Shown piece by piece: positions 1 through 64,000 of a stretch of DNA of 64,000 nucleotides. Both the position numbers and the translations under genes were made by a program. The notes beneath the pieces were generated by a model that searched no databases, had not been told where the DNA came from, and worked only from the letters and a program-made list of their open reading frames with translations. Where the stretch lies: positions 5,820 through 69,819 of the forward strand of contig JBLIRN010000014.1 of assembly GCA_049472315.1 (NCBI GenBank). The letters run 5' to 3'. This DNA comes from a bacterium (GTDB taxonomy: Bacteria > SZUA-182 > DTGQ01 > JAFGSM01). Numbering within the stretch: position 1 is the first letter of the stretch; each line of letters opens with the position of its first letter.

Positions 1-203
1 AGACGGGTGATCTCCCTGTCCTCGAAGAAGATCTGGCCCTTTCGGGGATGGAGCAGTCCCGAGATGGTGTTGAGGGTGGTGGTTTTTCCAGCGCCGTTCG
101 CACCGATCAGGGTCACAATCTCCCCCCTTTGAATGTGCATGGAGATCCCCTTCAATGCCTGTATGGCGCCGTAGTAGGTACTGACGCTGACCAGTCTGAG
201 CAC
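1..203 (-). CDS. livF: Branched-chain amino acid ABC transporter ATP-binding protein LivF (5' part only; runs off left edge)
   Basis: Minus-strand translation reads VLRLVSVSTYYGAIQALKGISMHIQRGEIVTLIGANGAGKTTTLNTISG (Walker A GANGAGKTT). A GTG start lies at 203-201, immediately after the livG stop, with GGAGG upstream. Confidence 0.8.
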   Translation of the reverse strand, partial: MLRLVSVSTYYGAIQALKGISMHIQRGEIVTLIGANGAGKTTTLNTISGLLHPRKGQIFFEDREITR

Positions 204-205
204 CC

Positions 206-970
206 CTACACCTCCTCTCCAAGGTAGGCGCCGATGACGAGCGGATCGTTCTGTATCTCCCGGGGGCTCCCCTCGGCGATCTTTTCGCCGTAATTGAGCA
301 CCATGATATGATCGGATATGTCCATCACCAGGCTCATGTCATGTTCTACCAGGAAGATGGTGATCCCGCGGTCCCTGATCCGTTGGATGAGCGCCGCCAC
401 CCTCTGCGTCTCGTGGGTGTTGAGCCCTGCGGCAGGTTCGTCCAGAAGGAGCAGTCGTGGCTCCGTAGCCAGGGCACGGGCAATCTCGAGGACCCGCTGC
501 TCTCCGAAGGGGAGGCTTCCTGCACCCTCCCCTGCATGCTGTTCCAGACCCACAAATGAGAGCATCTCCATGGCCTTCTCCCTGATGCCCCGTTCCTCCG
601 CGAACACCCATGGAAGGCGGAGGGCCGAGCTGATCATGGAGCACCGCGACCGGGTGTGACGGCCCACCATGATGTTTTCCAGGACGGTCATGTTTTCAAA
701 CAGGAGGACATTCTGAAAAGTCCGGGCGATTCCCATGGATACGAGCCGGTGCGGCCTTTTCCCGTCGATGCGGGTATTGTGGAAGCTTATCTTGCCGGCG
801 GTCAGGTGCGAAAATCCGGTGATGAGGTTGAAGATGGTGGTCTTTCCGGCGCCATTGGGACCGATCAGGGAGTGGATGCGGCCCTCGTATACATCCAGGG
901 TCACATTGTTCACGGCGATCAGACCGCCGAACTCCTTGCGTATGTTAAATGCCGACAGTATCGGATTCAT
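206..970 (-). CDS. livG: Branched-chain amino acid ABC transporter ATP-binding protein LivG
   Basis: 254 aa with Walker A GPNGAGKTT, an ABC signature region and the LLLDEPAAGLN Walker B. Typical LivG N-terminus MNPILSAFNIRKEFGGL. Confidence 0.9.
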   Translation of the reverse strand: MNPILSAFNIRKEFGGLIAVNNVTLDVYEGRIHSLIGPNGAGKTTIFNLITGFSHLTAGKISFHNTRIDGKRPHRLVSMGIARTFQNVLLFENMTVLENIMVGRHTRSRCSMISSALRLPWVFAEERGIREKAMEMLSFVGLEQHAGEGAGSLPFGEQRVLEIARALATEPRLLLLDEPAAGLNTHETQRVAALIQRIRDRGITIFLVEHDMSLVMDISDHIMVLNYGEKIAEGSPREIQNDPLVIGAYLGEEV

Positions 971-1922
971 TGTTTTCCTTGAGGATCTTTCCCTTTATCC
1001 ACGCGAATGCATCGATGGACCCCGAAAAGAGTCCCTTCGGCATCAGGATCATGATGATCATGAGGATGGTGCCGAATATGAGGATTTCGTAGTCGTGAAA
1101 CACGTGCAGATACTCGGGCAGAATGGTAAGGATGAAGGCCCCCAGACAGGCACCCCATATATCGGACATCCCGCCGATGACCGTCATGGTGACCAGCATG
1201 ACCGACTGCATGAAGCCGAATGAGCTTGGGCTGATGAAGGTCACGAAATGGGCATACAGGCTCCCTGCAATGGAGGCAAAGGCCGCGCTTAGTACAAAGA
1301 CCTGCACCTTGTAGCTCGACACATTGACCCCGGCTGCCTGGGCGGCATCCTCGCTGCCATGGATGGCGAGCAGGGCGCGCCCCACCCGGGAGTTGACGAG
1401 ATTCAGGGAGAGCAGGATGGCGGCAAGCACGATGGTCCAGGTGAAACAGTAAAAGCGCAGGTCCTTCAAAGGCATGCCGAAGAGCGAGAGCCGTGGGATG
1501 TCGGTCATGCCCGAAGGGCCGCCCGTCAAGGGGATAAGCTCGTTGAACACGATGAACATGATTTCGCCGAACCCCAGTGTGGCCATGGCCAGATAGTGCC
1601 CCTTCAGCTTCAGGGAGGGCACCCCGATTATGTAGGCAATGATCGCGGTAAGGACAACGCCGCACGGCAAGGCGAGCCATGGGTTGAACCCGAACCTGGT
1701 GCACAGCGCACCGGATGTATAGGCGCCGATGCCATAGAATGCCGCATGCCCCAGCGAGATCTGGCCCGCGTGTCCCATGAGCAGGCCCAGACCGATGACA
1801 ATGAGCACATTGACCCCCACCACAACCATTACGCTGATGTAATACTTGTTGCGCACCAGTATTGGAAAGAGGATGAGCCCGATGAGCACCAGGATGAATA
1901 TGATGGCGTTTCGCTTGTTCAT
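945..1922 (-). CDS. livM: Branched-chain amino acid ABC transporter permease LivM
   Basis: 325-aa polytopic membrane protein in the LivM/BPD_transp_2 family. It overlaps livG by 26 nt (operon). Confidence 0.85.
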   Translation of the reverse strand: MNKRNAIIFILVLIGLILFPILVRNKYYISVMVVVGVNVLIVIGLGLLMGHAGQISLGHAAFYGIGAYTSGALCTRFGFNPWLALPCGVVLTAIIAYIIGVPSLKLKGHYLAMATLGFGEIMFIVFNELIPLTGGPSGMTDIPRLSLFGMPLKDLRFYCFTWTIVLAAILLSLNLVNSRVGRALLAIHGSEDAAQAAGVNVSSYKVQVFVLSAAFASIAGSLYAHFVTFISPSSFGFMQSVMLVTMTVIGGMSDIWGACLGAFILTILPEYLHVFHDYEILIFGTILMIIMILMPKGLFSGSIDAFAWIKGKILKENNESDTVGI

Positions 1923-1923
1923 C

Positions 1924-2802
1924 CTACCGTAATTCCGATCTGCCCATGAGGCCGGTGGGTTTAAAAAAGAGCACCAGGAGGAGCACGATCAGGGCGATGG
2001 CATCCTTGTATCCGGAGGAGATGAATCCCGCACCCATCGATTCCATGATCCCTATGATGAAGCCTGCGATGACCGCCCCCGCGCCGCTTCCCAACCCTCC
2101 CAGGATGGCGGCGGCGAATCCCTTGATGGCGAGCATGGTGCCGCGCTGGTAGTCCATGAGCGAGATTGGGGTGATAATCACCCCTGCAACGGCGCCGATT
2201 GCGGCGCTCAGGGCAAAGGAGAACATCACCATATGCTTGACATTGATGCCCATGAGGCTCGCTGCCTTTCGGTTGGTGGCGCAGGCGCGCATGGCCTTGC
2301 CCAGGAGCGTTTTTTCGAAGAAGACCGCAAGGCCGAAGACCACGAACAGGGTGATCCCCAGAACCCACAGGGATTGGGGGATAATCACCGCGCCGCCCAC
2401 AATGATGGGGGTTTCGCCGGAGAAGGCGGGGATGATGAAGGTGTCCTTTCCCCAGATGAGCATGGCTAGTCCCTTGAACACGATGGAGGCTGCGATGGTG
2501 ATGATGATGAGGGTGATGATGGAGGGATTGGACAGGGGATTTATTGCCAGCCGCTCGAAAAGAATCCCGACAATACCCACAATCACGACCGTCAGAAAGA
2601 AGGCGGGGATCATGGGGATGGCGAGGCCCTTGGTGAGGGAGACCATCACCAGTCCCCCGATCATTACAAACTCGCCTTGGGCGAAATTGATGATGTCCGT
2701 TGCGTTGTAAATGATATTAAAACCCAGGCCGACCATCGCGAAGATGCTGCCGATGGTCAGCCCGGTGAAGATATACTGAAGTATCTGCGTAAAGATGAAC
2801 AA
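1924..2802 (-). CDS. livH: Branched-chain amino acid ABC transporter permease LivH
   Basis: 292-aa hydrophobic permease with LivH-like N-terminus MFIFTQILQYIFTGLTIGSIFAMVGLGFNIIY. Abuts the livM start. Confidence 0.85.
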   Translation of the reverse strand: MFIFTQILQYIFTGLTIGSIFAMVGLGFNIIYNATDIINFAQGEFVMIGGLVMVSLTKGLAIPMIPAFFLTVVIVGIVGILFERLAINPLSNPSIITLIIITIAASIVFKGLAMLIWGKDTFIIPAFSGETPIIVGGAVIIPQSLWVLGITLFVVFGLAVFFEKTLLGKAMRACATNRKAASLMGINVKHMVMFSFALSAAIGAVAGVIITPISLMDYQRGTMLAIKGFAAAILGGLGSGAGAVIAGFIIGIMESMGAGFISSGYKDAIALIVLLLVLFFKPTGLMGRSELR

Positions 2803-2815
2803 TTCAGCTAACTAC

Positions 2816-3979
2816 CTAATCAGCTAACACAAATTTGCCGTCCCTGACCGTAAGTACCTCGAAGGATTCCCTGGTGAGGCCGTTATGGTCGAGGGGTGAG
2901 AAGTTGAACAGACCGGCCGTGCCCACGAAGCCCTTCATGTTTTCCAGGTAGTCCCTGATCTTTGCACGGTTGGGTCCCACCGCCTTGAGGGCCTCGATCA
3001 CCATCCACATGCCGTCATAGGCGTGTCCTCCGAAGGTGCTCACCTCGCCGCCGAATTTCTTCTGGTACTCGGTTTTGTAATCCATGAGGACCTTCTTCTG
3101 GTAGTGGTAGTCAGGGAGCTGATCGGCAACCAGGAGCCTGCCGATGGGCGAAAGGACGCCTTCAGCCGCCCCGCCTGCCTGCTCGATGTTCTTGGTGTTG
3201 CCGAAGCCGTGACTCTGGAAAAGGGGTATCGTGATCCCGAGCTGTTTGACATTCTTGGTGACGATCACCTGGGTAGGGCCGATGGACCAGTTGACGATCG
3301 CCTGGGCGTCGGTCCCCTTGATCTTGGTGAGCTGAGCGGTCATATCGGTGTCCTTGTTGCTGTACCGCTCATCCGCCACGATGGTGATGCCCATTCGCTT
3401 TGCCGCCTCCAGGAGCTCGGTCCTGCCGCTGTCCCCGAACCCGTCCGATACCGTGATGATGGCCACCCTGGTGATCCCCTTTTTGAGCATATACTCGAAC
3501 ATGGCCTCCGCACAGAACTCGTCGGACTGGGGGGTCTTGAACACCCATTTACGCTCGGCAACCGGAGAGATGATCCTTTTTGAGGCGGCGCAGGAGATAT
3601 TGGGCACCTCCGCCTCCTGAACCACTGGAATGACGGCAAGGCTCGAGCCGCTCCGGGAGGGGCCGATGATGGCGAGCACCTGGTCCTTTTCGATGAGCTT
3701 CTTTGCGTTCAGGACCGACTTGGTCTCGTCCCCCTCGGTGTCATAGATGATCAATTCGATGGGATGGCCGTTGATCCCCCCTGCTGCGTTTACCTTGTCC
3801 GCGATCATCTGTGCGGTGTTCCGCTCCGGCTCCCCCAGCCATGAGGCAGGTCCGGTTACGGAAAAGATCGCACCGATCTTGTAGGGCTCCTTGGCCGCCT
3901 GACCGATCCTGCACAGACCGAAACAGAGAATGATCATACATACCGCAGCAAGCACCATTTTCCTCTTCACCACGCTCAC
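2816..3979 (-). CDS. Liv-type periplasmic solute-binding protein (paralog 1)
   Basis: 387 aa with a signal peptide and Peripla_BP_6/LivK-like motifs (YKIGAIFSVTGPASWLGEPERN, ITKVAIITVSDGFGDSG). Confidence 0.85.
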   Translation of the reverse strand: MSVVKRKMVLAAVCMIILCFGLCRIGQAAKEPYKIGAIFSVTGPASWLGEPERNTAQMIADKVNAAGGINGHPIELIIYDTEGDETKSVLNAKKLIEKDQVLAIIGPSRSGSSLAVIPVVQEAEVPNISCAASKRIISPVAERKWVFKTPQSDEFCAEAMFEYMLKKGITRVAIITVSDGFGDSGRTELLEAAKRMGITIVADERYSNKDTDMTAQLTKIKGTDAQAIVNWSIGPTQVIVTKNVKQLGITIPLFQSHGFGNTKNIEQAGGAAEGVLSPIGRLLVADQLPDYHYQKKVLMDYKTEYQKKFGGEVSTFGGHAYDGMWMVIEALKAVGPNRAKIRDYLENMKGFVGTAGLFNFSPLDHNGLTRESFEVLTVRDGKFVLAD

Positions 3980-4083
3980 CCTCCTCTCCTTGTGTTCCCT
4001 TTACGGGACTGTTAATGGATAGTGTGCGCAAGGCCCGCCGAAAGGCGGCCCGCACACCGGTCTTAAAAGACTATGGCCGGAAT

Positions 4084-5253
4084 TCATTCGGCAAGGGCGA
4101 AACTGCCGTTTCTCACCTGGAGCATCTCGAATGCATCCTTGGTCAGTCCGCAGTGGTCATCGGGTGAAAAACGGTAGATATCGGCAATCCCCATAAAGCC
4201 CTGCAGGTTCTCGATGTAATCCCTGATCTTTGCCCGGTCGGGACCTACCGCCTTGAGGGCATCGACGAGGATATACATGGCGTCGTAGGCATGGCCCCCG
4301 AAGGTGCTCACCTCGGAGCCGAACCGTTCCTCGTACTCTTTTTTATACCCCATGAGGACCTTTTTCTGGTAGTGGTCATCCGGAAGCAGGTCGGCCACCA
4401 GGATACGTCCCACCGGGACCAGCACCCCTGATGCGGCGGGGCCTGCCTGATCGATATTCTTGGTGCTCCCGAATCCCGAGCTTTGGAACAGCGGGATCTT
4501 GAGGCCGAGCTGGTACACGTTCTTGGTAATGATGACCTGGGTGGGGCCGATCGACCAGTTCACGATGGCCTGGGCATCCGTACCCTTGATCTTGGTGAGC
4601 TGAACGGTCATATCGGTGTCCTTGTTGCTGTAACGCTCATCCGCCACGATGGTGATGCCCATGTTTTTCGCAGCCTTCTGGAGCTCGATCCTTCCGCTGT
4701 CGCCGTATCCGTCGGACACGGTGATGATGGCGACCTTGGTGATCCCCTTCTTGAGCATGTAATCGAACATCTTCTCCGCACAGAAGGAATCGGATTGGGC
4801 CACCTTGAACACCCAACGCTTTATCGGCTCGGTGATCTTTGCCGATGCCGCGCACGAGATGTTGGGCACCCCTGCCTCCTCCACCACCGGTATGACGGCG
4901 AGGCTGGAGCCGCTCCGGGAGGGACCGATGATGGCGAGCACCTGGTCCCTTTCGATGAGCTTCTTGGCGTTCAGGACCGACTTGGTCTCGTCTCCCTCGG
5001 TGTCATAGATGATCAATTTGAGGGGATGACCGTTGATGCCGCCTGCCGCATTGACCTTATCGGCGATCATCTGAGCGGTGTTGCGTTCCGGCTCGCCGAG
5101 CCAGGATGCTGGGCCGGTTACGGAAAAGATGGCCCCGATCGTATACGGCTCCTTTTCGGCGCGGCCTGTTCCGGGGAATACCATACAGGCGATGAAAAGA
5201 ATGATAATGACGACGCACTGCCCTTTGTACCGGATCTTTGATACAGGTATCAT
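4084..5253 (-). CDS. Liv-type periplasmic solute-binding protein (paralog 2, tandem duplicate)
   Basis: 389 aa, about 75% identical to the 2816-3979 product with a divergent signal peptide. Confidence 0.85.
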   Translation of the reverse strand: MIPVSKIRYKGQCVVIIILFIACMVFPGTGRAEKEPYTIGAIFSVTGPASWLGEPERNTAQMIADKVNAAGGINGHPLKLIIYDTEGDETKSVLNAKKLIERDQVLAIIGPSRSGSSLAVIPVVEEAGVPNISCAASAKITEPIKRWVFKVAQSDSFCAEKMFDYMLKKGITKVAIITVSDGYGDSGRIELQKAAKNMGITIVADERYSNKDTDMTVQLTKIKGTDAQAIVNWSIGPTQVIITKNVYQLGLKIPLFQSSGFGSTKNIDQAGPAASGVLVPVGRILVADLLPDDHYQKKVLMGYKKEYEERFGSEVSTFGGHAYDAMYILVDALKAVGPDRAKIRDYIENLQGFMGIADIYRFSPDDHCGLTKDAFEMLQVRNGSFALAE

Positions 5254-5323
5254 GGCACACCCCTATACAAGATTGTTGATGACAGTACTGCTCGGAATGA
5301 CCGGGATCTCCGGTACGCACGGC

Positions 5324-5761
5324 TTAGAGGGTGTAGACATTCTCCCCCTTCAGAACGGCGATGCCGGCATCCTTGAGGAGCTTTATGGCCCTGTCGATGT
5401 TCTGATCGTCAAACCTGAAGATGATGACCGCATTATTCCTGCTCCGCTCAACAAAGGCATACATGTACTCGACATTGATGGTTTCCTTGTTGAGGATCTC
5501 CAGTATTTTGGCAAGCCCTCCCGGCCTGTCCTCAACCTCCACGGCGATCACCTCGGTCTTTCCCACGGTGAATCCGTTTTTTTTCAGCACCGCGCTCGCC
5601 TTTTCCGTGTCGTTGACAATCAACCGAAGTATGCCGAAATCGGTCGTGTCCGCAAGGGAGAGCGCCCTGATGTTGATCCCGTTGTCGCCCAGGACCCGGG
5701 CCACCTCGGAGAGCCTTCCGGACTTGTTTTCCAAAAAGATGGATATTTGCTGGACTCTCAT
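5324..5761 (-). CDS. ACT domain-containing protein (PaaK-associated type)
   Basis: 145 aa with two ACT-like halves ([29 protein letters not shown]; [27 protein letters not shown]). Sits directly downstream of the PaaK-like ligase. Confidence 0.75.
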
Positions 5762-5792
5762 GATTCCACCTTCCTTTATGGTTTAAAAGAGG

Positions 5793-7115
5793 TCATGATC
5801 CACTGTTTTCTTGTGACATGGTTCGTTTGTCGATCACGCGTTTCGCCTTTCCCATGCTTCGTTCGATGGTCTTTGGCTCTACCAGCGTCACCTTCGCGGT
5901 TACCCCGAGCATCTCCCTGAGTTCCTTGGCAATCCTCTTCTCCATTGACTCGAGGGCCTTGATTTCATCGGAAAAGAGCCGCTCATTCACCTCCACCTGG
6001 ACCTCCAGGGTGTCCAGGGAGCCCTCGCGGTCCACCACGATCATATAGTGCGGTTCAACTCCCTCTATCTCCATGAGCACGCTTTCGATCTGGGATGGGA
6101 ACACATTGACGCCCCGAATGATGAGCATGTCGTCCGACCTGCCGCTCACCCGATCCATGCGGACCAGAGTGCGGCCGCACTTGCATGGCTCCGGATGGAG
6201 GGCGCTGATATCACGGGTGCGATAGCGGATGAGAGGGAATGCCTCCTTGGTGATACAGGTGAAAACAAGCTCACCCCGCTGCCCGTAGGGAAGGACCTCG
6301 CCGGTTTGCGGATTGATGATCTCGGGTATGAAGTGGTCTTCAAACACATGGAGACCGCATTTCGCCTCCTCGCACTCCGAGGCGACACCCGGGCCTATGA
6401 CCTCGCTCAGGCCGTAGATGTCGATGGCGCTGATGTTCAGCTTCGCCTCGATGTCCCTGCGCATGTTGTCGGACCATGGCTCTGCGCCGAATATGCCCAC
6501 CCTCAGCTTGAGGCCCTTGAAATCCACCCCCATCTCCTCTGCGGTCTCCGCCAAAAACAGGGCGTATGAAGGGGTGGAGGTGAGCACCGTGGAACCGAAA
6601 TCCTGCATGATCATTATCTGCTTTTTGGTGTTCCCGCCGGACATGGGGATGACCGATGCACCGATTCGCTCGGCGCCATAGTGGGCCCCCAGGCCCCCGG
6701 TGAAAAGCCCGTAGCCATAGGCATTCTGCACGATGTCACCCTTTGCCACGTTGCCGCAGGTGAGGGTGCGGGCCATCAATTCGGCCCAGGTGTTGATGTC
6801 CCGCTTGGTATAGCCGACCACCGTCGGTTTGCCGGTGGTCCCCGATGAGGCGTGAATCCTCACCACCTGGTTCATGGGAACGGCGAACATGCCGAAGGGA
6901 TAGTTGTCCCTGAGGTCGTCTTTCATGGTGAAGGGAAGTTTTGCCAGGTCCTTCAGGCTCTTGATGTTCTCCGGCTTTACTCCTGCCTGATCAAAGGCCC
7001 TCTTGTAGAAGGGGACAGTATAGTAGACCCTCTGTACAACCTGCTGGAGCCGTTTAAGCTGGAGCGCTTGCATTGCTTCCTGTGGCAGGGTCTCGAATTC
7101 CTCATCCCAGATCAT
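5793..7115 (-). CDS. paaK: Phenylacetate-CoA ligase family protein (PaaK-like adenylate-forming enzyme)
   Basis: 440 aa with the AMP-binding motif [14 protein letters not shown] and PaaK-family architecture, including C-terminal [33 protein letters not shown]. Confidence 0.85.
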
Positions 7116-7369
7116 GACCTTCCCTCCTTTGTAAATTTTAAGCCATTGAAATTCTTATTTTAATAACATTTTTTGCGCAACATGTCAAGATAGTCATGAA
7201 TGCTTGTTATCCTACCACATATTGAAATGATACAGAAGGTTGAATATACCGGTGAACATGGTATTGTCCGGTTTCTATTAACAACACCTCTGTTTTGTGA
7301 TACCATTCGTTGCGATGCGCCGAAGGTGGTGCGCACCCATCTGACAGGAGGGAAGATCGAGAAGGGGCT

Positions 7370-9574
7370 ATGGTGTCATCGACGATGAAGGATCATCGTG
7401 TAGCGATATCGAAGTGCTTAGGTGCGGCAGGCGTGCTCATCTCCACCGGGCTTCCTTCGGTGCTTCTGCGCAGGCCCCTCTTTCCCTCCCAGCTCAATCT
7501 GGTCGCATGGTCCGGCGTGATATTTTCCTTTCTCCTCCTGTGGCGGGATGGCACTATGGTACATAAGAAGCTGGCCTACTGGGCTGTTGCCAGCATCATA
7601 TGCATCCTTGCGATCGTTCGCAGCCGCGTGCTCCCTCCCGCCCACGTTACCCGATACGACATCCTGTTTATAATCGTCGCCCTTTCCCTGGTCTACCGGG
7701 GGACCATCCGGGATCTCGCCTTGTTTATGATATGCGTGCTCGCCCCCCTCGCCCTTGCCGAACTGTATGGGTTCATGCCCTCATTTACCGCCGAAATCCT
7801 CCTCATTGGCGTCGGCATCGGCATGGGGCTCCTGCTTCCCATGGTGCGGTCCCATTTCACATCAAAAGGGGGCGCCTGCGCAGCAGGCCTCGGCGTAGTG
7901 CTGGTCGGGCTCATCGGCGTTGTTTCCTATCTGATGGTATGCTTGCCAATAGGAAACCCCAAGAACAAGCGGGTCATATTCGACACCGGCCACGGGACCA
8001 CGGAGAGTCCTCTCATCGATTACACCAGGAGCATCGATACCGGCACCGAATTCGGTCATGCACACCTGGTGCGGTACCTTTCCATGCACGGTTTTCGCTG
8101 TGAGATGGCCGATTCCATTGCCGGAGATACCCTTTCCGGGGCAAGCATCCTGGTCCTCATCATGCCCTCCCTGCCCTATTCCCCGGAGGAGATTGAGTCG
8201 ATCCGTGCATTTGTGGCGGAGGGAGGGGGGCTGTTGGTGATCGGGGATCATACGGATATCAGCCATGTCCTCTCATCCCTCAATCCCGTTATCGAACAAT
8301 TCGGTATCCGGTTGCGCTTTGACACCATATGGCTTCAAAAGAACGACCGCATAAATCTCGACTACCGGCCCCATCCAGCAACCTTTGACCTGCCCATGGT
8401 CAACTTCAGCGTCGGCGCATCCCTGGACCTCACACCGCCCGGCCGTCCGGTCATCGTATCGCCGTTCGGCACCTTCTCCGATACGGGTGACCCGGAAAAC
8501 GCCGCCCACGCCTATCTCGGCAATTCCCTGCGTGATCCGGGCGAGAAAATGACCGACCTGTGCCTCATAGCCGATTGCCTCTACGGCAGGGGAAGGGTAT
8601 TCGTGATGGGTGATTCGGCCTATTTCCAGAATGCATCCCTTCACAGAAATGCCCTGTTCGCCTATCGGCTCTTTGACTGGTTGAACCACAGGAATGAGGA
8701 ACGAGGGGTGAGGATGATGTTTCTCATCGTGCTTTTCTGCCTGGTAGCGGCGCTCACCGTCCTGACGGGGTACGGGAGTGGATTCCATGGATCGCTGCTG
8801 CCTGCGGTCTCCCTGATTATCCTGTGCTCCCTGTGGATGGGAACCCTTCGAAACCTGAAGAGATTGTCCAGGCCGGAGCCTTTGTTTGCAACGATCTTCA
8901 TCGATATGACCCATCAGAATGAGTATTCCCTTTACTGGATCAACCGGGAAAAGGCGGATACAAGCCTGGACGGTTTCACCGGGCAAATCATAAGGTCGGG
9001 GATGTTCCCTGTCATAGATACCAAAGGCCCTATCACCTCGGAGACCCTCCGGGGGCATAGGGCGGTTTTCGTCATCTGCCCCAATGCCCCTTTCGATGAG
9101 GAGGAAATAGCGGCGATCGAGGAGTTCGTGGAGGAGGGGGGCGGCCTGCTCCTTGTGGAGGGACCGAGAAAATGGGCCATCAGCACCGCCCTGTGGGAGC
9201 GGTTCGGCCTGATCAAGCATCGGTATCCCTTGAGTGTGAACAGACCGATTCTTTCGCCCTTCGGCCTTCCCATACGCCTGCAGTATGGGAATTTCAGGGC
9301 GTCATTCATCCCCCATCCCATCACCCGGGGGATTACGCAGATCAACATGGTGAACCCCTGCGCCGTACAGGGGGGATTCCCGGTGGCATTTATCGACAAC
9401 GTTCCGGTGGTCAATTTTATGGAGTATGGCAAGGGACGGATTGTTGCCATCGGCGACGACCGGTTTTTTGCCAATTATATGACGGAATATCAGGAAAAGG
9501 TTATCGACCCGGAGAAACTCCGGCTTACCTGGAACCTCATCGACTATTGTGCATATGAAACGGTTCAGCACTAA
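7370..9574 (+). CDS. Polytopic membrane protein with two GldG/ABC_transp_aux (DUF4350)-like domains (MP1)
   Basis: RBS GAGAAGGGG precedes ATG 7370, though the long ORF opens at 7310. About 6 N-terminal TM helices are followed by two soluble domains with motifs EEIESIRAFVAEGGGLLVIGDHTD...VFVMGDSAYFQN and EEEIAAIEEFVEEGGGLLLVEG...IVAIGDDRFFANYM, separated by TM helices. Confidence 0.7.
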   Translation: MVSSTMKDHRVAISKCLGAAGVLISTGLPSVLLRRPLFPSQLNLVAWSGVIFSFLLLWRDGTMVHKKLAYWAVASIICILAIVRSRVLPPAHVTRYDILFIIVALSLVYRGTIRDLALFMICVLAPLALAELYGFMPSFTAEILLIGVGIGMGLLLPMVRSHFTSKGGACAAGLGVVLVGLIGVVSYLMVCLPIGNPKNKRVIFDTGHGTTESPLIDYTRSIDTGTEFGHAHLVRYLSMHGFRCEMADSIAGDTLSGASILVLIMPSLPYSPEEIESIRAFVAEGGGLLVIGDHTDISHVLSSLNPVIEQFGIRLRFDTIWLQKNDRINLDYRPHPATFDLPMVNFSVGASLDLTPPGRPVIVSPFGTFSDTGDPENAAHAYLGNSLRDPGEKMTDLCLIADCLYGRGRVFVMGDSAYFQNASLHRNALFAYRLFDWLNHRNEERGVRMMFLIVLFCLVAALTVLTGYGSGFHGSLLPAVSLIILCSLWMGTLRNLKRLSRPEPLFATIFIDMTHQNEYSLYWINREKADTSLDGFTGQIIRSGMFPVIDTKGPITSETLRGHRAVFVICPNAPFDEEEIAAIEEFVEEGGGLLLVEGPRKWAISTALWERFGLIKHRYPLSVNRPILSPFGLPIRLQYGNFRASFIPHPITRGITQINMVNPCAVQGGFPVAFIDNVPVVNFMEYGKGRIVAIGDDRFFANYMTEYQEKVIDPEKLRLTWNLIDYCAYETVQH

Positions 9575-12233
9575 GGGCATGGGTGATTTTATACGGTATT
9601 TTTCACGGGTGGCAGGGCTCTGGCTCGTGGTCGTCCTGTGGTGGGGCCTGATCGTTCTGGCCCCCTTGCAGATCCATAACGGGATCGTCATCCGCGACCT
9701 CCCCGCCATCGCAGGGGGGATCTATATACTCCTGCTCATGGGATTCTGGAAGAAATGGAGGATATCATTCCGTTCCATGAGGCAGGAGTGGCTTCTTCCC
9801 CTTCTGCTCATTGCAGCACTCGATGCGATTGCCATCCTGTATTTCCGCAGCATTACCTTTTCCTTCATCCTTACCTCACTATGTATCCTCTTGACCGGTC
9901 ATGTCTTGAATCTTGCGTCGTTTATCGATGCCGGATCCCTCCTCTTTCTTACCAGCGCGGGATTCGGAATCACCCACCTGATCATGCACCTCGTGCGCGG
10001 GATTCCCACCCTTGGATCCAGGTTTTTTGCCCGTCAGATCGCCTTCCTGCTCACCCTGTTTGGAAAGGACGCCCATGTGGTCATGGGTACCCTTTTTTTT
10101 CAAGGGAAAAAGATAACCTGCGACCTCATGAAGATGGGGTTTTTCCCGTGGCTGGCATTGAGCCTTGCCTTTCTCGCATTCATCGCCACGGCCCGGGGAA
10201 GCAGGAAAAAAAAGGCGTATGCCGCCGGAATCGGCATTGTCTTACATTATCTGTATCTGGTGGGAAGGGCCGCGCTGCTCTTTGTGTTCGTACCCGATCG
10301 CATGTATGCGGGCGCTGGAACGTTCAACCTCTTTTATTGGCGGATACTCGTTTTTTCATGTATCCCCCTGCTCCTTATATGGCTGTTCATCCTCTATGAG
10401 GCGGATCTGTCCGAGCCGGAAAAGGGTTTGTCCGGGCTGTTTTCTGCAAAGCCATCCCGGATGGACCCCCTGCTCTTCGCAGCGACTGTGATAACGGTGC
10501 TTTTCATGACCTTGTCATTTCTGTTCCACGGGTTTGCCAGACACCGGGACATCCACGTCATCATCGACGAGGTACACAGTGACTGGGAATCGAGCCTCAT
10601 CGATTTCAATCAAGACATCTTCGGCACCCTTGCGGAGAACAGCTACCACTCCCTACTGGACTACCTGAGGCACTTTTACCCGGCAACAATCCTGAGCAAT
10701 AAACCGGGCATGGCCCCCAATCTTGAGGGAGTCGAGTTGATCCATACCCCCATCCTCACCGGCGAGGTTCTGGACGGTGCCACGAGGATCCATCCGGAGC
10801 GGCACCCGGTGCTGGTCTTGAAATGCATCACCACGGCGTTTTCCCCCTATGAGATCGACATCATAAGGGATTTCGTCTCCCGCGGCGGAAGCGTACTGCT
10901 CATCGGCGACCACACGGATGTGTTTTTCATGAACAAGAATCTCAATGAGCTTGCAGGACACTTCGGCATACGGTTCGAGCAGAATTCCGTATATTTCATT
11001 GACGGGGGATGGGTCATCACGGATCCGCCGCACTACGAGTCGCATCCGGCAACCCACTTCCTGGGCCGGTTTATCTGGGCCACCGGGGATTCCGTGACCC
11101 TGAAATCGCCTGCGTTTCCCCTGATTACCAGCTCTCCGGTCTGTTTTGCCGATGAGGTCAATTACTTTTACGAAAATTTCTTCGGCAACACCACGATCGA
11201 TGCCGACGAGGTGTTCGGAAGCTACTGCGTCATGGCCGGATCACGGTATGGCAAGGGAAGGATCATTGCCTTTACCGATTCGACCTGCTTCAATAACTAC
11301 CTGATGTTCAGCGTGGGTCGAAGGCCGCTCATCGCGGGAATCTTCGGATGGCTGGGTGATACGGACTCGACGAATCCCTTTCCCCTGCTCACCTACCTCT
11401 CCTTTTGCGTGCTGGGGGTGATTATGCTGAAACGATGGCGAGGATTCGACTCGTTCCTGCGCACCTGCATCCTGGGCGTGATCCTGGGGTGGGGTGCAGG
11501 ATACCTTTTGGCTATGTCCATGAACGCCCTGCTCTACCCTCCCCCCGCACCCATACGTCCCTTGCCGCAGCAAGTGATCATGGATGCAAGCCATGACCCG
11601 CTCCATGCAATGAGTTACGGGAACAGCGAATCATTTCTTGCACCGACCAGTTACGACAGCCTCCTGTTCAATATCGGGAGGATAGACCTGTTCACGAGGA
11701 TACACTATGAAGGATCCCTTGGGAAGAGGGCGCTTGACGGATCGTCCTGCCTCATCATCGCCTCTCCGAGGGAGCAATTCTGCGCACGGGAGAGGGATGC
11801 AATACGATCGTATGTTCAGAACGGCGGATCGTTGCTCCTTATCGAGGGTGCGCATCACGATTCCACCGTCAATCAGATCGCGCATCTCTTCGACATGCAT
11901 GTGCGTCTCGACCCCTATCGCAACACGATCGATGCAATGAACCAGCGCCTGGCGAGGAACGGGCGTGATGCCCTTCGCACCAATCCCGCATGGGTGGATG
12001 GCGGCACCATGCTCTTCGGCTACGAGGGAATGCCTATTGTCATCTTCAAGCGAGAGGGCAAAGGAATGATTCTCGCCTTCGGCGACGACGGACTTTTCAT
12101 GAAGGAGAACTTTCAGGCATTCGGCCGGGAACTGGTTACCATGCAGTGCTTCATGGTCGAGGCGCTCGTGGGCAAGGACGAAGAGCTGCTGCGGTCCATC
12201 CGGTGGAATTATGTCGGCGACGGGGACCCTTGA
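9549..12233 (+). CDS. Polytopic membrane protein with two GldG/ABC_transp_aux (DUF4350)-like domains (MP2, tandem paralog)
   Basis: 894 aa with about 10 N-terminal TM helices. Domains carry motifs IDIIRDFVSRGGSVLLIGDHTD...IIAFTDSTCFNNYLMF and RDAIRSYVQNGGSLLLIEGAHHD...ILAFGDDGLFMKENF. Overlaps MP1 by 26 nt. Confidence 0.7.
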   Translation: MHMKRFSTKGMGDFIRYFSRVAGLWLVVVLWWGLIVLAPLQIHNGIVIRDLPAIAGGIYILLLMGFWKKWRISFRSMRQEWLLPLLLIAALDAIAILYFRSITFSFILTSLCILLTGHVLNLASFIDAGSLLFLTSAGFGITHLIMHLVRGIPTLGSRFFARQIAFLLTLFGKDAHVVMGTLFFQGKKITCDLMKMGFFPWLALSLAFLAFIATARGSRKKKAYAAGIGIVLHYLYLVGRAALLFVFVPDRMYAGAGTFNLFYWRILVFSCIPLLLIWLFILYEADLSEPEKGLSGLFSAKPSRMDPLLFAATVITVLFMTLSFLFHGFARHRDIHVIIDEVHSDWESSLIDFNQDIFGTLAENSYHSLLDYLRHFYPATILSNKPGMAPNLEGVELIHTPILTGEVLDGATRIHPERHPVLVLKCITTAFSPYEIDIIRDFVSRGGSVLLIGDHTDVFFMNKNLNELAGHFGIRFEQNSVYFIDGGWVITDPPHYESHPATHFLGRFIWATGDSVTLKSPAFPLITSSPVCFADEVNYFYENFFGNTTIDADEVFGSYCVMAGSRYGKGRIIAFTDSTCFNNYLMFSVGRRPLIAGIFGWLGDTDSTNPFPLLTYLSFCVLGVIMLKRWRGFDSFLRTCILGVILGWGAGYLLAMSMNALLYPPPAPIRPLPQQVIMDASHDPLHAMSYGNSESFLAPTSYDSLLFNIGRIDLFTRIHYEGSLGKRALDGSSCLIIASPREQFCARERDAIRSYVQNGGSLLLIEGAHHDSTVNQIAHLFDMHVRLDPYRNTIDAMNQRLARNGRDALRTNPAWVDGGTMLFGYEGMPIVIFKREGKGMILAFGDDGLFMKENFQAFGRELVTMQCFMVEALVGKDEELLRSIRWNYVGDGDP

Positions 12234-12277
12234 CCTAGCCTACGCCCTTAACCTCCTAATACCGAGTTTCTCACGAC

Positions 12278-12443
12278 GAAGGGGGATGCGCCTTTTGTTT
12301 CGGCTCCCTTGCACACAGCCTGTATGGCTCGCTTCGGGCACGCCTCAACTCGCCCTTCGGGCTCGAACAAGCGGCGTGCTTTTCCTCAGCTTCGCCGACA
12401 GGCTGTAGTGCTCGTCCGCAGGCACACAGGCGCATCCCCCTTC
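12278..12443. repeat. MITE-like repeat, copy A (166 bp, perfect 15-bp TIR GAAGGGGGATGCGCC / GGCGCATCCCCCTTC)
   Basis: Terminal inverted repeats read directly from the sequence. The interior is about 85-90% identical to the reverse complement of segments at 28754-29029. Sits between convergent gene ends (MP2 stop 12233; S8 peptidase stop 12448). Confidence 0.8.
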
Positions 12444-12447
12444 ATCC

Positions 12448-14283
12448 TCACCGCACCCAGAACCCGTACCCGTTGAGCAATGAGAGTGCATAGGCTAAGG
12501 GAAAAAGCTGATACGGGGAAATGGGAGATGACCACCGCGACTGCGATGCGTAGGGAGAAGCCGTTGAGGCTATGGAGGACTCAACCTGGTATCCCCCTGC
12601 ATTTGCCTGTGCATACCCCCAGCCTGAGAACGCCTGCTGCCCGATAGTGGAAAGGCCCTGCGCAGCAAACATCGGGGTCAATCCATAGGACGGCACAAAC
12701 GAATTAGCCCCTGCTACGGATGGATAGAACAATGACCTCCCGTTTGTGGCGAGGTATCCCTGGACGGTGGAGAACGACTGCTGAGAGACAGAGGGCTGAA
12801 ATGCCTGGATGCCCGCTTGCACGGCGGAGAGAAATCCTGCATTGCTTTGATATATTCGGTCTTCAGGGACATTCACGCCCACGGGAAGGGATGAGCCCTG
12901 ATAGACGGCTGAAGGCACGATTCGGGACGTGACCGGCTGGAACCCGGTCCGGGTGCCGAAGATGCTTGCCGTGGCATATGTGCCGGCAGCCTGCGTCGCT
13001 GCGAGGGGATTGACCAGCCCCCACCCGTACCATTGATCCCATCCCGGGTCGCCAAGGTCGCTTGCGGTGGTGCAGAGGATGTCCCGCACCTCTGACGGGG
13101 TAAGGGGCCGTGCCGAACGGGCAAGCATCAGCGCAGCCACACCGGACACGAATGCACAGGAGCATGAGGTGCCCTCGGCAAAATAGAAGTCGAAATCCTT
13201 GACATCGATCCCGGTATGGGTCTGCTGATAGATGCCGTCAGGATACCCATCGCCGTTCACGTCCTCGTCCAGGTCACCACCCGGTGCACAGATGTCCACA
13301 TCAGGCCCATAGTTGGAATAGGAATCGGCAAAGGAATGATCGAACCGGGTCGCGCTGACAGAGATGGCTGCGTCGTATGATGAGGGATAATGGGGCTCGC
13401 TGGTCGATTCGTTGCCCGCCGAGCATATAACCACCACTCCTTGGGATACCGCGAAATTGATCGCCTCCTCCTCGCTCGATGAGGGGCTGGTGACAAATCC
13501 GTAGCTCATGTTGATGACCCTGGCGCCGTTATTGACTGCAAAATATATGGCATCCACGATATCCGCCACCGTCCCCGAACCCGTATGGTCGAGCACCTTG
13601 ACCGGCATGAGAATGCACTCGGGGGCCACCCCGGCGCCCCCGATGAGATTGTTGGTACTCTGGGCGATGATGCCTGCGATATGCGTACCATGACGATTGT
13701 CGTCGTCAGGATAGGCATCGTCGTTCACGAAGTCGTATCCCGGCATGAAACTCGTCTCCGCCAGATCGGGGGCAAGGGCGAACCCGCCGCCGTTTCGATA
13801 GGCGACCCCGGTATCAAACACGGCAACCACCACGTTGGTTCCCAGGGATTGATCCCATGTCTGCTGGAGCATGGGATTATAGAGATGCCACTGAAGCTTG
13901 TACAGCGGATCATTGGGGATAAAATTCACCCTTCTCACATAGTTCGGCTCTGCCAAGGCTACCAGGGGATTCTGATTCAGATTTGCGGAAACGGCATACA
14001 CGTTGGAATTCGAAGGAACCCTCACCCTTCTCAACCCGCTGTAGGCACTGTATCCGACCTCGTTCAATCCCAGGTTGACATACGTGTTATTGATATCATT
14101 TGTGGATGCCTCGGAATGGTAACGAACCAGGACCTCCTGGGAGAAGTAGCCCTGGGTTTGCCTCCCTCCCCCCATTCCCCAGCCCCAGGAAGGAATCGAA
14201 GAAACATGGAAAAGAATGAAAAGACAACAAATCGTTATACAGCCTATCAACACACAAGCCCTGAACCGGCACCAGTACGCCAT
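12448..14283 (-). CDS. S8 family (subtilisin-like) serine peptidase with a C-terminal low-complexity Ser/Gln/Ala/Tyr-rich tail
   Basis: N-terminal signal peptide. Catalytic Asp (VAVFDTGV), His (HGTHIAGI) and Ser (GTSCSCAFVSGVAAL) motifs. The last roughly 200 aa are low-complexity and end GYGFWVR. Confidence 0.85.
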   Translation of the reverse strand: MAYWCRFRACVLIGCITICCLFILFHVSSIPSWGWGMGGGRQTQGYFSQEVLVRYHSEASTNDINNTYVNLGLNEVGYSAYSGLRRVRVPSNSNVYAVSANLNQNPLVALAEPNYVRRVNFIPNDPLYKLQWHLYNPMLQQTWDQSLGTNVVVAVFDTGVAYRNGGGFALAPDLAETSFMPGYDFVNDDAYPDDDNRHGTHIAGIIAQSTNNLIGGAGVAPECILMPVKVLDHTGSGTVADIVDAIYFAVNNGARVINMSYGFVTSPSSSEEEAINFAVSQGVVVICSAGNESTSEPHYPSSYDAAISVSATRFDHSFADSYSNYGPDVDICAPGGDLDEDVNGDGYPDGIYQQTHTGIDVKDFDFYFAEGTSCSCAFVSGVAALMLARSARPLTPSEVRDILCTTASDLGDPGWDQWYGWGLVNPLAATQAAGTYATASIFGTRTGFQPVTSRIVPSAVYQGSSLPVGVNVPEDRIYQSNAGFLSAVQAGIQAFQPSVSQQSFSTVQGYLATNGRSLFYPSVAGANSFVPSYGLTPMFAAQGLSTIGQQAFSGWGYAQANAGGYQVESSIASTASPYASQSRWSSPISPYQLFPLAYALSLLNGYGFWVR

Positions 14284-14547
14284 AACTCCCCCCCAATTTT
14301 AACGTAATATCCAGTACATCCCTTATCCGGGAATAAAATGCAGAATCCATTGAAGCAAGATATATACCAGTGGGGCTGAAAGGGAATTGATCGAAGCATC
14401 ATGGGTATGTGCCCGAAAAAAAAGGGGTTGATGGAGGCTTGAGGGGTCAAAGCAATCGGATGGGGCTAAGGAATGTGAATCATAATGCTATCTATGAAAT
14501 TCTTTGCCTAATAGCAGCTTTTATGCATTAAATTGCACAAACACACC

Positions 14548-15921
14548 TTAGAATTGGTAACTCGCCCTGAAGACCAGTGCGGTTTCATGGAGAAACCGTG
14601 CCTCCGCCTGAAGGTGAAGGATATTCATGAACGGATAGCTGGCTCCCAGGAAAACACCCACGGGATTCGCCTCGCTGTAGTCATTCTCCAGGCGCGAGCC
14701 CACAAGGTCCAACTCGAAGGTGGCGTCAACCTGCGTAAAGGATAGTCCGCCATAGGGAACCAGTTTCGGGTATCCGAGATACCGTGCCGCGAGGGAGAGG
14801 TTCAGCTCCGTCCAATCAGCGGTGGCCTGTACCCCGTTTTGATATTCATCCTTGTTGGAGCCCATCAGGAAGGAGAGGCTGGCATCGAACAAAAGATCCC
14901 GTTCATCCCAACGATGGATCATCGCATTGACCCCGGCGCCATAGGCAAAACCGAGTACTCGTTTGAAATCGACACTGACGGCGCCGAAGTTGATGGTATC
15001 ATCGAACCCCAGGTCGGTCACACCCAGATCCAGAAAGAGGCGGAACCTCTCTCCGGGGGTATATCCCAGTCTGAATATGGCCCTCTTGTACTGAGAGCCT
15101 ATATCTACCGTTCCGCTCGGTATATCCATCTCCACGTCGCGGGCAAGTCCGGCCGCGGCGTCCAGTTCCAGGGAGAGTTTCTCCTTGATCCCTTTTCCCG
15201 CCACTGTAGGCCGCTCGGGCGCGGGTGCGGGGGTAACCTTCACCAGGCGTTCCATGTTTTCTCTGGCCATGGGGTAATCGGGTCTCACGGCCAGGGCCTT
15301 TTTGTACATGGCCACTGCGGTATCGACATCCCCTGTCTCCTCCGCCAGGTATCCGAGATTATTGTAGGCCTCGGCCATTGTCTGGTCCAATTCCAGGGCC
15401 CTCAGGTATTCCTTCCTGGCCTCCTCCATACGGGACAGCTTCATGAGACTGAGTCCCATGTTGAAATGTACGGCGGCATCATCGATGCCGTGGCGCATGG
15501 CCAGCCTGTATTCCTGAAGCGCCTTGTCCGGCTGGCCGGATCGGTCGTAGACGACCCCCAGGTTGAAATGCGCCTCTCCGAAGTCGGGTTTCAGTTGAAT
15601 CGCCTTTACATACGCATTCACGGCCTCCTGGTACATTCCCAACTCATACGAGGCCAATCCCAGATTATAATGGGCTTGCGGAGAATCGGGATCAGCGGTC
15701 ACGTTGGCCTTGAACTCATTCAGCGCCCCCTTGAAATCACCGGCCAGAAAGAGACGCTCCCCTTTATTCATCCGCTCCGTATCGGTTTTCTGGACATCCG
15801 ATGACCCCTTTTCGCCGAATGGACGTTTGAGTAATGACGAGGTCTTCTGCATCATTCCGCCGCAACCGAGCACGAATCCCAGACAGATAACGATAAAACC
15901 CTTCGCAAGCCGGTTCATCAT
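14548..15921 (-). CDS. TPR-repeat lipoprotein with C-terminal outer-membrane beta-barrel-like domain
   Basis: Lipobox LGC, at least 5 TPR repeats (AHYNLGLASYELGMYQEAVNAYVKAIQLKP and others), and a C-terminal roughly 200 aa of alternating amphipathic strands ending in Phe (ASYQF). Confidence 0.7.
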   Translation of the reverse strand: MMNRLAKGFIVICLGFVLGCGGMMQKTSSLLKRPFGEKGSSDVQKTDTERMNKGERLFLAGDFKGALNEFKANVTADPDSPQAHYNLGLASYELGMYQEAVNAYVKAIQLKPDFGEAHFNLGVVYDRSGQPDKALQEYRLAMRHGIDDAAVHFNMGLSLMKLSRMEEARKEYLRALELDQTMAEAYNNLGYLAEETGDVDTAVAMYKKALAVRPDYPMARENMERLVKVTPAPAPERPTVAGKGIKEKLSLELDAAAGLARDVEMDIPSGTVDIGSQYKRAIFRLGYTPGERFRLFLDLGVTDLGFDDTINFGAVSVDFKRVLGFAYGAGVNAMIHRWDERDLLFDASLSFLMGSNKDEYQNGVQATADWTELNLSLAARYLGYPKLVPYGGLSFTQVDATFELDLVGSRLENDYSEANPVGVFLGASYPFMNILHLQAEARFLHETALVFRASYQF

Positions 15922-16075
15922 AGTTTCCTCCTGATGGCGATGTGGATGAATTAAATCCTCATAATTTATCTGTGTAATTTTATTATCAATATTCTATTTT
16001 ATCAAGCCCGTGTAATGCGCATCATGCAAGAATCGTGTCACATAATCAACATTGTCAAAGGATTCGGTCAATCGA

Positions 16076-16254
16076 GCGCTGTAGCCGTATGCCCGGCTCC
16101 TTCCTTTGTGCGCGACTGTGCGTGAGCGCAAGGCCGGGGGCACAGGCATGAGGTGAGGTTGCATTGCAAATCTGGTTGTTAGATATAAGGGCACCATAGA
16201 ACTTCGCTTCGCTCCGCCTGGCACGCGTGGTTTCCCCTTCCCGCAATGGTTAAT
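16076..16254. repeat. Degenerate third copy of the MITE-like repeat family
   Basis: Segments (gcggagcgaagcgaag..., ...cgcttcgctccgcctggcacgcg...ccccttcccgc, gctgtagccg...) align to copies A and B. Lies about 150 bp upstream of the 16405 gene. Confidence 0.5.
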
Positions 16255-16404
16255 AATTACTGGATACATCAAGTTACAGTTGTTATACTATAAAATAGTG
16301 AAGTATCAATTCACGGCACATAACGATTGATCGTCATGTGCGTCAATTAAACGTGTTGATGTATTCCCGAAAACGACATCTATTCAGTCCGGAAGGAGTC
16401 AGTC

Positions 16405-17520
16405 ATGAGCAGGTACAAGATTGCAGCCATATTCATACTCGTCGTCATCATGTCCCTTTTTTCAGTCCGGGTCTTTGCGGCAATTGACCCAGGCGGCTTT
16501 TACTATGACAAGGAAGTGACCCTGTTCAACGGGGGCACCGCCAGGCTTTACTTCCCCCAGGCAACCGGCGACCACGGGGAGGGCAACCATCACCTCATGT
16601 CGAACCCGAACGATCCCGGTTCGCTGTTTGACGAATTCTTTGCCAATGCCCAATCCGGCAAGTTTTTCCTCATGTACGACGGGAACGATGTGGTGGATGA
16701 CGAGATATTGATGATCGCCCTGGGTGAGCAATTTGACAACTATTTCTTTATGGCCCTTCAATGGCAAATAAACGACGGGCCCTTGTCCCAGAATATCTCC
16801 ATCGAGAGCGCCGATTTCAACAGCAATGAATACGGCTACTATCCACAATGGTGGAAGGTGGCCCGATCGGGAAAGCCACTCATTTACAGTGGATCGGACG
16901 AAGACGCCTACTACGTCATCTACGTCCCGCTCGAATTTGACGGCCAGTCAATGGCAAAGGGGGATGTCCTGTCAATCACCTACGCACTCACCCAATTTGA
17001 TGCCCCTCAGGCCAGGATTGTCTTCAATGTTTACGGCTCAAGCGATACAGAGTATTTTTACCAGTGGACCAACGCAAACGACAACACCTTCGGAATAAAC
17101 TCCCTCTATTCCTCGTCTCAACAGAACCAGCCCTCGATTTACCCGTATCTTTTCGGCGGGATGGGCTACGGCGGATACTATGGGGGATACTGGCCGGGGA
17201 TGGGTTCGTTTGGGGGATCATACGGAGGATGGGGCTTCTCCTCTCCTACGGGTTCCTACTACGGGTATGGATACGGCATCCCATATTCCTTCTATGGCTC
17301 CTCCTTTGGCGGCGGGTATGGGTATTCACCCTATGGAGGCGGTTTCGGCGGCTTATACGGGGGGTTTGGCTATCCTTACAGCAACTTCTATTCCGGCTGG
17401 TCCTACCGGCCGTACTCGTTCGGATACGGGAGTGGTTACGGATGGTCACCCTATACCATGGGATGGGGTTCCTTGGGTGGATATTATTCGAATTACTACG
17501 GCGGGTACAGCGGTTTCTGA
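16405..17520 (+). CDS. Secreted protein with extreme Gly/Tyr/Ser-rich low-complexity C-terminal region
   Basis: Signal peptide MSRYKIAAIFILVVIMSLFSVRVFA and RBS GGAAGGAG upstream. The C-terminal roughly 130 aa is almost entirely G/Y/S/F/W/P (GYGGYYGGYWPGMGSFGGSYGGWGF...GGYSGF). The N-terminal roughly 240-aa domain has no match I recognise. Confidence 0.7.
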   Translation: MSRYKIAAIFILVVIMSLFSVRVFAAIDPGGFYYDKEVTLFNGGTARLYFPQATGDHGEGNHHLMSNPNDPGSLFDEFFANAQSGKFFLMYDGNDVVDDEILMIALGEQFDNYFFMALQWQINDGPLSQNISIESADFNSNEYGYYPQWWKVARSGKPLIYSGSDEDAYYVIYVPLEFDGQSMAKGDVLSITYALTQFDAPQARIVFNVYGSSDTEYFYQWTNANDNTFGINSLYSSSQQNQPSIYPYLFGGMGYGGYYGGYWPGMGSFGGSYGGWGFSSPTGSYYGYGYGIPYSFYGSSFGGGYGYSPYGGGFGGLYGGFGYPYSNFYSGWSYRPYSFGYGSGYGWSPYTMGWGSLGGYYSNYYGGYSGF

Positions 17521-17592
17521 TCCTCCCTATAGGGATGGGATGTGGCGGATGTGCGGGTGCAACGACCGATCACGCGGCAGTTAGGATGGAGG

Positions 17593-18000
17593 CTATGAGG
17601 GTCGTACATTGAGCAGCCGGTTTACCTCCCCGATAAAGGCGCTCGCTTCAAACGGTTTGGTGACAAAGGCGTTTGCGCCCAGTTCCTTGAGCTGATACGA
17701 GTATTTTCTCTTGGTGTACACCGCCGTTATGATCAGGATGGGGATATTCTTCAATGCATCCATCTTCCGAATCTCGCTGCATACATCGAATCCATGCCTT
17801 CCGGGAAGCAGAAGATCCAGGACGACGAGGTCCACATTTTTTGACTTCAGGATGCTGATCGCCTCATCCCCCTTACATGCATGGAGTGTGGAATAGTTCG
17901 ACTGTTTCAGGATCTCCTCGATAAACTCCCTCACCAGGGGATCGTCGTCCACGATCAATACGGTGTACGCTCGACTGGATTGTTTGGTGTCAGATTTCAT
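17593..18000 (-). CDS. Response regulator receiver (single-domain, CheY-like)
   Basis: 135 aa. REC motifs LIVDDD, phospho-acceptor region VVLDLLLPG and conserved Lys in TKPF. Confidence 0.85.
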   Translation of the reverse strand: MKSDTKQSSRAYTVLIVDDDPLVREFIEEILKQSNYSTLHACKGDEAISILKSKNVDLVVLDLLLPGRHGFDVCSEIRKMDALKNIPILIITAVYTKRKYSYQLKELGANAFVTKPFEASAFIGEVNRLLNVRPS

Positions 18001-18091
18001 GGCTGTTGATCACTCCCGCAAAGATTAGGCGTTGCATTGTATGTGACATCATCTCTGGGCAAAAGCCCTGACTCAGCACATCCACACGTGC

Positions 18092-19213
18092 TCATCCGGA
18101 GGCATGAACCACGCTGCGGCCGGCCGGCTTCAGTACCTCGTAGCATTTGACCGGCTCGGTTTTATTCTTTGCAATGATCTCCCCCTTTTTCTGCAAAGGG
18201 AAGAGATCCTTTACCTGCCGGTATGTTTGTTCGCCGATCACGATTTCCCCTCCCTTTGCCATCTGCTCAAATCGCGCAGCAACGTTCACACAGTCGCCGA
18301 TGACCGTATAGTCGATCCTATTGACCGATCCCACATTTCCGGCGATGGCGATCCCGGTGTTGATGCCGATTCCGATCTCAAATGTCTCCTTTTGTTCCTT
18401 TGTGCGCTCCTTCATCAATCGCTCCGTGGCCTCCTGCATTTCTATGGCGGCCTGTATGGCATCGGCGGCCGGCGCATTCTCCGAGGGGATAAATCCAAAC
18501 AAGGCCATGAGGTTGTCCCCGATGAATTTATCCAGCACCCCGTTATTCTTGAAGATGATATCCACCATGTCGCTGAAGAACTGATTCAACATGGCCACCA
18601 CCTCCTCGGCGTCCATCCGCTCGGTAATGGTGGTAAAGGATCGTATGTCGGCAAAGAGAATGGTCACCTCTTTGCGTTCATTTTCAAAGAGCGCACCGCT
18701 TTCCGGATTCATGAGCTTTTCAACGAGATCTTCCCGCACGTACCTGCTCAAGGTAGTGCGCAGTTCCACCTCCTTTTGGTTGAGCTCAAACGCCTCGGTA
18801 AGGTCCTTGGCGTAGGTCATGAGTTGTATGCCCTGCTCCTTCAAATTCTTCAAAAGGACATTGAAATTCTGCGCGATGTCGTTCAATTCCTCGTCCGCCT
18901 TGATCTTGATCGATTCGACCTTTTCCCAGGATCGAATAATTCCTGTGGCCTTGGCAAGCTGAGCAAGCTGTTCCGCCGATCTCCTCAGGAGCACAAATCC
19001 AAGGAGGATTGAGAAGGCCGCAAGTGCCAGGAAGATGATGGTGATATCGAAGGTTTTTATATTTTTTTGGAAAAGGAGATAGATGATCAGCACAAAGGGA
19101 ATGATACCCATCAGGGCGAAGATGATCCGTGACTTGACATGAAAGCTTCTGAAATTAAGATAGCATGATCCGCACAGGTGACTCAGAATCGCTGTCAATT
19201 TGTTTTGATTCAT
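18092..19213 (-). CDS. Membrane-anchored class III adenylate/guanylate cyclase
   Basis: 2 N-terminal TM helices, a coiled/HAMP-like linker, and a CYCc domain (VTILFADIRSFTTITE, KFIGDNLMALFG, IGINTGIAIAGNVGS). Confidence 0.8.
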   Translation of the reverse strand: MNQNKLTAILSHLCGSCYLNFRSFHVKSRIIFALMGIIPFVLIIYLLFQKNIKTFDITIIFLALAAFSILLGFVLLRRSAEQLAQLAKATGIIRSWEKVESIKIKADEELNDIAQNFNVLLKNLKEQGIQLMTYAKDLTEAFELNQKEVELRTTLSRYVREDLVEKLMNPESGALFENERKEVTILFADIRSFTTITERMDAEEVVAMLNQFFSDMVDIIFKNNGVLDKFIGDNLMALFGFIPSENAPAADAIQAAIEMQEATERLMKERTKEQKETFEIGIGINTGIAIAGNVGSVNRIDYTVIGDCVNVAARFEQMAKGGEIVIGEQTYRQVKDLFPLQKKGEIIAKNKTEPVKCYEVLKPAGRSVVHASG

Positions 19214-19638
19214 GCATGCTCCTTTTGTTTCGTGTCGACACGCTCGAAATTCAGGAGACTGTCAAACTGCACCGCCACCTCCGTCTCGCCGTGGCCTGCG
19301 CCATCGGATATATCGGAATCCTTATAGATCCGCACGACCCGAGCCCGCGCCTTCATCCGGGCATGTACACTGCCGGCGCCGGGAAGATAAAAGGTCATCT
19401 CCAGTTCCTGTCCGAGGAAGTAACGATCCGTCCTCTTGGTAGCAAAGCAGGCCCCTCCTCCTGAGATGTCCTTGGAAACCGTCTTTTCATACCACTCCTT
19501 TCCCTCACTGTCCTCGGTGGCTATCTCAGTCAGGAACTCTATGTTGAACCGCTTGAACTCCCGTCGTTCTCCCGCGCTCCCCATCTTCTTCACCGCCATG
19601 TGCGTGCGTGCATCCTGTTTCACCGGTGTGTGTTCCAT
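19210..19638 (-). CDS. PilZ domain protein (c-di-GMP binding)
   Basis: RxxxR motif (RREFKRFN) and D/NxSxxGG motif (DISGGGACF). The start is placed at the ATG preceded by GAGG. The longer ORF to 19671 lacks an RBS. Overlaps the cyclase start by 4 nt. Confidence 0.65.
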   Translation of the reverse strand: MEHTPVKQDARTHMAVKKMGSAGERREFKRFNIEFLTEIATEDSEGKEWYEKTVSKDISGGGACFATKRTDRYFLGQELEMTFYLPGAGSVHARMKARARVVRIYKDSDISDGAGHGETEVAVQFDSLLNFERVDTKQKEHA

Positions 19639-19722
19639 GACGCCCGCCTCATTGACATGGGCGCCTCCCATGCCATAAGGGCCGGCGCTTTTTCCCTGCC
19701 CTCAGACTCATCGTTGACGATA

Positions 19723-20202
19723 TCATTTCGGCCTTTCGGGTTGTTGCTTGATGATCATTGTTCCCTCTTTTGTCCACTTCATCTGCGGTTGATTCTTGAA
19801 TGTGATCATGCCTTCATCGGATGTTTCCAGGTAAAAGGGGAACGTACACTCCTGCTTGTTCATGTTTTCATAGCATACGGTATACAGCACCTTCGTTCCT
19901 TCCTTTTCTTTCCCCTTTTCCACCCTTTCCATTTTCTTTTTCACACTGGTGATGAAGTTGACCTCGATATGCTTGAGCAAAAAGGCATCCAGGACCTCAA
20001 GGTTGTATCCGCTGGCAAAGATAATGAGGTCCTTTGTCAGGCCCAGGGAGCAGTCCTTGTAGGTTGCATGGCTTGTCTTCCAGACACCCTCGAGTCCGTC
20101 CTTGACAATGAGATCCCTCCCATCCCCGCACCCTGCGATAAGAAGGAGGATAATGAACAGCAATATCACTGACTCTATTCGAGAAATTATCTTTTTTTTC
20201 AT
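19723..20202 (-). CDS. Lipoprotein, unknown function (compositionally atypical, about 45% GC)
   Basis: Lipobox LLIAGC after MKKKIISRIESVILLFIIL. Lys/Glu-rich with no recognisable family. GC content is clearly below the flanking genes. Confidence 0.55.
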   Translation of the reverse strand: MKKKIISRIESVILLFIILLLIAGCGDGRDLIVKDGLEGVWKTSHATYKDCSLGLTKDLIIFASGYNLEVLDAFLLKHIEVNFITSVKKKMERVEKGKEKEGTKVLYTVCYENMNKQECTFPFYLETSDEGMITFKNQPQMKWTKEGTMIIKQQPERPK

Positions 20203-20219
20203 TGTCTGCACCTCATTTC

Positions 20220-22427
20220 TCACGGTGATTTCACGGCAAGTTCGACGCCCTTCTGCATGCCAGGTCTTCTCCGCTGCACTATCTTTGTTTTCTTATCGGT
20301 ATCTCGGCCGGTTTTTTTCTCCTCTAGTACCTTCAAGAGGGCATTCACCACCTGCGCATCGAACTGAGTGCCCGACCCCTCCTTGATGATCTGGAGGGTG
20401 CGCTCCTTTCCCATTCCCTCCCGATAGGGCCTGTCCGAGATAAGGGCATCGTATACATCCGCCACGGACAGGATACGCGCCCCAAGGCAGATGTCTTCGC
20501 CGGAAATACCGTGGGGATATCCCTTCCCGTCAAACCTTTCATGGTGCTGCAATCCCATGGGGATGATGTCTTTATAGGCAGCGATGGGTTCCAGGATGCG
20601 GGCGCCGGTCGCCGGATGCTGCTTTATGATGGCGAATTCCTCGTCCGTGAGCCTTCCCGGCTTGTCGAGGATCTCAGCAGGGACCCCGATCTTGCCGATG
20701 TCATGGAGCAACCCTCCCCGATGGAGGTCCTCAAGTTCCTTTTCACTGAGGCCCATGACCTTCCCCAGCTTCAATGCCATTTCCGTGACCCGCTCCGAGT
20801 GGCCGGCGGTCCAGGGGGACTTTGCATCAACCGTGCGGGCAAGGGCCTTCAAAGCGCCCCAGTTCAGATTATCCAGCTCCTCGATGAGGTGGGCGTTGGA
20901 CAGGGCGACCGCCACCTGGTCAGCAAGCTGCCTGACCTGGAGGAGATCCTCATCACTGGGCTCATGGACCTCGAAGGTGCCGAGTGCGATAGTCCCTGCC
21001 ATCCTTTGACTGATAAACAGAGGGAGCAGTATCGCCGATTCGACCCCTCTGTTTTTAAAGGATTCGAGCAAACCGGGTAACTCCTCCTTTGTTTTCAGCG
21101 TGAGCGTCTCTCGATGCTCCGCAAGCATCTCCAGGTCGTCCCGCTGTATCTCCACATCCTCGCAAGCGCGATTCGAGGCCCCGTGGCCGGTGTACACACG
21201 GGCCATGCAGCAGCCCTTGGATTGAAGGTCGAACAAGAGGACACTCACCAGATCATAGTTGCATACCTTGTGCATGGTGGAGATGACCGTGCCGATGATC
21301 TCTTCCGTGTCCAGGGAGGACAGGATGGCGCGGTCGATATCGGCCATGGTGGTCAGGGCGTTGAACTGCCTGCCGAGTTGCCGTGCCATGAAGTTGAAGG
21401 ATGATCCGAGTTCCTCGAATTCATCCTTGCTCGTTACCGTGACCCTGGTCTCGAAATCCTTCATGGCAATGCGTCTGGTCCCCTCCTTGAGCTTCTCGAG
21501 CGGGGTCATGGTCTTGCGTATCTGTATCACGCTCAGCAGCACGACCACCAGGAGGGAAAGCAGGATAAAGAGGGGAAATATCTTCTTGAAATAGGCAAGC
21601 GGGGCGAAGACGTCATCCTTGGCGGTGCTGGTGATGATCGTCCACTTCGGCTCAAAGAATTCATATTTCAGAAAGATCGGCCAAAAACACCCCAGAAACT
21701 CCCTTCCTTTGTAATCCCATTCGAACTGCTCCGAAAAGTACCGGCTCGCCTTTGCAGCCAGTGTCTTGCGAAACGAGGGGGACACCGGATGGGAGGAAAA
21801 GATCACGTTCTCAGACTCGTCCATGACACACAGCTCGGTGAGCCCGGGCAGCGAATCGGACTCTAAAAGGCCCCAGAGGTACATGGAGTCGACTTCCGCA
21901 TGGATGAGCCCCTTTGCAGGATCCTCGGGGTCAACAGGACTGATCATGAACACGCACAATTTGTCCTTGTTCCCATTCTCATACTCGGTTACTATAAGCG
22001 CCTTACCGGAGCGCAGATGTTCACGCTGTGCATCGGACAGCCGGATTGGTGCATGTTGATCACCGAACACCGGGATCAGTGCGCCGGCATGGGTCTGCAG
22101 CGCCAGCGTGATGAACCGCCCCTTCAACCCCTCGATTCCTGCATGTGATGGAAGCGGGGTGGATGATCCGCGTATCTCATTCATGCCCGAGGAGAGGACG
22201 TTCAACTGGGTTTCAAGAAACAGGAGACGTTCCATTACGGACATGCCGATGGATTTACTCGATCTGCGCAGCCTCAACCGGCTTTGCGACTCAAGCTGCT
22301 TCGATACCTGGGTGAATGAGATGACGGAGATCGCTACGAGCGGGATCAGTGCGCAGAGTATAAACAATGCGAATATCCGGCGTGCAACCTTGCTCTTCAG
22401 GAATGTCTCGTCGATTCGTATCCCCAT
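20220..22427 (-). CDS. HD-GYP domain c-di-GMP phosphodiesterase with N-terminal membrane/periplasmic sensor, HAMP and GAF-like regions
   Basis: HD motif (GLLHDIGKIGVP), GYP motif (HHERFDGKGYPHG). An N-terminal TM helix, periplasmic region and a second TM are present. Confidence 0.85.
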   Translation of the reverse strand: MGIRIDETFLKSKVARRIFALFILCALIPLVAISVISFTQVSKQLESQSRLRLRRSSKSIGMSVMERLLFLETQLNVLSSGMNEIRGSSTPLPSHAGIEGLKGRFITLALQTHAGALIPVFGDQHAPIRLSDAQREHLRSGKALIVTEYENGNKDKLCVFMISPVDPEDPAKGLIHAEVDSMYLWGLLESDSLPGLTELCVMDESENVIFSSHPVSPSFRKTLAAKASRYFSEQFEWDYKGREFLGCFWPIFLKYEFFEPKWTIITSTAKDDVFAPLAYFKKIFPLFILLSLLVVVLLSVIQIRKTMTPLEKLKEGTRRIAMKDFETRVTVTSKDEFEELGSSFNFMARQLGRQFNALTTMADIDRAILSSLDTEEIIGTVISTMHKVCNYDLVSVLLFDLQSKGCCMARVYTGHGASNRACEDVEIQRDDLEMLAEHRETLTLKTKEELPGLLESFKNRGVESAILLPLFISQRMAGTIALGTFEVHEPSDEDLLQVRQLADQVAVALSNAHLIEELDNLNWGALKALARTVDAKSPWTAGHSERVTEMALKLGKVMGLSEKELEDLHRGGLLHDIGKIGVPAEILDKPGRLTDEEFAIIKQHPATGARILEPIAAYKDIIPMGLQHHERFDGKGYPHGISGEDICLGARILSVADVYDALISDRPYREGMGKERTLQIIKEGSGTQFDAQVVNALLKVLEEKKTGRDTDKKTKIVQRRRPGMQKGVELAVKSP

Positions 22428-22436
22428 TAATCCCTC

Positions 22437-23033
22437 TTAGAATTCGGATGCAAGCCCCACGAATGCCCCATTGCTTGCCCGAATGACGTCGTCGTAACTC
22501 ACTTTTGCATCAATGCCCGGCTCGCTCAACCCATCCTTCCCCATGCTGAAGAGGTCGTAGTCGGTATTGAGCGGCTTGAGAAAACGGCACTGTCGCATCT
22601 TGCCCTCGACCCCTTTATGGGCGCTGTCATAGGGGTTATACTGATAAAGGTTTCCCCAGGGATCTCTCTGGCTCCCGAAGTGGATGTCATCGAGCGTCTG
22701 CGGCAGGTCGTCGTTGTTCAATTCGAAGGTGGGGTTGTCGGTGTCCACCTGGTATGACCAGATATCCCTCTCCATGACCCGGATCTCGGTGATTGCCCGC
22801 GCCACCCGTGTCTTGTAGAGGTAGTTGGTATATGAGGGAACGGCAATGGCGCCCAGGGTGGCGACGATCGTGACGGTGATGAGTATCTCAACCATGGTGA
22901 ATCCATGCGGAGATCCCTTTCCAAGGAATTCCGTTAGGGTGAATCTCCTTCGACATATATGCCGTGTCCGAGCGGCAGTGACCCCTTTTAAAAGATCACC
23001 CCTGCTATGAAGCCGGTTGTTTCGATCCACCAT
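22437..23033 (-). CDS. Type IV pilin-like/pseudopilin protein with unusually long (44-aa) basic leader
   Basis: Prepilin cleavage/methylation motif G|FTMVEILITVTIVATLGAIAVPSY. The only in-frame start with an RBS (AAGGAGG, 5 nt upstream) is the ATG at 23033, which gives a 44-residue leader (MVDRNNRLHSRGDLLKGVTAARTRHICRRRFTLTEFLGKGSPHG). Confidence 0.65.
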   Translation of the reverse strand: MVDRNNRLHSRGDLLKGVTAARTRHICRRRFTLTEFLGKGSPHGFTMVEILITVTIVATLGAIAVPSYTNYLYKTRVARAITEIRVMERDIWSYQVDTDNPTFELNNDDLPQTLDDIHFGSQRDPWGNLYQYNPYDSAHKGVEGKMRQCRFLKPLNTDYDLFSMGKDGLSEPGIDAKVSYDDVIRASNGAFVGLASEF

Positions 23034-23623
23034 TGTCCCTCCTTGTATCGCTCCGACGAAAAGGCACCGGAGCGGAGAACTCATTGCCCTGCGCTCGATG
23101 GATATATCTTTATATTTATCGGATAAATCACCCGGTTGTATCGGCATCCTCTTCACAAACAACCGATTTTGGGGTAATTGTGAGATGATCGGCATGCAGT
23201 GAAGTTATTTTCATAGAAACTGGTTCTGTGGTAATTTTTTCACACTCCCGCGAAAAGTATGAACACCCGACATGGCAATCCCTGACCCTTGTGGACGCAA
23301 TCTATTCTTTGTAAATCAGCATATTATGTCGTTTCCGCCATGGGATGCACAAACACGGAATGCTTCTTGCATATAATCCATCCGATCCGTATCACTGGGT
23401 TTAACCGATAAAGAGATAACGTGCGACGGATTCCTGATAAAGGACATGCCGCACTATCAGAGATTCTTACCGAAGGTTCGAGCGTGCATTCCTTAGGATT
23501 GGCATTGCGCCGGCCAAGGAGGTTGCAGCATCGGCCGGCCTATCACGAGCCTGTTTGGGTGAGGTTGGGAAGAACGTCCCTGGAGAGCTTTACAACCGGC
23601 GATCTTAGTGACGGAGGAACCAT

Positions 23624-24820
23624 ATGCACGCGGACAGGCTGGACGATTTCAACTGGAACCAATCGGTGCCCCACATCCTGGTGGTGGATGACGACTTTTC
23701 CGTGAGGAAATTTCTGGGGAAGGTCCTTCAGAAAGAGGGGTACACGGTTTCCACCGCGGAAAACGGGGGAGAGGGATTTCACAAGGCCCTCACCCTGAAT
23801 CCCGACCTGATCATCCTGGATGTCATGATGCCCGACATGGATGGTTTCGAGGTCTGCAGCAAGCTCCAGTCGGATGAAAAGACCAAAAACATTCCCGTCA
23901 TCTTCCTGACCGTTCGAAATGAACACGAGGATAAGCTCCGCGGCTTGAACCTGGGGGCGGTCGATTACCTGGAAAAACCGGTGAATATCAGGGAGATGCT
24001 TGCGAGGGTCAATACCCAGATTCGCCTGCACACCCTTTATAAAAGAAATCTCGCATACGAGCAGGCATTGATCGAGACCGAGAATCTGAACTGCAACCGG
24101 ATCTTCATCAAGGGGGTTGCCCACAATTTCAACAATCTCCTCACCGTGGCGGTCGGGTATATCAAGTTCATGCAGGAGCGATCCAACTTTTCCGAGAAGG
24201 ACATGGAGTATCTCCATCGGGTTGACACAAGCCTGGAGCGGATACAGAGCCTCATCCACCAGATGTTCTATCTTACGGAGGTTTTTGCATCGGATGTCAA
24301 ACGATTCGATGTGGAGAAGATACTCAACGATTTTCTGTTCGCCGCACGACTTCACTGGCCGAATATGGTGATCAGCGTGAACAACAAGCTTAATCCAAAG
24401 ACCGAGCTGTTGTGTGACCAGGCGCAGATCATCAAGGCATTGACCCTGCTCATACAAAATTCCTACGAGGTGGCCGGTAAGAAATGCGAGGCGATTATCG
24501 AGGTTTATGAATCGGACGAGGATTTGGGGAATGGCTACTTTTTAAACAAAACAAAATCCATATGTATTGCCATCAAGGACTTCGGGCCGGGTTTTACCGA
24601 AACCGCACTTAAATACGCCACCCATCCCTTCTTCAGCACCAAGAATACCGTGGGGGTGGGATTAGGCCTCTCCATCGTTCAAAAGGTAGTCAGGGACTAC
24701 GGCGGGAAACTGAGCATTGCGAATGATCCGAAGGGTGGCGCAGTGGTGACCATGGCCTTTCCCGTGAATGCCACCAAGATCGAACAACTGGTAAAAACGG
24801 AGGCCATGGAGCCCTATTGA
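23624..24820 (+). CDS. Hybrid response regulator-histidine kinase (REC + HisKA-like + HATPase_c)
   Basis: REC domain (ILVVDDDFSVR, DLIILDVMMPDMDG). C-terminal HATPase region with G-box GVGLGLSIV. Confidence 0.8.
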   Translation: MHADRLDDFNWNQSVPHILVVDDDFSVRKFLGKVLQKEGYTVSTAENGGEGFHKALTLNPDLIILDVMMPDMDGFEVCSKLQSDEKTKNIPVIFLTVRNEHEDKLRGLNLGAVDYLEKPVNIREMLARVNTQIRLHTLYKRNLAYEQALIETENLNCNRIFIKGVAHNFNNLLTVAVGYIKFMQERSNFSEKDMEYLHRVDTSLERIQSLIHQMFYLTEVFASDVKRFDVEKILNDFLFAARLHWPNMVISVNNKLNPKTELLCDQAQIIKALTLLIQNSYEVAGKKCEAIIEVYESDEDLGNGYFLNKTKSICIAIKDFGPGFTETALKYATHPFFSTKNTVGVGLGLSIVQKVVRDYGGKLSIANDPKGGAVVTMAFPVNATKIEQLVKTEAMEPY

Positions 24821-24927
24821 TACGGTCCCTGGAAGGAAAACTCAGGAGCACATTTCCATTGATGGGCATGAGACACAAAAAGGCCCGGGGTCATCAGACC
24901 TCGGGCCTTTTTTTACCTTGACGGGAA

Positions 24928-25638
24928 TTAGTATCCCAGGATCTGAGCTGCAGTCAGCAGTGATGAAAAGGCCGGCGTTGGATTGATCAAGGAGGCCAGC
25001 CACGGATTCAACCCAGTGAGATTCGGAGGCAGCGTGAGATTGTAGGCAGCAAGGGCCAGCGTCGGATATTGTGCCACATAGGCCAGATTGGCTGTCGGCA
25101 GGTTCGACTGGATCCACAGGGGATCGGTTGCCGGGAGCAGATTGAAACCCGTAGGCAGGCCCAGCGGTAATGCACCGCCTATTGTAGGATTCAACGCATA
25201 TGACGGCGGCCAGGCGTTTATTCCGTAAATGATATCGTAATATTGCATCCCTACCGGTGAATTATACAGGAAGTAGGGATAGCTGATCGCCGGGTTCCAC
25301 GCCAGTCCTGGCTGTACAGGAAGCGTTGTCGATGGAAAGAGGTTGCTCACGATGGGTGTCGGCAGCCCGGTGGTCGCACTGACCGGAGACAGGGCGGGTG
25401 ACCAGAGGGGCCACAAGAAATTGTAGGGCGGCATTGCGGTCCATGTCTGTGCAGTTGCCAGCCTGTTTCCCAAAAGCCCAAAGACAACCATGACAACACA
25501 GATGAAAACAACGGTTCTGATAGTGCTTTTTAATGACATACCATATACTCCTTTTGTTTTATCGTATACCCCAACCAACAGAAACAACTCGTCCACTGTT
25601 CCTTTCGTGTTCTTGTGTTCATCTCCTTTAGGCAACAC
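24928..25638 (-). CDS. Secreted Pro/Leu/Tyr-rich low-complexity protein
   Basis: Signal peptide (VVFICVVMVVFGLLGNRLATA). The remainder is rich in P/L/Y/N/A (PPYNFLWPLWSPALSPV...YPYFLYNSP...) and ends ILGY. Confidence 0.6.
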   Translation of the reverse strand: MLPKGDEHKNTKGTVDELFLLVGVYDKTKGVYGMSLKSTIRTVVFICVVMVVFGLLGNRLATAQTWTAMPPYNFLWPLWSPALSPVSATTGLPTPIVSNLFPSTTLPVQPGLAWNPAISYPYFLYNSPVGMQYYDIIYGINAWPPSYALNPTIGGALPLGLPTGFNLLPATDPLWIQSNLPTANLAYVAQYPTLALAAYNLTLPPNLTGLNPWLASLINPTPAFSSLLTAAQILGY

Positions 25639-25732
25639 CCCCTTATCAATTCATCTTGATCGGAGCACCTTACCATCGAAGGCGCCGCAGCCTTTCGGCA
25701 TGTCTTTATGGGTTATCGGTAACCTGTTACAG

Positions 25733-26203
25733 CTACTGGAGCAATACCCAGCTCAGGTAGAAGTCCGGTGTTCCATAGGTATACGAAGGATAACTAAACC
25801 GCGTGTAAGGAAGCGGGGTGCCGGGCAGCGTGGTAAAGGGATATGTGGTCGTATAGGGTGAACCCATATAAGGATATGTCTCCTTACCAAAAAAGTTGTA
25901 TAAATAGTTCTGATATGGGTTTAAAAAGGGATTAGCATAGTAATATCCAAGCAGGTTCCCCGGAATGGGGGGAAAAAATCCGTATCCGAGGTTATAAAAG
26001 GGATCGGTAATCGAGTTGAAATACCCATAATTGCTGAAGGCCAATGGACTTGTGTAATAATAGGTAACGGGCGGAAGGTATGTCGGATCGTAGTTTCCCG
26101 GATACACCTGCGCGGGTGCCTGAACGGCCAGCAGGCACAGGACAATCAAAACAAGACCCGTCAACCAGACCCTCTCGCAGCCCCCTTTTTTCATAATCAT
26201 CAT
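25733..26203 (-). CDS. Secreted Tyr/Pro-rich low-complexity protein
   Basis: Signal peptide (LTGLVLIVLCLLAVQAPAQ). The mature part is about 20% Tyr (YPGNYDPTYLPPVTYYYTSP...GYYYANPFLNPYQNYLYNFF...). Confidence 0.6.
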   Translation of the reverse strand: MMIMKKGGCERVWLTGLVLIVLCLLAVQAPAQVYPGNYDPTYLPPVTYYYTSPLAFSNYGYFNSITDPFYNLGYGFFPPIPGNLLGYYYANPFLNPYQNYLYNFFGKETYPYMGSPYTTTYPFTTLPGTPLPYTRFSYPSYTYGTPDFYLSWVLLQ

Positions 26204-26498
26204 CCTCTCTCTCCCATCAGGATCTCCGAATGTTGATTCCTATATCTTCAACACTCTATGCGTTAATCACGTTAATGGGTTCTCATGACGTAAGGATTGC
26301 GTTTAAGGATTTGCATGCGTGAAAAGGTATGCGCGTATCACCTCCAAACATCGATCATATTGATTTAAATGATAAAATCTATAACAATTTAAATTTTGCG
26401 CTCATTATTGAGATGAGGTAAATAGGCATACGTCTACAGTTCCCCATTTATAATAATTATACCATACCACCATGAATTTGCAAAGAAATTACCTTAAA

Positions 26499-26804
26499 CT
26501 ATTTCTTTAACGAATGGCCTATTTTATCTTCCAGTGATTCAAGTTTTCTGTCTATTCTCGATGCTGAATCCGACCGGTCATCAATCGTGATGGTGGTGAC
26601 GACCCGGCAACCTTTCTTTCTCACCGCATCATGGCAGCATTTTATAAGGTCCATGATCTCGTCCCAACGACCCTCCACAACTGTCCCCATCGGATTCACG
26701 CGATACTCAAGGCCGCTGTTGTGGACGATTTCTACAGCCAGGGAAACCAGGCCGCTCAGACTTTCACCCTCGCCCACGGGAATGATGCTGAATTCCGCCA
26801 ACAT
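26499..26804 (-). CDS. MTH1187/YkoF family protein (thiamine/HMP-binding-like, DUF77)
   Basis: About 100 aa starting MLAEFSIIPVGEGESLSGLVSLAVEIV... with the family-typical beta-alpha-beta-beta-alpha-beta pattern. Confidence 0.65.
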   Translation of the reverse strand: MLAEFSIIPVGEGESLSGLVSLAVEIVHNSGLEYRVNPMGTVVEGRWDEIMDLIKCCHDAVRKKGCRVVTTITIDDRSDSASRIDRKLESLEDKIGHSLKK

Positions 26805-26916
26805 TGCCTCTCCTCCTTTCAATGATCGGTTTCCATACAGGAGTGATCAAGGGCTCCCTGCCGGCATCCAGGGCCTCGCTATTGTTTGCCGACCCGTTGC
26901 TATAGTAGCATAAGGA

Positions 26917-27447
26917 GTGGCCATGAATAAAGGACATTCAATGCTCACCCTTGTGCTCAATGGGTTGTTTCTCCTCGTTGTTGCAGCAGGCCTCCTGGGC
27001 ATCGCGCGCTCTGCCGTACCAGGTGCGGCATGGTACGGGGGGATATGGGCGGCGTGGAGCATGGCGAATTATCTCTATATCATTCGAATAAGACTCTGCC
27101 GCAATTGCTCCTATTACGGCCTGCCGTGCCCCTTGGGATGGGGGAGGATCGTTCCCCTTTTGTGCGACCGGGGTGATCCCCATATGTTCGGAAGGATGCG
27201 CTGGCCCGTGGTCTATCTTCTCTCCTATGCGGGGATCCCTCCTGTTTTCATGACCATCTCCCTTTTTTTTGAGCCGGATCCCTATGTCATCGGTGCATTG
27301 ATCGCCTTCACCTTCGTAGGTGTCCTCATGTGTATAGCCGCCCGAAAATGGTGCTGCACAAGATGCCTGATGGCATCCCATTGCCTGTTGAGCAGGATCG
27401 GTCGCGTGGTGAGACATCCCTTCAATATCACACAATACCACACCTGA
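26917..27447 (+). CDS. Cys-rich integral membrane protein, unknown function
   Basis: 176 aa with 3-4 TM helices and CxxC-like clusters (CRNCSYYGLPCPLGWG; CCTRCLMASHC). RBS AAGGAG upstream. Confidence 0.55.
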   Translation: MAMNKGHSMLTLVLNGLFLLVVAAGLLGIARSAVPGAAWYGGIWAAWSMANYLYIIRIRLCRNCSYYGLPCPLGWGRIVPLLCDRGDPHMFGRMRWPVVYLLSYAGIPPVFMTISLFFEPDPYVIGALIAFTFVGVLMCIAARKWCCTRCLMASHCLLSRIGRVVRHPFNITQYHT

Positions 27448-27599
27448 AATCCCAGAAATCCCAGGATCTGTTGCCTGAATGGGCAATATCGTGTACACTG
27501 TAAGCATATGGGGCGTTCGGCCGCGGGGCACCTGGAGGTGCCCTGCCCCAGGGCAGGATTCGATTGCGGGCGCACCCGGCATGCCTGGAGGATGACACC

Positions 27600-28019
27600 G
27601 TGGCGGTCGTTACACGAGAGCTTACCCTTAAGACAAAGGGGAACACAGACATCCTGGATATCACCCCCTCTGTTCGGGAGGAGGTGAAGGAGTCGGGCGT
27701 CAAGGATGGGGTTGCGGTCGTGTTTGTCCCCGGTTCCACTGCGGGTGTCACCACTATCGAGTATGAATCGGGGGTATTGCAGGACCTTTCCGAGGCCATT
27801 GAGCGAATGGCCCCCCGATCCATCCGCTATCACCATGACGCCCGGTGGGGTGACGGTAACGGATTTGCCCATGTCCGCGCGGCGCTCCTGGGCCCGTCCC
27901 TGACCATTCCCTTCAGCGACGGAAGGCTCCTTCTCGGCACATGGCAGCAGATCGTGATCATCGATTTCGACAATCGCCCCCGCCAGCGCACCATCCTGAT
28001 ACAGATCCTGGGCGAATAA
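27600..28019 (+). CDS. yjbQ: YjbQ/UPF0047 family (secondary thiamine-phosphate synthase enzyme)
   Basis: GTG start at 27600 with a perfect RBS GGAGGA 8 nt upstream. Family motifs GVAVVFVPGSTAGVTTIEYESG and RYHHDARWGDGNGFAHVRAALLGPS. Confidence 0.75.
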   Translation: MAVVTRELTLKTKGNTDILDITPSVREEVKESGVKDGVAVVFVPGSTAGVTTIEYESGVLQDLSEAIERMAPRSIRYHHDARWGDGNGFAHVRAALLGPSLTIPFSDGRLLLGTWQQIVIIDFDNRPRQRTILIQILGE

Positions 28020-28068
28020 CGAACCGACGGCCTGCTTTACCCATGTATGGCACCAAGGGGTTATAACA

Positions 28069-28677
28069 ATGACGAGAAGGATCGCGCAGGCGATTGCGGC
28101 CTCCCCACCCCCTGCCAAGCTTTTTATGGGGCTTATCCTTTCGCAACACAGCAGCCTCGACGAGATCGCCGCACGCCTTGCCGACCGCTTCGGTCCGATC
28201 GACGCCGAGAGCCCGGTGCACTCCTTCGATCATACCGGCTACTATTGCGAGGAAATGGGCCCGTACCTGAAGAGGAAATTTGTGTGTTTTCACACCCTGG
28301 TCCATGCAGACCATCTTGCAGACATAAAATGCCGCACCAACGAGATGGAGGCATTGATCGGCGAGATGAGGGGAAAAAGGCTCATGCGCAGGGTAAATAT
28401 GGATCCCGGCATCCTCACCCTTTCGAATGTCGTTCTGGCCACAACCAAGAACCACGCACACCGCATCTATCTCTCGCAGGGGATTTTTGCGGAGGTCACC
28501 CTGATCTATTCGAGGAGGGCGGGCTGGCAGCCGCTTGACTGGACATACCCGGACTACCGGACGCCCGTGGCCCTTGATTTCTTCAACACCGCTCGGGAAC
28601 GATATCACCGTCAGATAAGGGATCTCACCGGCACGGACGGATCGGGCAATCTTGACAAACACCAGGACCGGGATTAA
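28069..28677 (+). CDS. Hypothetical protein (possibly DUF4416 family)
   Basis: 202 aa. The N-terminus (PPPAKLFMGLILSQHSSLDEIAARLADRFGPID) matches my recollection of DUF4416 proteins from Geobacter-like genomes. Assigned from memory. Confidence 0.45.
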   Translation: MTRRIAQAIAASPPPAKLFMGLILSQHSSLDEIAARLADRFGPIDAESPVHSFDHTGYYCEEMGPYLKRKFVCFHTLVHADHLADIKCRTNEMEALIGEMRGKRLMRRVNMDPGILTLSNVVLATTKNHAHRIYLSQGIFAEVTLIYSRRAGWQPLDWTYPDYRTPVALDFFNTARERYHRQIRDLTGTDGSGNLDKHQDRD

Positions 28678-28753
28678 ACTGCTTTTTGAGAGTAATTCCA
28701 TGATGTTTTGCTGACTGCCCACCCTGCGCTGCAAGTAATATGGGATTATGCGG

Positions 28754-29029
28754 GAAAGGGGGATGCGCCCGTGTGCCTGCAGACGAGCACTACAGCCTGT
28801 GGGCAAGCTGAGGATTAGCACGCCAACCGAACTTTGTCAGAGCGGAGCGAGGCGAAGCTACTATAAAAAGGCTTCTTTTGAAAAGCTGAAAGGCTTGCTT
28901 CATTTCGAGCCCGAAGGGCGAGTTGAGGCGTGCCCGAAGCGAGCCTTATAGGCAAAGGTGACTGGAAGGAGCAATATAGCAGCTCCGATTCGCTCCGCCT
29001 CACGAAGTTTTTTTGGCGCATCCCCCTTC
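28754..29029. repeat. MITE-like repeat, copy B (276 bp; inverted orientation relative to copy A; TIR CGGGAAAGGGGGATGCGCC / GGCGCATCCCCCTTCCCGG)
   Basis: Shares termini and an internal core (gagcccgaagggcgagttgaggcgtgcccgaagcgagcc) with the reverse complement of copy A, plus two internal insertions. Ends 44 bp upstream of the ATG at 29073. Confidence 0.8.
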
Positions 29030-29072
29030 CCGGAGAATATTGAGCAGTCACATTTTTATTAAGAAGCCGGCT

Positions 29073-29798
29073 ATGCTCATCATTTCTCATAAAGCCCCGC
29101 TGTTCTTCTCGATCATGGGGATGCTGATCACCGTAATCCCACTGAGCGTATCCTGGGCCATGGGCACGGGGCGGTCCGCGCAGGACACCGCCCGTATCCC
29201 CCTTCCCTCCCCCGCCCTTACGGGCACGGTCTCGGTGGAAGAGGCGATCAAGGCGCGACGCACGCGCAGGAATTTTTCACCAGACCCCCTTTCCATGGAG
29301 GAATGGGGCCAGATCCTGTGGGCGGCCCAGGGCATCACCTCCGAGGGGGGTATGGGGATGAGGGCTGCCCCGTCAGCCGGGGCACTCTATCCCCTCGACA
29401 TCTATCTCATTGCCGGTGAGGGCGGCACCGGATCCTTGAGTGCCGGTGTGTACCACTACGAACCGCTGCAGCATGCCCTGATGCGCCTCTCATCCGAGGA
29501 TATGAGGAAGAAGGTTGCCGAGGCATCCCTCTATCAGGGCTGGATGGCCGAGGCACCCGGCATGATCCTCATAGCCGTCGAATATGCGAGAATAACCGGG
29601 AAATATAAAGAGCGGGGGATTCGCTATGCCCATTTCGAGGCGGGTCATGTGGCCCAGAACTGCTTCCTCCAGGCGGAATCCCTCGGCCTTCACGTGGGCA
29701 TTGTGGGTGCATTCGAGGATGAGACCATGAAGAAAATCCTCCCCCTCCCCAAGGGACATGAGCCCCTGCTTATTCTGCCAGTGGGGAGACCTCGATGA
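29073..29798 (+). CDS. SagB-type dehydrogenase / nitroreductase-superfamily protein with N-terminal signal or anchor
   Basis: Nitroreductase-fold motifs (RRTRRNFSPDPLSMEEWGQILWAAQG; AGALYPLDIYL; HFEAGHVAQNCFLQAESLGLHVGIVGAF). The start was moved to ATG 29073 because the upstream 60 nt belong to repeat B. Confidence 0.7.
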   Translation: MLIISHKAPLFFSIMGMLITVIPLSVSWAMGTGRSAQDTARIPLPSPALTGTVSVEEAIKARRTRRNFSPDPLSMEEWGQILWAAQGITSEGGMGMRAAPSAGALYPLDIYLIAGEGGTGSLSAGVYHYEPLQHALMRLSSEDMRKKVAEASLYQGWMAEAPGMILIAVEYARITGKYKERGIRYAHFEAGHVAQNCFLQAESLGLHVGIVGAFEDETMKKILPLPKGHEPLLILPVGRPR

Positions 29799-30694
29799 AG
29801 AGGAGTTTGAAACGGATCGGGATCGTATCCCTCCCTGACCCCCAAAGGGCCGGCCCCATGCTTTTGGAGATCATCGGGTGGCTTTCCACCCGGTCCTTTA
29901 CCATCTTTCTGGATACGAATACGGCACAGGTGGTGGGTGAAACGGTGCGGGCAGGGTTTTCCGTGTGCCGTATCGACGAGCTCCCCGGGGTCGCAGATAT
30001 CGTCCTGGTCCTGGGAGGGGATGGGACACTGCTGAGGGTCGCCCGTCACATAGGACACTCGGGCATTATCATGCTCGGCGTCAATCTCGGCAGCCTGGGC
30101 TTCTTAACGGATGTAAAGGCAGATGACGCCGTTGCCACCCTGGAGCAGGTCATCAACGGCAGATATACCCTTGACGAACGCATGGTGCTGCACGCAACGG
30201 TCAAGCAGTACGACGGAACCATCAAACAATCATCGTTTGCGCTCAATGACGTGGTCATCAACAGCGGGCCTCACAGCAGGCTCGTCAATCTCAGCATTTC
30301 GGTAGACGGCGCGTGGATCAACACATTCCTCTCCGACGGCCTGATCATTTCCACGCCCACCGGCTCCACCGCCTATTCACTCTCCGCCGGCGGACCTATC
30401 GTTCACCCGAAGCTCCACGCCATCCTCATCACCCCCATCTGTCCCCATATCCTCACCAACCGACCGATTGTCATCCCCGATGACGAAAGGATCGTGGTGG
30501 TGGTACAGGAAAAGGGGATCGGAAACGGCTCGGAGTGTCTCCTGTGCGCCGATGGTCAGGTGGTGACGGGATTAAAGCCGGGCGACACGGTCCAGGTCAC
30601 CAAGGCTGCGCATACGATCAAGCTCATTCAGCCGGAAGGGACCGATTACTACCACGTGCTCAGAACAAAGCTGAAGTGGGGGGAAAGGGGATAG
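29795..30694 (+). CDS. nadK: NAD(+) kinase
   Basis: GGDGT motif (VLVLGGDGTLLRVA), NE/D short motif and the conserved C-terminal region (GSTAYSLSAGGPIVHP). Confidence 0.9.
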   Translation: MKRSLKRIGIVSLPDPQRAGPMLLEIIGWLSTRSFTIFLDTNTAQVVGETVRAGFSVCRIDELPGVADIVLVLGGDGTLLRVARHIGHSGIIMLGVNLGSLGFLTDVKADDAVATLEQVINGRYTLDERMVLHATVKQYDGTIKQSSFALNDVVINSGPHSRLVNLSISVDGAWINTFLSDGLIISTPTGSTAYSLSAGGPIVHPKLHAILITPICPHILTNRPIVIPDDERIVVVVQEKGIGNGSECLLCADGQVVTGLKPGDTVQVTKAAHTIKLIQPEGTDYYHVLRTKLKWGERG

Positions 30695-30699
30695 CATTT

Positions 30700-32403
30700 G
30701 TGCTCAAGGAACTCCATATCAGGAACTTTGCCCTCATCGACCAACTCTCCATCAGTTTCGATCCCCACCTGAACATCCTCACCGGGGAGACCGGGGCGGG
30801 AAAGACCATCCTGATCAATGCCCTCAATCTTCTCCTCGGAGGACGTGCCTCAACGGATTTCATACGCACCGGAGAGGAATCGGCTGAGGTGGAGGCCGCC
30901 TTCCGTCTCGACGAGGGGCATCCGGTCCACGCCTGCCTTGAATCGGCGGGATGTCCCTGCGCCCCTGAGGACGACCTGATCATCAGGCGGATCATCTTTC
31001 GCTCGGAAAAGGCCAACCGGTGCTATGTGAACGGCCACATGGTTCCGGTGTCCCTCCTGGATGCCATCGGTTCATGGCTGGTGGATATCCACGGACAACA
31101 TGAACATCAGATCCTGCTCAATCCGTCACGCCACCTGGATATCCTGGACCGCTTCGGCAATCTCGAGGGGGACGTGATGCAGGTGAGCGATTCCTTTCAT
31201 GCCTACCAGGCATCACGCAACACATGGGAGGAACTGGTGCGTCGGCGGGAAGAGAGCGCGCGGGAGCGGGAAATCCTCGCCTTCCAGCGAAAGGAGCTCG
31301 AAGTCGCCCGCCTGGTGCCGGGTGAGGAGGAAGAACTCCTCGGCGAGCAGAATATCCTGGCTCATGCAGTCAAGATCCGTGAGCTGACCTCCTCCCTTCT
31401 CAACACCCTGTATCAGTCCGAGGGATCGGTCACCGAGACACTGGGTGATGCCCTGGGAAGATTTCAGTCGCTTTCCTCCCTTGATCTCCGTTTTCGCCCC
31501 ATGGAAGAGACCCTGAACGGCGTACTCATACAGATCGAGGATATCACCCACCAGCTCATGGAATATGAATCCAAACAGGATTTCAGTCCCGATCATCTCG
31601 AACGGGTGCAGGAGCGACTGGATTGTATCAGCAGATTGAAAAAGAAATACCAGCGGACCTTTGAGGAATTGATCGGACTTCGGAACACGATGGAGGAACG
31701 ATGGGAATTGCTCGAGAACTATGAGGAGAGAATTCGGAACGCCGAGGATGCGATGCATGAACGCTGGCAGGACCTGCGCCGGCATGCACTCGATGTGTCG
31801 GAAAAGAGGCGCCGGGTGGCAAGGCGGATCGAGCAGGGTATTGAGGCGCAGTTGAATGATCTTGCCTTGGGGCAGGCACGGTTTGTGGTGTCACATTCCC
31901 ATCCCCCGGTCTCCGATCAGGGTCCCCCGAAAAACATGACCGCGCGGGGCTTCGACGAGATCGAATTCCTCTTTTCCGCAAATCCCGGGGAGGATCCCAG
32001 GCCCTTGGCACGAATTGCCTCAGGCGGGGAGATATCACGGGTGATGCTCGGATTCAAGTCATGTCTTGCCATGGCCGACCAGGTGCTCACGTTGGTGTTC
32101 GATGAGATCGATACCGGCATCGGCGGGAGCGCCGCAGTGAAGGTTGGTCAGAAGATGAAAGACCTCGCCTCCAAACGCCAGATCATCTGCATCACCCATT
32201 TGCCCCAGATTGCGAGCAACGCATCCACCCATTTTCTGGTATCGAAGCGGGTCGAAAGGGGAAGGACGCTCACCGAGGTAACCCCTCTCTCCACCGGGGA
32301 ACGGATACGAGAGCTTGCGAAGATGATCGCAGGCGACAGCCAGTCCGAAACCGCCCTGCGGCATGCCTCCGAAATACTGGAAAAATCAGGGACAACTCTA
32401 TAA
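30700..32403 (+). CDS. recN: DNA repair protein RecN
   Basis: GTG start 6 nt after the nadK stop. Walker A GETGAGKT, long coiled-coil middle, and C-terminal ABC signature/Walker B (SGGEISRVMLGF; LVFDEIDTGIGG). The nadK-recN pairing is a conserved arrangement. Confidence 0.9.
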   Translation: MLKELHIRNFALIDQLSISFDPHLNILTGETGAGKTILINALNLLLGGRASTDFIRTGEESAEVEAAFRLDEGHPVHACLESAGCPCAPEDDLIIRRIIFRSEKANRCYVNGHMVPVSLLDAIGSWLVDIHGQHEHQILLNPSRHLDILDRFGNLEGDVMQVSDSFHAYQASRNTWEELVRRREESAREREILAFQRKELEVARLVPGEEEELLGEQNILAHAVKIRELTSSLLNTLYQSEGSVTETLGDALGRFQSLSSLDLRFRPMEETLNGVLIQIEDITHQLMEYESKQDFSPDHLERVQERLDCISRLKKKYQRTFEELIGLRNTMEERWELLENYEERIRNAEDAMHERWQDLRRHALDVSEKRRRVARRIEQGIEAQLNDLALGQARFVVSHSHPPVSDQGPPKNMTARGFDEIEFLFSANPGEDPRPLARIASGGEISRVMLGFKSCLAMADQVLTLVFDEIDTGIGGSAAVKVGQKMKDLASKRQIICITHLPQIASNASTHFLVSKRVERGRTLTEVTPLSTGERIRELAKMIAGDSQSETALRHASEILEKSGTTL

Positions 32404-32619
32404 CACTCATCATTGTTGATATTTGACGTATCTTCGATCATAATAGGGTATGTAGTTCCTATAGAGTAAGTTATTTAATTACTTAACAATATATGTTACT
32501 ATGTAATCATTCAATATTCTCAATGCGGCGCCGCTCGCTGCGCGTATTGAATCGATGTGAGCGGATGGAGGTCCCGCCGCCGGGTCTATAGAGCAGAGGG
32601 CAAAAAAGGAGCCATTTTC

Positions 32620-34509
32620 ATGAGAGGCAAGATTCTTGAGAAGGACCACTTCACCAAGGAGAATACAGTGAACCGCCTGCATAAGGGGATCGGGATCGCG
32701 CCCCGGCTCTATTTCGTTATCCTCGCCCTGCTCGCCTTCATGCTGGTCAGCGGGATGGTGGTGTACCGTCAGAACAGGAACGTGCATGACGCCTTTAAAA
32801 AGATCCTCAACGAGATCCCCCACGAGCGCGCCATCTATGATGCACAGACCGCCATCACCGACTATATCATGCCTGCGAATGACTACCTGATCACCGGTGA
32901 TCCCGTGGAGCGGGAGAACAGTATCAATCTCGAGAAAAAGGTGGGGAAGGCGTTGGATCACTGCTACATGCTTGCGCGGGAAGATGAAAGGCACCTCATG
33001 GAACTCGTGGAGAGTGACTTTCAAAAGATCAAGCGGCTTTCGGACGATATTTTCTCCTTCAATGCGGTCTCCGACCGTAAATTGGCCGGCGAGATCATGA
33101 AAAGGATGGATAAGCTTGCCATCGATTCGCGTGATCATATCAGGGAGCTTTTGAGGATGCACGATCTGCATATGGCCTCCGCCCGCATGGCGGCAGAGCA
33201 GGCCTGGGATCGGTCCCACCGGTGGATGTTTGGGATATTCGTCCTGGCGGTGGTATTCGGCCTCACCCTTATCACCTATATCTCCACGTCCATCCTGCGT
33301 CCCTTGCGGATACTGGATACCTCGGCAATCAGGATCGCCGCCGGCGACCTGTCCGAGCTGCTGGTGATCGAGCGAAAGGGGGAACTGACCAGCCTGGCCG
33401 AGTCATTCAACCAGATGATCATCTCCCTGCGCCATCAGGTCGAAACCAGCAAAACGATCCTCAATGCCATCGCCGATCCGGTATTCACGGTTGACAACAA
33501 CATGACCATCACCTACTTCAGCAAGGCATGTGAACGTCTCACCGGGTATACAGCCAAGGACGCCCTCGGCAGGAAATGCCGGGAGATCTTCAAGAGCAAT
33601 ATCTGCGAAGACCTCTGTGCCATAAAGAGGTCGGCACGGGAGGACCGGCCGATCCTGAACGTGGAGATCGAGACAAAGGACAAGGTAGGCGACACCATGC
33701 CCATTATGGCCAGCGCATCCTGCCTCAAGGACTGGAAGGGAAACATCATGGGCGGGTGCGAGGTGTTTCGGGACATATCGGACTGGAAAAGGATGACCAG
33801 GGAGTTGAAGGAGACGGAGCAGCAGCTCATCCTCTCCGAAAAACTCGCCGTGCTGGGCCGTCTTGCATCATCGGTTGGGCACGAGCTGCGGAATCCGCTC
33901 GCGGTCATACAAAATTCCGCCTACTACCTCAAGAGCAAGGTGGGATCGGATCAATCCAAGCTCTTGAAGCACCTTGAGATCATTGAAAACGAGATAGAAA
34001 GCTCGAACAAGATCATCGGGGATCTCCTGGGGTTTTCGCGACGCAAGAAGCCGGACCTTGCCCCCCTCGACCTGAATGCGACCATCGACTCCTCGCTTCA
34101 CCGGATTCGGGTGCGGGAGGACATCACCGTTGAACGAAACCTGGATGCAAGCCTGCCCCCCATTATGGGAGACAAGGACCAGATCCATCAGGTCCTGGTG
34201 AATCTCATCTACAATGCCGAACACGCGATGGGAAAGTCGAGCGGCCAGATCACCATCACCACGCAGAAAAAGGGAAACACGGTGGAACTGAGCGTTTCCG
34301 ATACCGGGTGCGGCATACCGGAGGAGGATCTGGATAAGCTCTTTGATCCCTTCTTCACCACGAAGGCCAAAGGGATCGGTCTCGGGTTGGCGATCACGAA
34401 GTCCATCATAGAGCATCTCAGCGGGAGGATAGACGTGGAATCAACCATGGGCAAGGGCACGACCTTCACCATCACCTTTACTATGGAGCCGGTTGAAGAC
34501 CTGGCATGA
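32620..34509 (+). CDS. Sensor histidine kinase (TM sensor, HAMP, PAS, HisKA, HATPase_c)
   Basis: Start ATG 32620 with RBS AAGGAG. H-box SSVGHELRNPL and the HATPase N, G1 and G2 boxes (NLIYNAEHAM; DTGCGIPEE; GIGLGLAITKSII). Confidence 0.85.
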   Translation: MRGKILEKDHFTKENTVNRLHKGIGIAPRLYFVILALLAFMLVSGMVVYRQNRNVHDAFKKILNEIPHERAIYDAQTAITDYIMPANDYLITGDPVERENSINLEKKVGKALDHCYMLAREDERHLMELVESDFQKIKRLSDDIFSFNAVSDRKLAGEIMKRMDKLAIDSRDHIRELLRMHDLHMASARMAAEQAWDRSHRWMFGIFVLAVVFGLTLITYISTSILRPLRILDTSAIRIAAGDLSELLVIERKGELTSLAESFNQMIISLRHQVETSKTILNAIADPVFTVDNNMTITYFSKACERLTGYTAKDALGRKCREIFKSNICEDLCAIKRSAREDRPILNVEIETKDKVGDTMPIMASASCLKDWKGNIMGGCEVFRDISDWKRMTRELKETEQQLILSEKLAVLGRLASSVGHELRNPLAVIQNSAYYLKSKVGSDQSKLLKHLEIIENEIESSNKIIGDLLGFSRRKKPDLAPLDLNATIDSSLHRIRVREDITVERNLDASLPPIMGDKDQIHQVLVNLIYNAEHAMGKSSGQITITTQKKGNTVELSVSDTGCGIPEEDLDKLFDPFFTTKAKGIGLGLAITKSIIEHLSGRIDVESTMGKGTTFTITFTMEPVEDLA

Positions 34510-34518
34510 AACAATGCG

Positions 34519-34947
34519 GTGCTATCCATGAAAGGAAACAACGAGGTAAAGATCCTGGTCGTGGACGACCAACCCGGCATGTGTGAAACCCTCCTGGATA
34601 TACTGGAGGACGTCGGCTATAACGTGGAGTCCGCTCAGGATGGGTCCGCCGCCATTGAAATGAACAGACGGGCGACCTTCGACATCATCCTGATGGACAT
34701 CATCATGCCGGGGATCAACGGGGTGGATGCATTGAAGCTCATCAAGCAGATAAACCCGGATACCACCGTTATCCTTATGACCGCCTATACTGCACCCGAC
34801 TTGATCATGGAAGCCCAGAAGGCGGGGGTGTATGAATGTCTCACCAAGCCCTTCAAGCCTTCACGACTTCTGGATATCATCACCAGGCTGTGCCAGGAAC
34901 GAAAGGTCATGCTTGGCATGAGAGGAAAAAAGGGCCATGCGGAATAA
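34519..34947 (+). CDS. Response regulator receiver (single domain)
   Basis: ILVVDDQPGM, DIILMDIIMPGINGVD and TKPFKP motifs. Confidence 0.85.
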   Translation: MLSMKGNNEVKILVVDDQPGMCETLLDILEDVGYNVESAQDGSAAIEMNRRATFDIILMDIIMPGINGVDALKLIKQINPDTTVILMTAYTAPDLIMEAQKAGVYECLTKPFKPSRLLDIITRLCQERKVMLGMRGKKGHAE

Positions 34948-36553
34948 CAACAACGCGATATTGGTCATCGATGATGAACTGGGCATGCGGGAGACGCTCA
35001 CCGATATCCTCCAGGACGAGGGGTATGATGTCTCCACCGCGGAAAACGGCACTGATGCCATCACCGCGGTACAAAAACGCTTCTTCAATGTGGTGTTCAT
35101 CGACATCAATCTTCCGGATATCAGCGGTCTTGACGTATTGAAGACAATCAAAAAAATCACTACCGACACCTATCCGATCATGCTCACCGCATCCGCCACC
35201 ATCGAGAATTCCATAAAGGCGCTCAATCAGGGGGCCTATGCCTATATCGTCAAGCCCTTCGATGTCAAGACCATCAAGGAAACCATCCAGCGTGCCATTG
35301 CCGAGCAGAGGCTGGTGCTCGAGAACAAGCGGCTCCTCCAGGAATTGAAGACCTCCAACAAGGCGCTCTTACAGGCAAAGACAGAGGTCGATACCATGAA
35401 CAGGGAGCTTGAGTCCAAGATCCGTCAGCGGACCAAGCAGCTCAGGGAGCAGATGACCTGGACGGAGACCATCATCGACAGTCTGGCCGATGGACTGTGC
35501 ACCGTGGACAAGCGATGGAAGATCACCCTGTTCAATCGGCAGGCGGAGCTGATTACCGGATACAAGGCTGAAGAAGTACTGGGAAAGGATCACACGGAGA
35601 TCTTTCAAAGCATGTGCCACGACTGCACGAAGCTTATCGAAAAGACCATTCGAAAGGGCGAACGGGTATCCGGGCTGGAGATCTATATAGAGGACAAGAA
35701 CGGACGCCTGATCCCCCTCCTGGTCAGCGCAGCCCCCATCCGGGGCAAGAACAGGGAGATACTGGGCGCGGTGCAGAACTTCAGGGATATCACCGATCAC
35801 AAGCAATTGCAGGAGCAGCTCATTCAGGCCTCCAAGCTGGCGTCGATGGGCGAGCTTTTGGCCAATTTCACCCACGAGATCAAGAATCCCTTGAACGGCA
35901 TGATACTCTTCGCCACACTCATCAAGGCAGAGGCCGCACCCAACAGCGAGATCTTCAACTATGCCGAGAGGATACTCGAGGAAGGGACCAGGATCGGAAG
36001 GATCGCAGGGGACGTTCTGACCTTTTCACGACAGAACATCCAGGAATACAACTACGAGAACATCATCCCCATCGTCGAGTCCACCCTTTCCTTGACCGAA
36101 CAACAATTGAACCTGGACGGAATCCAGGTGGAGCGGGATTTCGATGACTCCCTTCCCCGGCTGAAGGTGAACATCGGCCGTATCCAGCAGGTGCTCCTCA
36201 ACATGATCAACAATGCCCAGTTCAGCCTGAACAAGCGGTTCGGCCAGTTCGACAGCAAGGGGAGAAAGAAGATCAAGCTCTCGGTACACAATATGACCGT
36301 CGACGACAAGCCATGGGTCCAGATCCGGATCGAGGACAACGGTATGGGGATCAGTCAGAAGAACATGAAGCGGATATTCGATCCCTTCTTCACCACCAAA
36401 CCCGTCGGTCAGGGCACCGGCCTGGGCTTGAGCGTGAGCTATGGCATCATCAAGGACCATCATGGAGAGATAGGTGTTCAAAGCCAGGAAAAAAAAATTA
36501 CAAGATTTATCATCGATCTGCCAGCCTTCGAAACCGAGGCCGTCACCCCATAA
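34937..36553 (+). CDS. Hybrid REC-PAS-histidine kinase
   Basis: N-terminal REC (ILVIDDELGM; VFIDINLPDISG), PAS, H-box FTHEIKNPLN and HATPase (DNGMGISQKNMKRIFDPFFTTK; GTGLGLSVS). Confidence 0.85.
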   Translation: MRNNNNAILVIDDELGMRETLTDILQDEGYDVSTAENGTDAITAVQKRFFNVVFIDINLPDISGLDVLKTIKKITTDTYPIMLTASATIENSIKALNQGAYAYIVKPFDVKTIKETIQRAIAEQRLVLENKRLLQELKTSNKALLQAKTEVDTMNRELESKIRQRTKQLREQMTWTETIIDSLADGLCTVDKRWKITLFNRQAELITGYKAEEVLGKDHTEIFQSMCHDCTKLIEKTIRKGERVSGLEIYIEDKNGRLIPLLVSAAPIRGKNREILGAVQNFRDITDHKQLQEQLIQASKLASMGELLANFTHEIKNPLNGMILFATLIKAEAAPNSEIFNYAERILEEGTRIGRIAGDVLTFSRQNIQEYNYENIIPIVESTLSLTEQQLNLDGIQVERDFDDSLPRLKVNIGRIQQVLLNMINNAQFSLNKRFGQFDSKGRKKIKLSVHNMTVDDKPWVQIRIEDNGMGISQKNMKRIFDPFFTTKPVGQGTGLGLSVSYGIIKDHHGEIGVQSQEKKITRFIIDLPAFETEAVTP

Positions 36554-36557
36554 AACA

Positions 36558-38309
36558 ATGCCTTCCTCATTGGATATCCTGATCATCGATGATGAGATCT
36601 ATCAGTGCGAAACCCTTAAAGATCTTCTGGAGGACGAAGGGTATACGGTGGCCACCGCCACGGATGGAAATACGGGGCTTGAATTTCTGGACGGGAACCG
36701 GTGCCTGGTAGCGATCATCGATATCATGCTCCCTGATACCAGCGGCCTCGATATTCTCAAGATCATCAAATATAAAGGGATCGATTGCCTTCCCATCATG
36801 CTGACCGCCTTTGCAACCTTGGAAACCAGCATCAATGCCCTTAACGAGGGTGCCTACGCTTACATCGTCAAGCCCTACAAGGTCGACGAGGTGAAGGCCA
36901 CGGTGCGCAACGCCATAGAAAAGCAACGGCTCGCCCATGAAAACAGGGAATTGCTCCAGAACCTCAAAAAGGCCAATAAGAACCTGACCAGGGTGACCAA
37001 GGAACTCGAGGAGCTCAACCGGGACCTCGAGGACAAGGTCTTTGAACGCACCCGGGAGTTGGCCGAGGCAAAGGACAAGATGGCAAAGATCATGTCGAGC
37101 ATTGCCGAAGGAATCATCTCACTGGACAAGGAATTTCACATCACCTCCTACAACAGGGCAGCCGAGCAGATTACCGGGTACCAGGCAGAGGAGGTACTGG
37201 GCAAATTCTGCTGGGATGTCTTCAAAGACGCCGATTGTGAGAATTGCCTGAAGGCTGTGATCTCGTTGAACCGGCCGGTGGTCAATCTCGAAAAGATCAT
37301 CCATACCAAGAATCGCGGCCCCATTGCCATTCTCGCGAGCATCGACGTGCTCAAGGACGAAGAGGGAAACATCATCGGCGGGGTCAAGACCTTTCGCGAC
37401 ATCTCCATGCTCAAACTCATGCAGGAGGAATTAAAGGAGACCAACCGCGAACTCCTGTCGAACCAGAAGGCGCTCAAGAAGGCCTATTGGGAGTTGGAGA
37501 AATCAAAGGAAAAGCTGAGCGAGTGGGCCCAGGAACTGGACCGCAAGGTCCAGTTGCGCACAAGGGAACTCGAGGAGGCAAACGAGAAGCTCAGGCAGGC
37601 AAACATCCGGCTGACCGAGCTCGATCGCCTGAAGTCCAGGTTCCTTGCCACGGTGAGCCATGAGATCAAAACCCCGCTTACCTCCATCATCGGGTACACC
37701 AACCTGCTGACCGCCCAGGACAACCAGCGGCTTGCCAAGAAACAGATCGACAGCCTCAACCGCATCAAGCGCAACAGCAGCATACTCCAGGACCTCATCG
37801 AACAACTTCTCGACCTGTCAAAGATCGAATCGGGCAAGATCGAGGTACACATGGAAACGGTCCATCTGAATGAGGTGATCGACGAGGTCATATATATCAC
37901 CGAGCAGATCATCAATCAGAAGGGGATCACGGTCACGACCATCGTGCCCGACAATCTCCCGTGCATACGTTCGGACCGCAGCAAGGTGAAACAGATCCTT
38001 CTCAATCTCCTTACCAACGCCGTTAAGTACACGGAACGAAAGCACGCCGAGATCGTCATCCGGGTGAATCAGGAGCCCAAACGACTCGTTGTCTCCGTCC
38101 AGGACCAGGGGATCGGTATCGCCCCCGAGGACCAAAAGGTCATCTTCGATCCCTTCCGGCAGGCGGACAGCATCATCTATCGAAAATACGGGGGTACGGG
38201 ACTCGGATTGAGCATCGTGAAGGAATTCGTGAAGCTTCATGGCGGAGAGATATGGGTGGAGAGTGAGTCCGGCAAGGGGTCCACGTTCTCCTTTTCCCTG
38301 CCCTTGTAA
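36558..38309 (+). CDS. Hybrid REC-PAS-histidine kinase (second)
   Basis: ATG 36558 follows the previous stop. REC (ILIIDDEIYQ; AIIDIMLPDTSG), PAS, H-box VSHEIKTPLT and HATPase (GGTGLGLSIV). Confidence 0.85.
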   Translation: MPSSLDILIIDDEIYQCETLKDLLEDEGYTVATATDGNTGLEFLDGNRCLVAIIDIMLPDTSGLDILKIIKYKGIDCLPIMLTAFATLETSINALNEGAYAYIVKPYKVDEVKATVRNAIEKQRLAHENRELLQNLKKANKNLTRVTKELEELNRDLEDKVFERTRELAEAKDKMAKIMSSIAEGIISLDKEFHITSYNRAAEQITGYQAEEVLGKFCWDVFKDADCENCLKAVISLNRPVVNLEKIIHTKNRGPIAILASIDVLKDEEGNIIGGVKTFRDISMLKLMQEELKETNRELLSNQKALKKAYWELEKSKEKLSEWAQELDRKVQLRTRELEEANEKLRQANIRLTELDRLKSRFLATVSHEIKTPLTSIIGYTNLLTAQDNQRLAKKQIDSLNRIKRNSSILQDLIEQLLDLSKIESGKIEVHMETVHLNEVIDEVIYITEQIINQKGITVTTIVPDNLPCIRSDRSKVKQILLNLLTNAVKYTERKHAEIVIRVNQEPKRLVVSVQDQGIGIAPEDQKVIFDPFRQADSIIYRKYGGTGLGLSIVKEFVKLHGGEIWVESESGKGSTFSFSLPL

Positions 38310-38325
38310 TGGAGGAAACCTGATC

Positions 38326-38550
38326 ATGCAGCGATTAAAGGGTATTCACCTTACCATAGAAAAGGACTGGTGCAAGGGGTGCGAGTTGTGCATCGAGGCC
38401 TGCCCGCATCACCTCCTCAGCCTGAGCGAGGACCTGAATGCGTCCGGGTTCCACTATGCCGTGCTCACAGACCCGGAAGAGTGCACCGGTTGCGCCTCGT
38501 GTGCACTGATGTGTCCCGACCTCGCCATACAGATCCGCATGCTGGAATGA
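38326..38550 (+). CDS. korD: 4Fe-4S dicluster ferredoxin, 2-oxoacid:ferredoxin oxidoreductase delta subunit
   Basis: RBS GGAGGAA precedes ATG 38326. Two CxxCxxCxxxCP motifs (CKGCELCIEACP; CTGCASCALMCP). Sits directly upstream of korABC. Confidence 0.85.
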   Translation: MQRLKGIHLTIEKDWCKGCELCIEACPHHLLSLSEDLNASGFHYAVLTDPEECTGCASCALMCPDLAIQIRMLE

Positions 38551-38611
38551 CGCATGCCTGACCGCTATAGACCAATAAAAATGCAATTGCTCGATGGTCT
38601 TTGTCGCATCT

Positions 38612-38639
38612 TTACGAATGAAGGATATGTGCTATAATG
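38612..38639 (+). promoter_or_regulatory. Candidate sigma70 promoter with extended -10 (TTACGA-N16-TGcTATAAT) upstream of korA
   Basis: Hexamers read from the sequence. The -10 element TATAAT sits at 38634-38639 and is preceded by TGc. Confidence 0.3.
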
Positions 38640-38669
38640 AATACGTTTTTTTGACGAGGCATGTGAACT

Positions 38670-39752
38670 ATGAACAAAAAAAGGGGATCGAAGACAACAC
38701 GGATACTGATGAAGGGGAATGAGGCGGTATGCGAGGGTGCCGTTCAGGCCGGGTGCCGGTGCTATTTCGGGTACCCCATCACCCCCCAGAATGAAATCCC
38801 CGCGTACATGTCATGGCGGATGCCCCAGACCGGAAATGTCTTCCTGCAGGCCGAAAGCGAGCTTGCCGCCATTAACATGGTATTCGGAGCATCCGCGGTA
38901 GGAGTGCGCGCCATGACCTCCTCCTCGAGCCCAGGGATCAGCCTCAAGCAGGAGGGTATCTCCTACCTGGCAGGGGCGGAACTGCCGGCGGTGATCGTGA
39001 ACATCATGCGGGGGGGGCCCGGCCTCGGAAACATTGCAGGCTCCCAGGGGGACTATTTCCAGGCCACCAGGGGCGGGGGCCACGGGGACTACCGCACCAT
39101 ATGCCTCGCCCCCGGCTCCGTACAGGAGATGATGGACTTTACCCGGGAGGCGTTCGATCTTGCCGACCGTTACCGGACCCCCACGCTGGTGCTCGGCGAC
39201 GGGATCCTGGGGCAGATGATGGAACCGATCGACTACCCGGAGGAGGCGCCCCCTCCTCCCCTGCCCGAGAAGGATTGGGCCCTCACCGGGGCGCAGGGAA
39301 GGCCCCCCAGGGTGATCAAGAGTCTCTTTATGGGTGAGGGGGAGCTTGAGGAGCGCAACTGGATGCTGTTTCGGAAATACCAGCAGATAGAGGAGGAACT
39401 GCCCCGGTATGAATCCTTCATGACCGAGGATGCGGAGCTGTGCATCGTGGCCTTCGGCACTGCAGCGCGCGTTGCGCGTTCCGTGGTGTACATGGCACGG
39501 GATGAAGGGCTCCCGGTGGGCCTCCTGAGACCCATAACGCTCTATCCTTTTCCGAATAAGGCCCTCCTCCGGCTGGTACAAGGCAACGAAGGCCATATCC
39601 GATTTCTTGCGCTGGAGCTCAATCTCGGACAGATGATCGAGGACTGCCGTCTGGCGGTCAACGGGCTCGCCGAGGTCTCCTTCTACGGAAGGCCGGCGGG
39701 GAGCATCTTCGACCCGGAGGAGGTTCTGAAGGTGGTGAAGCGTCATTTCTAA
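38670..39752 (+). CDS. korA: 2-oxoacid:ferredoxin oxidoreductase alpha subunit
   Basis: 360 aa with POR/KOR alpha-subunit motifs (GNEAVCEGAVQAGCRCYFGYPITPQNEI; INMVFGASAVGVRAMTSSSSPGISL). Confidence 0.9.
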   Translation: MNKKRGSKTTRILMKGNEAVCEGAVQAGCRCYFGYPITPQNEIPAYMSWRMPQTGNVFLQAESELAAINMVFGASAVGVRAMTSSSSPGISLKQEGISYLAGAELPAVIVNIMRGGPGLGNIAGSQGDYFQATRGGGHGDYRTICLAPGSVQEMMDFTREAFDLADRYRTPTLVLGDGILGQMMEPIDYPEEAPPPPLPEKDWALTGAQGRPPRVIKSLFMGEGELEERNWMLFRKYQQIEEELPRYESFMTEDAELCIVAFGTAARVARSVVYMARDEGLPVGLLRPITLYPFPNKALLRLVQGNEGHIRFLALELNLGQMIEDCRLAVNGLAEVSFYGRPAGSIFDPEEVLKVVKRHF

Positions 39753-39762
39753 TCACAGCGCA

Positions 39763-40530
39763 GTGAACACATCCCGTGCCATATTCGTGAGGCCGGCCGC
39801 ACTCAAGCCGGTTCCCTTCCGTTTCTGTCCCGGCTGTCACCACGGCATCATTCACCGCCTAGTGGCTGAGGCAATCGACCATTTCAATATCCTGGACAGG
39901 ACCATCGGGATCGCCCCGGTGGGATGCGCCGTTTTCGCCTACGATTATTTTGCCTGCGACGTGCTGGAGGTAGCCCACGGACGTCCGCCTGCTGCATGCA
40001 CCGGCATCAAGCGAGCCCGTCCCGACCTTGTTGTGTTCAGCTACCAGGGGGACGGGGACCTTGCCTCCATCGGTACCGCAGAAATCGTGCATGCGGCGAA
40101 CCGGGGTGAAAACGTTACCTTCATCTTTGTCAATAACGCCGTTTACGGCATGACCGGAGGACAGATGGCCCCCACCACCCTCCCCGGTCAGAAGACCAAG
40201 ACAACCCCCTTCGGACGGAAGGCCTCCACGGATGGATATCCGCTCAGGGTCTGCGAGATGCTCGCCACCCTGGAGGGGACCACCTACATCGAGCGGGTGG
40301 CAGTGAACACCCCCGCCAGGATTCGAAAGGCTGCACAAGCCATCAGAAAGGCCTTCCAGGTCCAGCTCGAACACAAGGGATTCAGTCTCGTGGAGGTCCT
40401 CGCCACATGCCCCACCAACTGGGGGATGTCTCCTGTAGAGGCAAACCGCTGGATCACTGAGTGCATGCACAAGGTCTTCCCCTTGGGGGTGTTCAAGGAC
40501 GTTTCCCGTGAAGGGGGATGTGATTCATGA
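39763..40530 (+). CDS. korB: 2-oxoacid:ferredoxin oxidoreductase beta subunit (TPP-binding)
   Basis: TPP-binding GDG motif region (FSYQGDGDLASIGTAE...FIFVNNAVYGMTGGQ). Confidence 0.9.
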   Translation: MNTSRAIFVRPAALKPVPFRFCPGCHHGIIHRLVAEAIDHFNILDRTIGIAPVGCAVFAYDYFACDVLEVAHGRPPAACTGIKRARPDLVVFSYQGDGDLASIGTAEIVHAANRGENVTFIFVNNAVYGMTGGQMAPTTLPGQKTKTTPFGRKASTDGYPLRVCEMLATLEGTTYIERVAVNTPARIRKAAQAIRKAFQVQLEHKGFSLVEVLATCPTNWGMSPVEANRWITECMHKVFPLGVFKDVSREGGCDS

Positions 40531-41075
40531 ACCAAGAGGTGATCATGGCCGGATTCGGCGGACAGGGCATCATGGTTATGGGGAAGCTCCTCGCCATGGC
40601 CGGCATGCTCGACAACAGGGAGGTGACCTGGTTTCCCTCCTATGGTGCTGAAATGCGGGGCGGCACCGCAAACTGCACCGTGATTATCGCCGATCAGGCC
40701 ATCGGCTCGCCTATCGTGGCCCGTCCGTGGGCATGCATTGCCATGAACCAACCATCCATGGAGCGTTTTGCCCCCCGGGTAAAACCCGGCGGATTTCTCC
40801 TGGCGAATTCCTCCCTGATCACCTGCAATTCCCTTCGGGAGGACATCGAGGTGCTGGCCATCCCCATTACGGACCAGGCGGACCGGCTCGGCTCCATCAA
40901 GGTGGCGAACATCATCGCCCTCTCCGCCTTTTGCACCAGGACCGGAATCGTCTCCCCGGACAGCCTGGAGCGGGTGATGGAGGAATCCTTTGCCGGGAAA
41001 GGGGATTCCGCCCTCATGGAGATCAATCGCGCGGCAATCCGGGCAGGCCGTGAAATGGCCCTGTGTATCCCATGA
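40527..41075 (+). CDS. korC: 2-oxoacid:ferredoxin oxidoreductase gamma subunit
   Basis: 182 aa with the POR/KOR gamma motif IMAGFGGQGIMVMGKLLA. Overlaps the korB stop. Confidence 0.85.
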   Translation: MNQEVIMAGFGGQGIMVMGKLLAMAGMLDNREVTWFPSYGAEMRGGTANCTVIIADQAIGSPIVARPWACIAMNQPSMERFAPRVKPGGFLLANSSLITCNSLREDIEVLAIPITDQADRLGSIKVANIIALSAFCTRTGIVSPDSLERVMEESFAGKGDSALMEINRAAIRAGREMALCIP

Positions 41076-41545
41076 TCAGAAAGGCTCGTATCCGGGATGC
41101 CCATGTCATACGGAATCTTATCAACGAGTATGCCCATCGGGGACTTTTGCTCCCCCTTTCGCTCTCAGAGATCTACGACCGCATAAGGGACTTTTTCGTA
41201 TACCAGGAAGAGACGGGAGATGGGGCTCTTGCCATCCTTGGCATCTGCGCATTGCATATCATATGGGAAGATCTGGCGGAGATCCGTTCGCTTGCTGTTA
41301 CCGAAAATCACTGGAAGCAGGGGATCGGCTCGCGGCTCGTACAGGCCTGCCTCAAGGAGGCTACTGACCTGGAGGTGAAAAAGATCTTCTGTCTCACCTA
41401 CAAAAGGGAATTCTTTTCCTCGCAGGGATTCACGGAGATCGACAAATCCCAGCTTCCTCACAAGATATGGTCCGATTGCCTCAAGTGCTCCAAATTCCCC
41501 GAATGCGAGGAAATCGCCATGATGTACGAGATACCCCGCCGATAG
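41063..41545 (+). CDS. GNAT family N-acetyltransferase (short ArgA/N-acetylglutamate-synthase-like)
   Basis: 160 aa. The N-terminus (IRKARIRDAHVIRNLINEYAHRGLLLPLSLSEIYDRIRDFFVY) resembles single-domain ArgA-like NAGS. CoA-binding motif QGIGSRLV. Overlaps the korC end. Confidence 0.65.
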   Translation: MYPMIRKARIRDAHVIRNLINEYAHRGLLLPLSLSEIYDRIRDFFVYQEETGDGALAILGICALHIIWEDLAEIRSLAVTENHWKQGIGSRLVQACLKEATDLEVKKIFCLTYKREFFSSQGFTEIDKSQLPHKIWSDCLKCSKFPECEEIAMMYEIPRR

Positions 41546-41711
41546 GGCCGCGGCCGATCATCAAATTTCACATCGTTTAATGTAAGTACCTTATATCCAA
41601 TACCATATGGAGGTGGTAAAAAATAATATATTATCCCGCAGCAGACAGCGGGCATCCACAATCATAAAATTTAAGTATTTGATATTTATAATCGAATATA
41701 TAATGTTTTTT

Positions 41712-41741
41712 TTGACACGCATGTGCCGTGCCTGCTATACT
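41712..41741 (+). promoter_or_regulatory. Near-consensus sigma70 promoter (TTGACA-N18-TATACT) about 150 bp upstream of the first minor-pilin operon
   Basis: TTGACA at 41712-41717 and TATACT at 41736-41741, within a roughly 320-bp AT-rich intergenic region. Confidence 0.45.
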
Positions 41742-41894
41742 TATATTGAGTAGTGTTCACGGCATCCGGCGCGCATGACGTTGTCTGTTGTGCGCCCCCA
41801 TCAATCGATTCCGCACCTTTTTGACCGATGCGCAGGTGAACCCATCTTCGTTTATACCCCTTGAGCATTGCTGGTCTGTTCGGAAAGGAAGAAT

Positions 41895-42473
41895 ATGCGC
41901 CCTGCGTTTATTGCACGTGGGACGGTCGAGTCACGCGTGCGGCCCACGGGATTCACCCTTGTCGAGATGGGCATCGTACTGGCCACCATCAGCATCATGT
42001 CCGCCATTGCATTCCCGAATATCAGTTCCATGATGGCCAATTACCGCTTGAAGGCCGCGGCCAGGGATGTGATGTCACACCTTCAGCGGGCAAAGATGGT
42101 GGCGGTGAAAAACAATTCCCTCTGTACCCTCACCTTCAACCAGCACGTGGAAGGTGTCCCTTACGATTACGTGGTGTATGAGGATGATGACCGGGATTAC
42201 GAGTATGACGCGGGCGAAAGGATCCTCGCGTCGGTGAAGTTTTCGGATTATAAGAGCGGTGTCGGACTCGATCACTCAAAGGGAGGGGGTGACGGGGTGA
42301 CCTTTGCCGAAAACGATGCAGGCCGGCCTTCCATAGCATTCAATTCGCGGGGGCTCCCGGTGAGCCCTGGGGGTGTTGCGGGCATGGGCATGGGCTCCGT
42401 GTACCTCGTCAATAACCGCGAGACAAAGAAATGGATCAGTGTGCACAAGGCGGGAAGGATACGAATTCAATAA
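41895..42473 (+). CDS. fimT: Type IV pilus minor pilin, FimT/GspH family (set 1)
   Basis: RBS AAGGAAG. Prepilin motif G|FTLVEMGIVLATISIM and GspH-like region ANYRLKAAARDVMSHLQRAKMVAVKNN. Confidence 0.8.
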   Translation: MRPAFIARGTVESRVRPTGFTLVEMGIVLATISIMSAIAFPNISSMMANYRLKAAARDVMSHLQRAKMVAVKNNSLCTLTFNQHVEGVPYDYVVYEDDDRDYEYDAGERILASVKFSDYKSGVGLDHSKGGGDGVTFAENDAGRPSIAFNSRGLPVSPGGVAGMGMGSVYLVNNRETKKWISVHKAGRIRIQ

Positions 42474-43315
42474 TGTGTCAGGTAAAACGGTCAGCGAAGG
42501 GCATTGCCCCCGGGAAGGACGCCAACCGGCTTGCAGGCGGATTCACCCTGGTGGAGCTCCTCCTTGCCCTGTTCATAAGCGCGGTCATGGCGGCAGCCAT
42601 CTTCAACTTCTTCATCGCCCAGAACAAGTCGTACTCCGTGCAGGACCAGGTTGCGGAGATGCAACAGAATATGCGCGCAGCCATCAACCTCATGGTAAAG
42701 GAGATCAGGATGGCCGGCTACGATCCAACAGGCGAGGCAGGGGCGGGAATAGTCGCAGCCGAATCCCGCAGCATCACCTTTACCCTGGACCTGGATGGAG
42801 ACAAGGGGCTCACGGATTATAACGAGTACATAACCTATGGACTCTATACCCCGGCTGACCGCATACAAAAGCTGGGCAGAAAGGCTACCCAGAATGAGAA
42901 CTTCGCGCCGGTTGCCGAACACGTGGAGTCCCTTGGATTCGCCTATGCCTTTGACAGCAACGGGGATGGCATCCTGGACAGGGATGGCCCCCATGTGATC
43001 TGGGCGATCGACAAGGACGGCACCTGGTACGACCTGGATACCGACGACGACGGTGACATCGACGATGACGACTCCATCCCCGCCGGTGAGGATACCGGGA
43101 TTGCTGTGGACCTGGATGACATCAGGGCGGTGCGTATATGGCTCCTCGTCGAATCGAGCAAACCTGATGAGGCGTATGCCAATCGCAAGACCTATGTGGT
43201 GGGAAGCAGGGTGATTCGCCCGGCAGGTGACGCCGATACCGGAAACGACTTCCGGCGCATGCGGATCGTAGAGACCGTGGTCCGCTTGAGAAACATGGCG
43301 ATCAGGGAGGGATGA
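42473..43315 (+). CDS. pilW: Type IV pilus minor pilin PilW-like (set 1)
   Basis: Prepilin motif GG|FTLVELLLALFISAVMAAAIFNFF. Size and the SYSVQDQVAEMQQNMR region are typical of PilW. Start codon overlaps the fimT stop. Confidence 0.75.
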   Translation: MCQVKRSAKGIAPGKDANRLAGGFTLVELLLALFISAVMAAAIFNFFIAQNKSYSVQDQVAEMQQNMRAAINLMVKEIRMAGYDPTGEAGAGIVAAESRSITFTLDLDGDKGLTDYNEYITYGLYTPADRIQKLGRKATQNENFAPVAEHVESLGFAYAFDSNGDGILDRDGPHVIWAIDKDGTWYDLDTDDDGDIDDDDSIPAGEDTGIAVDLDDIRAVRIWLLVESSKPDEAYANRKTYVVGSRVIRPAGDADTGNDFRRMRIVETVVRLRNMAIREG

Positions 43316-43770
43316 CCATGTCGTCGGATATACGTGAATCGAGACTCCAGCAGGGATTCAGCCTGCTCGAGGTGCTCATTTCCATTGGCATCTTTGCCAT
43401 CGGAATCCTCGGGGCGAGCGTCCTGCTCATCAATACCATCAAGGGCAATGCCGTGTCCATACGCCTGAGCACTGCAACACAGCTTGCCTCCAAACAGATG
43501 GAGGAGATCATGCTCATAGACTATGCCTCCCTCATGGACCATGACGGCGACGGCCTCGCAGGGCTTGATGATACAGACGCCTCCACCGCTGACGGCATAC
43601 GCCTGAACCTAAAGGGAGGGGGGGTGGGCGAGCGCTACAACCTTTACTGGAATGTGGCGGAGAACGCGCCGGTAGCCGGGACCAAGACTGTTCGGGTCAT
43701 TGTGGCCTGGCATGGCGGCACTCGGGACAAACGCGTTGCATTCGACATGGTGAGAACCAGGGGGGAATGA
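43312..43770 (+). CDS. pilV: Type IV pilus minor pilin PilV-like (set 1)
   Basis: QQG|FSLLEVLISIGIFAIGILG is the PilV-type N-terminus. About 150 aa. Confidence 0.8.
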   Translation: MTMSSDIRESRLQQGFSLLEVLISIGIFAIGILGASVLLINTIKGNAVSIRLSTATQLASKQMEEIMLIDYASLMDHDGDGLAGLDDTDASTADGIRLNLKGGGVGERYNLYWNVAENAPVAGTKTVRVIVAWHGGTRDKRVAFDMVRTRGE

Positions 43771-43771
43771 T

Positions 43772-44266
43772 ATGAAGGCACTATTCGATATACTCCACCG
43801 CGAGGAGGGCACTGCATTTCTCATCGCGATGCTGGTCCTTATGCTCCTTACCCTCATGGGCACCTTTGCCATCATGACCACCGATATCGAAATCCAGATT
43901 GCAGGGAACGAAAAGGAGTACATGAGGGACTTCTATGTAACCGACAGCGGCTGGAAGGAGGCCGCCCCCTGGCTCAACAACCGGGCCACCCCACCCCGGC
44001 CGGTGAACACCTCCCTGGAGGATAACGTGGTCAAGAATTTCGGCGGAGGAGGAGACGGGGTCACCAACGAGGACTTCCCTCCCGGCACCCAGGACGGGAC
44101 CCTTGCCGGGATCCCCTACTGGAACAGGATCGAATACCTCTCCAACAGCGTGATGCCCGGAAGCGGCAAGGAATACCTGAGGTTCAACTACCGGGTGACG
44201 AGCAATGCCGGGGGCAATCAGGAAATCGACGTAACCCTCTATAAGATTTACAAGGTGGGGTATTAA
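43772..44266 (+). CDS. pilX: PilX-like minor pilin (PilX_N domain) (set 1)
   Basis: EEGTAFLIAMLVLMLLTLMGTFAIMTTDIEIQIAGNEKEYMRDFYVTDSG matches the PilX N-terminal domain pattern. Confidence 0.75.
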   Translation: MKALFDILHREEGTAFLIAMLVLMLLTLMGTFAIMTTDIEIQIAGNEKEYMRDFYVTDSGWKEAAPWLNNRATPPRPVNTSLEDNVVKNFGGGGDGVTNEDFPPGTQDGTLAGIPYWNRIEYLSNSVMPGSGKEYLRFNYRVTSNAGGNQEIDVTLYKIYKVGY

Positions 44267-44281
44267 TCCCGTGATGAGAGA

Positions 44282-47200
44282 ATGAACATAATGGGCGATC
44301 AAAAACTCCCTCGGGCGACGTGCGGCAGCCATGTTCGCAAGAAAGCATTTGTATGTGCCATTGCCGCGGCATTCCTCCTGTGTGTCCTGAGCCCCCGTGC
44401 GTGGTCTGAATCCCTTGATATCAGGGTGAGTTCATCACAGGATGACGCCGAGGAGCGCGTGAGCAACGGTGTCGTGGATTGCGGCAGTACGGATCTTGAA
44501 ATGATTCAAGAAAGTTCAGCCCAGATCGTGGGTATCCGTTTCAGGGACGTGACCGTGCCCAATGGCGCTGCCATCACCAACGCCTACATTGAATTCGAGA
44601 CGGACGAGACGAACAGCGGGTCTACTACACTATACTTCAAGGGGGAGGCTTCCGATAACGCTGCTGCCTTCTCCGAATCGGGCCATCACAACATCTCCGG
44701 CCGAGCCCGCACAACCGCCGTCGTATCCTGGGCGGGCGTACCTGCCTGGAATCAGAATAATAAAAAGCACCAGACCCCGGACCTCAGCCCCGTCATCCAG
44801 GAGATCGTCGACCGGGATGGGTGGACCGCCGGAAATTCCCTTGCGATCATCATCACCGGCTCGGGCAAGAGGGTTGCCGAGTCCTATGACAAAGGTAACC
44901 ATACGTCAGGCCCCCTCCTCCACCTTGAATACGAATCGGATGCCCTGGATATCAGGGTGGCGCAGAACAGCGATGATGCGGAGGAAAAAACGGACGGGAG
45001 CATGAGGCTTTACAGCGACGATCTGGATCTCATCCGCAAGCAGACCGACCAGACCGTGGGCATCCGCTTCCAGGGCATCAATGTGCCCCGTGGCGCATGG
45101 ATCACCACCGCCTATATCCGGTTCGAGGCGGCGGGGACAAACTCGGAGGCAACAAATCTGACCATCGCCGGGGAATCCACCGACGATGCAGGGACCTTTT
45201 CGAACACGAGCGGCGATATCACCCGCAGGTCCACCACCGCTGCCTCGGTCTCCTGGAATAACGTACCCGCATGGAGCAGCGTGGGTGAGCGTCACTCCAC
45301 CCCCGATCTCAGCGTCATCGTCCAGGAGATTGTGGGAAGGCCGGGATGGGAGCCGGGAAATGACATGGTATTCATTATCAGCGGATCAGGGAAAAGGGTG
45401 GCGGCATCCCTGGACGATGATCCGGGGAAGGCGCCCATGCTCCACATCGAATACTCCGACGCTACGTTCCCCTTCATCATGACGGATATAAGCAGCCTGG
45501 GTGCTGTCTGCTATAAGGAAAACGACGCAGCACCAGACGGTTTCACGATCACCAACAGCGGCTCCGCTGCCATGCACTTCACCCTCTCGGATGATGCCGA
45601 GTGGGTCTCCGTATCTCCGGCGAGCGGGATGCTGGACCCGGGGGATTCCGCCGAGATTGCGGTGAGCTTCAATACATCGTCCCTGGATGTCGGAACGTAC
45701 GAAACAAGCATCATGATCATGGACCCCAATGCACCCAACAGCCCTCTTGAAATCGACGTGAGCGTCACCATTCAGCCGATCCCCGAGTCCGCGGCCTGCG
45801 GCCATGTGCCGGTGTATACGGAAAACCTGGTGAGCCCTGCCATATTGATCCTCCTCGATCTCTCCGGGAGCATGGGAACGAAGATGGCCATATCCGATCC
45901 CGCCGAGAATCCCCGCACCCCCGACCTTTCGCAGATCGTCCAGGAGATTGTGGACAGATCCGGATGGAACTCGGGGAATGCGATGGCGTTCATCATCACG
46001 GGGAGCGGGTGCAGGATCGCCGAATCCTATGACGGCGAATCGGGCGCCGCCCCCCTCCTGCACGTAGAGTATATCCATTCCGGTACCCACGTCCTGGATG
46101 TCAGGGTCTCCCACAGTCATGACGATGCAGAAGAGGCATCAAACGGGAATGTTTCGCGCTCCAGCAGCGATCTCGAGCTGGTGCGTGACGGCTCCGATCA
46201 GATCGTGGGCATCCGTTTCCAGAACGTCACCATACCGCCGGGGGCCGACATTGCCAATGCATACATCGAGTTTGTCGTGGACGAGGCAAAGAGCCAAGCC
46301 ACCTCCCTGACTATCCGGGGGGAGGCAATGGACGATCCCCCCAAGTTTTCCAACTCAAAGAGAAACATCTCGAACCGGACCACTACTGATGCATATGCGG
46401 CCTGGCTCAACATCCCCGCCTGGAGCCTCCCCACCCAGCAGACCAGGATCGCGATCGCACGCTCCGTGATCAGCGAGCTCGTCGGGGACAAAAGCATTGC
46501 GTGGGGATTCGGCACATGGCGCTCAAACGAGAATGCCGGGTATACCGCAGGTATCGACTACACCAAGATCCACGTGGGGTGCGGGCCCAATGACCCGAAC
46601 CAGCAGTTGCTGCTTCAGGAGAGCATCAGCACGAAGACGGAGATCGGAGGGTCCACCCCCTTTGGCCCCTCCATCCTGGCAGCACAAAAATATTATTCCG
46701 GTCAAAAAAAGGACCGGGAGGGCGACGGTGAGTACTACGTAGACATCCCGTGCCAGCCGAGATTCCTCGTCGAGATCACCGACGGTCTGGGTAACGTGGA
46801 TTCGAACAATGAGACGGTGAGGCTGCGCACCAACGACCTGTGCGATGAAGGGGTGACCCCCATCGCCGTAGGATTCGGCATCGACGACGCCACCCAGATA
46901 CAGATCATGGCGAGTATCAGCAACGAGCGCGGGCATGCATCTGATGACCTCTATGCCCTGCACGACGAGGTGAACGGAGTCGGACAGCCCTTCCTGGCAT
47001 ACAGCGAGGAGGCCCTCAAGGAGGCATTGGCCGCCATCACCGAGCGGATCAAGGGACAGATATTCCATGGCGCAGCCCCGGTGCCCACCACCTCCTCGGA
47101 TTACGGGGACATCGTTATCATGGCTCAATTCGATGCCACCGACTGGTCCGGCGACCTGGTGGCGACCACCTTGGATCAGACCACCGGCGCATGGGATCGG

Positions 47201-48850
47201 GTGGTCTGGCGGGCAAGCGAGGCCATGCCCGCCTTCCGCACGGTGTTCACCGTCGATCCATCCGACCAGGAGAGGGTCATACCCTATTCCGATTCGGTGC
47301 TCCCTCATGATCATTGGCTATGCAAGGACCTCGGGGATATCATCCGCTCCACTCCCATTATCGTGGGGGAACCTCCCTTCTATTACCCCTTCGACGGATA
47401 CACGGCATGGAAGCGGGGAATCACCCGGGATCACGTGGTATACGTCGGTGCAAACGACGGCAGCCTGCACGCCTTTCGTCTCTCCGACGGAAGGGAGATT
47501 TGGGCGTTCGTGCCCCGCAGTTCACATGAGAAGCTCAATCGGGCGGACGATCCGGTGTACGATCCGTGCGGCAATCGATACTGCCACCAGTACTTCGTGG
47601 ACGGCTCGCCCCGCGTCGGCGACATCCACACCGGAACCACCTGGATGACCTTGCTGGTGTGCGGTCTGAGGGAAGGAGGGGGATCCTACTTCGCCCTGGA
47701 CATCACCCATGGCCAGCCCTTCGGGGTGACAAGCGGCGCCCGATACCTATGGGAATTCTCCGATACCGAGCTTGGTCAGACCTGGGCGGACCCGAGCATC
47801 GACCGGGTTTCCGACGGAGACGGGGCAGCATGGGGGATCTTTTTCGGTTCCGGATATTCCTCCACCGCGCAGCAGGAGAAGGAGGCGTATCTGTACGGCA
47901 TTGCGGCCCATAACAAGGCCCCCTTATGGAGGGACGGATCAACGGACATCAACCGAATCAAGGTCTCCTCAACGACATTGAAGGATGACGCCCTTGCCTC
48001 GCCACTGGTAGCCGATCTTGATGCGGATACTATGGGGGACCACCTGTATGCGGGAAATCTGTACGGGACCATGTACCGCATCACCCACATCGGCAAGGGC
48101 CAACTGCCTAGTGTTACGAGACTTTTCGGTTTTGACACCCTCACCCGCTCACACCCCGTCAGGGCGCAGGCCACATTCGCCTATGGGGTAGACGAGGGAA
48201 GCGTCTGGGTATACTTCGGCACCGGACGCTACGAGACCCAGGCGGACAAGACAGCCATGGGGCAGCAGTACCTCTTCGGCCTGAAGGACAGCCTGTCCGA
48301 TCCCCCGATCTATTCCCTGGATGACCTCGTACGATTGCGCTCCACCCTTATGGAATATAGGGACAGCGAAACCGGTGAGACCCGGCCCGTCAAGGTCGTG
48401 GAAGGGGGAAACGAATCACGCAGATCCTGGGCACTCACCCTGGATGCCTCATCACCCGATCTGGTTGGCAGCGAGCGCGTGCTCGAGCAACCCCTGGTGG
48501 TCGCGGGGATCGTGTACTTCACCACCTTTATCCCCGATCAGGACATCTGTGCGGGAAACGGGGACACCTGGGTCTACGCCCTGGAGTATGATACCGGGCG
48601 GCCCCCCATCACCCCGGTCTTCGACCTGAACGAGGATGGTGTCTTCGACGAGAGGGACAAGGCCACGGACGAGGATGGCGTGGTTCACAGCATCGCTGCG
48701 GTGCAGGTGGGAAGCGGCCAGGGATCGAAGCCGGTCCTGCACAAGGACACCCTGTTCGTCACCACCACCAATGAGGATGTCGCCGCACTGAAAATCAATG
48801 TCGACGAGACCATGGCCACCCTTACCTCCTGGAGGGACAAGACGATATAA
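44282..48850 (+). CDS. pilY1: PilY1-like tip adhesin, giant form (1522 aa) with N-terminal tandem modules and interrupted vWA domain
   Basis: Signal peptide. Two ~175-aa novel modules (aa 45-394), a BACON-like beta domain, a vWA MIDAS motif LILLDLSGSMG, a permuted third module, and the vWA remainder (FLVEITDGLGN). The C-terminal PilY1 beta-propeller carries YVGANDGSLHAF. Confidence 0.85.
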   Translation: MNIMGDQKLPRATCGSHVRKKAFVCAIAAAFLLCVLSPRAWSESLDIRVSSSQDDAEERVSNGVVDCGSTDLEMIQESSAQIVGIRFRDVTVPNGAAITNAYIEFETDETNSGSTTLYFKGEASDNAAAFSESGHHNISGRARTTAVVSWAGVPAWNQNNKKHQTPDLSPVIQEIVDRDGWTAGNSLAIIITGSGKRVAESYDKGNHTSGPLLHLEYESDALDIRVAQNSDDAEEKTDGSMRLYSDDLDLIRKQTDQTVGIRFQGINVPRGAWITTAYIRFEAAGTNSEATNLTIAGESTDDAGTFSNTSGDITRRSTTAASVSWNNVPAWSSVGERHSTPDLSVIVQEIVGRPGWEPGNDMVFIISGSGKRVAASLDDDPGKAPMLHIEYSDATFPFIMTDISSLGAVCYKENDAAPDGFTITNSGSAAMHFTLSDDAEWVSVSPASGMLDPGDSAEIAVSFNTSSLDVGTYETSIMIMDPNAPNSPLEIDVSVTIQPIPESAACGHVPVYTENLVSPAILILLDLSGSMGTKMAISDPAENPRTPDLSQIVQEIVDRSGWNSGNAMAFIITGSGCRIAESYDGESGAAPLLHVEYIHSGTHVLDVRVSHSHDDAEEASNGNVSRSSSDLELVRDGSDQIVGIRFQNVTIPPGADIANAYIEFVVDEAKSQATSLTIRGEAMDDPPKFSNSKRNISNRTTTDAYAAWLNIPAWSLPTQQTRIAIARSVISELVGDKSIAWGFGTWRSNENAGYTAGIDYTKIHVGCGPNDPNQQLLLQESISTKTEIGGSTPFGPSILAAQKYYSGQKKDREGDGEYYVDIPCQPRFLVEITDGLGNVDSNNETVRLRTNDLCDEGVTPIAVGFGIDDATQIQIMASISNERGHASDDLYALHDEVNGVGQPFLAYSEEALKEALAAITERIKGQIFHGAAPVPTTSSDYGDIVIMAQFDATDWSGDLVATTLDQTTGAWDRVVWRASEAMPAFRTVFTVDPSDQERVIPYSDSVLPHDHWLCKDLGDIIRSTPIIVGEPPFYYPFDGYTAWKRGITRDHVVYVGANDGSLHAFRLSDGREIWAFVPRSSHEKLNRADDPVYDPCGNRYCHQYFVDGSPRVGDIHTGTTWMTLLVCGLREGGGSYFALDITHGQPFGVTSGARYLWEFSDTELGQTWADPSIDRVSDGDGAAWGIFFGSGYSSTAQQEKEAYLYGIAAHNKAPLWRDGSTDINRIKVSSTTLKDDALASPLVADLDADTMGDHLYAGNLYGTMYRITHIGKGQLPSVTRLFGFDTLTRSHPVRAQATFAYGVDEGSVWVYFGTGRYETQADKTAMGQQYLFGLKDSLSDPPIYSLDDLVRLRSTLMEYRDSETGETRPVKVVEGGNESRRSWALTLDASSPDLVGSERVLEQPLVVAGIVYFTTFIPDQDICAGNGDTWVYALEYDTGRPPITPVFDLNEDGVFDERDKATDEDGVVHSIAAVQVGSGQGSKPVLHKDTLFVTTTNEDVAALKINVDETMATLTSWRDKTI
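44414..45463 (+). repeat. Two tandem ~175-aa protein modules inside pilY1 (about 50% aa identity), unrecognised domain family
   Basis: Each begins LDIRV(x4)DDAEE and ends PLLH(L/I)EY(E)SDA. Conserved core IVGIRF...AYI.FE...TPDLS.I.QEIV.R.GW..GN...II.GSGKRVA.S.D. Confidence 0.8.
45890..46426 (+). repeat. Circularly permuted third copy of the pilY1 module (C-half then N-half) inserted inside the vWA domain
   Basis: aa 537-603 align to module positions about 115-177 (PRTPDLSQIVQEIVDRSGWNSGNAMAFIITGSGCRIAESYD...LLHVEY). aa 604-715 align to positions 1-112 (LDVRVSHSHDDAEE...IVGIRFQNVTIPPGADIANAYIEF...). It is flanked by the vWA MIDAS start and the vWA remainder. Confidence 0.75.
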
Positions 48851-49077
48851 ACATATTCCTCCAGCAGTCTTTATTTTTCGCACTTCATTCAAAAATCTCC
48901 TGATTTCCAAAATATTTCTCCTTTCCCTCCCTCCCCCTCCTTCCGCGGCAATTCTCATTTTAACCTTGTATTGCCCCGATCCTTTGATGACATTCAAAAT
49001 AAGAATTGCTCATATCCCTCCGATCAATTTTTTTATTTTGCCGATAAAAGAATAAATAACTCCATGGAGGCATATTT

Positions 49078-49578
49078 ATGATGAAGACACGCTGGATTGG
49101 GGGCATGACCCTCATCGAGGTAGCGGTCGTGGTGTCGATTATCGTCGTTGCCACTACCCTCGCAGTTCCTTCCATAGTGGGCATAATGCCCCGATTCCTT
49201 CTCAATTCACAGGTCTCCGCCCTGCACAACGACTTCCAGAGGGCACGCTTCAAGTCCATCAGCCTCAACACCCAGTACCGGATCAGCCTCGCAATAGACA
49301 TTTCGCCAAACCCGGATACCTATAAAGGGGAGTACTACGACCTCGCCACCGCCAAGTGGGTGGCGGATACGGAGATGAAATCCAGGCAGATCCGCGAGGG
49401 GGTGGATATCGCCTATATAGGAAGCGCGGGTAAAACCAAGGACATCTTCCTCATCCGGTTCAATCCCGACGGCACCGCCGATGACGAAGAGATATTCCTG
49501 ACAAACTCAAAGGGGCTCCAGCGGCGGATCGAGATAATCGACACCACCGGCATTATAAGGGTCCATAACTCATGGTAG
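49078..49578 (+). CDS. fimT: Type IV pilus minor pilin, FimT/GspH family (set 2)
   Basis: GG|MTLIEVAVVVSIIVVATTLAVP prepilin-like N-terminus and GspH-like region VSALHNDFQRARFKSISLN. Confidence 0.75.
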   Translation: MMKTRWIGGMTLIEVAVVVSIIVVATTLAVPSIVGIMPRFLLNSQVSALHNDFQRARFKSISLNTQYRISLAIDISPNPDTYKGEYYDLATAKWVADTEMKSRQIREGVDIAYIGSAGKTKDIFLIRFNPDGTADDEEIFLTNSKGLQRRIEIIDTTGIIRVHNSW

Positions 49579-49588
49579 GTGAACGCAC

Positions 49589-50029
49589 ATGACGATGACA
49601 CGACATGCAGGGTTTACCATCATCGAGGTGATGGTGGCGCTGGTATTCCTGGCCGTAGGCCTGCTGGGAATCGCAGGGCTTCACTATGCCACCATAGCGG
49701 GGAACAAGTCGGCAAACTATGCCACCCTCGCGGTAAACCTTGCCGAGGACAAGCTCGAGGAGCTGAAGCGACTCACCTATAACCATGGGGACCTTGCAGA
49801 TACGGATAACAACAAGAATGACATAAGCACCGAGATCAAGCAGAATCCCTCTTTGTTCACCAATCCGGACCATGCCAACGATTCACCTGACTCGAGGCTG
49901 ACCCGCGTGTGGAACGTGGCAAACGACACCCCCGCAGCCCGCTTGAAAACGGTGACGGTCATAGTCGGATGGGAGGATACCCGGTGGCACTACATCGCCC
50001 TTACAACCATCATACGAAATGAGGGATAA
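49589..50029 (+). CDS. pilV: Type IV pilus minor pilin PilV-like (set 2)
   Basis: HAG|FTIIEVMVALVFLAVGLLGIAGL. About 145 aa. Confidence 0.8.
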   Translation: MTMTRHAGFTIIEVMVALVFLAVGLLGIAGLHYATIAGNKSANYATLAVNLAEDKLEELKRLTYNHGDLADTDNNKNDISTEIKQNPSLFTNPDHANDSPDSRLTRVWNVANDTPAARLKTVTVIVGWEDTRWHYIALTTIIRNEG

Positions 50030-50032
50030 GCC

Positions 50033-50992
50033 ATGGACCACCAGTGCACCAGGAAAACGGACCCCCGCTGGTCCCAGGGATTCAGCCTCATCGAGCTGAT
50101 CATCGCCCTGGTGATGTCCCTTGTGGTGATGAGCGGGATTTATGCCTACTGCAACAGCCATCACAAGTCCCATAACATCCAGACCAGGGTCAACGAGATG
50201 AACCAGGGCATTCGGTTCGCCATGAACCGGATGGTATCCGAGGTCAGGATGGCGGGATTCAAGACGGGCTCGGGTACTCAAGTGTTCCACTCCGTTGCAT
50301 CCACCGCGTGGTGGACCTTCGGTCTTGCTGCAACGATACCCTACAACACCCCTCTTGTGGCCGACAACATGGTCATCAGGCAGGGGGCGTGCGACCCGCG
50401 GGATGACATGCTCATCTTCATGTACGCGGATTCGGACCCCGAGATACAGCTTGCAAATGCGGCAGGCAAGGGCGATGTGTGGATCAAGCTGAATCTCGAC
50501 ACGGACGAGGTTGCCGAACGCTTCCACAAGGGAGACATCATATACATCGGGTTCGGCACGGTGCGCTTCCCGGAGGATGACCTTGAATACGCCAAGGTGA
50601 TCTCCATCTCATACAGTTGGCTGTATATCGACACCAATCCCTTCATAGGAGGGGTTCAGGGACTGGCTAACCTCAATGACTACCGGGTCGGCACGGAGGT
50701 GGGAATCGTCAACGTGGTGACCTATGCGGTGTTCAACGACAAGAACGATTCCACATTCTCGAAACACGAGAAGGGGCACCCGGTGCTCGCCAGGAAGTGC
50801 AATATGGACGACTTTGAGGCCTTGGTGGAGGACATCGAGTCGCTCGAGGTTACGGCGCAGGGAAACGACGTCCAGATAAGCATCATCGCCAGGACCTCCA
50901 AGGAGGAGCCTGAGTTCACCAATCCCCATTTCGGGGACCACTTCCGGAGAAGGACCATGACCTCCATGGTCAAGGTCAGAAACAGAGAGTGA
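50033..50992 (+). CDS. pilW: Type IV pilus minor pilin PilW-like (set 2)
   Basis: SQG|FSLIELIIALVMSLVVMSGIYAY. 319 aa. Confidence 0.75.
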   Translation: MDHQCTRKTDPRWSQGFSLIELIIALVMSLVVMSGIYAYCNSHHKSHNIQTRVNEMNQGIRFAMNRMVSEVRMAGFKTGSGTQVFHSVASTAWWTFGLAATIPYNTPLVADNMVIRQGACDPRDDMLIFMYADSDPEIQLANAAGKGDVWIKLNLDTDEVAERFHKGDIIYIGFGTVRFPEDDLEYAKVISISYSWLYIDTNPFIGGVQGLANLNDYRVGTEVGIVNVVTYAVFNDKNDSTFSKHEKGHPVLARKCNMDDFEALVEDIESLEVTAQGNDVQISIIARTSKEEPEFTNPHFGDHFRRRTMTSMVKVRNRE

Positions 50993-51001
50993 GGTGCCAC
51001 C

Positions 51002-51577
51002 ATGAAAAGCCCGGCACGGATATACGCCATGATCCTTGGCAACCAGCAGGGGGTCGCCATTCTTGCGGCGCTCGTCGTCATGGTGATGCTGACGGTTCTG
51101 GGACTGGCGGGCATCTACCTTTCCACCACCGACATCATGATCTCGCACAACTACCGCGTCATCAAACAGAAATTCTATGCGGCCGAGGCCGCACTTCAGC
51201 AGGGGATCAACATCCTCCGGGGCACCTCCATTGAGGACTGGAACGACTATATCAGCACCGCGACCGCAAAAGACCCTGAGGTGGCGCTGCCGGGGATGTC
51301 CGACGTGGAGTTCCAGGGGATGCGTTACACCATAAAGGTAAAGAACAATCTCGACGATTTCGTATTCGGTGACGCGAACTATACGGTCGACGAATGGTAC
51401 AGCACCAATCTTGACAACATCATGGTGGTCGTTGCCGAGGGCATGGGAGACAGCGGTCAGCCCAAAGTCCTGGAGGCTGCGGTGGAATGGGAACCCGGAA
51501 GCGTGCACTCGTACGGAGGAAAGGACATCACCTCCGACAACGTCAACGTGACCGTGGCCAATATCGACTGGAACTGA
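51002..51577 (+). CDS. pilX: PilX-like minor pilin (PilX_N domain) (set 2)
   Basis: QQGVAILAALVVMVMLTVLGLAGIYLSTTDIMISHNYRVIKQKFYAAEAAL matches the PilX_N pattern. Confidence 0.8.
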   Translation: MKSPARIYAMILGNQQGVAILAALVVMVMLTVLGLAGIYLSTTDIMISHNYRVIKQKFYAAEAALQQGINILRGTSIEDWNDYISTATAKDPEVALPGMSDVEFQGMRYTIKVKNNLDDFVFGDANYTVDEWYSTNLDNIMVVVAEGMGDSGQPKVLEAAVEWEPGSVHSYGGKDITSDNVNVTVANIDWN

Positions 51578-51657
51578 GGGACGGCTCACGTCATACAGCG
51601 TGACATGTACGGGAAGAAAAACAATTTAACTGGAACATCCATAATAGGAGGTGCACC

Positions 51658-54600
51658 ATGATTTGCAACAAGAACTGGCAATGGATGATCGTTGTCTGCC
51701 TTGCGGGTGTCCTTCTCTTTGCATCCGTTTCACATGCAAAGATGAAGCCCCTGAAGGCCCTCGAGGACATGGTGGTCCCGCCGAACATCATGATAATCAT
51801 GGACACCTCAGGGAGTATGCAGTGGAACATCGACGGGAAGACCCTGACATGGCCCGACGGCGATGGCCATGTGTACGGGTCCCACGAGGACAGCCGCCTT
51901 TTCATCGCCAAGACGGTCGTCAGGGACGTGCTCAACGACTGCCGGGGACTGGCGAACTTCGGGCTCATGTCCTTCCTGCAGACCCACTACCAGAGGACCA
52001 GCAGCGTAAAGGGGTACTTCCCCTACTACAAGATAGGGTCGGCAGTACCGGTGTACGAGAAGAAATTTTTCACCGTTAATGAACTCTCGTTAGAAAAATA
52101 CGTGGTGAACGGCAAGCCCAAACAGCCCGCAAACAGCGGAAAGCCCAACTACCGGCCGGTTGATGTGTTCGAGTTCAACGGGGTGGAGTACCTCCTTATG
52201 GGAGGTACCAGTGCCAAGTACCAGAGAAAGTCAGGCAAGAAACGGCACAATGCCTGGCATGCTTACTGCGGGTACCAGTGCGACTTCGCCGACCCCGTTA
52301 CCGGTAAGACGTATACCTGGACATACCAGGGAAGCAACTACAAGTACGCGAAGAAACTGCAAGACGATGATTCGATCTACTATTTCACCAAATTCTACGG
52401 CAAGGAGTTCATAGCCACCGGCGACGAGGACTTAAACAACGGGTGCAGCGGCACCGTGGACCCGAACGACGTGTTCCTCTACTACCATGGCATGGACGGC
52501 AAGAACTTCAAGTACTCCAGCGTTTCCGGCTCGTGGAGCGATTCGGACCACCCGGTGGGCGCACGCGACACCTATGCGGTGTATAGGGGCGGGATCGTCC
52601 TTGTTCCCATATCCCTCTCCGCGGACAAGGAAGTCCAGTGCCAAAGGGTCGACGATATCCTCCAGTGGATGGAATCGCAGGATGCAGGGGGGCTCATCTC
52701 CATCGGTGCCACACCTACCGGCTCAACCCTGCGCAATGACACGGTGGTGTCAGGATACTATAACGACTACAAGGAATACTTCCTTGGCGAGATCGACAAG
52801 AAGGATACCCTGTCGTGCCGCAGAAACGCCGTCATCTTCGTGACCGACGGTGAGCCCAGCCCGACGGAGGAGGGGGGATACGCCAAAAACGCAGCGGAGG
52901 ACCTGTACAAGAACTATGGGGTCAAGGTCTTCATGGTCGGGTTCGGCGCCGATACCGATGGGAGCACCACCCTCAACGAGATCGCCATCAAGGGGGGCAC
53001 CGAACATGCCTACTATGCAACCTCCCAGGAGGAACTCGAGGAGGCACTTCTGAACATCATCTTCGAGGCAGCAGCAGGCGACTATGCCACCTCTTCGCCC
53101 ACCTCCGGTTCAGGGGGCTGCACACGCCTCATCGGGAACGTCGGTCTCCTGGGCACTGCGGAGTTCCCCTCCTGGAGAGGGCACCTGATGGCCTACGACC
53201 TGTCGAAGGACGAGACCTTGTGGGACGCAGGGGAATTGCTGAACGCCGACCACGTCCAATGGAACGAACGAAAGATCTATACATCAGACTCCGCGAACAA
53301 CCTGGTCCCCTTCTTCGACGGCTCCGGTGCGCCCAATACCGTGAGACTCCTGTCGCTCGGCCTGGGACTGAGCGCCGGCGAGACCCTTGAGATCATCGAA
53401 TTCATCGCCGGAAAGACCCGCTCCTGGCGGCTCTTCGACATTACCAACTGTACCCCTGTCGCGGTGGGCCCTCCCTATACACCGCTGTATCCGGTGGCCA
53501 TGCCCGGGCACGACATATACGAGAAGACTTACGAGCGTCGAAGGACCCTCGTCTACTCCGGGTCGAACGACGGCATGCTCCATGCTTTCGACATGCTCAC
53601 CGGCAGGGAGGCGTTCGCCTATGTGCCGCCCGACCTCTTCCCCAAGGTGAAGGAGCTCTACCTCAACCGCGGGCAGCCGGTCGATCCCCTGGAGCATATC
53701 TTCGGGGTGGCCGCCTCGCCCAAGGCATACGATGTCCTGCTCGAAGATGATGACTACGATACATGGAGGACCGTGTTGATCTGTGGCGAGGGCCCCGGGG
53801 GGTATAACTACTTCGCCTTGGATGTCACGCATCCATCCCCGGGGGACATAGGCTACGATGCGGATAAGCCGTTCAAGGTGCTCTGGCACACGCGGGACCA
53901 ATACCTGAGATCCAAATACGAGCCGATCGTCGGCGAATCCTGGTCCACCCCCGCCATCGGCCAGATCTCCTTCAAGATATTGGATTACAAAAAGAGCATA
54001 TACGCCGCCTTTATGGGCTCCGGATACGACGACCCAACAAGCCCGGATGCAGAGGGCCTGACCTTCATGGCCATCCGATTCGGTGAAGATCTTTATGACA
54101 ATGGAGGGCTCCTCTTCTCCCAGAACCTGGGCGCACCGTATACCATCGTGCACCATGGGTTGATGGCCGACGCCGTGTGCTATGAGGATAAAGGGCTCAT
54201 CACCGACGCCTACATGGTGGATACCGCAGGGAGGGTATGGCACATGGACACGGTGGGAAAGCCGTCGGACTGGAAAATGACCCAAATCTATGACGCATCC
54301 GTATGGCATCCCTTCTTCTACTCGCCGGCGGTACTCAAGATCGGCGAGGGGGATACGGCGTGCACCAACATGGTGATTGCATCCGGCACCTATGATGACC
54401 CGGGGATCAACTACGAGGGGTGCTCGTTCGTGTCCGGCCTCTTTCTCCTTCACCTGAACAGCGGCGACCAGGTCGTGAACTCGCTGTCCATCCCCTTTAC
54501 CGACATCGTCATGGATGCCAATACGGGCGAGTACTTCCCGGCTCGTGCCAGGGTGAACGCCTCACCCGTTATCATCCAAAACGAGAGCACCTCGCAATAC

Positions 54601-54915
54601 GAGACCATCTTCCTGGTGTACGTGCCACCCGTGGATGTCGGGTGCCAGCACGGGAAGAGCTACCTTGTGGTATACAAGCTGGGCGCATTCGGGGAATGCG
54701 GGTTTGCAAACAGTTCTCAGTTTCTCACCATCTACGCGGGTGAGGGGAAGGTCACCGGTGTGGACATCGTGGGAGACCCCAGCGCAGTGCTGGTCGGGGT
54801 GTCAGGCCTTGGGAGCGGAGAGCGAAGCAGCCTGAAGGCCGTGCCCTCCACCCCCAGCTTTGTCTCAGGGACCGTGAAGGAGCTCTATTGGAAGGAATAC
54901 ATCAATCACTACTAA
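51658..54915 (+). CDS. pilY1: PilY1-like tip adhesin (1085 aa; vWA + beta-propeller)
   Basis: Signal peptide. An N-terminal vWA domain with MIDAS IMIIMDTSGSMQWN and AVIFVTDGEPS. C-terminal PilY1 domain YSGSNDGMLHAF. Confidence 0.85.
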   Translation: MICNKNWQWMIVVCLAGVLLFASVSHAKMKPLKALEDMVVPPNIMIIMDTSGSMQWNIDGKTLTWPDGDGHVYGSHEDSRLFIAKTVVRDVLNDCRGLANFGLMSFLQTHYQRTSSVKGYFPYYKIGSAVPVYEKKFFTVNELSLEKYVVNGKPKQPANSGKPNYRPVDVFEFNGVEYLLMGGTSAKYQRKSGKKRHNAWHAYCGYQCDFADPVTGKTYTWTYQGSNYKYAKKLQDDDSIYYFTKFYGKEFIATGDEDLNNGCSGTVDPNDVFLYYHGMDGKNFKYSSVSGSWSDSDHPVGARDTYAVYRGGIVLVPISLSADKEVQCQRVDDILQWMESQDAGGLISIGATPTGSTLRNDTVVSGYYNDYKEYFLGEIDKKDTLSCRRNAVIFVTDGEPSPTEEGGYAKNAAEDLYKNYGVKVFMVGFGADTDGSTTLNEIAIKGGTEHAYYATSQEELEEALLNIIFEAAAGDYATSSPTSGSGGCTRLIGNVGLLGTAEFPSWRGHLMAYDLSKDETLWDAGELLNADHVQWNERKIYTSDSANNLVPFFDGSGAPNTVRLLSLGLGLSAGETLEIIEFIAGKTRSWRLFDITNCTPVAVGPPYTPLYPVAMPGHDIYEKTYERRRTLVYSGSNDGMLHAFDMLTGREAFAYVPPDLFPKVKELYLNRGQPVDPLEHIFGVAASPKAYDVLLEDDDYDTWRTVLICGEGPGGYNYFALDVTHPSPGDIGYDADKPFKVLWHTRDQYLRSKYEPIVGESWSTPAIGQISFKILDYKKSIYAAFMGSGYDDPTSPDAEGLTFMAIRFGEDLYDNGGLLFSQNLGAPYTIVHHGLMADAVCYEDKGLITDAYMVDTAGRVWHMDTVGKPSDWKMTQIYDASVWHPFFYSPAVLKIGEGDTACTNMVIASGTYDDPGINYEGCSFVSGLFLLHLNSGDQVVNSLSIPFTDIVMDANTGEYFPARARVNASPVIIQNESTSQYETIFLVYVPPVDVGCQHGKSYLVVYKLGAFGECGFANSSQFLTIYAGEGKVTGVDIVGDPSAVLVGVSGLGSGERSSLKAVPSTPSFVSGTVKELYWKEYINHY

Positions 54916-54927
54916 GAAAGGTCAATC

Positions 54928-56043
54928 ATGAGCGATTCATTCAACCTGGATTCAAGGGGGCATCAAAGGCGATTTATTGCACGAACAAAGGCAAAAAAGG
55001 GGACGGCCGGCCCCCGGGGACGGGGCGCCGGCTCCCCCAGCGGGCACGGACTCCTGTGGAACCTCTCCCAGGGATTCAAGCTCAGGTTCAAGATCGTGTG
55101 GATCATGCTCGCTGCGGGAGTGATTGCGGCAGGATATTTCCTGTTCCTGGGGGTATCCGAAAGGCCGCAGCAGACGCTTTCCGCAGACATGACCATCACC
55201 AGGAGTGTTCCTGCAATCAGTCGGGTGTACATCACCCCATCGGAGCCTACCGGAAGGGACTCCCTGCTCGCCAATGTGGAGATAAGGGGGAAGCAGGATA
55301 AGATCCTCTTTCGCTACCAATGGGAGCGCAACGACTTTGTGATCGAAGGGGCAACCGGAAGAACATTGAACAGCGCCCTGTTCGAACGTGGGGATATCAT
55401 TGCGGTGACAGCAGTGCCGGTCATGATGGCGGTGGAGGGGAAGCAGGTGAGGAGTGCGGAGGTGAGGATCGCCAATACCCCGCCGGCCATGCTGTCCGCC
55501 TCGATCAAACCGAAGGTCCTCTTTACCGATACGGAGGTGTACGTGGATGCCAAGGCCGAGGATAAGGACCACGATGAGATCGAGCTCATCTACCAATGGG
55601 TCAATAACGGTGTGGAGATCCATGGACAGAATGAATGCCGCCTCGACCCGGTCCACTATGCAAAGGGGGACCGCATACAGGTCAAGGTAACCCCCTTTGA
55701 CGGATTCGACCATGGCACGACACTCCTGTCAGCGGTGGTGATCGTGAACAACTCGTCCCCCCGGATCGTGTCCTATCCGCCGACCACCCTCGCGGAGCCG
55801 GGAACCTTTGTGTATGAGGTGCGCGCGGAAGACATAGATGAGGACCCCATCTTCTACTCCCTTTCCCCAAGCAGTCCTCCCGGGGTGACCATCGACAGGG
55901 AGAGCGGGCTCCTGGTGTGGAGAATCCCGCATGACGTGGAACAGGGATTGAACCGGATAGAGGTCCTCGCTCAGGACAGCGAAGGGGGTGAAACATCGCA
56001 GTGGTTTACCCTGAACCTGCAGTTCGAGGTGAGTCAGCGCTGA
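54928..56043 (+). CDS. Membrane-anchored protein with two internal beta-repeat units and a C-terminal He_PIG/cadherin-like putative Ig domain
   Basis: Basic cytoplasmic N-terminus, then one TM helix (IVWIMLAAGVIAAGYFLFLGV). Internal repeat (ILFRYQWERNDFVIEGATG...GDIIAVTAVP versus IELIYQWVNNGVEIHGQNE...GDRIQVKVTP). C-terminal motif YSLSPSSPPGVTIDRESGLLVWRIP. Confidence 0.6.
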   Translation: MSDSFNLDSRGHQRRFIARTKAKKGTAGPRGRGAGSPSGHGLLWNLSQGFKLRFKIVWIMLAAGVIAAGYFLFLGVSERPQQTLSADMTITRSVPAISRVYITPSEPTGRDSLLANVEIRGKQDKILFRYQWERNDFVIEGATGRTLNSALFERGDIIAVTAVPVMMAVEGKQVRSAEVRIANTPPAMLSASIKPKVLFTDTEVYVDAKAEDKDHDEIELIYQWVNNGVEIHGQNECRLDPVHYAKGDRIQVKVTPFDGFDHGTTLLSAVVIVNNSSPRIVSYPPTTLAEPGTFVYEVRAEDIDEDPIFYSLSPSSPPGVTIDRESGLLVWRIPHDVEQGLNRIEVLAQDSEGGETSQWFTLNLQFEVSQR

Positions 56044-56186
56044 GGCGTGGGGCACTTGACAGGGGTAGGGATTTGATATATTTTTCAATGGAATTCTTTT
56101 ATTCTCATCATCGCCCGGGTGCATTGCAGCACACCCGGGCATAATCACAGCAGGCACAAGGCCGGAAGGAAGGCAGGTGGCGTAGA

Positions 56187-57251
56187 GTGAATCCGTTCGA
56201 GAAAAAGGATCTGGTAGGGTTGGATATCGGGGCGAGCGCCATCAAGGTGGTGGAGTTGAAGAGGCTTAAGAAGGGAAAGAACTACGAATTGGTGAACCTT
56301 GCCCTCACCAAGCTACCCCCCGAGGTGATCAAGGAGGACGAGATCACGAAGCCGGAGATCGTTGCGGAGAACATCAAAAAGACCTTCCGCGACAACAAGA
56401 TAGAGAACAAGAACGTCGCCGTGTCCATTTCAGGAAGGTCGGTGATCGTCAAAAGGATCAAGTTGCCGAAGATGTCGGAAGAGGAACTGGAGGAATCCAT
56501 ACAGTGGGAGGCCGAACAGTTCATCCCCTTCGACATCAACGATGTGAGCCTGGATTTCCAGATCATGTCCGGCCTCGATGCAGCCAGCGAAAACATGGAT
56601 GTCCTGCTGGTAGCAGTCAAAAAGGATCGTATTACCGATATAGTAAATATAATAGAGCTTTCAGAACTGGTTCCAGCGGTGGTTGACATCGATTCGTTCG
56701 CCCTGGAGAACCAGTACGAGATCAATTATACGCCGGAACCGGAGAAGTACGAGGCCCTGGTGGACATTGGCGCAGAAACGATGTGCATCAATGTGATCAA
56801 GGATGGAGCCTCTGTTTTTACCAGGGATGCCTCCATCGGCATCAACCAGTTCCACAGAACGATACAGAGGGAAATGTTTCTGGATTTTGCACAGTCAGAG
56901 GCGCTCATGAATGGGGTCGAGGTCGAAGGGAGAACCAAGGACGAGATCATCCCCTACCGGGATGGATTTTACGAGGAGCTCCTTGCGGAGGTCCAGCGCT
57001 CCTTTGATTACTTCCGTGCCACGGCCGAGGAGGGAATGGTTTCCGGCATATACCTGAGCGGGGGCGGATCGTTGCTGGAAAACTTCACCGATTTCCTGAC
57101 CGAGCGCCTGGGGATCTCCGTGCAGCAGATCGACCCGTTCAGGAACGTCCAGATCAATCTCAAGAAGTTTGACCGCGAGTACATCACCTCCATCGCGCCT
57201 CTCATGGCGGTGGGGATCGGTCTCGCGTTGCGGAGGATCGGGGATCGATGA
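56187..57251 (+). CDS. pilM: Type IV pilus assembly protein PilM
   Basis: Actin-like ATPase-fold PilM (LVGLDIGASAIKVVEL; C-terminal IAPLMAVGIGLALR). GTG start. Confidence 0.9.
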   Translation: MNPFEKKDLVGLDIGASAIKVVELKRLKKGKNYELVNLALTKLPPEVIKEDEITKPEIVAENIKKTFRDNKIENKNVAVSISGRSVIVKRIKLPKMSEEELEESIQWEAEQFIPFDINDVSLDFQIMSGLDAASENMDVLLVAVKKDRITDIVNIIELSELVPAVVDIDSFALENQYEINYTPEPEKYEALVDIGAETMCINVIKDGASVFTRDASIGINQFHRTIQREMFLDFAQSEALMNGVEVEGRTKDEIIPYRDGFYEELLAEVQRSFDYFRATAEEGMVSGIYLSGGGSLLENFTDFLTERLGISVQQIDPFRNVQINLKKFDREYITSIAPLMAVGIGLALRRIGDR

Positions 57252-57835
57252 TCAGAATCAACCTCCTTCCGAGAAAAGCAAAACCATTGGTCGCCCTGTG
57301 GAGGGACGGAACGGTCCTCGGCGCCGTGATCGTTCTCCTTTTTATCGTATGGATGGTGGTGCTGGTGAGGATGAACAGCAGGCTCAACGCCACCCGACGG
57401 GAATTGCAGCGGGTGAAGAAACAGATCGAGGATTCCAAGCTCGACCTTCAGAAGGTGGAGAAGCTCAAGGAACGGAAGGCGATGCTGGAGAACAAGATCA
57501 ACATCATCCATTCCCTGAGGGAAAAACAGGCAGGACCGGTGCATATGCTCGACGACCTGAGTATTGCCATGCCAGAGCAGGTTTGGCTGGAGACCCTCAA
57601 CAACACGGGCACCACCCTCCGCATCGATGGGTATTCCCCCTCATACAATGCGGTATCGGAATTCATGCGCATGCTTGCCCAATCACCCTATTACGACAGG
57701 ATAGAGCTCGATAACATCCAGCAGTCCATCATCAAGGGGAAGAAATTCCAGAGATTCAAGATCTCCTGCCAGGTGCTTTTTACTCCCAAAATTCAGGAGG
57801 AGGCGCCGGAGGGGGCAAAGGAGCAAACGACATAA
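57248..57835 (+). CDS. pilN: Type IV pilus assembly protein PilN
   Basis: MIRINLLPRK N-terminus, a single TM helix and a coiled-coil region. Overlaps the pilM stop. Confidence 0.9.
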   Translation: MIRINLLPRKAKPLVALWRDGTVLGAVIVLLFIVWMVVLVRMNSRLNATRRELQRVKKQIEDSKLDLQKVEKLKERKAMLENKINIIHSLREKQAGPVHMLDDLSIAMPEQVWLETLNNTGTTLRIDGYSPSYNAVSEFMRMLAQSPYYDRIELDNIQQSIIKGKKFQRFKISCQVLFTPKIQEEAPEGAKEQTT

Positions 57836-58459
57836 ATGGATGCCAAAGAACTCAACAAGGTGCTGGCCACCACGCCCGTATCCAAGAAGGTCTCCGTCCT
57901 GATGCTGGTGGTCCTTGTTTTTTGTCTGATGGGCTATTACTACGTCTATAAGCCTAAAAATAACAAGATCCTTGTACTGCAGCCGGAAATACAAAAGCTC
58001 AAAAAGACCCTCCGGGAAAACCTGGAAATTACCAAGGGGATCAAGGACATCGAGGAGGAGCTAAAAAAGATCGAGGGCAGGCTCTCCCAGGCCCAGGCCC
58101 AGTTGCCGACCGACAAGGAGATACCGAATCTTCTCACCAAGATCTCCGACCTGGGAAGTGTGGTCGGGCTCGAATTCCTTCTGTTTCAGCCAAAACCGGA
58201 GGTTCCCAAAGATTTTTACAACGAAGTGCCGATAGATATCCGTATAAAGGGGAATTTTCATATGGTGGCACAGTTTTTCGATATGATCGCGCATCTTCCC
58301 CGAATCGTCAATATAAGCAACATAACCATGCGGAGTCCCACGATGGTCGGATCGCACATCGTTCTGGAGACAAGCTGCCTTGCAACGACCTTCAGGTTTA
58401 CGGCAAAGGCGACTCAACCGGCCAACCAACCAGGCAAAAAGGGGGGGAGGAAGAGATAA
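57836..58459 (+). CDS. pilO: Type IV pilus assembly protein PilO
   Basis: 207 aa with an N-terminal TM helix, coiled coil and a PilO C-terminal domain. Positioned between pilN and pilP. Confidence 0.85.
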   Translation: MDAKELNKVLATTPVSKKVSVLMLVVLVFCLMGYYYVYKPKNNKILVLQPEIQKLKKTLRENLEITKGIKDIEEELKKIEGRLSQAQAQLPTDKEIPNLLTKISDLGSVVGLEFLLFQPKPEVPKDFYNEVPIDIRIKGNFHMVAQFFDMIAHLPRIVNISNITMRSPTMVGSHIVLETSCLATTFRFTAKATQPANQPGKKGGRKR

Positions 58460-59181
58460 TGCCGGCTCAAACCGGGAAGGGCATGTATCGATGCATGCTC
58501 CTCCTTGTTATTGCGATATGCCTCCTTCTCCCTGCTTCCCGGGGTTTTTCCCAATCCCCTGCCACGGAATCGGCACCACAGCATGAGGAAGGAGTCATCG
58601 AGGGGCGGGAGGTCCAGGACGACCCAATGACAGAGATGAATAACGACAAAATCGCCGAGGGCGGCGAGGATATTCCCGCCGAACCGTATGAGTTAACAGG
58701 AGGCCAGGAAGCGGAGGGATTTCCCGGGGAAGGGGAAGACGCTGCAATGGAGGACCCGAACGGTCTCGCAATCGCAGACCCGAACAGCCCTGCCACCGCG
58801 GAATCCTCCATGGAACTCAAGGAGGATGATTACCATTACAATCCCTTTGGCCGCAGGGATCCCTTCTATTCGAAGCTTTGGGAAGATAAAAAGGAATTAC
58901 AGCCGAATAAGAAATTGATAGGTGTTCAACGCTATGACCTCAGTGAATTGAAACTGGTGGGCATAGTCTGGGGGGCACTTGGCAGGAAAGGGGTTGTAGA
59001 GACCCCCGAGGGCAAATCGTACCTCGTCAAGGACGGCACCCCCATAGGGGATGATAACGGCATGGTAAAGGCGATTACCAATCAGGAGGTGGTCATCCAG
59101 GAATTCGAAACGGATTACCTGGGGAACCGCATTGAAAAGATCACCGTCATGAAGATAGAACATAAGGAACAGGACGAATAA
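58459..59181 (+). CDS. pilP: Type IV pilus assembly lipoprotein PilP
   Basis: Signal peptide, an acidic low-complexity linker and a C-terminal PilP beta-domain (LKLVGIVWGALGRKGVVETPEGKSYLVKDGTPIGD). Confidence 0.8.
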   Translation: MPAQTGKGMYRCMLLLVIAICLLLPASRGFSQSPATESAPQHEEGVIEGREVQDDPMTEMNNDKIAEGGEDIPAEPYELTGGQEAEGFPGEGEDAAMEDPNGLAIADPNSPATAESSMELKEDDYHYNPFGRRDPFYSKLWEDKKELQPNKKLIGVQRYDLSELKLVGIVWGALGRKGVVETPEGKSYLVKDGTPIGDDNGMVKAITNQEVVIQEFETDYLGNRIEKITVMKIEHKEQDE

Positions 59182-59224
59182 ATGCCGAAGAACACGATGG
59201 AGAAAAACCGAGGAGGTATCATAC

Positions 59225-61288
59225 ATGGCGCAGAATGAATCGCATAATCTATTACGGATCGTATGCATGATCACCAGTATCTCGTTCTGCCTCCTTGCGT
59301 GCGCGCCTGCGCGCGTTCCCGTGGATACCACCTCTATGCCCTCTTCCGAAAGGATACTCATCACGGATATCGGGAGGGAAATGGACGAGCAGACAACCAC
59401 CCTCATCATTTATTCAACCCAAACGGTCAATTATACCTCATTTGCCCAGCAGGACCCTCCCTCCATCGTGATCGAGATGCCCGACACCTATGTTCATTCC
59501 AACCTGAGGCCCCTGGAGTTCACCGAGGGCCCGGTCACAAAGGTCATCCCCGAACAGGTCGTATCGGACGATTCGGTCAAGGCCCGCCTGACCCTGGAGA
59601 TGCGCAGGGGATTTCCTTATGAAATTCAAAGGGAGACGAACCAGTTGCGGATCGGCATCAAATCATACACTACCTTGACCCCCCCGGTGCAAACGGCCAA
59701 GGCAGCCGCAAAGGAAGAGGGCATTACTGAAAAAGAATCCGCAAAAGACACAACGGTCCGTAAGCTGGCGATGCCCGAGCGTACAATCCTTCGCACCATT
59801 CCCGATGAAAAGGGTGCCGCGCCGGGGGAACCGATAGAATACGTACCGACCGCTGAACCTGAAAAGAAAGAGGCAACGCCCGCGGCGATTCCGCCTTCAC
59901 GGGAAAAGGCCCTGCCATCCAGAACAGCAGCGGATACCGGCGAGCGGGATCTCCTCCTCGGAAAACGGGTGTATAGCGGCAAGCCCATATCCCTCGATTT
60001 CCAGAATGCGGACATCCGCTCCGTGCTGCGCATCATCGCCGATGTGAGCGGCCATAACCTGGTGATCGATCCCGAGGTCAAGGGAAAGGTGGATATCACC
60101 CTGGTAAAACCCGTCCCCTGGGACCAGGCCCTTGATGTGATCCTCAAGACAAACAAGCTTTCGATGAAGATGGAGGGTAATATCATCCGGGTAGGCCTTC
60201 CCCAGACCTTTACCGCAGAGAAGGAGGCGGAGCTGAGTGCGATTCAGGCCGCGCGCAAGGCCAAGGAGGAGGCAAACAAGGTGATCCCCCTGAGCACGAA
60301 GATCGTTTCCATCAACTACGCATCCGCCGAAGTGCTCATGAGCAAGCTTCAACCCATGCTCAGCAAGAGCGAAGGGCTTGCCGAGCCCCCTTCCATCATG
60401 GTGGATGAGCGCACGAACACCCTCATCATCAAGGACCTGCCTGAGGTCATCGATGAAATCCAGGGTGTCATAGCGACACTCGACCGCCCGACACCCCAGG
60501 TCATGATCGAGGCCAGGATCGTGGAGACCAACAAGAACTTTGCAAAGGACCTGGGAATCCAATGGGGAGGCACCTATTCAAAACAAACCAGCTACCGGTT
60601 CGCCAACAGCATCGAGGTGAGGGGCACCACGGGCACAGATACCGGCCTGGGCGGTCTTGGGCCAACCGGCCGTTCTGATCAATACATGGTGAATCTCCCC
60701 ATCTCCTCGGCTGCATTCGGGGCCATCGGGATCAACCTGGGGCACGTGAACGGGGCCACCGCCCTGGATATGCAGCTTAAGGCAATGGAGACGAGCGGCA
60801 AGGGACGCATCGTGTCGAACCCGCGAATCGCCACCCTGGATAACGAGCAGGCAACCATCAAGAGCGGCCACTCCATCCCCTATCAGACGACGGACTCAGA
60901 GGGGAATCCCAGTACGCAGTTTGTGGATGCTGCCATCAACCTGACGGTCACCCCTCAGATCACCCCCGACGACAATATCACCATGCAGATCCAGGCCGAC
61001 AAGAGCGAGCCTGACTGGAGCCGGACCGTTGCCGGGGCGCCCTCCATCATCACCCGTACCGCCACCACGAAGCTCATCGTGAGCGACGGGGATACCGCGG
61101 TGATCGGCGGGCTGGCCCAGGCGAACGAGCAGAGCAATCAACGAAAGGTCCCGCTGTTCGGGGATCTTCCGTTGATCGGCGTCTTGTTCAGGACCGAGGA
61201 CAAGACCGACGGCTTCGACGAGCTCCTCATCTTCATCACCCCGCGCATCATACGGGAAACACCCCTGAGCCAGGCGATGATCGAGTAG
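59225..61288 (+). CDS. pilQ: Type IV pilus secretin PilQ (with N-terminal AMIN domain)
   Basis: Lipoprotein-type signal, AMIN-like N-terminus, N0/N1 domains and a C-terminal secretin domain (GGTYSKQT...VSNPRIATLDNEQATIKSGHSIPY...LLIFITPRII). Confidence 0.9.
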   Translation: MAQNESHNLLRIVCMITSISFCLLACAPARVPVDTTSMPSSERILITDIGREMDEQTTTLIIYSTQTVNYTSFAQQDPPSIVIEMPDTYVHSNLRPLEFTEGPVTKVIPEQVVSDDSVKARLTLEMRRGFPYEIQRETNQLRIGIKSYTTLTPPVQTAKAAAKEEGITEKESAKDTTVRKLAMPERTILRTIPDEKGAAPGEPIEYVPTAEPEKKEATPAAIPPSREKALPSRTAADTGERDLLLGKRVYSGKPISLDFQNADIRSVLRIIADVSGHNLVIDPEVKGKVDITLVKPVPWDQALDVILKTNKLSMKMEGNIIRVGLPQTFTAEKEAELSAIQAARKAKEEANKVIPLSTKIVSINYASAEVLMSKLQPMLSKSEGLAEPPSIMVDERTNTLIIKDLPEVIDEIQGVIATLDRPTPQVMIEARIVETNKNFAKDLGIQWGGTYSKQTSYRFANSIEVRGTTGTDTGLGGLGPTGRSDQYMVNLPISSAAFGAIGINLGHVNGATALDMQLKAMETSGKGRIVSNPRIATLDNEQATIKSGHSIPYQTTDSEGNPSTQFVDAAINLTVTPQITPDDNITMQIQADKSEPDWSRTVAGAPSIITRTATTKLIVSDGDTAVIGGLAQANEQSNQRKVPLFGDLPLIGVLFRTEDKTDGFDELLIFITPRIIRETPLSQAMIE

Positions 61289-61589
61289 TCCATAACTGCC
61301 TTTCTGCCCGTTTCCCGACCGTACGTTCCCTTCCTCCATATTCCACTCAACAAGTCCAATTTTTTATTTGAAATTAAAGCCCTTTTGTCAAAACTTGCTG
61401 CAAAGTTTTTTTAAAAAAAGGTCGATAAATGTAAAAAAGGCAGGGAGGTATGCCCTGTTTACGATATGGTGTGTGCGGTGAGGTTAACAGAAGATTAAAA
61501 GGATGAAAAAGCAATATGTTAAAGACGATTAGTTTATATTTCACACGACAGGAGGACATGAAGAAAACAACACACGTGGGGGATCAACC

Positions 61590-64000
61590 ATGAATACCGT
61601 AAAAGGGATTTGTTCATTAGGAGGGCTTTTTAACAGACAGAAATCACTCGTGTGGATAATGTGTATTCTTATCCCTTGCTTCCTTTTGAGCGCCGGTCTC
61701 ACCGGCTGCTCGAAGGTGGAAGTGGAGCCTGATTCCGGCACATCCGGCGGCGGCACCACTACCACTACCCAGCCTGCCGCAATCACGCTCTCCATTAGTG
61801 ATCCGAACATTGTTATCGGCAGCAGTTTTCCCATGATCACCGCCCTTGTTTCGGATATCAACGGGGATCCGGTCGGCTCCGGATTTATGATCAATTTTTC
61901 CGTGTTTCCCATCACAGCAGCCACGTTGAGCTCATCCTCCAATACGACGTCCCTCACCGGCGAGGCATCGGTGTTCCTCAATCCACAGGAACCCGGAGGC
62001 GCGGTGGTTACCGCCATGTATTCGGGCGGCGTAACGGAATCGCTCCCCATAACCATTGTCGGCGATCCCAATGCCGCTGCAGACCCCAATTCCACTCCAA
62101 CCACCCCCTCTTCCGGCGCAACCGGCGTCATGAATTCCATTCAGATTGCAACAGGCTCCGAACAAATCGTGGCGGATGGGGTTAGTATTGCGGCCATATC
62201 CGCGACCGTTCTGGACACGGCAGGGGTGTTCATGCCTGACGCCACCACCTTCGTTACCTTTACCACCACCGCCGGTGATATTGATCCGGATATTGCAGGG
62301 GTGCAAAGCTCATATACCACGAACCCGACAAACGGCGTAGCAAGGACTACGCTGAGGAGCTCCACCAACAAGGGGATCGCGACCATCATCGCCTCCTGCG
62401 ACGGGTTCAATGACTTTGACACGATCGAGTTTATCGCCGGGCAGACGGCAACACTTCTCGTCAGCGCAAACCCCGATACGCTCATAGCGGACAGCAATAA
62501 TGTAGTAGGAGAAAGCTCAATCATGATTGCTGCCTACGATGCCTTCAACAATCCGGTGGAGAATGAAACAGAGCTTACCCTGAGCGCCAATTACGGGTCG
62601 CTGTCGACCTTTCTTGTCTTCACATCCGACGGGGAGGCGGGGGTCACCTACACGGCGCCCGGCACATCCCCTCCGGGAGGCACCGCCACCGTCACCGTGG
62701 AGGCTCCCAATGAACTTACAAACAGCGTGATCATTTATTTGAGCGCCGTCTCGGGTGATCCCAACGCCCCGACCTACCCGATCGGGTCCATAACCATCAG
62801 CTCGGGATCCCAAAAAATCGTGGCGGACGGAACGAGCTCGCTTACCGTGAGCGCAACGGTAAAGGATACATTGGGGGTAAATATCCCGAACGGAACCCCG
62901 GTCACGTTCACCACCACCGCAGGGGACCTCGATCCCAATACCGCATTGGTGCAGGATACGGTCACCCTGACAACCACCAGCGGCATTGCCCGGGCCACCC
63001 TGCGAAGCTCCACCCGGACCGGAACGGTGACCATCACCGCGGAGACCGGGGGATACAATGCAAGCACCACGGTCAAATTCATCCCCGGACCGGATGCCTC
63101 GGTCATAATGGATGCAAGCCCTGCAGACCTGATGGCGGACGGTGAGACCACCAGCACGATCACGGCGACCGTGCTCGACCTGTTCAACAATCCCGTTCCC
63201 GATATAACACTTACCTTCGATGCCATGGATGGCACCCTGGAAAAAAATATCGGGACCACCGATACTGAGGGACGGTGTACGAATACCTACACCTCCCCAG
63301 GGTATGTGCCTGCAGGAGGGGTCGATACCGTTACCGCAGAGACAACGAACAACATATCAGGAAGCGCCCTCATCAACCTGAGCGGCGCCCAGGTCGCCAG
63401 CATCACGTTGACCGCCGAGCCCTCCAGCCTTCCGGCGGACGGAACGAGCAAGTCCACGATTACCGCCTCGGTCACCATCGTGGGCGGGGGCACCACGCCG
63501 GATGACACCCCCGTTGCATTCTCCATCGTATCGGGCGGCGGATCCTTCCAGGTGACCGGCACCACCACCACCACGAGCTATACGGCCGGCGGCGAAGCCC
63601 AGGCCAGGCTGATCAGTGATCCAAATGTGGGCACGGCAACCATCCAGGCGACCAGCGGGGGCATCACCGAAGAAATCCAGATAACCTATACGCCGGGAAG
63701 CGTTACCCTGACCATTACCCCGAACTCCCTCCTGGGAACCGGGGACGAAACCGCCAATGTCATCGCCACCCTCACGGACGCCACCGGCTCGCCGGCAGCG
63801 GACGGGGAAGACGTGGTATTCTCCCTCAGCGACGGCACCCTGGGAAGCCTTGTGGACCTCAGCGGGGTGAGCATCACCGATCCCAACGGGGTTGCGACCG
63901 CCGCCACCTCAGGGGGGCAGGGCAAGGTGAATGTGGTCTTCGAGGCCTCCAATAAGGACGGGACCATCACCATCACCGCCACATGGAGCCCCGGCGGGAT
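61590..64000 (+). CDS. Large surface lipoprotein with tandem bacterial Ig-like (Big_1/invasin-type) domains (3' end beyond window)
   Basis: Translation checked by hand from ATG 61590. It is absent from the ORF track because no stop occurs before the window end. Lipobox LSAGLTGCS, a poly-Thr linker, then at least 8 repeats of about 90-100 aa with the Big_1-like pattern (ADG.S...ISATVLD..GNPV..GT.VTFTTT.G.L). Confidence 0.8.
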   Translation, partial: MNTVKGICSLGGLFNRQKSLVWIMCILIPCFLLSAGLTGCSKVEVEPDSGTSGGGTTTTTQPAAITLSISDPNIVIGSSFPMITALVSDINGDPVGSGFMINFSVFPITAATLSSSSNTTSLTGEASVFLNPQEPGGAVVTAMYSGGVTESLPITIVGDPNAAADPNSTPTTPSSGATGVMNSIQIATGSEQIVADGVSIAAISATVLDTAGVFMPDATTFVTFTTTAGDIDPDIAGVQSSYTTNPTNGVARTTLRSSTNKGIATIIASCDGFNDFDTIEFIAGQTATLLVSANPDTLIADSNNVVGESSIMIAAYDAFNNPVENETELTLSANYGSLSTFLVFTSDGEAGVTYTAPGTSPPGGTATVTVEAPNELTNSVIIYLSAVSGDPNAPTYPIGSITISSGSQKIVADGTSSLTVSATVKDTLGVNIPNGTPVTFTTTAGDLDPNTALVQDTVTLTTTSGIARATLRSSTRTGTVTITAETGGYNASTTVKFIPGPDASVIMDASPADLMADGETTSTITATVLDLFNNPVPDITLTFDAMDGTLEKNIGTTDTEGRCTNTYTSPGYVPAGGVDTVTAETTNNISGSALINLSGAQVASITLTAEPSSLPADGTSKSTITASVTIVGGGTTPDDTPVAFSIVSGGGSFQVTGTTTTTSYTAGGEAQARLISDPNVGTATIQATSGGITEEIQITYTPGSVTLTITPNSLLGTGDETANVIATLTDATGSPAADGEDVVFSLSDGTLGSLVDLSGVSITDPNGVATAATSGGQGKVNVVFEASNKDGTITITATWSPGG

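Follow-up and report, generated by a model that had tools for sequence, protein, structure and literature searches.

Two adjacent genes in the 64-kb stretch of DNA analysed here (the window) form an uncharacterised two-gene module whose order is kept from archaea to many bacterial phyla. Each product consists of an N-terminal membrane domain, a soluble domain (D1), a two-helix membrane hairpin and a second soluble domain (D2), and all four soluble domains are GIFT/DUF4350-like, with the GldG/ABC_transp_aux, class-I-GATase-like fold. The Asp/His motifs of D1 are nearly invariant in both proteins, and no conserved partner accompanies the pair in the loci examined. An earlier note on this DNA had proposed the same domain plan, which hydropathy and AlphaFold models bear out in both proteins, and had judged it unusual; we concur. 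The literature on DUF4350 and GldG/GIFT yielded no study of such an architecture.

The two genes are neighbouring open reading frames on the same strand (7310/7370–9574 and 9549–12233, both +), and their lengths depend on the start codon chosen. The 754 and 894 aa given earlier stand as ORF lengths, counted from an upstream TTG for gene 1 and from GTG 9549 for gene 2, but the coordinate 7370 that was given with them is an ATG from which gene 1 encodes 734 aa. Likewise, the 26-nt overlap described between the genes holds only for GTG 9549: ATG 9555 gives a protein of 892 aa and an overlap of 20 nt, and the NCBI model starts 4 nt past the gene 1 stop, at ATG 9579, with 884 aa and no overlap. The N-terminus of the ortholog P0069 (MKRF...) supports ATG 9555 as the probable start. 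The protein P0068 is 100% identical to the gene 2 product over 884 aa, and the orthologs of gene 1 range from 90 to 27% identity. A gap of 254 bp upstream of gene 1 holds a promoter match that is suggestive only, because eight promoter-like matches occur in this region on both strands where about 3.7 are expected; promoter and terminator scans at the locus gave nothing above background.

Table 1. Features of the two-gene locus (positions in the window; residue numbers of gene 2 domains follow the 884-aa form unless stated)
Feature	Position	Strand	Description or basis
Weak sigma-70-like promoter match	7278..7306	+	TTAACA-17-TACCAT, extended TG, 9/12 matches
Gene 1, P1-type subunit	7370..9574	+	734 aa; ORF, Pfam, AlphaFold, orthologs
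Gene 1 N-terminal membrane domain	7370..7960	+	aa 1-197, about 7 helices
Gene 1 GIFT domain D1	7961..8698	+	aa 198-443; Pfam stretch 228-434 to DUF4350
Gene 1 two-helix membrane hairpin	8699..8863	+	aa 444-498; hydropathy and model helices
Gene 1 GIFT domain D2	8864..9571	+	aa 499-734; second Pfam stretch, four-domain alignment
Gene 2, P2-type subunit	9555..12233	+	ORF, junction sequence, ortholog P0069, Pfam
Gene 2 N-terminal membrane domain	9579..10526	+	aa 1-316, 9 helices
Three-strand sheet and conserved motif ...GTLFFQGKKITCDLMKMG	10074..10139	+	loop between helices 5 and 6
Arg230, nearly invariant	10266..10268	+	gene 2, helix after next past the ...GTLFFQGKKITCDLMKMG loop
Gene 2 GIFT domain D1	10527..11366	+	aa 317-596; Pfam stretches, alignment
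Gene 2 two-helix membrane hairpin	11367..11537	+	aa about 597-653; hydropathy, sequence
Gene 2 GIFT domain D2	11538..12230	+	aa 654-884; IFT52_GIFT stretch 723-772 (894-aa form)

The identity of the soluble domains follows from profiles and structure alike. In each protein, Pfam detects two stretches, and DUF4350, ABC_transp_aux and IFT52_GIFT all exceed their gathering scores (2e-24, 1e-14 and 3e-13, respectively, for gene 1; 5e-9, 3e-11 and 2e-13 for gene 2). DUF4350 (PF14258, gathering score 30.4 bits) reaches 87.3 bits in gene 1 and 37.2 bits in gene 2, ABC_transp_aux (PF09822, 34.7 bits) reaches 55.0 and 43.3 bits, and IFT52_GIFT (PF23355) exceeds its 27.2 bits, the domains having the flavodoxin-like GIFT fold. 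A Foldseek search found IFT52 (1e-9) and also OST48, a site-1-protease domain, GH42 and ThuA-like proteins; a weak ThuA match covers residues 551-655 in D2 of gene 1. The fold assignment made before, for which a scan with PF09822 and PF14258 had been suggested, is thus confirmed. The model of the gene 1 product has a pLDDT of 87 and a pTM of 0.88, and its hairpin appears both as hydropathy peaks (444-472 and 470-494) and as model helices (445-467 and 476-498); the N-terminus of gene 2 was modelled with a pLDDT of 75.5.

A set of hallmark motifs had been ascribed to all four domains. Two of them, E-x-x-I-x-x-F-V-x-x-G-G-x-L-L and the distal D-[SD]-x-x-F-x-N, do recur throughout, but G-D-H-T-D is restricted to the two D1 domains, and in D2 the strand-4 loop has the sequence EGPRKW (gene 1) or EGAHHD (gene 2). 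In D1 of gene 1, DxxH after strand 1, GDHTD (8243-8257) and GDSAYFQN follow model strands 201-205, 287-291 and 408-413; the counterparts in gene 2 are DEvHSdWE, GDHTD (10905-10919) and TDSTCFNN. Across 28 P1-type and 35 P2-type proteins the D2 loop is variable whereas the D1 residues are invariant or nearly so: D293 in 27/28, H294 in 28/28, T295 in 27/28 and D415 in 28/28 P1-type sequences, and D444 in 33/35, H445 in 35/35, T446 in 34/35, D567 in 35/35 and W336 in 35/35 P2-type sequences. Judging by the secondary structure of the model, the D1 residues would cluster at the C-terminal edge of the parallel sheet, which in the GIFT/flavodoxin-like fold is the ligand-binding or catalytic edge. D2, which has lost the strand-4 motif, probably plays a structural role.

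D1 and D2 most likely lie on the outer side of the membrane, to judge from a crude count of Lys and Arg residues in the loops. In gene 2 the Lys/Arg-rich loops alternate such that both domains fall outside: the membrane domain is predicted to have its N-terminus inside and its C-terminus outside, and the many positive charges of the loop connecting the hairpin helices (KRWRGFDSFLR) place D1 and D2 outside as well. Most family members with a strong Lys/Arg bias also put the large domains outside, although the count is ambiguous for several others and for gene 1 of the window, where it points to the wrong side (16 versus 11). For DUF4350 proteins already described, an extracellular location is predicted (PMC5898192).

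The pairing of the genes is ancient. In 34 distinct loci with both genes, drawn from Thermoplasmatota, Planctomycetota, Verrucomicrobiota, Bipolaricaulota, Bacteroidota and Firmicutes, the gene-1-type member precedes the gene-2-type member; family members occur in 41 loci, with P1-type followed by P2-type wherever the sequence suffices, and the same arrangement is found in three further lineages, including a complete Phycisphaerales genome. The two reading frames share 4 nt, as an ATGA/GTGA stop/start overlap, in 21 of these 34 loci. Overlaps of this kind commonly mark translational coupling and fit subunits made in equimolar amounts.

On this basis we tentatively propose a mechanism that has a real chance of being correct, though not yet one that we would rely on. 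The two genes would encode different subunits of one stand-alone complex of the cytoplasmic membrane, a heterodimer whose subunits are each held in the membrane by the hairpin and by a polytopic membrane domain of their own. The hairpin would set both GIFT domains of a subunit on the same side of the membrane, most likely the outer one, where the Asp/His cluster of D1 (DxxH after strand 1, G-D-H-T-[DN] after strand 4 and G-D-[ST] after a late strand) may bind or modify an extracytoplasmic polymer or glycoconjugate, such as a surface glycan, a lipid-linked sugar or a surface protein. The complex would work without an ABC ATPase, and the family-specific membrane domains would form that side of the site which faces the membrane. 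As no conserved partner points to a ligand class, the class is guessed from distant relatives (OST48, GldG and GH42-type domains), and a single envelope polymer can hardly be the common substrate, since the module is found in archaea without a wall or with an S-layer, in monoderms and in diderms. Counting against the mechanism, IFT52 uses the same fold for protein–protein contacts only.

The closest alternative is that the pair is a membrane-anchored extracytoplasmic hydrolase or transferase, which uses the D1 Asp/His site while the membrane domains serve only for anchoring or dimerization. We regard this as unlikely, if still a serious contender. A mere anchor would not need seven to nine conserved helices, a near-invariant Arg and a conserved loop, and the nearest structural relatives (IFT52, OST48 and the GH42 middle domain) are non-catalytic. 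Class I glutamine amidotransferases rely on a Cys-His-Glu triad with the Cys at a nucleophile elbow after strand 4; with strand 4 located from the secondary structure of the model rather than by superposition, neither D1 nor D2 has a Cys at this position, and the triad is thus absent from the GIFT domains. Similarly unlikely is a reading in which the pair is the core of a hitherto undescribed, ATP-independent membrane machine of Archaea and Bacteria, a heterodimer whose family-specific membrane domains, possibly exosortase-like, pass a substrate buried in the membrane on to GIFT domains that act as catalysts on the outer face.

The membrane domains themselves stand apart from known families. 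Neither matched Pfam models, ABC2_membrane-type profiles included, or solved structures, among them ABC-2 permeases, and a likeness of the N-terminal domain to permeases such as GldF, for which a test had been suggested, found no backing. When P1-type and P2-type membrane domains were compared by hhalign, the probability was 2% on mixed alignments, 88.6% in one pairing of subgroups and 11.5% in another. A word-index search with the membrane-domain alignment gave two matches; a profile of the gene-2-type domain found 772 representatives among 1.84 billion, or about 770 clusters at 50% identity.

This gene-2-type domain raises a further possibility, namely a diverged exosortase/archaeosortase-like domain, with the module sorting or processing surface proteins and the GIFT domains holding the substrate or acceptor. 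Exosortases and archaeosortases present an invariant catalytic Cys together with an Arg on the outer face, laid out as a helix, an extracytoplasmic beta-hairpin, a Cys-containing segment and an Arg in a later membrane helix. Gene 2 has a possibly similar layout: model strands 166-168, 171-174 and 177-180 form a small three-strand sheet, the counterpart of the beta-hairpin, in a loop predicted from the Lys/Arg count to be extracytoplasmic, the loop carries a Cys within ITCDLMKMG, and the near-invariant Arg lies about 49 residues further on in a membrane helix. Moreover, one family member, P0080, matches the exo_archaeo signature TIGR04178 over profile positions 13-93 of 97 (E 0.018, 15.3 bits). 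However, this match is below the 23-bit cut-off and is one among about 69 sequences scanned; none of the 56 distant members, none of the six subgroup consensus sequences and not the gene 2 product of the window matches the same signature. Arg230 is nearly invariant across the family (without exception in A2 and A3 and in 90% or more of A5), but the Cys is kept only in the clade of the window, where the surrounding motif is conserved too; elsewhere the Cys position is mostly Thr (as in GATWE or TLEK), Val or other residues in some members, and Tyr in P0080. Among the best 150 of the 772 profile matches, 99 are at least 700 aa long, and because all 99 are P2-type, the best matches give no sign of the exosortase superfamily. 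The neighbouring secreted proteins have no obvious PEP-CTERM-like tail, no exosortase-like ORF with a CSG motif was found in the loci compared, and we know of no described exosortase that is fused to GIFT domains. Homology to exosortases is thus not established, and we consider this explanation rather improbable.

A third alternative takes the proteins for GldG-like accessory subunits of an ABC-2 exporter of the GldA/GldF type that is encoded elsewhere and acts in trans. Both proteins do match ABC_transp_aux above its cut-off, 41 of 56 distant family members have weak matches to the GldG model TIGR03521 (best 7e-7), and one source labels a relative as 'Gldg family protein'. In GldG, which belongs to the GldAFG gliding ABC transporter, one large soluble region, presumed to lie outside the cytoplasm, is flanked by one helix at the N-terminus and one at the C-terminus. 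The pair shares the GIFT/flavodoxin-like soluble domain and the membrane anchoring but differs in other respects: each chain has two GIFT domains split by a hairpin and seven to nine helices of its own at the N-terminus, the partner is an obligate paralog, G-D-H-T-[DN] is a hallmark of this family, and the membrane domains resemble no ABC-2 permease. In the TIGR03521 equivalog model, the two proteins of the window score 10.4 and 10.0 bits against a cut-off of 389.85. Nor are they encoded with GldA and GldF or beside an ABC-2 transporter in the window or in any lineage examined.

The gene neighbourhood likewise offers no exporter, which agrees with the absence of an ABC partner noticed at the outset. 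The 64-kb window has no ABC-2 ATPase or permease; its only ABC genes belong to a Liv-type importer (206-3979, on the strand opposite to the pair), and only two of its ORFs carry a Walker-A motif (G..G.GK[ST]), namely the LivG-type ABC ATPase and an SMC_N/AAA-domain ATPase. Orthologs do not regularly sit beside an ABC transporter either, since only 2 of 95 flanking genes from 20 diverse loci match ABC_tran. Both occur in one locus (L002), are ECF-type and lie on the opposite strand, so that the pair looks inserted between them, and we rejected them as a partner. The three further contexts have no ABC genes except an unrelated Mla-type transporter near locus L042, which is divergent and on the other strand. 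By Pfam, any one neighbouring family is seen at most 4 times among the 95 flanking genes, and clustering of all ORFs in the loci reveals lineage-level synteny only; because the neighbours are not shared between lineages, no ABC-2 partner is among them. An ABC-2 exporter in trans is therefore improbable. The functional link once suggested with the adjacent S8 peptidase, TPR/OMP and Gly/Tyr-rich proteins does not hold as a family-wide feature, being synteny in the closest MAGs only (Peptidase_S8 in 2/95 flanking genes). Individual contexts contain GT4 glycosyltransferases and GH130 (L044), a beta-helix/Disaggr_assoc protein (L042), a CLIPPER repeat protein (L043), PD40 and OMP proteins (L014) and, in the window, the S8 peptidase and an OMP protein; these are weak hints at a surface role.

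Two remaining alternatives can be dealt with briefly. A DUF4350 family tied to MoxR (COG0714) and vWA genes is known from archaea and some bacteria (PMC5898192), and the pair, which has this Pfam domain in common with it and is likewise found in archaea and bacteria and predicted to be extracytoplasmic, might belong to such systems, which are predicted secretion or membrane-remodelling complexes of the arCOG01314 type. This is very improbable, because the arCOG01314 proteins from MoxR/vWA operons (such as TON_1832 and PAB1295) possess a signal peptide together with one C-terminal helix (PMC5898192), an architecture unlike that of the pair, and MoxR and vWA do not feature among the top 25 families by frequency in the 95 flanking genes or in the annotated contexts. 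A recent local tandem duplication without special meaning, which adjacent genes of one architecture might suggest, is scarcely credible and is refuted by the fixed P1-type/P2-type order and by the sequences, as paralogy between the two products is limited to D1-hairpin-D2 (26% identity, E 3e-41), their N-terminal membrane domains do not align with each other, and each product resembles its orthologs from archaea and other phyla far more closely than its neighbour; what had been described as duplication of a whole gene is instead an ancient, order-conserved pair of distinct paralogs.

Returning to the proposed stand-alone complex, the eukaryotic relatives show how it differs from other uses of the fold. 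OST48/WBP1 is a non-catalytic oligosaccharyltransferase subunit with one GIFT domain and one helix, the catalytic subunit being the GT-C protein STT3; in the pair, by contrast, the GIFT domains are joined in one chain with a polytopic domain, which has no GT-C-like match among solved structures. The N-terminal GIFT domain of IFT52 is a protein-interaction domain of a cytoplasmic eukaryotic protein, without a membrane part, and is only 15-24% identical to the GIFT domains of the pair.

GIFT domains are a common element of gliding in bacteria (GldG), of intraflagellar transport in eukaryotes (IFT52) and of N-glycosylation (OST48), yet we know of none to which a biochemical activity has been ascribed. 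The database labels 'Gldg family' and 'ABC-type transport auxiliary' find no support in the genomic contexts of the present family, which is a version of the GIFT domain with an invariant Asp/His site, a membrane domain of its own and no ABC transporter, kept as a two-gene unit from archaea to bacteria. With four residues to mutate in a compact system, GIFT function becomes directly testable here. If the catalytic reading of the GIFT domains is true, it would be the first enzymatic role of the fold and would define a new class of cell-surface biogenesis system.

For gene 1 the most plausible start is ATG 7370, giving 734 aa; the 754 aa stated in the earlier note is counted from an upstream TTG. 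Gene 2 has candidate starts at GTG 9549 (894 aa), ATG 9555 (892 aa) and ATG 9579 (884 aa). The NCBI model of an identical protein has 884 aa, and an ortholog at 81% identity begins MKRF..., matching the start at 9555; therefore the two genes either overlap by 20 nt or stand 4 nt apart. In either case they form one operon, which is separated by 254 bp from a divergent PaaK-like ligase gene upstream and by 214 bp from a convergent S8 peptidase gene downstream.

Hydropathy and two AlphaFold models (full gene 1, pLDDT 87 and pTM 0.88; gene 2 N-terminus only, pLDDT 75.5) agree on a common plan for both proteins, in which an N-terminal membrane domain is followed by two GIFT (GldG/IFT52/OST48-like) domains, D1 and D2. 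A hairpin links D1 to D2 and so keeps both on one side of the membrane. Pfam DUF4350, ABC_transp_aux and IFT52_GIFT matched both proteins above gathering scores, in two stretches each, and a PDB search with a profile of gene 1 orthologs matched IFT52 (E 2.5e-12); the GldG/ABC_transp_aux/DUF4350 assignment of the earlier note is therefore right, and by sequence both proteins are members of the DUF4350, ABC_transp_aux and GIFT families. Of the motifs described as common to all four soluble domains, E-x-x-I-x-x-F-V-x-x-G-G-x-L-L and D-[SD]-x-x-F-x-N are present in all four when aligned, but G-D-H-T-D is confined to the two D1 domains, and D2 has EGPRKW (gene 1) or EGAHHD (gene 2) at this position. 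Database labels are 'hypothetical', 'DUF4350 domain-containing' or 'Gldg family', and literature searches on DUF4350 and GldG/GIFT returned no study of this architecture. Identity with GldG was rejected, as the equivalog (TIGR03521) scores 10 bits against 390 needed, an ABC-2 partner is absent and the architecture differs. The MoxR/vWA-linked DUF4350 proteins of arCOG01314 were likewise rejected (comparison with PMC5898192).

Coordinates of the pair, its domains and other features (window positions unless a locus of another genome is named; residues refer to the 734-aa and 884-aa forms)
Feature	Position	Strand	Description
Long ORF 1	7310-9574	+	ORF scan
Long ORF 2	9549-12233	+	ORF scan
Gene 1 product	aa 1-197; 198-443; 444-498; 499-734		~7 membrane helices; D1; two-helix hairpin; D2 (hydropathy + AlphaFold)
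Gene 2 product	aa 1-316; 317-596; ~597-653; 654-884		9 helices; D1; hairpin; D2 (hydropathy + AlphaFold of N-terminus)
Gene 1 membrane domain	7370-7960	+	~190 aa in window's clade
S8 subtilase	12448-14283	-	Fervidolysin-like prodomain; ~180-aa low-complexity tail after catalytic domain, rich in Ser, Ala, Gln, Gly, Tyr
371-aa protein	16405-17520	+	Hydrophobic signal-peptide-like N-terminus; no Pfam match; last ~130 residues nearly all Gly, Tyr, Ser, Phe (GYGYG-like)
Dense signalling region	18092-19213; 20220-22427; 32557-38309	-; -; +	Adenylate/guanylate cyclase, HAMP-GAF-HD protein, three PAS histidine kinases (two with receiver domains)
PilY1-beta-propeller protein	44282-48850	+	1522 aa, BACON_2 domain
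PilY1-beta-propeller protein	51658-54915	+	1085 aa, VWA domain
Secretin	59225-61288	+	AMIN and STN domains
L002, ABC ATPase genes	8946-9806; 14931-15806	-; -	Nearest ECF_ATPase_2 and ECF_ATPase_1, both under equivalog cut-offs
L012, Firmicutes MAG	9896-13372		Pair split by 3.5 kb with minus-strand ORFs, one of 495 aa
L014, Bacteroidota MAG	11815-18210	+	Seven genes between the pair: PD40 beta-propeller proteins, OMP_b-brl_2 barrel, several family-less proteins
L019, second Bacteroidota MAG	11839-14698		Homologous PD40 protein, just downstream

The earlier note took the pair for a whole-gene duplication, which its distribution contradicts. The orthologs of both genes were found on common contigs, and a scan of GTDB that took one genome for each species gave 38 loci from unclassified bacterial MAGs, Bacteroidota, Firmicutes, Planctomycetota, Verrucomicrobiota, Bipolaricaulota, Thermotogota and many Thermoplasmatota archaea. 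When every ORF of these loci was scored with profiles of both proteins, each gene scored far better with its own profile, and the order was P1-type then P2-type wherever the contig allows; three further lineages, including a complete Phycisphaerales chromosome, have the same arrangement. At 21 of the 34 distinct loci, both archaeal and bacterial, the genes are joined by an ATGA or GTGA overlap, the usual sign of translational coupling. Other genes are inserted between the two at three loci; the interruption in L012 may be a mobile-element insertion. D1-hairpin-D2 aligns between the two proteins (26% identity, E 3e-41), whereas their N-terminal domains gave no alignment in the protein comparison. 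The pair is thus an ancient module rather than a local duplication, and we infer that it encodes two different subunits of a single complex. The P1-type membrane domain spans 300-330 aa in Thermoplasmatota and other lineages (L015-L032), so that part of it seems to have been lost in the window's clade.

Neither N-terminal membrane domain matched any Pfam or NCBIfam family, ABC-2 permease models included, and the suggested resemblance to ABC-2 permeases found no support there. A gene-2-type membrane-domain profile searched against 1.84 billion representatives matched 772 proteins at E <= 1e-3 (580 at E <= 1e-10). Among the best 150 matches, 99 are at least 700 aa long and all 99 are P2-type; therefore this domain is family-specific. 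Conserved within it are a sheet of three strands that lies between helices 5 and 6, in a loop whose K/R pattern places it outside the cytoplasm, the segment GKKITCDLMKMG and the nearly invariant R230. This layout recalls exosortases, and the exo_archaeo signature is matched by one relative, at 15.3 bits against a cut-off of 23; however, the signature is unmatched in all other members scanned, Thr or another residue takes the place of the Cys outside the window's clade, and no exosortases occur among the best profile matches. An exosortase-like domain is a tentative lead only.

The GIFT domains probably lie outside the cytoplasm. Alternation of the Lys/Arg-rich loops of gene 2 (KKWRISFRSMRQE, ARGSRKKKAY and the hairpin loop KRWRGFDSFLR) places the N-terminus inside and both domains outside. 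By a crude K/R count across the family, most members with a strong bias have their large domains outside; the count is ambiguous for several others, the window's gene 1 included. Described DUF4350 proteins are predicted to be extracellular (PMC5898192).

Conservation was counted in 28 P1-type and 35 P2-type proteins. Within G-D-H-T-[DN], which follows strand 4 in D1, Asp is kept in 27/28 and 33/35, His in all and Thr in 27/28 and 34/35; the Asp of G/T-D-[ST] is invariant in both types, and most also retain a D/E-x-x-H that follows strand 1. The loop of D2 at the equivalent position varies across the same proteins. This pattern argues that each subunit has one predicted site for ligand binding or catalysis, D2 being a structural copy. 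In the gene 1 model the conserved residues follow strands 201-205, 287-291 and 408-413, and are thus predicted at the C-terminal edge of the parallel sheet, the position of the nucleophile in class I amidotransferases. Because D1 lacks a Cys-His-Glu triad it is not an amidotransferase; an active or binding site in D1 is nevertheless probable.

As the earlier note stated, the pair has no ABC partner nearby. The only ABC genes of the window belong to a Liv-type amino-acid importer on the opposite strand, and just two ORFs in the 64 kb carry a Walker-A motif (G..G.GK[ST]). Nor do orthologs always lie beside an ABC transporter: in 95 genes that flank the pair at 20 diverse loci, where no Pfam family exceeded four occurrences, ABC_tran occurred twice, both ECF-type ATPases on the opposite strand on either side of the pair in a single MAG (L002), as if the pair had been inserted into an ecfA1-ecfA2 pair. 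All-versus-all clustering of ORFs from all loci found nothing common beyond lineage-level synteny. The proposed link to the S8 peptidase, TPR/OMP and Gly/Tyr-rich proteins is not general, since Peptidase_S8 also occurred only twice among the 95 and one ortholog context is syntenic with the window (S8 peptidase, TPR/OMP protein, ~370-aa protein), the others being unrelated and those of Thermoplasmatota comprising housekeeping genes. The 371-aa protein is kept beside the TPR/OMP gene in the closest MAG only. Surface-type neighbours differ by locus (GT4 and GH130 genes; a beta-helix protein; a CLIPPER-repeat protein; PD40 and OMP proteins encoded within the split pair of one Bacteroidota MAG) and give weak hints of a surface role. 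Towards the other end of the window, the PilY1-type proteins and secretin look like a type IV pilus-like cluster.

Overall, the earlier observation was real and mostly correct; its interpretation was right on the GIFT domains and the missing ABC partner, and erred on G-D-H-T-D in all four domains, duplication and linked neighbours. In function, the closest analogue is OST48 of the oligosaccharyltransferase, whose GIFT domain faces away from the cytoplasm next to polytopic subunits. Nothing in this pair is GT-C-like. The pair is an uncharacterised membrane module, putatively of two subunits, that has been conserved in more than one domain of life. Our best guess, tentative as a whole and somewhat less than an even bet, is that a stand-alone heterodimer would bind or process a surface glycoconjugate outside the cytoplasm; we hold the structural and evolutionary parts of this reading with higher confidence, and the ligand with lower.

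What the first reader, a model, noticed from the sequence alone, without database searches (positions are those of the whole stretch)
12278..12443. MITE-like repeat family with perfect 15-19 bp terminal inverted repeats (copies at 12278-12443 and 28754-29029)
Copy A is 166 bp and bounded by perfect inverted repeats GAAGGGGGATGCGCC...GGCGCATCCCCCTTC. Copy B is 276 bp, 28754-29029. It has the same termini (extended to CGGGAA(A)GGGGGATGCGCC) and the same internal core in reverse orientation, plus two internal insertions. Shared segments are about 85-90% identical. Both six-frame ORFs that overlap them (12211-12408 and 28815-29090) encode the same peptide LASGTPQLALRAR. That is a by-product of repeated DNA, not conservation of a gene. 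A short non-coding element with TIRs, multiple diverged copies and intergenic insertion is the signature of a miniature inverted-repeat transposable element. Copy A lies between convergent gene ends and copy B lies 44 bp upstream of a start codon. I cannot assign it to a known IS family from the TIR sequence.
Basis: seen in the sequence. Interest (0 to 1): 0.5.

Follow-up and report, generated by a model that had tools for sequence, protein, structure and literature searches.

The report
Small hairpin-forming mobile repeat (MITE family)
The two repeats are real copies of a small non-coding mobile DNA element that inserted at both spots after this bacterium split from its closest sequenced relative, which makes it an ordinary kind of element but a previously undescribed family.

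Summary
Copy A (12278-12443) has perfect 15-nt inverted termini, and copy B (28754-29032) shares them plus two segments that are 94-96% identical, in inverted orientation.

Syntenic contigs from a relative (about 80% protein identity, JGI 3300005832) have both sites empty. The DUF4416-to-nitroreductase spacer is 31 bp there, and the window carries 349 extra bp. The spacer between the convergent peptidase and 893-aa genes is 14 bp there, and the window carries about 200 extra bp.

Further copies lie at unrelated intergenic sites in four other assemblies (L003, L005, L006, L014). Copy B and L003 are flanked by A/T-rich direct repeats of 6-8 bp.

Corrections to the finding:
- The mobile unit of B is 342 bp (28710-29051) and extends beyond the "perfect TIRs".
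- The "insertions" in B come from a second palindromic family, which also occurs alone at about 16.1-16.25 kb.
- The family is modular.

All copies fold as one long rod-shaped hairpin, and a few compensatory changes maintain it. I found no conserved ORF, no Rfam match and no partner transposase, and the rest of the genome could not be searched. Verdict: a new member of a known kind, of modest interest.

The parts
12278..12443 (-). Copy A, the unit bounded by the inverted termini (166 bp). Module order on the minus strand is TIR - X1 - X2 - core - Y - TIR.
   Evidence: It folds as a single rod hairpin, -104.8 kcal/mol with z -8.9 on the minus strand and -92.5 with z -7.7 on the plus strand. The right boundary at 12443|12444 is fixed by the empty site in L011.
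12244..12277 (.). 34 nt to the left of copy A that are also missing from the empty site. Whether this is element or flank is uncertain. There are two candidate target duplications: AACCTC (12250-12255) with ATCCTC (12444-12449), or TTTCTCAC (12267-12274) with ATCCTCAC (12444-12451).
   Evidence: Alignment with L011, coordinates. Each candidate repeat has roughly a 0.1 probability of arising by chance (my estimate), so neither is decisive.
12278..12292 (+). Left inverted terminus of copy A, GAAGGGGGATGCGCC.
12429..12443 (-). Right inverted terminus of copy A, a perfect complement of the left one.
28710..29051 (+). Copy B, the whole inserted unit (342 bp). Its outer ends are GCTGACTGCC... and ...GAGCAGTCAC. 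Module order is outer - TIR - X1 - X2 - I1 - core - Y' - TIR - outer.
   Evidence: Empty site in L007/L008: L007 reads CCATG|ATTTTTATCG without interruption. Fold energy is -139.8 kcal/mol, z -7.8.
28703..28709 (+). Left copy of the duplicated target, ATGTTTT. The target is ATTTTT with one extra base.
29052..29057 (+). Right copy of the duplicated target, ATTTTT.
28755..28769 (+). Inner inverted repeat of copy B, left arm. It extends to CGGGAAAGGGGGATGCGCC starting at 28751.
29015..29029 (-). Inner inverted repeat of copy B, right arm. It extends to 29032.
28830..28865 (+). Left arm of the second inverted repeat inside B (module I1). This is sequence of a second palindromic family (F2).
   Evidence: The same module is present in L003 and L005, and occurs alone in L006 at 1024-1176.
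28975..29009 (-). Right arm of the second inverted repeat inside B (module Y'). It replaces module Y of copy A.
28904..28953 (+). Conserved core shared with copy A (12318-12367, opposite strand).
   Evidence: 96% over 50 nt. A 32-nt stretch is identical in A, B, L003 and L005.
16098..16245 (-). Degenerate solo copy of the second family (F2), with approximate boundaries. A different degenerate remnant sits at the orthologous site in L011 (7170-7260).
   Evidence: The best match is L006 F2, local alignment score 48 over 45 nt.
28652..28680 (+). Sigma-70-like promoter TTGACA-17-TAAACT upstream of copy B. It is not part of the element, but it places B in the 5' leader of the nitroreductase-nadK-recN operon.
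   Evidence: The same motif is conserved in L007, L014 and L015.

Best explanation
A and B are copies of a non-autonomous, non-coding transposable element (a MITE). The family is modular. An inverted-repeat stem, (C)GGGAA(A)GGGGGATGCGCC, encloses modules X1, X2, a conserved core, and Y. The whole unit is self-complementary and folds into one long rod-shaped hairpin.

The element does not encode its own transposase. I infer that it is moved in trans by the transposase of an unidentified insertion sequence that recognises its ends. Insertion is accompanied by a short (about 6-8 bp) duplication of a mostly A/T-rich target. Variants arise by internal deletion and by nesting or recombination with a second, related palindromic family (F2), which also starts with CGGGAAGG.

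Shown:
- The repeats are real and non-coding.
- Both window copies are insertions relative to orthologous empty sites.
- Other copies lie at unrelated intergenic sites in related uncultivated bacteria.
- Flanking direct repeats exist at copy B and at L003.
- The hairpin is retained in a copy that is 22% diverged.

Inferred:
- Mobilisation in trans by a DDE-type transposase.
- Both copies are co-transcribed with their neighbours. B lies in the 5' leader of nitroreductase-nadK-recN, and A lies in the 3' ends of two convergent genes. Their hairpins may therefore affect termination or mRNA stability, as reported for Correia and ERIC elements (PMC10969869).
For: **Reality of the repeat.**

**Empty site for B.** In L007/L008 (nitroreductase 80% identical, same gene order YjbQ-DUF4416-nitroreductase-NadK-RecN), the sequence CCATG|ATTTTTATCG is uninterrupted. 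The window has 349 extra bp, flanked by ATGTTTT and ATTTTT.

**Empty site for A.** In L011 (peptidase 82% identical, same convergent neighbour), the two stop codons are 14 bp apart against 214 bp in the window. Homology resumes exactly at the end of the right terminus.

**More distant relatives.** They also lack both insertions (L012, L014, L015, L018, L020). The insertions are therefore derived in the window's lineage.

**Other copies at unrelated intergenic sites.**
- L003 2753-3046, between GH57 and hsp20, with perfect 8-bp direct repeats TCAAAAAT at 2745-2752 and 3047-3054.
- L005, between rluD-like and rfbA.
- L006.
- L014 5260-5428.
Pairwise identity is 87-96%, and about 78% for L014 (by eye).

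**Non-coding.** No frame is conserved, and a six-frame peptide query found nothing in 5.8 billion proteins.

**Hairpin.** Fold z-scores are -7.7 to -8.9 on both strands. In four sequences, 95.5% of cells are paired, and 4 pairs changed on both sides, including GCACGCC/GGCGTGC to GCACACC/GGTGTGC and to GCAAACC/GGTTTGC.

**No fixed orientation.** Orientation relative to neighbouring genes varies. B is co-oriented, L003 is anti-oriented, A lies between convergent genes and L005 between divergent ones.

**Independent assemblies.** Logan contigs from four runs carry the same A and B junctions and end inside the shared repeat segments.

**Fit to the definition.** These features match those given for prokaryotic MITEs in PMC10969869.
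Against: - No autonomous element with matching ends was found.
- Target duplications are convincing only for B and L003. For A they are imperfect and ambiguous, and for L005, L006 and L014 I could not define them.
- The true termini are unresolved. B and L003 carry 21-45 nt outside the conserved inverted repeat. A ends exactly at that repeat on one side. Similarities between flanks of different copies were not significant in a shuffle test (best z 2.7).
- Copy number looks low. I found two full copies in 64 kb, two exact-core hits in one whole MAG, and about one copy per 50-60 kb over some 185 kb of related DNA.
- The element has 55-63% G+C, whereas MITEs are typically A/T-rich.
- Compensatory changes in internal stems are not required of a transposase substrate, and they hint at selection on the hairpin itself.
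Confidence: 0.75

Rival explanations
1. The element is mobilised as a single-stranded DNA hairpin by a tyrosine (HUH/Y1) transposase, in the manner of REPINs with RAYT or IS200/IS605-derived palindromic elements. On this reading the conserved feature is the hairpin, not the duplex ends.
For: - The whole unit is a rod hairpin that is retained in a copy 22% diverged.
- There are compensatory changes in the terminal stem (GCGCC/GGCGC to GCGTC/GACGC in L005, and to GTGCC/GGCAC in L014). There are also compensatory changes in an internal stem.
- Target duplications are unclear in most copies.
Against: - B has a duplicated ATTTTT that is anchored by an empty site.
- L003 has a perfect 8-bp flanking repeat. 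Y1 transposases do not produce duplications.
- No conserved GTAG/CTAC-type cleavage motif sits at a fixed position relative to the ends.
- No tetranucleotide or pentanucleotide target is shared by the insertion sites (ATTTTT, TCAAAAAT, ATCCTC).
- No Y1 transposase gene was seen near any copy.
- REPINs usually occur in hundreds of copies.
Confidence: 0.08
2. It is primarily a functional structured RNA (an sRNA gene or a cis-acting mRNA element such as a terminator, stabiliser or RNase III site). It has been duplicated or transferred, and its sequence is kept by selection on RNA structure.
For: - Predicted folds are very stable.
- 95.5% of stem cells are paired, with 4 covarying pairs.
- G-U pairs outnumber A-C mismatches 7 to 2 on the X1-to-Y strand.
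- B lies downstream of a conserved promoter in a 5' leader.
- A lies where a bidirectional terminator would be expected.
- Identity between genomes is high, 87-96%.
Against: - No Rfam family matches, even at E up to 10.
- Orientation relative to transcription is not fixed.
- Whole modules (X2, I1, Y) are gained or lost between copies, which a single functional fold would not tolerate.
- Both window sites function without the element in the sister organism.
- No terminator-like T-run and no internal promoter were detected.
- The covariation evidence rests on 4 sequences, and the 7:2 strand bias is not significant.
- A self-complementary DNA repeat gives the same fold on both strands regardless of function.
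Confidence: 0.08
3. It is a chance similarity, an assembly artefact, or a fragment of a duplicated coding region.
For: None beyond the fact that the window comes from a metagenome-assembled genome.
Against: - The termini are far above chance.
- The same junctions occur in independent Logan assemblies of four or more sequencing runs.
- Copies exist in other projects' MAGs and in a JGI metagenome.
- There is no conserved frame and no protein homologue.
Confidence: 0.01

Closest known systems
Prokaryotic MITEs in general, type II (similar to an IS at most in the terminal repeats), as defined in PMC10969869
   Same: - Shorter than 500 bp and without coding capacity.
- Terminal inverted repeats.
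- Flanking direct repeats in some copies, which decay in others.
- Intergenic location.
- Size variants arising by internal deletion.
- Transcripts predicted to form stable stem-loops.
- Presence or absence differs between related genomes.
   Different: - G+C-rich (55-63%) instead of A/T-rich.
- No partner IS is known.
- Apparently low copy number.
- The best-conserved inverted repeat is not at the physical end of the inserted unit in B and L003.
ERIC / IRU elements of Enterobacteriaceae and Vibrionaceae (from my own knowledge and PMC10969869)
   Same: - An imperfect palindrome of 100-plus bp that folds as one long hairpin.
- Intergenic and co-transcribed with neighbouring genes.
- Size classes created by insertion or deletion of discrete internal blocks.
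- Conserved across related genera.
   Different: - No sequence similarity. blastn against 5,426 E. coli genomes finds nothing.
- Different host lineage.
- ERIC insertion duplicates TA (from memory), whereas here the duplications are 6-8 bp.
Chunjie MITE of Geobacter uraniireducens (PMC10969869, citing Chen et al. 2008)
   Same: - 178-235 bp, with terminal repeats and direct repeats.
- Many partial copies.
- One copy is inserted inside an operon without destroying it. Copy B likewise sits between a promoter and the first gene of an operon.
   Different: Chunjie has 37 full and 57 partial copies in one genome, whereas copy number here is unknown and probably lower.
Correia (CREE/NEMIS) elements of Neisseria
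   Same: A small element bounded by inverted repeats, transcribed within mRNAs. Its terminal repeats pair into a long duplex that RNase III cleaves (PMC10969869). This is a plausible fate for the 15-19-bp perfect stem here.
   Different: Correia carries its own promoters and an IHF site and duplicates TA (from memory). No promoter-like site was found inside A or B.
REPINs (REP doublets mobilised by RAYT transposases)
   Same: A long hairpin made of two inverted arms, with the hairpin maintained by compensatory evolution.
   Different: REPINs give no target duplication, have a conserved GTAG-type motif, are associated with a RAYT gene and occur in hundreds of copies. Here two copies have duplications and no RAYT was seen.
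IS5 family ends (E. coli IS5, GGAAGGTGCGAAYAAG, read from NC_000913)
   Same: The element's repeat GGAAGGGGGATGCGCC shares GGAAGG and TGCG with the IS5 end.
   Different: The match needs a 4-nt gap. IS5 duplicates 4 bp (from memory), whereas here the duplications are 6-8 bp. There is no similarity beyond the first 16 nt. This is a lead only.

Membership tests
MITE (non-autonomous DNA transposon) | Small size (under about 500 bp) with no transposase or other conserved ORF | tested here: met
   Units are 166-342 bp. Every frame is interrupted, or the open frame differs between copies. A six-frame peptide search gave no hit.
MITE (non-autonomous DNA transposon) | Terminal inverted repeats | tested here: met
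   The repeat is a perfect 15 nt in A and 18-19 nt with one indel in B. It is present but decayed in L003, L005, L006 and L014. Caveat: in B and L003 the inserted unit extends beyond this repeat.
MITE (non-autonomous DNA transposon) | Target-site duplication flanking the element | tested here: inconclusive
   - B: ATGTTTT/ATTTTT, anchored by the empty site.
- L003: TCAAAAAT twice, perfect.
- A: AACCTC/ATCCTC or TTTCTCAC/ATCCTCAC, imperfect.
- L005, L006, L014: none could be defined.
MITE (non-autonomous DNA transposon) | Several copies at non-homologous sites, with presence or absence differing between related genomes | tested here: met
   There are two copies in the window and four more in other assemblies at unrelated loci. 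Both window sites are empty in the sister organism. Total copies per genome are unknown.
MITE (non-autonomous DNA transposon) | An autonomous IS with the same ends in the same or a related genome, supplying transposase in trans | not testable with these tools
No match was found in plasmids, phages or E. coli. The ISAzo13 transposase in L020 has unrelated ends.
MITE (non-autonomous DNA transposon) | Demonstrated transposition | not testable with these tools
   This needs an experiment or population-level read data.
ERIC / other E. coli repeat families (REP, BIME, IRU) | Sequence similarity to the family consensus | tested here: not met
   blastn in 'distant' mode with copy A against 28 Gb of E. 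coli genomes gave no match.
REPIN / RAYT system | Insertion without target duplication | tested here: not met
   Duplications are present at B and L003.
REPIN / RAYT system | Association with a RAYT (Y1 transposase) gene | not testable with these tools
   No such gene lies next to any copy, but whole genomes could not be searched.
IS200/IS605-derived palindromic elements | No terminal inverted repeats, with subterminal hairpins instead, and insertion 3' of a fixed 4-5-nt target | tested here: not met
   Terminal inverted repeats are present. The three defined targets have no common tetranucleotide or pentanucleotide.
Any curated RNA family (Rfam 15) | Covariance-model match at or near the gathering score | tested here: not met
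   There were no hits at gathering score over the whole window. At E up to 10 there was only noise, all at 16 bits or below.

The most novel reading that the evidence does not exclude
The rod-shaped hairpin, and not the duplex ends, is what selection maintains. Compensatory changes occur in the terminal stem and also in an internal stem, across genomes whose proteins are only about 60-80% identical. The element itself stays 78-96% identical.

This could mean one of two things. The family may be a new kind of hairpin-recognised mobile element, carrying target duplications and so unlike REPINs. Alternatively, it may be a MITE that the host has recruited as a structured RNA module in mRNA leaders and trailers. 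If so, it might work, for example, as an RNase III entry site controlling nitroreductase-nadK-recN.
Probability: 0.1. Interest if true: 0.55.

Novelty: new member of a known kind. Interest (0 to 1): 0.28.

Why it matters
This is a previously undescribed MITE family. A second, related family is nested with it. Both are found in an uncultivated bacterial lineage known only from MAGs labelled 'bacterium'.

Practical points:
- It explains why short-read assemblies of this organism break at these positions.
- It marks two spurious ORFs that should not be annotated as genes.
- It shows that the annotated start of the nitroreductase gene was displaced by an insertion.
- It provides presence/absence markers for strain and lineage tracking.

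Biological points:
- Copy B places a 342-nt hairpin of about -140 kcal/mol between a conserved promoter and the nitroreductase-nadK-recN operon.
- Copy A places a hairpin of about -100 kcal/mol between two convergent genes.
- Both are testable cases of a mobile element altering expression.

None of this would surprise a specialist in bacterial repeats.

Tried and rejected
1. **Six-frame peptide search.** I concatenated the six-frame translations of B and L003 and searched the 5.8-billion-protein collection, hoping to harvest spurious ORFs from other copies.

2. **Copy A extending into the peptidase gene.** By eye, TTAGCCTATGC resembles L003's outer end, so I suspected that A extends about 58 nt into the 3' end of the peptidase gene. 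L011 encodes the same C-terminus (…PLAYALSLLNGYGFWLR) without any element, so I rejected this.

3. **Longer shared termini read from the flanks.** I saw apparent similarities such as TTTCTCACGAC in A against TTTCTGCACGAC in L005. A pairwise local alignment of all ten flanks with shuffling gave z of 2.7 or less, so I treat these as unproven. The one exception I consider suggestive is ACTGCTCAAT..TCTC, which lies just outside the inner repeat in both B and L014.

4. **Collection scans.**
   - Rfam at gathering score and at E up to 10: nothing.
   - Phages, plasmids and E. coli genomes: nothing.
   - Viral contigs: nothing.
   - First metagenome scan with the core 24-mer: nothing.
   - Literature search for the terminal string: nothing.

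5. **ISAzo13-family transposase in a relative (L020).** Its ends are unrelated to the element.

6. **IS5.** Only GGAAGG…TGCG is shared, which is too weak to assign a family.

7. **Strand bias of G-U pairs.** The count is 7 to 2, which is not significant.

8. **L004 (Opitutae).** This is a chance 21-mer match inside a coding region.

Full report
**1. The observation**

The sequence is as described. GAAGGGGGATGCGCC occurs at 12278-12292 and, as a perfect complement, at 12429-12443. It occurs again at 28755-28769 (one mismatch) and 29015-29029. The window has five hits at up to 2 mismatches against 0.42 expected, and none of 100 shuffles reached that number.

The two copies share a 50-nt segment at 96% identity and a 49-nt segment at 94%, in inverted orientation. 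The shared peptide LASGTPQLALRAR is present in ORFs 12211-12408 and 28815-29090. A sensitive profile scan finds no further full copy in the 64 kb.

Both strands of both copies fold far better than shuffled sequence, with z from -7.7 to -8.9. Copy A is essentially one 166-nt rod hairpin.

**2. It is a family, and it is modular**

An exact-match scan of one genome per species with a 21-mer from the core found two true copies in a single MAG, 'bacterium MF1_202303_bin_233'. These are L003 and L005. It also found one chance hit inside an Opitutae gene. The window's own genome was not among the hits, although both window copies contain that exact 21-mer. A JGI metagenome contig holds another copy (L006). 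A more distant relative holds a copy that is about 78% identical (L014 5260-5428).

The alignment shows discrete modules:

| Copy | Module order |
|---|---|
| A and L006 | TIR-X1-X2-core-Y-TIR |
| L003 | A-type plus a 79-nt block I1 |
| L005 | has I1 but lacks X2 |
| B | has I1 and carries Y' in place of Y |

In B, I1 and Y' pair with each other (28830-28865 with 28975-29009).

The I1/Y' sequence belongs to a second palindromic family (F2). F2 occurs on its own in L006 (1024-1176, with its own inverted ends GGGARGGCTTTTTG). It also occurs in degenerate form in the window at about 16098-16245. So B is a composite of two elements, not copy A with two random insertions.

Pairwise identities among family-1 copies are 87-96%. 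The two copies within the window (92%) are no closer to each other than to copies in other genomes.

**3. Both window copies are insertions**

The closest relative in the protein collection comes from JGI sample 3300005832. Its nitroreductase is 80% identical and its S8 peptidase 82% identical, and its contigs have the same gene order.

At the B site, the relative reads …GAGTAATTCCATG|ATTTTTATCGAAAAG…. The window reads …GAGTAATTCCATG-ATGTTTT-[342 bp]-ATTTTT-ATTAAGAAG…. The insertion is therefore 28710-29051. It is flanked by a duplicated ATTTTT, with one extra base in the left copy. It extends 45 nt to the left and 22 nt to the right of the 'perfect TIRs', and its outermost bases form a short inverted repeat (G[C]TGACTGC).

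The insertion landed just after the ancestral ATG of the nitroreductase gene. In the window that gene now starts at an internal Met (29073).

At the A site, the relative has 14 bp between the two convergent stop codons, against 214 bp in the window. Homology resumes exactly after the right terminus (12443|12444). On the left, about 34 further nucleotides (12244-12277) are also absent from the relative.

More distant relatives (L012, L014, L015, L018, L020) have no family sequence at either site. The filled state is therefore the derived one.

Independent Logan assemblies from four sequencing runs carry the identical filled junctions. Their contigs stop inside the segments that A and B share, which is what a repeat does to a de Bruijn assembly.

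**4. Target duplications and ends**

- L003 is flanked by perfect 8-bp direct repeats, TCAAAAAT (2745-2752 and 3047-3054).
- B is flanked by ATTTTT.
- For A there are two imperfect candidates, AACCTC/ATCCTC and TTTCTCAC/ATCCTCAC. Each has roughly a one-in-ten chance of arising by accident, and neither accounts for all of the extra sequence.
- For L005, L006 and L014 I could not define duplications.

Apparent similarities between the outer flanks of different copies did not pass a shuffle test. One case is suggestive: ACTGCTCAAT(AT)TCTC lies just outside the inner repeat in both B and L014.

I had suspected that copy A reaches into the peptidase gene. The empty site disproved this.

The honest position is that insertion with a short, often A/T-rich duplication is shown for two copies. 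The exact transposition ends of the family are not settled.

**5. Structure conservation**

A, L006, L014 and L003 (with I1 removed) all fold into the same rod. Counted on the consensus structure, 95.5% of cells are paired. Four pairs have changes on both sides, and only 5 of 500 shuffles reach the observed score. Versions with the pairing partner slid by 1-3 columns pair at 31-49%.

Examples of compensated changes:
- The internal stem GCACGCC/GGCGTGC becomes GCACACC/GGTGTGC in L006 and GCAAACC/GGTTTGC in L014.
- The terminal stem GCGCC/GGCGC becomes GCGTC/GACGC in L005.

Four sequences is thin evidence, and a structure derived from these same sequences favours itself. G-U pairs outnumber A-C mismatches 7 to 2 on the X1-to-Y strand, which is not significant. 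I take this as real but weak evidence that the palindrome itself is maintained.

**6. What it is not**

- No Rfam family matches.
- Nothing similar exists in phage, plasmid or E. coli collections or in viral contigs.
- No frame is conserved between copies, and no protein in the large collection resembles any frame.
- Flanking genes are ordinary: DUF4350/GIFT-domain proteins, an S8 peptidase, DUF4416, a SagB-type nitroreductase, NAD kinase and RecN.
- No transposase lies nearby.
- Orientation relative to neighbouring genes is not fixed. This argues against a strand-specific cis-regulatory RNA as the primary identity.

**7. Mechanism**

The best-supported reading is a non-autonomous DNA transposon (a MITE). 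The review PMC10969869 lists the features of prokaryotic MITEs:
- shorter than 500 bp;
- terminal inverted repeats;
- direct repeats that fade with age;
- intergenic location;
- size variants;
- stable stem-loop transcripts;
- mobilisation in trans by an insertion sequence.

All structural and evolutionary criteria that I could test are met, or partly met for the duplications. The trans-acting transposase is inferred, not found.

The element's GGAAGG…TGCG start resembles the IS5 end GGAAGGTGCGAA, and F2 begins with the same CGGGAAGG. These are leads only.

Consequences are also inferred. B sits downstream of a sigma-70-like promoter (28652-28680). That promoter is conserved in three relatives. 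B should therefore be transcribed as a highly structured 5' leader of nitroreductase-nadK-recN. A should be present in the 3' ends of both convergent transcripts. By analogy with Correia and ERIC (PMC10969869), the perfect 15-19-bp stem could be an RNase III site, or the hairpin could block readthrough.

**8. Age and spread**

At about 16.1 kb the window and the sister organism both carry degenerate remnants at the same site, within flanks that are about 85% identical. The two families therefore predate the split of these organisms, whereas A and B inserted after it.

Copies are sparse in the DNA I could sample. I found three intact family-1 copies plus remnants in roughly 185 kb of this lineage.

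**9. Verdict**

This is a new member of a known kind, and interest is modest.

The least conventional reading still open is that the hairpin itself is the selected feature. It could be a substrate for a new kind of mobilisation or a recruited RNA module. I put this at about 10%.

Noticed in passing
window 16098-16245 (approximate); L011 7170-7260; L006 1024-1176: There is a second palindromic repeat family (F2), with the motif CAGGCGGAGCGAAGCGRAGCTACTAT and ends GGGARGGCTTTTTG. A degenerate solo copy lies in the window between the TPR gene and the next gene. The sister organism has a different degenerate remnant at the same site. F2 supplies the 'insertions' inside copy B.
   Followed up: partly
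window 28652-28680: A sigma-70-like promoter, TTGACA-17-TAAACT, lies inside the 3' end of the DUF4416 gene. It is conserved in L007, L014 and L015. It implies that nitroreductase-nadK-recN has its own promoter and that copy B lies in its leader.
   Followed up: partly
window 28700-28709 and 29049-29075: Copy B split the ancestral 5' end of the nitroreductase gene. The relative begins MIFIEKQAMIILSHK, whereas the window gene can only start at the internal Met (ATG at 29073). The orphaned ATG remains at 28700.
   Followed up: yes
window 12211-12408, 12271-12435, 28748-28951, 28815-29090: These four short ORFs (54-91 aa) lie largely or wholly within the repeats and are not genes. Gene callers may annotate them.
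   Followed up: yes
window 2816-3979 and 4084-5253: Two adjacent paralogous genes on the minus strand are 75-87% identical over 300-nt stretches (repeat families D1 and D2). By synteny with L011 they are probably tandem periplasmic-binding-protein genes of a branched-chain amino-acid transporter.
   Followed up: no
window 40375-55970: At least six ORFs start with the prepilin-type N-terminal motif GFTLVE (repeat family D3). This indicates a cluster of pseudopilin or type IV pilin-like genes.
   Followed up: no
L020 16488-17696: A relative (GCA_016934595.1) carries an ISAzo13-family DDE transposase gene about 6 kb from the orthologue of the peptidase locus. Its ends show no similarity to the element.
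   Followed up: partly
L011 10948-10961: The 14-bp spacer between the convergent genes at the empty site is itself a small palindrome (TCCAGCCTGGA). Copy A therefore inserted at or next to a pre-existing hairpin.
   Followed up: no
L015 9766-10000: In another relative the DUF4416-to-nitroreductase spacer is 235 bp and the nitroreductase is N-terminally shorter (216 aa). No family sequence is detectable there. This site may be a recurrent place of rearrangement.
   Followed up: no

What the first reader, a model, noticed from the sequence alone, without database searches (positions are those of the whole stretch)
16405..17520. Secreted protein with an extreme Gly/Tyr-rich low-complexity tail (GYGGYYGGYWPG...GGYSGF)
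After a signal peptide and a roughly 240-aa globular region with no family I can recognise, the final roughly 130 residues consist almost only of G, Y, S, F, W and P in GY, YG and FGG repeats. This composition is characteristic of eukaryotic structural and phase-separating proteins (keratin-associated, chorion and cuticle proteins) and of Tyr-rich bacterial spore-coat proteins cross-linked via dityrosine. It is rare in secreted proteins of Gram-negative bacteria. It may form a cross-linked or amyloid-like extracellular matrix component. Two other Tyr-rich secreted proteins and an S8 peptidase with a similar tail occur in the same window.
Basis: seen in the sequence. Interest (0 to 1): 0.55.

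Follow-up and report, generated by a model that had tools for sequence, protein, structure and literature searches.

The report
Secreted bacterial protein, Gly/Tyr sticky tail
This is a real, conserved gene from an unclassified sediment bacterium that encodes a secreted protein with a rare beta-sandwich head and a 130-residue uncharged glycine/aromatic tail, which sits where its nearest outside relative carries a cell-surface sorting signal and so most likely acts as a sticky anchoring or self-association module.

Summary
ORF 16405-17520(+) encodes 371 aa. Residues 241-371 are G 33%, Y 23%, S 15%, F 8%, P 7% and W 4%, with one charged residue (P~2e-35 against the window's own proteins).

It is not a frame artefact. 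Eleven homologs of about 370 aa all carry the tail, and its dN/dS is 0.14-0.23, close to the globular domain's 0.06-0.19.

The tail is not a DNA repeat. Its aromatic residues are evenly spaced (P=0.0004), and 31 alignment columns keep an aromatic residue.

The only clear outside relative, P0012, has the same domain followed directly by a VPLPA-CTERM (PEP-CTERM class) exosortase signal. So the tail occupies the position of a surface-anchoring signal.

Best reading: a Sec-exported matrix or adhesion protein whose tail sticks non-covalently. Dityrosine cross-linking, stable amyloid and a sorting signal are weaker rivals.

Gly/Tyr-rich secreted bacterial proteins recur in metagenomes, so the kind is under-described rather than unique. 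All functional claims are inferred.

The parts
16261..16289 (+). Sigma-70-like promoter candidate (TGGATA-17-TATACT, with TG before the -10 element)
   Evidence: Consensus scan only, so the evidence is weak. The region is conserved only among the closest relatives.
16319..16372 (+). Conserved non-coding block upstream of the gene, containing the palindrome ACGAT-TG-ATCGT (16323-16334). It is a likely regulator-binding or promoter element.
   Evidence: Many columns are invariant across six genomes whose synonymous sites are saturated between the two clades. The palindrome is kept by compensatory change (ATGA-TTGT-TCAT) in the distant clade.
16393..16398 (+). Shine-Dalgarno sequence AAGGAG, 6 nt before the ATG
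   Evidence: Read directly from the sequence. It is invariant in all six aligned genomes.
16405..17520 (+). Complete coding sequence, 371 aa plus stop codon
16405..16479 (+). Sec-type signal peptide (residues 1-25, MSRYKIAAIFILVVIMSLFSVRVFA|A). It has no lipobox.
   Evidence: By inspection of the translation. The pattern is conserved in all homologs. AF2 predicts a helix for residues 3-27. No dedicated signal-peptide predictor was available.
16480..17103 (+). Acidic all-beta N-terminal domain (residues 26-233; 29 D+E against 8 K+R). The model is a jelly-roll sandwich. It contains the most conserved motif ESADFNSNEYGYYPQWWKVAxSGKPLI and ends in WTNxNxNTFGINS.
17104..17139 (+). Polar linker (residues 234-245, LYSSSQQNQPSI) with an invariant QQ
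   Evidence: Alignment A1: Q239 and Q240 are invariant.
17140..17517 (+). Gly/aromatic-rich uncharged low-complexity tail (residues 246-371; by composition it starts at about residue 241). It ends in a hydrophobic or aromatic residue in all homologs.
   Evidence: Composition. dN/dS 0.14-0.23. 31 aromatic and 14 Gly class-conserved columns out of 122; aromatic spacing sd 1.40 against 2.29 in shuffles, P=0.0004. No DNA tandem repeat. AF2 pLDDT about 22 with no secondary structure.
14548..15921 (-). Divergently transcribed neighbour: a lipoprotein (lipobox LGC) with N-terminal TPR repeats and a C-terminal region of about 200 aa that looks like an outer-membrane beta-barrel and ends in YQF. It is a candidate partner only.
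   Evidence: Pfam TPR families, plus OMP_b-brl at E=6e-6 (26.9 bits, below the 28.7-bit cutoff). It is adjacent to the target in all relatives whose flank is available. No functional link has been shown.
12448..14283 (-). Neighbouring S8 subtilase with a fervidolysin-type prodomain and its own 178-aa Ser/Ala/Gly/Gln-rich C-terminal low-complexity region. It is a candidate processing enzyme only.
   Evidence: Pfam Peptidase_S8 at 2.9e-56. Conserved position. Its tail composition differs from the target's and is poorly conserved.
25733..26203 (-). Second secreted aromatic-rich low-complexity protein (156 aa; Tyr 20%, Pro 15%)
   Evidence: Conserved in relatives. No family. No homology to the target tail (E=1.4).

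Best explanation
The gene encodes a Sec-exported, two-module extracellular matrix or adhesion protein. Module 1 (residues 26-233) is a strongly acidic beta-jelly-roll domain from a very small, undescribed family. It probably binds a ligand, and a glycan is the best guess. Module 2 (residues ~241-371) is an uncharged glycine/aromatic 'sticker-and-spacer' low-complexity tail. The evenly spaced Tyr, Phe and Trp residues would mediate multivalent non-covalent stacking. This would let the protein associate with itself and adsorb to the cell envelope, to exopolysaccharide or to particles. In this way the tail does the job that a PEP-CTERM-class exosortase anchor does in the domain's nearest outside relative. 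Shown here: the gene and its tail are real and under purifying selection; the domain architecture; the replacement of the VPLPA-CTERM signal position by the tail; and the aromatic patterning. Inferred: export beyond the periplasm, the ligand of the head domain, the self-association or adhesion behaviour of the tail, and any role for the neighbouring TPR/beta-barrel lipoprotein, the S8 peptidase or the cyclic-nucleotide signalling genes.
Confidence: 0.5

Rival explanations
1. Stable functional amyloid. The tail polymerises into ordered cross-beta fibres that form the main structural fibre of a matrix or sheath, as curli (CsgA) or Fap do. The neighbouring beta-barrel lipoprotein and the protease would act as its export and processing machinery.
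For: Gly/aromatic segments are prone to form cross-beta structure (from my own knowledge of the FUS and hnRNPA1 low-complexity cores). The protein is secreted. An outer-membrane-type protein and a peptidase are conserved next to it, which loosely resembles FapF and FapD. The positional conservation of the tail would fit a defined fold.
Against: There are no imperfect repeat units at DNA or protein level. There is no Pfam or NCBIfam hit to curlin, Fap or any other family even at E<=10. The tail has 9-13 Pro residues and is 19-32% Gly. Aromatic autocorrelation is negative at lag 2, so there is no strand-like alternation. AF2 predicts no strands. The beta-barrel region of the neighbour is only about 200 aa, which is small for a protein channel.
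Confidence: 0.15
2. Covalently cross-linked coat. Tyr residues are oxidatively coupled (dityrosine or quinone tanning) to form an insoluble shell, as in spore coats, trematode eggshells or resilin.
For: The tail is 23% Tyr, and 11 aromatic columns are strictly Tyr across the family. Eukaryotic Gly/Tyr domains are proposed to be tanned (PMC4498902).
Against: 17 of 31 conserved aromatic columns exchange Y, F and W freely, and the Tyr count varies from 20 to 30 while the total aromatic fraction stays at 28-35%. No peroxidase, laccase or tyrosinase was found among the window genes that were scanned. Gene content (pyruvate:ferredoxin oxidoreductase) and the MAG isolate names suggest an anoxic sediment organism in which oxidative coupling is unlikely; this last point is inference.
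Confidence: 0.1
3. The tail is itself a targeting device. It would be a long C-terminal secretion or outer-membrane-association signal, recognised by the adjacent TPR/beta-barrel lipoprotein or by BAM and possibly removed by the S8 peptidase. That would make it a new analogue of the PEP-CTERM or T9SS C-terminal domains.
For: It sits exactly where P0012 has its sorting signal. All 12 homologs end in a hydrophobic or aromatic residue (F, V, L or I), and 10 of 12 have Tyr or Phe at the -1 position. The TPR/OMP gene and the peptidase gene are conserved neighbours.
Against: At 130 aa it is several times longer than any known sorting signal. It has no transmembrane segment and no basic cluster, and matches no NCBIfam sorting-domain model. 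It has no amphipathic beta pattern. No other protein in the window or in about 100 kb of relatives' loci carries a homologous tail, whereas a sorting signal is normally shared by many substrates. No PEP-CTERM-like C-terminus occurs in those loci apart from P0012 itself.
Confidence: 0.1
4. Artefact. The tail is a wrong-frame read-through or non-coding sequence that happens to be open, given that all three forward frames are open here.
For: ORFs 17064-17612 and 17180-17584 overlap the tail in the other two forward frames.
Against: dN/dS is 0.14-0.23 in the reported frame. Third-position changes dominate. Indels against the close relatives are multiples of three. Twelve independent assemblies from NCBI, JGI, ENA and Logan give the same architecture.
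Confidence: 0.01

Closest known systems
PEP-CTERM / VPLPA-CTERM exosortase-sorted surface proteins (for example the floc protein PepA)
   Same: Both have a signal peptide followed by a modest extracellular domain. The only clear outside relative of the head domain (P0012) is a bona fide VPLPA-CTERM protein. Both are expected to associate with the matrix or exopolysaccharide.
   Different: The target has no PEP or VPLPA motif, no transmembrane segment and no Arg cluster. A 130-aa Gly/aromatic tail replaces them. No exosortase and no other PEP-CTERM-like C-terminus was seen in the window or the relatives' loci.
Eukaryotic Gly/Tyr-rich low-complexity domains: high-glycine-tyrosine keratin-associated proteins, mollusc shell-matrix GY regions (KRMP-3, prismalin-14, shematrins), tubeworm and tick cement
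   Same: The composition is similar (56% G+Y here; an ovine KAP has 63 mol%, PMC6896175). They are extracellular or structural materials. The KRMP-3 GY region binds polysaccharide tightly (PMC4498902).
   Different: There is no sequence homology. The target is bacterial, Cys-free, not tandemly repetitive, and attached to a folded acidic domain.
FUS/hnRNP-type prion-like domains and LARKS (low-complexity aromatic-rich kinked segments); the comparison draws on my own knowledge of that literature
   Same: Both have [G/S]-aromatic-[G/S] motifs (19 here), evenly spaced aromatic 'stickers' separated by Gly/Ser spacers, near-zero charge and predicted disorder.
   Different: The target is poor in Gln and Asn, richer in Pro, Phe and Trp, and extracellular. 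Its positions are conserved, not only its composition. There is no homology to any PDB chain. Phase behaviour has not been tested.
Vibrio cholerae Bap1 57-aa adhesive loop
   Same: It is an aromatic-rich low-complexity segment attached to a folded, glycan-binding matrix protein of a diderm bacterium. It gives non-specific adhesion and self-aggregation, and it works when placed at the C-terminus (PMC13484692).
   Different: Bap1-57aa is Lys/Arg-rich (net +5), consists of four 8-residue pseudo-repeats, is less than half as long, and is not Gly-rich.
Unannotated bacterial secreted proteins with (GGY)n regions found in metagenomes (for example L040 Peptidase_A4 plus GY tail, the L088 tandem genes, L122, L028, L019)
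   Same: They combine a signal peptide with an uncharged Gly/Tyr-rich region, often at the C-terminus, on contigs with bacterial neighbours.
   Different: Those regions are simple tandem GGY or GYG arrays on unrelated or absent N-domains. The target tail is non-repetitive, contains Pro, Ser, Phe and Trp, and is conserved position by position.
Beta-jelly-roll carbohydrate-binding modules (CBM27, 28, 6, 35)
   Different: Sequence identity is 10% or less, there is no sequence-level hit, Foldseek TM-scores are 0.25-0.38, and the conserved loop is modelled with low confidence (pLDDT 31-39).

Membership tests
PEP-CTERM / VPLPA-CTERM exosortase substrates | C-terminal tripartite signal: PEP or VPLPA motif, a hydrophobic helix, and a basic cluster | tested here: not met
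   NCBIfam and Pfam give no hit for the target, and a regex search finds none in the window. The relative P0012 does meet it (TIGR03370, 28.6 bits against a 25.35 cutoff).
PEP-CTERM / VPLPA-CTERM exosortase substrates | N-terminal signal peptide | tested here: met
   By inspection of residues 1-25, conserved in all homologs. No dedicated predictor was available.
PEP-CTERM / VPLPA-CTERM exosortase substrates | An exosortase (EpsH/Xrt) is encoded in the genome | not testable with these tools
   None was found among the window ORFs scanned. The complete MAGs could not be searched.
Curli / Fap functional amyloids | Imperfect tandem repeat units with conserved Gln/Asn/Gly/Ser ladders, and homology to CsgA or FapC | tested here: not met
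   There is no tandem repeat, no Pfam or NCBIfam hit at E<=10, and the tail is poor in Gln and Asn.
Curli / Fap functional amyloids | A dedicated export operon (csgEFG or fapF) | tested here: not met
   The neighbours are a TPR/OMP-like lipoprotein, an S8 peptidase and signalling genes. None matches CsgG or FapF.
FUS-like prion-like / LARKS low-complexity domains (a functional class, not a homologous family) | Low-complexity G/S/Y composition with [G/S]Y[G/S] motifs and evenly patterned aromatic residues | tested here: met
   There are 9 strict [GS]Y[GS] motifs and 19 [GS][YFW][GS] motifs. Aromatic spacing sd is 1.40 against 2.29 in shuffles, P=0.0004.
FUS-like prion-like / LARKS low-complexity domains (a functional class, not a homologous family) | Reversible phase separation or hydrogel formation, with kinked cross-beta contacts | not testable with these tools
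   This needs purified protein. AF2 gives pLDDT of about 22 for the tail.
High-glycine-tyrosine keratin-associated proteins / metazoan GY-rich matrix proteins | Sequence homology or shared ancestry | tested here: not met
   There is no Pfam hit at E<=10, no PDB sequence hit, and the tail profile search found nothing (that search is uninformative because of composition correction).
Tyr-rich spore-coat proteins (CotC/CotU type) | Small Tyr/Lys/Asp-rich charged proteins of endospore formers, cross-linked through dityrosine | tested here: not met
   The tail is uncharged (1 of 131 residues). The organism has diderm gene content (PilQ secretin, lipoprotein/OMP). Cross-linking itself cannot be tested here.
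Carbohydrate-binding modules (beta-jelly-roll CBMs) | Jelly-roll beta-sandwich fold | tested here: inconclusive
Carbohydrate-binding modules (beta-jelly-roll CBMs) | Membership of a CAZy CBM family by sequence, and demonstrated glycan binding | tested here: not met
   There is no Pfam, NCBIfam or PDB sequence match. Glycan binding cannot be tested here.
T9SS / LPXTG / GlyGly-CTERM / MYXO-CTERM sorting domains | A match to the corresponding C-terminal domain model | tested here: not met
   NCBIfam returns 0 families for the target at E<=0.01.

The most novel reading that the evidence does not exclude
The tail is a bacterial extracellular 'sticker-and-spacer' domain that forms a gel-like or condensate-like phase outside the cell. 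In this lineage it has replaced exosortase-dependent anchoring of the same head domain. It is also the best-conserved example of a broad, so far unrecognised class of Gly/Tyr-rich secreted bacterial proteins, which would be a prokaryotic counterpart of keratin-associated, shell-matrix and FUS-type materials.
Probability: 0.25. Interest if true: 0.7.

Novelty: new variant of a known kind. Interest (0 to 1): 0.45.

Why it matters
Aromatic/glycine low-complexity domains are a central theme in eukaryotic materials and phase separation, but they are barely described for bacterial extracellular proteins. This family offers a clean natural comparison: the same rare head domain carries either a PEP-CTERM-class anchor or a Gly/aromatic tail. 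That makes it possible to test directly whether such a tail can replace enzymatic surface anchoring. The tail is 130 aa, Cys-free, uncharged and non-repetitive, with conserved positions, so it is also a tractable candidate for a bio-adhesive or hydrogel. The metagenome scan suggests many more unannotated bacterial Gly/Tyr proteins exist, so a systematic census could define a new class of matrix components. The limits are that the lineage is uncultured and tiny (4 species genomes), and every functional statement is inferred.

Tried and rejected
1. Frame artefact or non-coding sequence: rejected by the codon-level analysis.
2. DNA slippage array: rejected. TRF finds only a 24-nt, 2-copy match with score 34, and all four Gly codons are used.
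3. Profile search with the tail alone against 5.8 billion proteins: it returned nothing, not even the family's own members, so it is uninformative because composition correction penalises this kind of sequence.
4. Profile search with the N-domain plus P0012: it returned only P0012.
5. Exhaustive phmmer of the N-domain: 3 clusters only.
6. PDB sequence searches with the tail, the N-domain profile and the neighbour's barrel region: no hits at E<=10.
7. The afdb50 fold library was unavailable.
8. The full-length AF2 model was too poor to use (pLDDT 42).
9. Rfam on the whole window: no RNA families.
10. Slam/type XI-like translocator idea for the TPR/beta-barrel neighbour: not supported. The TPR_Slam hit is a generic TPR match, and the barrel region of about 200 aa is small and falls below the OMP_b-brl cutoff.
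11. A sigma-54 promoter upstream (TGGCAC at about 16221): the -12 GC element is missing and the site is not conserved in the distant clade, so I dropped it.
12. Homology between the tail and the other Tyr-rich ORF or the S8 tail: none.
13. Tracing the MAGs to a publication by accession or isolate name: no paper found. The phylum remains unknown.
Full report
OBSERVATION

The ORF at 16405-17520 (+) exists exactly as described: ATG start, 371 aa. Residues 1-25 look like a Sec signal peptide by inspection: a basic n-region, a hydrophobic core, then VFA|A, with no lipobox. Residues 26-240 have ordinary complexity but are strongly acidic (29 D+E against 8 K+R). Residues 241-371 are G 33%, Y 23%, S 15%, F 8%, P 7% and W 4%, with a single charged residue (R335) and no Cys.

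I compared this with the composition of 25 other proteins encoded in the window. The G+Y excess has a binomial P of 2e-35. No 131-aa stretch of those proteins exceeds 23.7% G+Y, against 55.7% in the tail.

IS THE TAIL REAL?

This was worth testing, because all three forward frames are open across the tail.

A search of 5.8 billion proteins found 11 homologs at 54-96% identity. All are 367-383 aa, come from NCBI, JGI, ENA and Logan assemblies, and carry the tail.

I fetched the DNA of five homologs and ran a Nei-Gojobori analysis.
- For pairs whose synonymous sites are not saturated, dN/dS is 0.14-0.23 in the tail and 0.06-0.19 in the head.
- Differences in the tail concentrate at third codon positions (5/5/18 against P0001 and 17/18/47 against P0002).
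- There is no indel against P0001, and only 12-nt and 3-nt indels against P0002.

The tail is therefore translated in this frame and is under purifying selection. It is not a slippage array either. Tandem Repeats Finder reports only a 24-nt, two-copy match, and all four Gly codons are used evenly.

The gene has an AAGGAG Shine-Dalgarno sequence 6 nt upstream of the ATG, invariant in six genomes. It also has a conserved upstream non-coding block (16319-16372). Within that block, the palindrome ACGAT-TG-ATCGT is preserved by compensatory change in the distant clade. This argues for an independently regulated gene.

ANATOMY OF THE TAIL

Across the 12 family members the tail keeps these properties:
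- a length of 128-141 aa;
- an aromatic fraction of 28-35%;
- 0-3 charged residues;
- no Cys;
- a hydrophobic or aromatic last residue.

Of 122 well-populated alignment columns, 31 keep an aromatic residue and 14 keep Gly in at least 90% of sequences. That is more positional conservation than a purely composition-driven region would show.

Among the 31 aromatic columns, 17 exchange Y, F and W freely, 11 are strictly Tyr, 2 are strictly Phe and 1 is strictly Trp.

Aromatic residues are spaced much more evenly than in shuffled tails (sd of gaps 1.40 against 2.29, P=0.0004). Their autocorrelation is negative at lags 1 and 2, so there is no beta-strand-like alternation. There are 19 [GS][YFW][GS] motifs. 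AlphaFold gives the tail a pLDDT of about 22 with no secondary structure.

THE HEAD DOMAIN

There is no Pfam or NCBIfam match even at E<=10, and no PDB sequence match.

An exhaustive phmmer search of 1.84 billion cluster representatives found three clusters: the family itself, P0012 (241 aa, 38% identity, E=9.5e-28) and P0013 (277 aa, E=9e-5). P0013 is a circular permutation of the domain.

A scan of one genome for each of 185,579 species found the domain in four genomes. All are 'MAG: bacterium' assemblies from one project, with isolate names starting MF1_, MG1_ or MG2_.

I conclude that the head is a beta-jelly-roll sandwich. Glycan binding is a lead, not a finding.

THE KEY COMPARISON

P0012 aligns with the head domain up to the shared terminal motif (YTNPNDNTFG against WTNANDNTFG). 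It then ends ...APVPLPASAWLLLSGLGGLLWRRRP. This passes NCBI's curated cutoff for the VPLPA-CTERM sorting domain (28.6 against 25.35 bits). It also weakly matches the floc protein PepA and Pfam PEP-CTERM.

PEP-CTERM-class signals direct proteins, through exosortase, to the cell exterior in exopolysaccharide-producing diderm bacteria, and they include floc-forming proteins (PMC1569441, PMC9850573).

In the only clear outside relative, then, this domain is a surface or matrix protein. In the target family, the Gly/aromatic tail occupies exactly the position of that sorting and anchoring signal.

The target has no such signal. No PEP-CTERM-like C-terminus occurs in the window or in about 100 kb of relatives' loci.

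CONTEXT

The window comes from a diderm organism: it has the PilQ secretin, PilM, PilW, two PilY1 proteins and a lipoprotein/OMP gene. It also carries pyruvate:ferredoxin oxidoreductase genes.

The target is flanked as follows:
- upstream, a divergently transcribed lipoprotein with TPR repeats and an outer-membrane-barrel-like C-terminal region of about 200 aa, and beyond it an S8 subtilase;
- downstream, a response regulator, a class III nucleotide cyclase, a PilZ protein and an HD-GYP phosphodiesterase.

This order is conserved in all relatives. However, those genomes are collinear over the whole region, so the conservation says little about functional coupling.

- ORF 25733-26203 (-) is a secreted protein with 20% Tyr and 15% Pro;
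- ORF 24928-25638 (-) is Leu/Pro/Ala-rich with 6% Tyr;
- the S8 tail is Ser/Ala/Gly/Gln-rich with 7% Tyr and is poorly conserved;
- none of these is homologous to the target tail.

HOW RARE IS IT?

The literature library contains 37 papers that use 'glycine-tyrosine-rich'-type phrases. All concern eukaryotic proteins: keratin-associated proteins, hnRNPs, mollusc shell matrix, and tubeworm or tick cement.

Many of the ORFs combine a signal peptide with an uncharged Gly/Tyr region. Examples:
- L040, a Peptidase_A4 domain with a C-terminal GY tail, next to an NhaA-DsbA fusion gene and a FUSC-family gene (L040);
- L122, next to a MacB/FtsX permease gene;
- two tandem genes in L088.

Such proteins therefore recur in bacteria but are unannotated. 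Most are simple (GGY)n arrays, whereas the target tail is non-repetitive and conserved position by position.

MECHANISM

The best-supported reading (confidence 0.5) is as follows. The protein is exported by Sec and acts as a matrix or adhesion protein. Its acidic jelly-roll head binds some ligand. Its neutral sticker-and-spacer tail provides multivalent, non-covalent aromatic contacts. Through these it associates with itself and adsorbs to the envelope, exopolysaccharide or particles, which substitutes for exosortase-type anchoring.

Two experimental precedents show that such segments adhere:
- the KRMP-3 Gly/Tyr region alone binds chitin and is released only by SDS (PMC4498902);
- the aromatic Bap1-57aa peptide glues V. 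cholerae biofilms to surfaces and still works at a C-terminus (PMC13484692).

The gene, its architecture, the selection on it, the aromatic patterning and the swap with a sorting signal are shown. Export across the outer membrane, the ligand and the adhesive behaviour are inferred.

The rivals are:
- stable amyloid fibre (0.15), argued against by the lack of repeats, the Pro/Gly content and the absence of strand alternation;
- dityrosine or tanned coat (0.10), argued against by the free Y/F/W exchange, the absence of an oxidase and the likely anoxic habitat;
- a long sorting or outer-membrane-targeting signal (0.10), argued against by its length, the lack of sharing with other proteins and the absence of any model match;
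- artefact (0.01), refuted.

VERDICT

This is a real and unusual gene. It is a new variant of known kinds: aromatic/glycine low-complexity structural or adhesive domains, and PEP-CTERM-type surface proteins. It is found in a tiny uncultured lineage.

The most useful new facts are the replacement of a VPLPA-CTERM anchor by the tail, the evidence that the tail is selected at the level of individual positions, and the indication that Gly/Tyr-rich secreted proteins are an overlooked bacterial class.

Interest is moderate (0.45). There are no functional data, and the composition alone turns out not to be unique in bacteria.

Noticed in passing
window 25733-26203 (-): A 156-aa secreted protein (signal peptide ending APA|QV) with 20% Tyr, 15% Pro and 9% Phe and almost no charge. 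It is conserved in relatives as a 142-158 aa gene. It has no Pfam or NCBIfam family and no homology to the target tail.
   Followed up: partly
window 24928-25638 (-); the likely true start is the Met at about 25539: A secreted Leu/Pro/Ala/Thr-rich low-complexity protein with aromatic patches (AISYPYFLYNSPVGMQYYDIIYG). It lies next to the Tyr-rich ORF and is conserved as a 197-203 aa gene in relatives. It belongs to no family.
   Followed up: partly
window 12448-14283 (-), C-terminal part about 12448-12984: The S8 subtilase carries a 178-aa Ser/Ala/Gly/Gln-rich, poorly conserved C-terminal region that ends in a hydrophobic stretch plus Arg (LFPLAYALSLLNGYGFWVR). This could be an unrecognised C-terminal anchor or sorting element. 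The relatives in L001 and L006 have an (NY)n insertion after the signal peptide.
   Followed up: partly
window 16319-16372 (+): A conserved non-coding block upstream of the target contains the palindrome ACGAT-TG-ATCGT (16323-16334). The distant clade keeps the palindrome as ATGA-TTGT-TCAT. It is probably a transcription-factor site.
   Followed up: partly
P0013 (277 aa, metagenomic protein): This is a circularly permuted version of the head domain. Target residues 15-99 match P0013 residues 188-268, and target residues 111-186 match P0013 residues 42-120. It has neither a Gly/Tyr tail nor a sorting signal.
   Followed up: partly
window 17593-23195 (-): A cyclic-nucleotide signalling cluster comprises a response regulator, a class III cyclase, a PilZ protein, a small lipoprotein, a HAMP-GAF-HD-GYP protein and a GspG-like pseudopilin. 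The lipoprotein, HD-GYP and pseudopilin genes are present in the close relatives (L004, L005) but absent from the distant clade (L001, L003, L006).
   Followed up: no
window 17064-17612 and 17180-17584 (+): All three forward reading frames are open across the tail, which is a consequence of GGN/TAY-rich codons. Gene callers could pick the wrong frame here.
   Followed up: yes
window 7310-12233 (+): Two consecutive large proteins (754 and 894 aa) have DUF4350, ABC_transp_aux (GldG-like) and IFT52-GIFT domains. They lie upstream of the S8 peptidase and are conserved in relatives.
   Followed up: no
window 41868-61288 (+): A large type IV pilus region contains a PilW-like minor pilin, two giant PilY1-domain proteins (1522 aa with a BACON domain; 1085 aa with a VWA domain), PilM and a PilQ secretin with an AMIN domain.
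   Followed up: no
L088 2787-4813 (+); L040 12128-13168 (+): Other bacterial secreted proteins carry Gly/Tyr tails. L088 has two tandem paralogs with a long (NNY)n region followed by a (GGY)n C-terminus. L040 has a Peptidase_A4 domain followed by a 59-aa uncharged (GGY)n tail, on a contig with an NhaA-DsbA fusion gene and a FUSC-family gene.
   Followed up: partly
L001 4955-6031 (+): A 358-aa hypothetical gene lies between the DUF4350 pair and the S8 peptidase in the distant clade. It has no counterpart in the window. I did not examine it.
   Followed up: no
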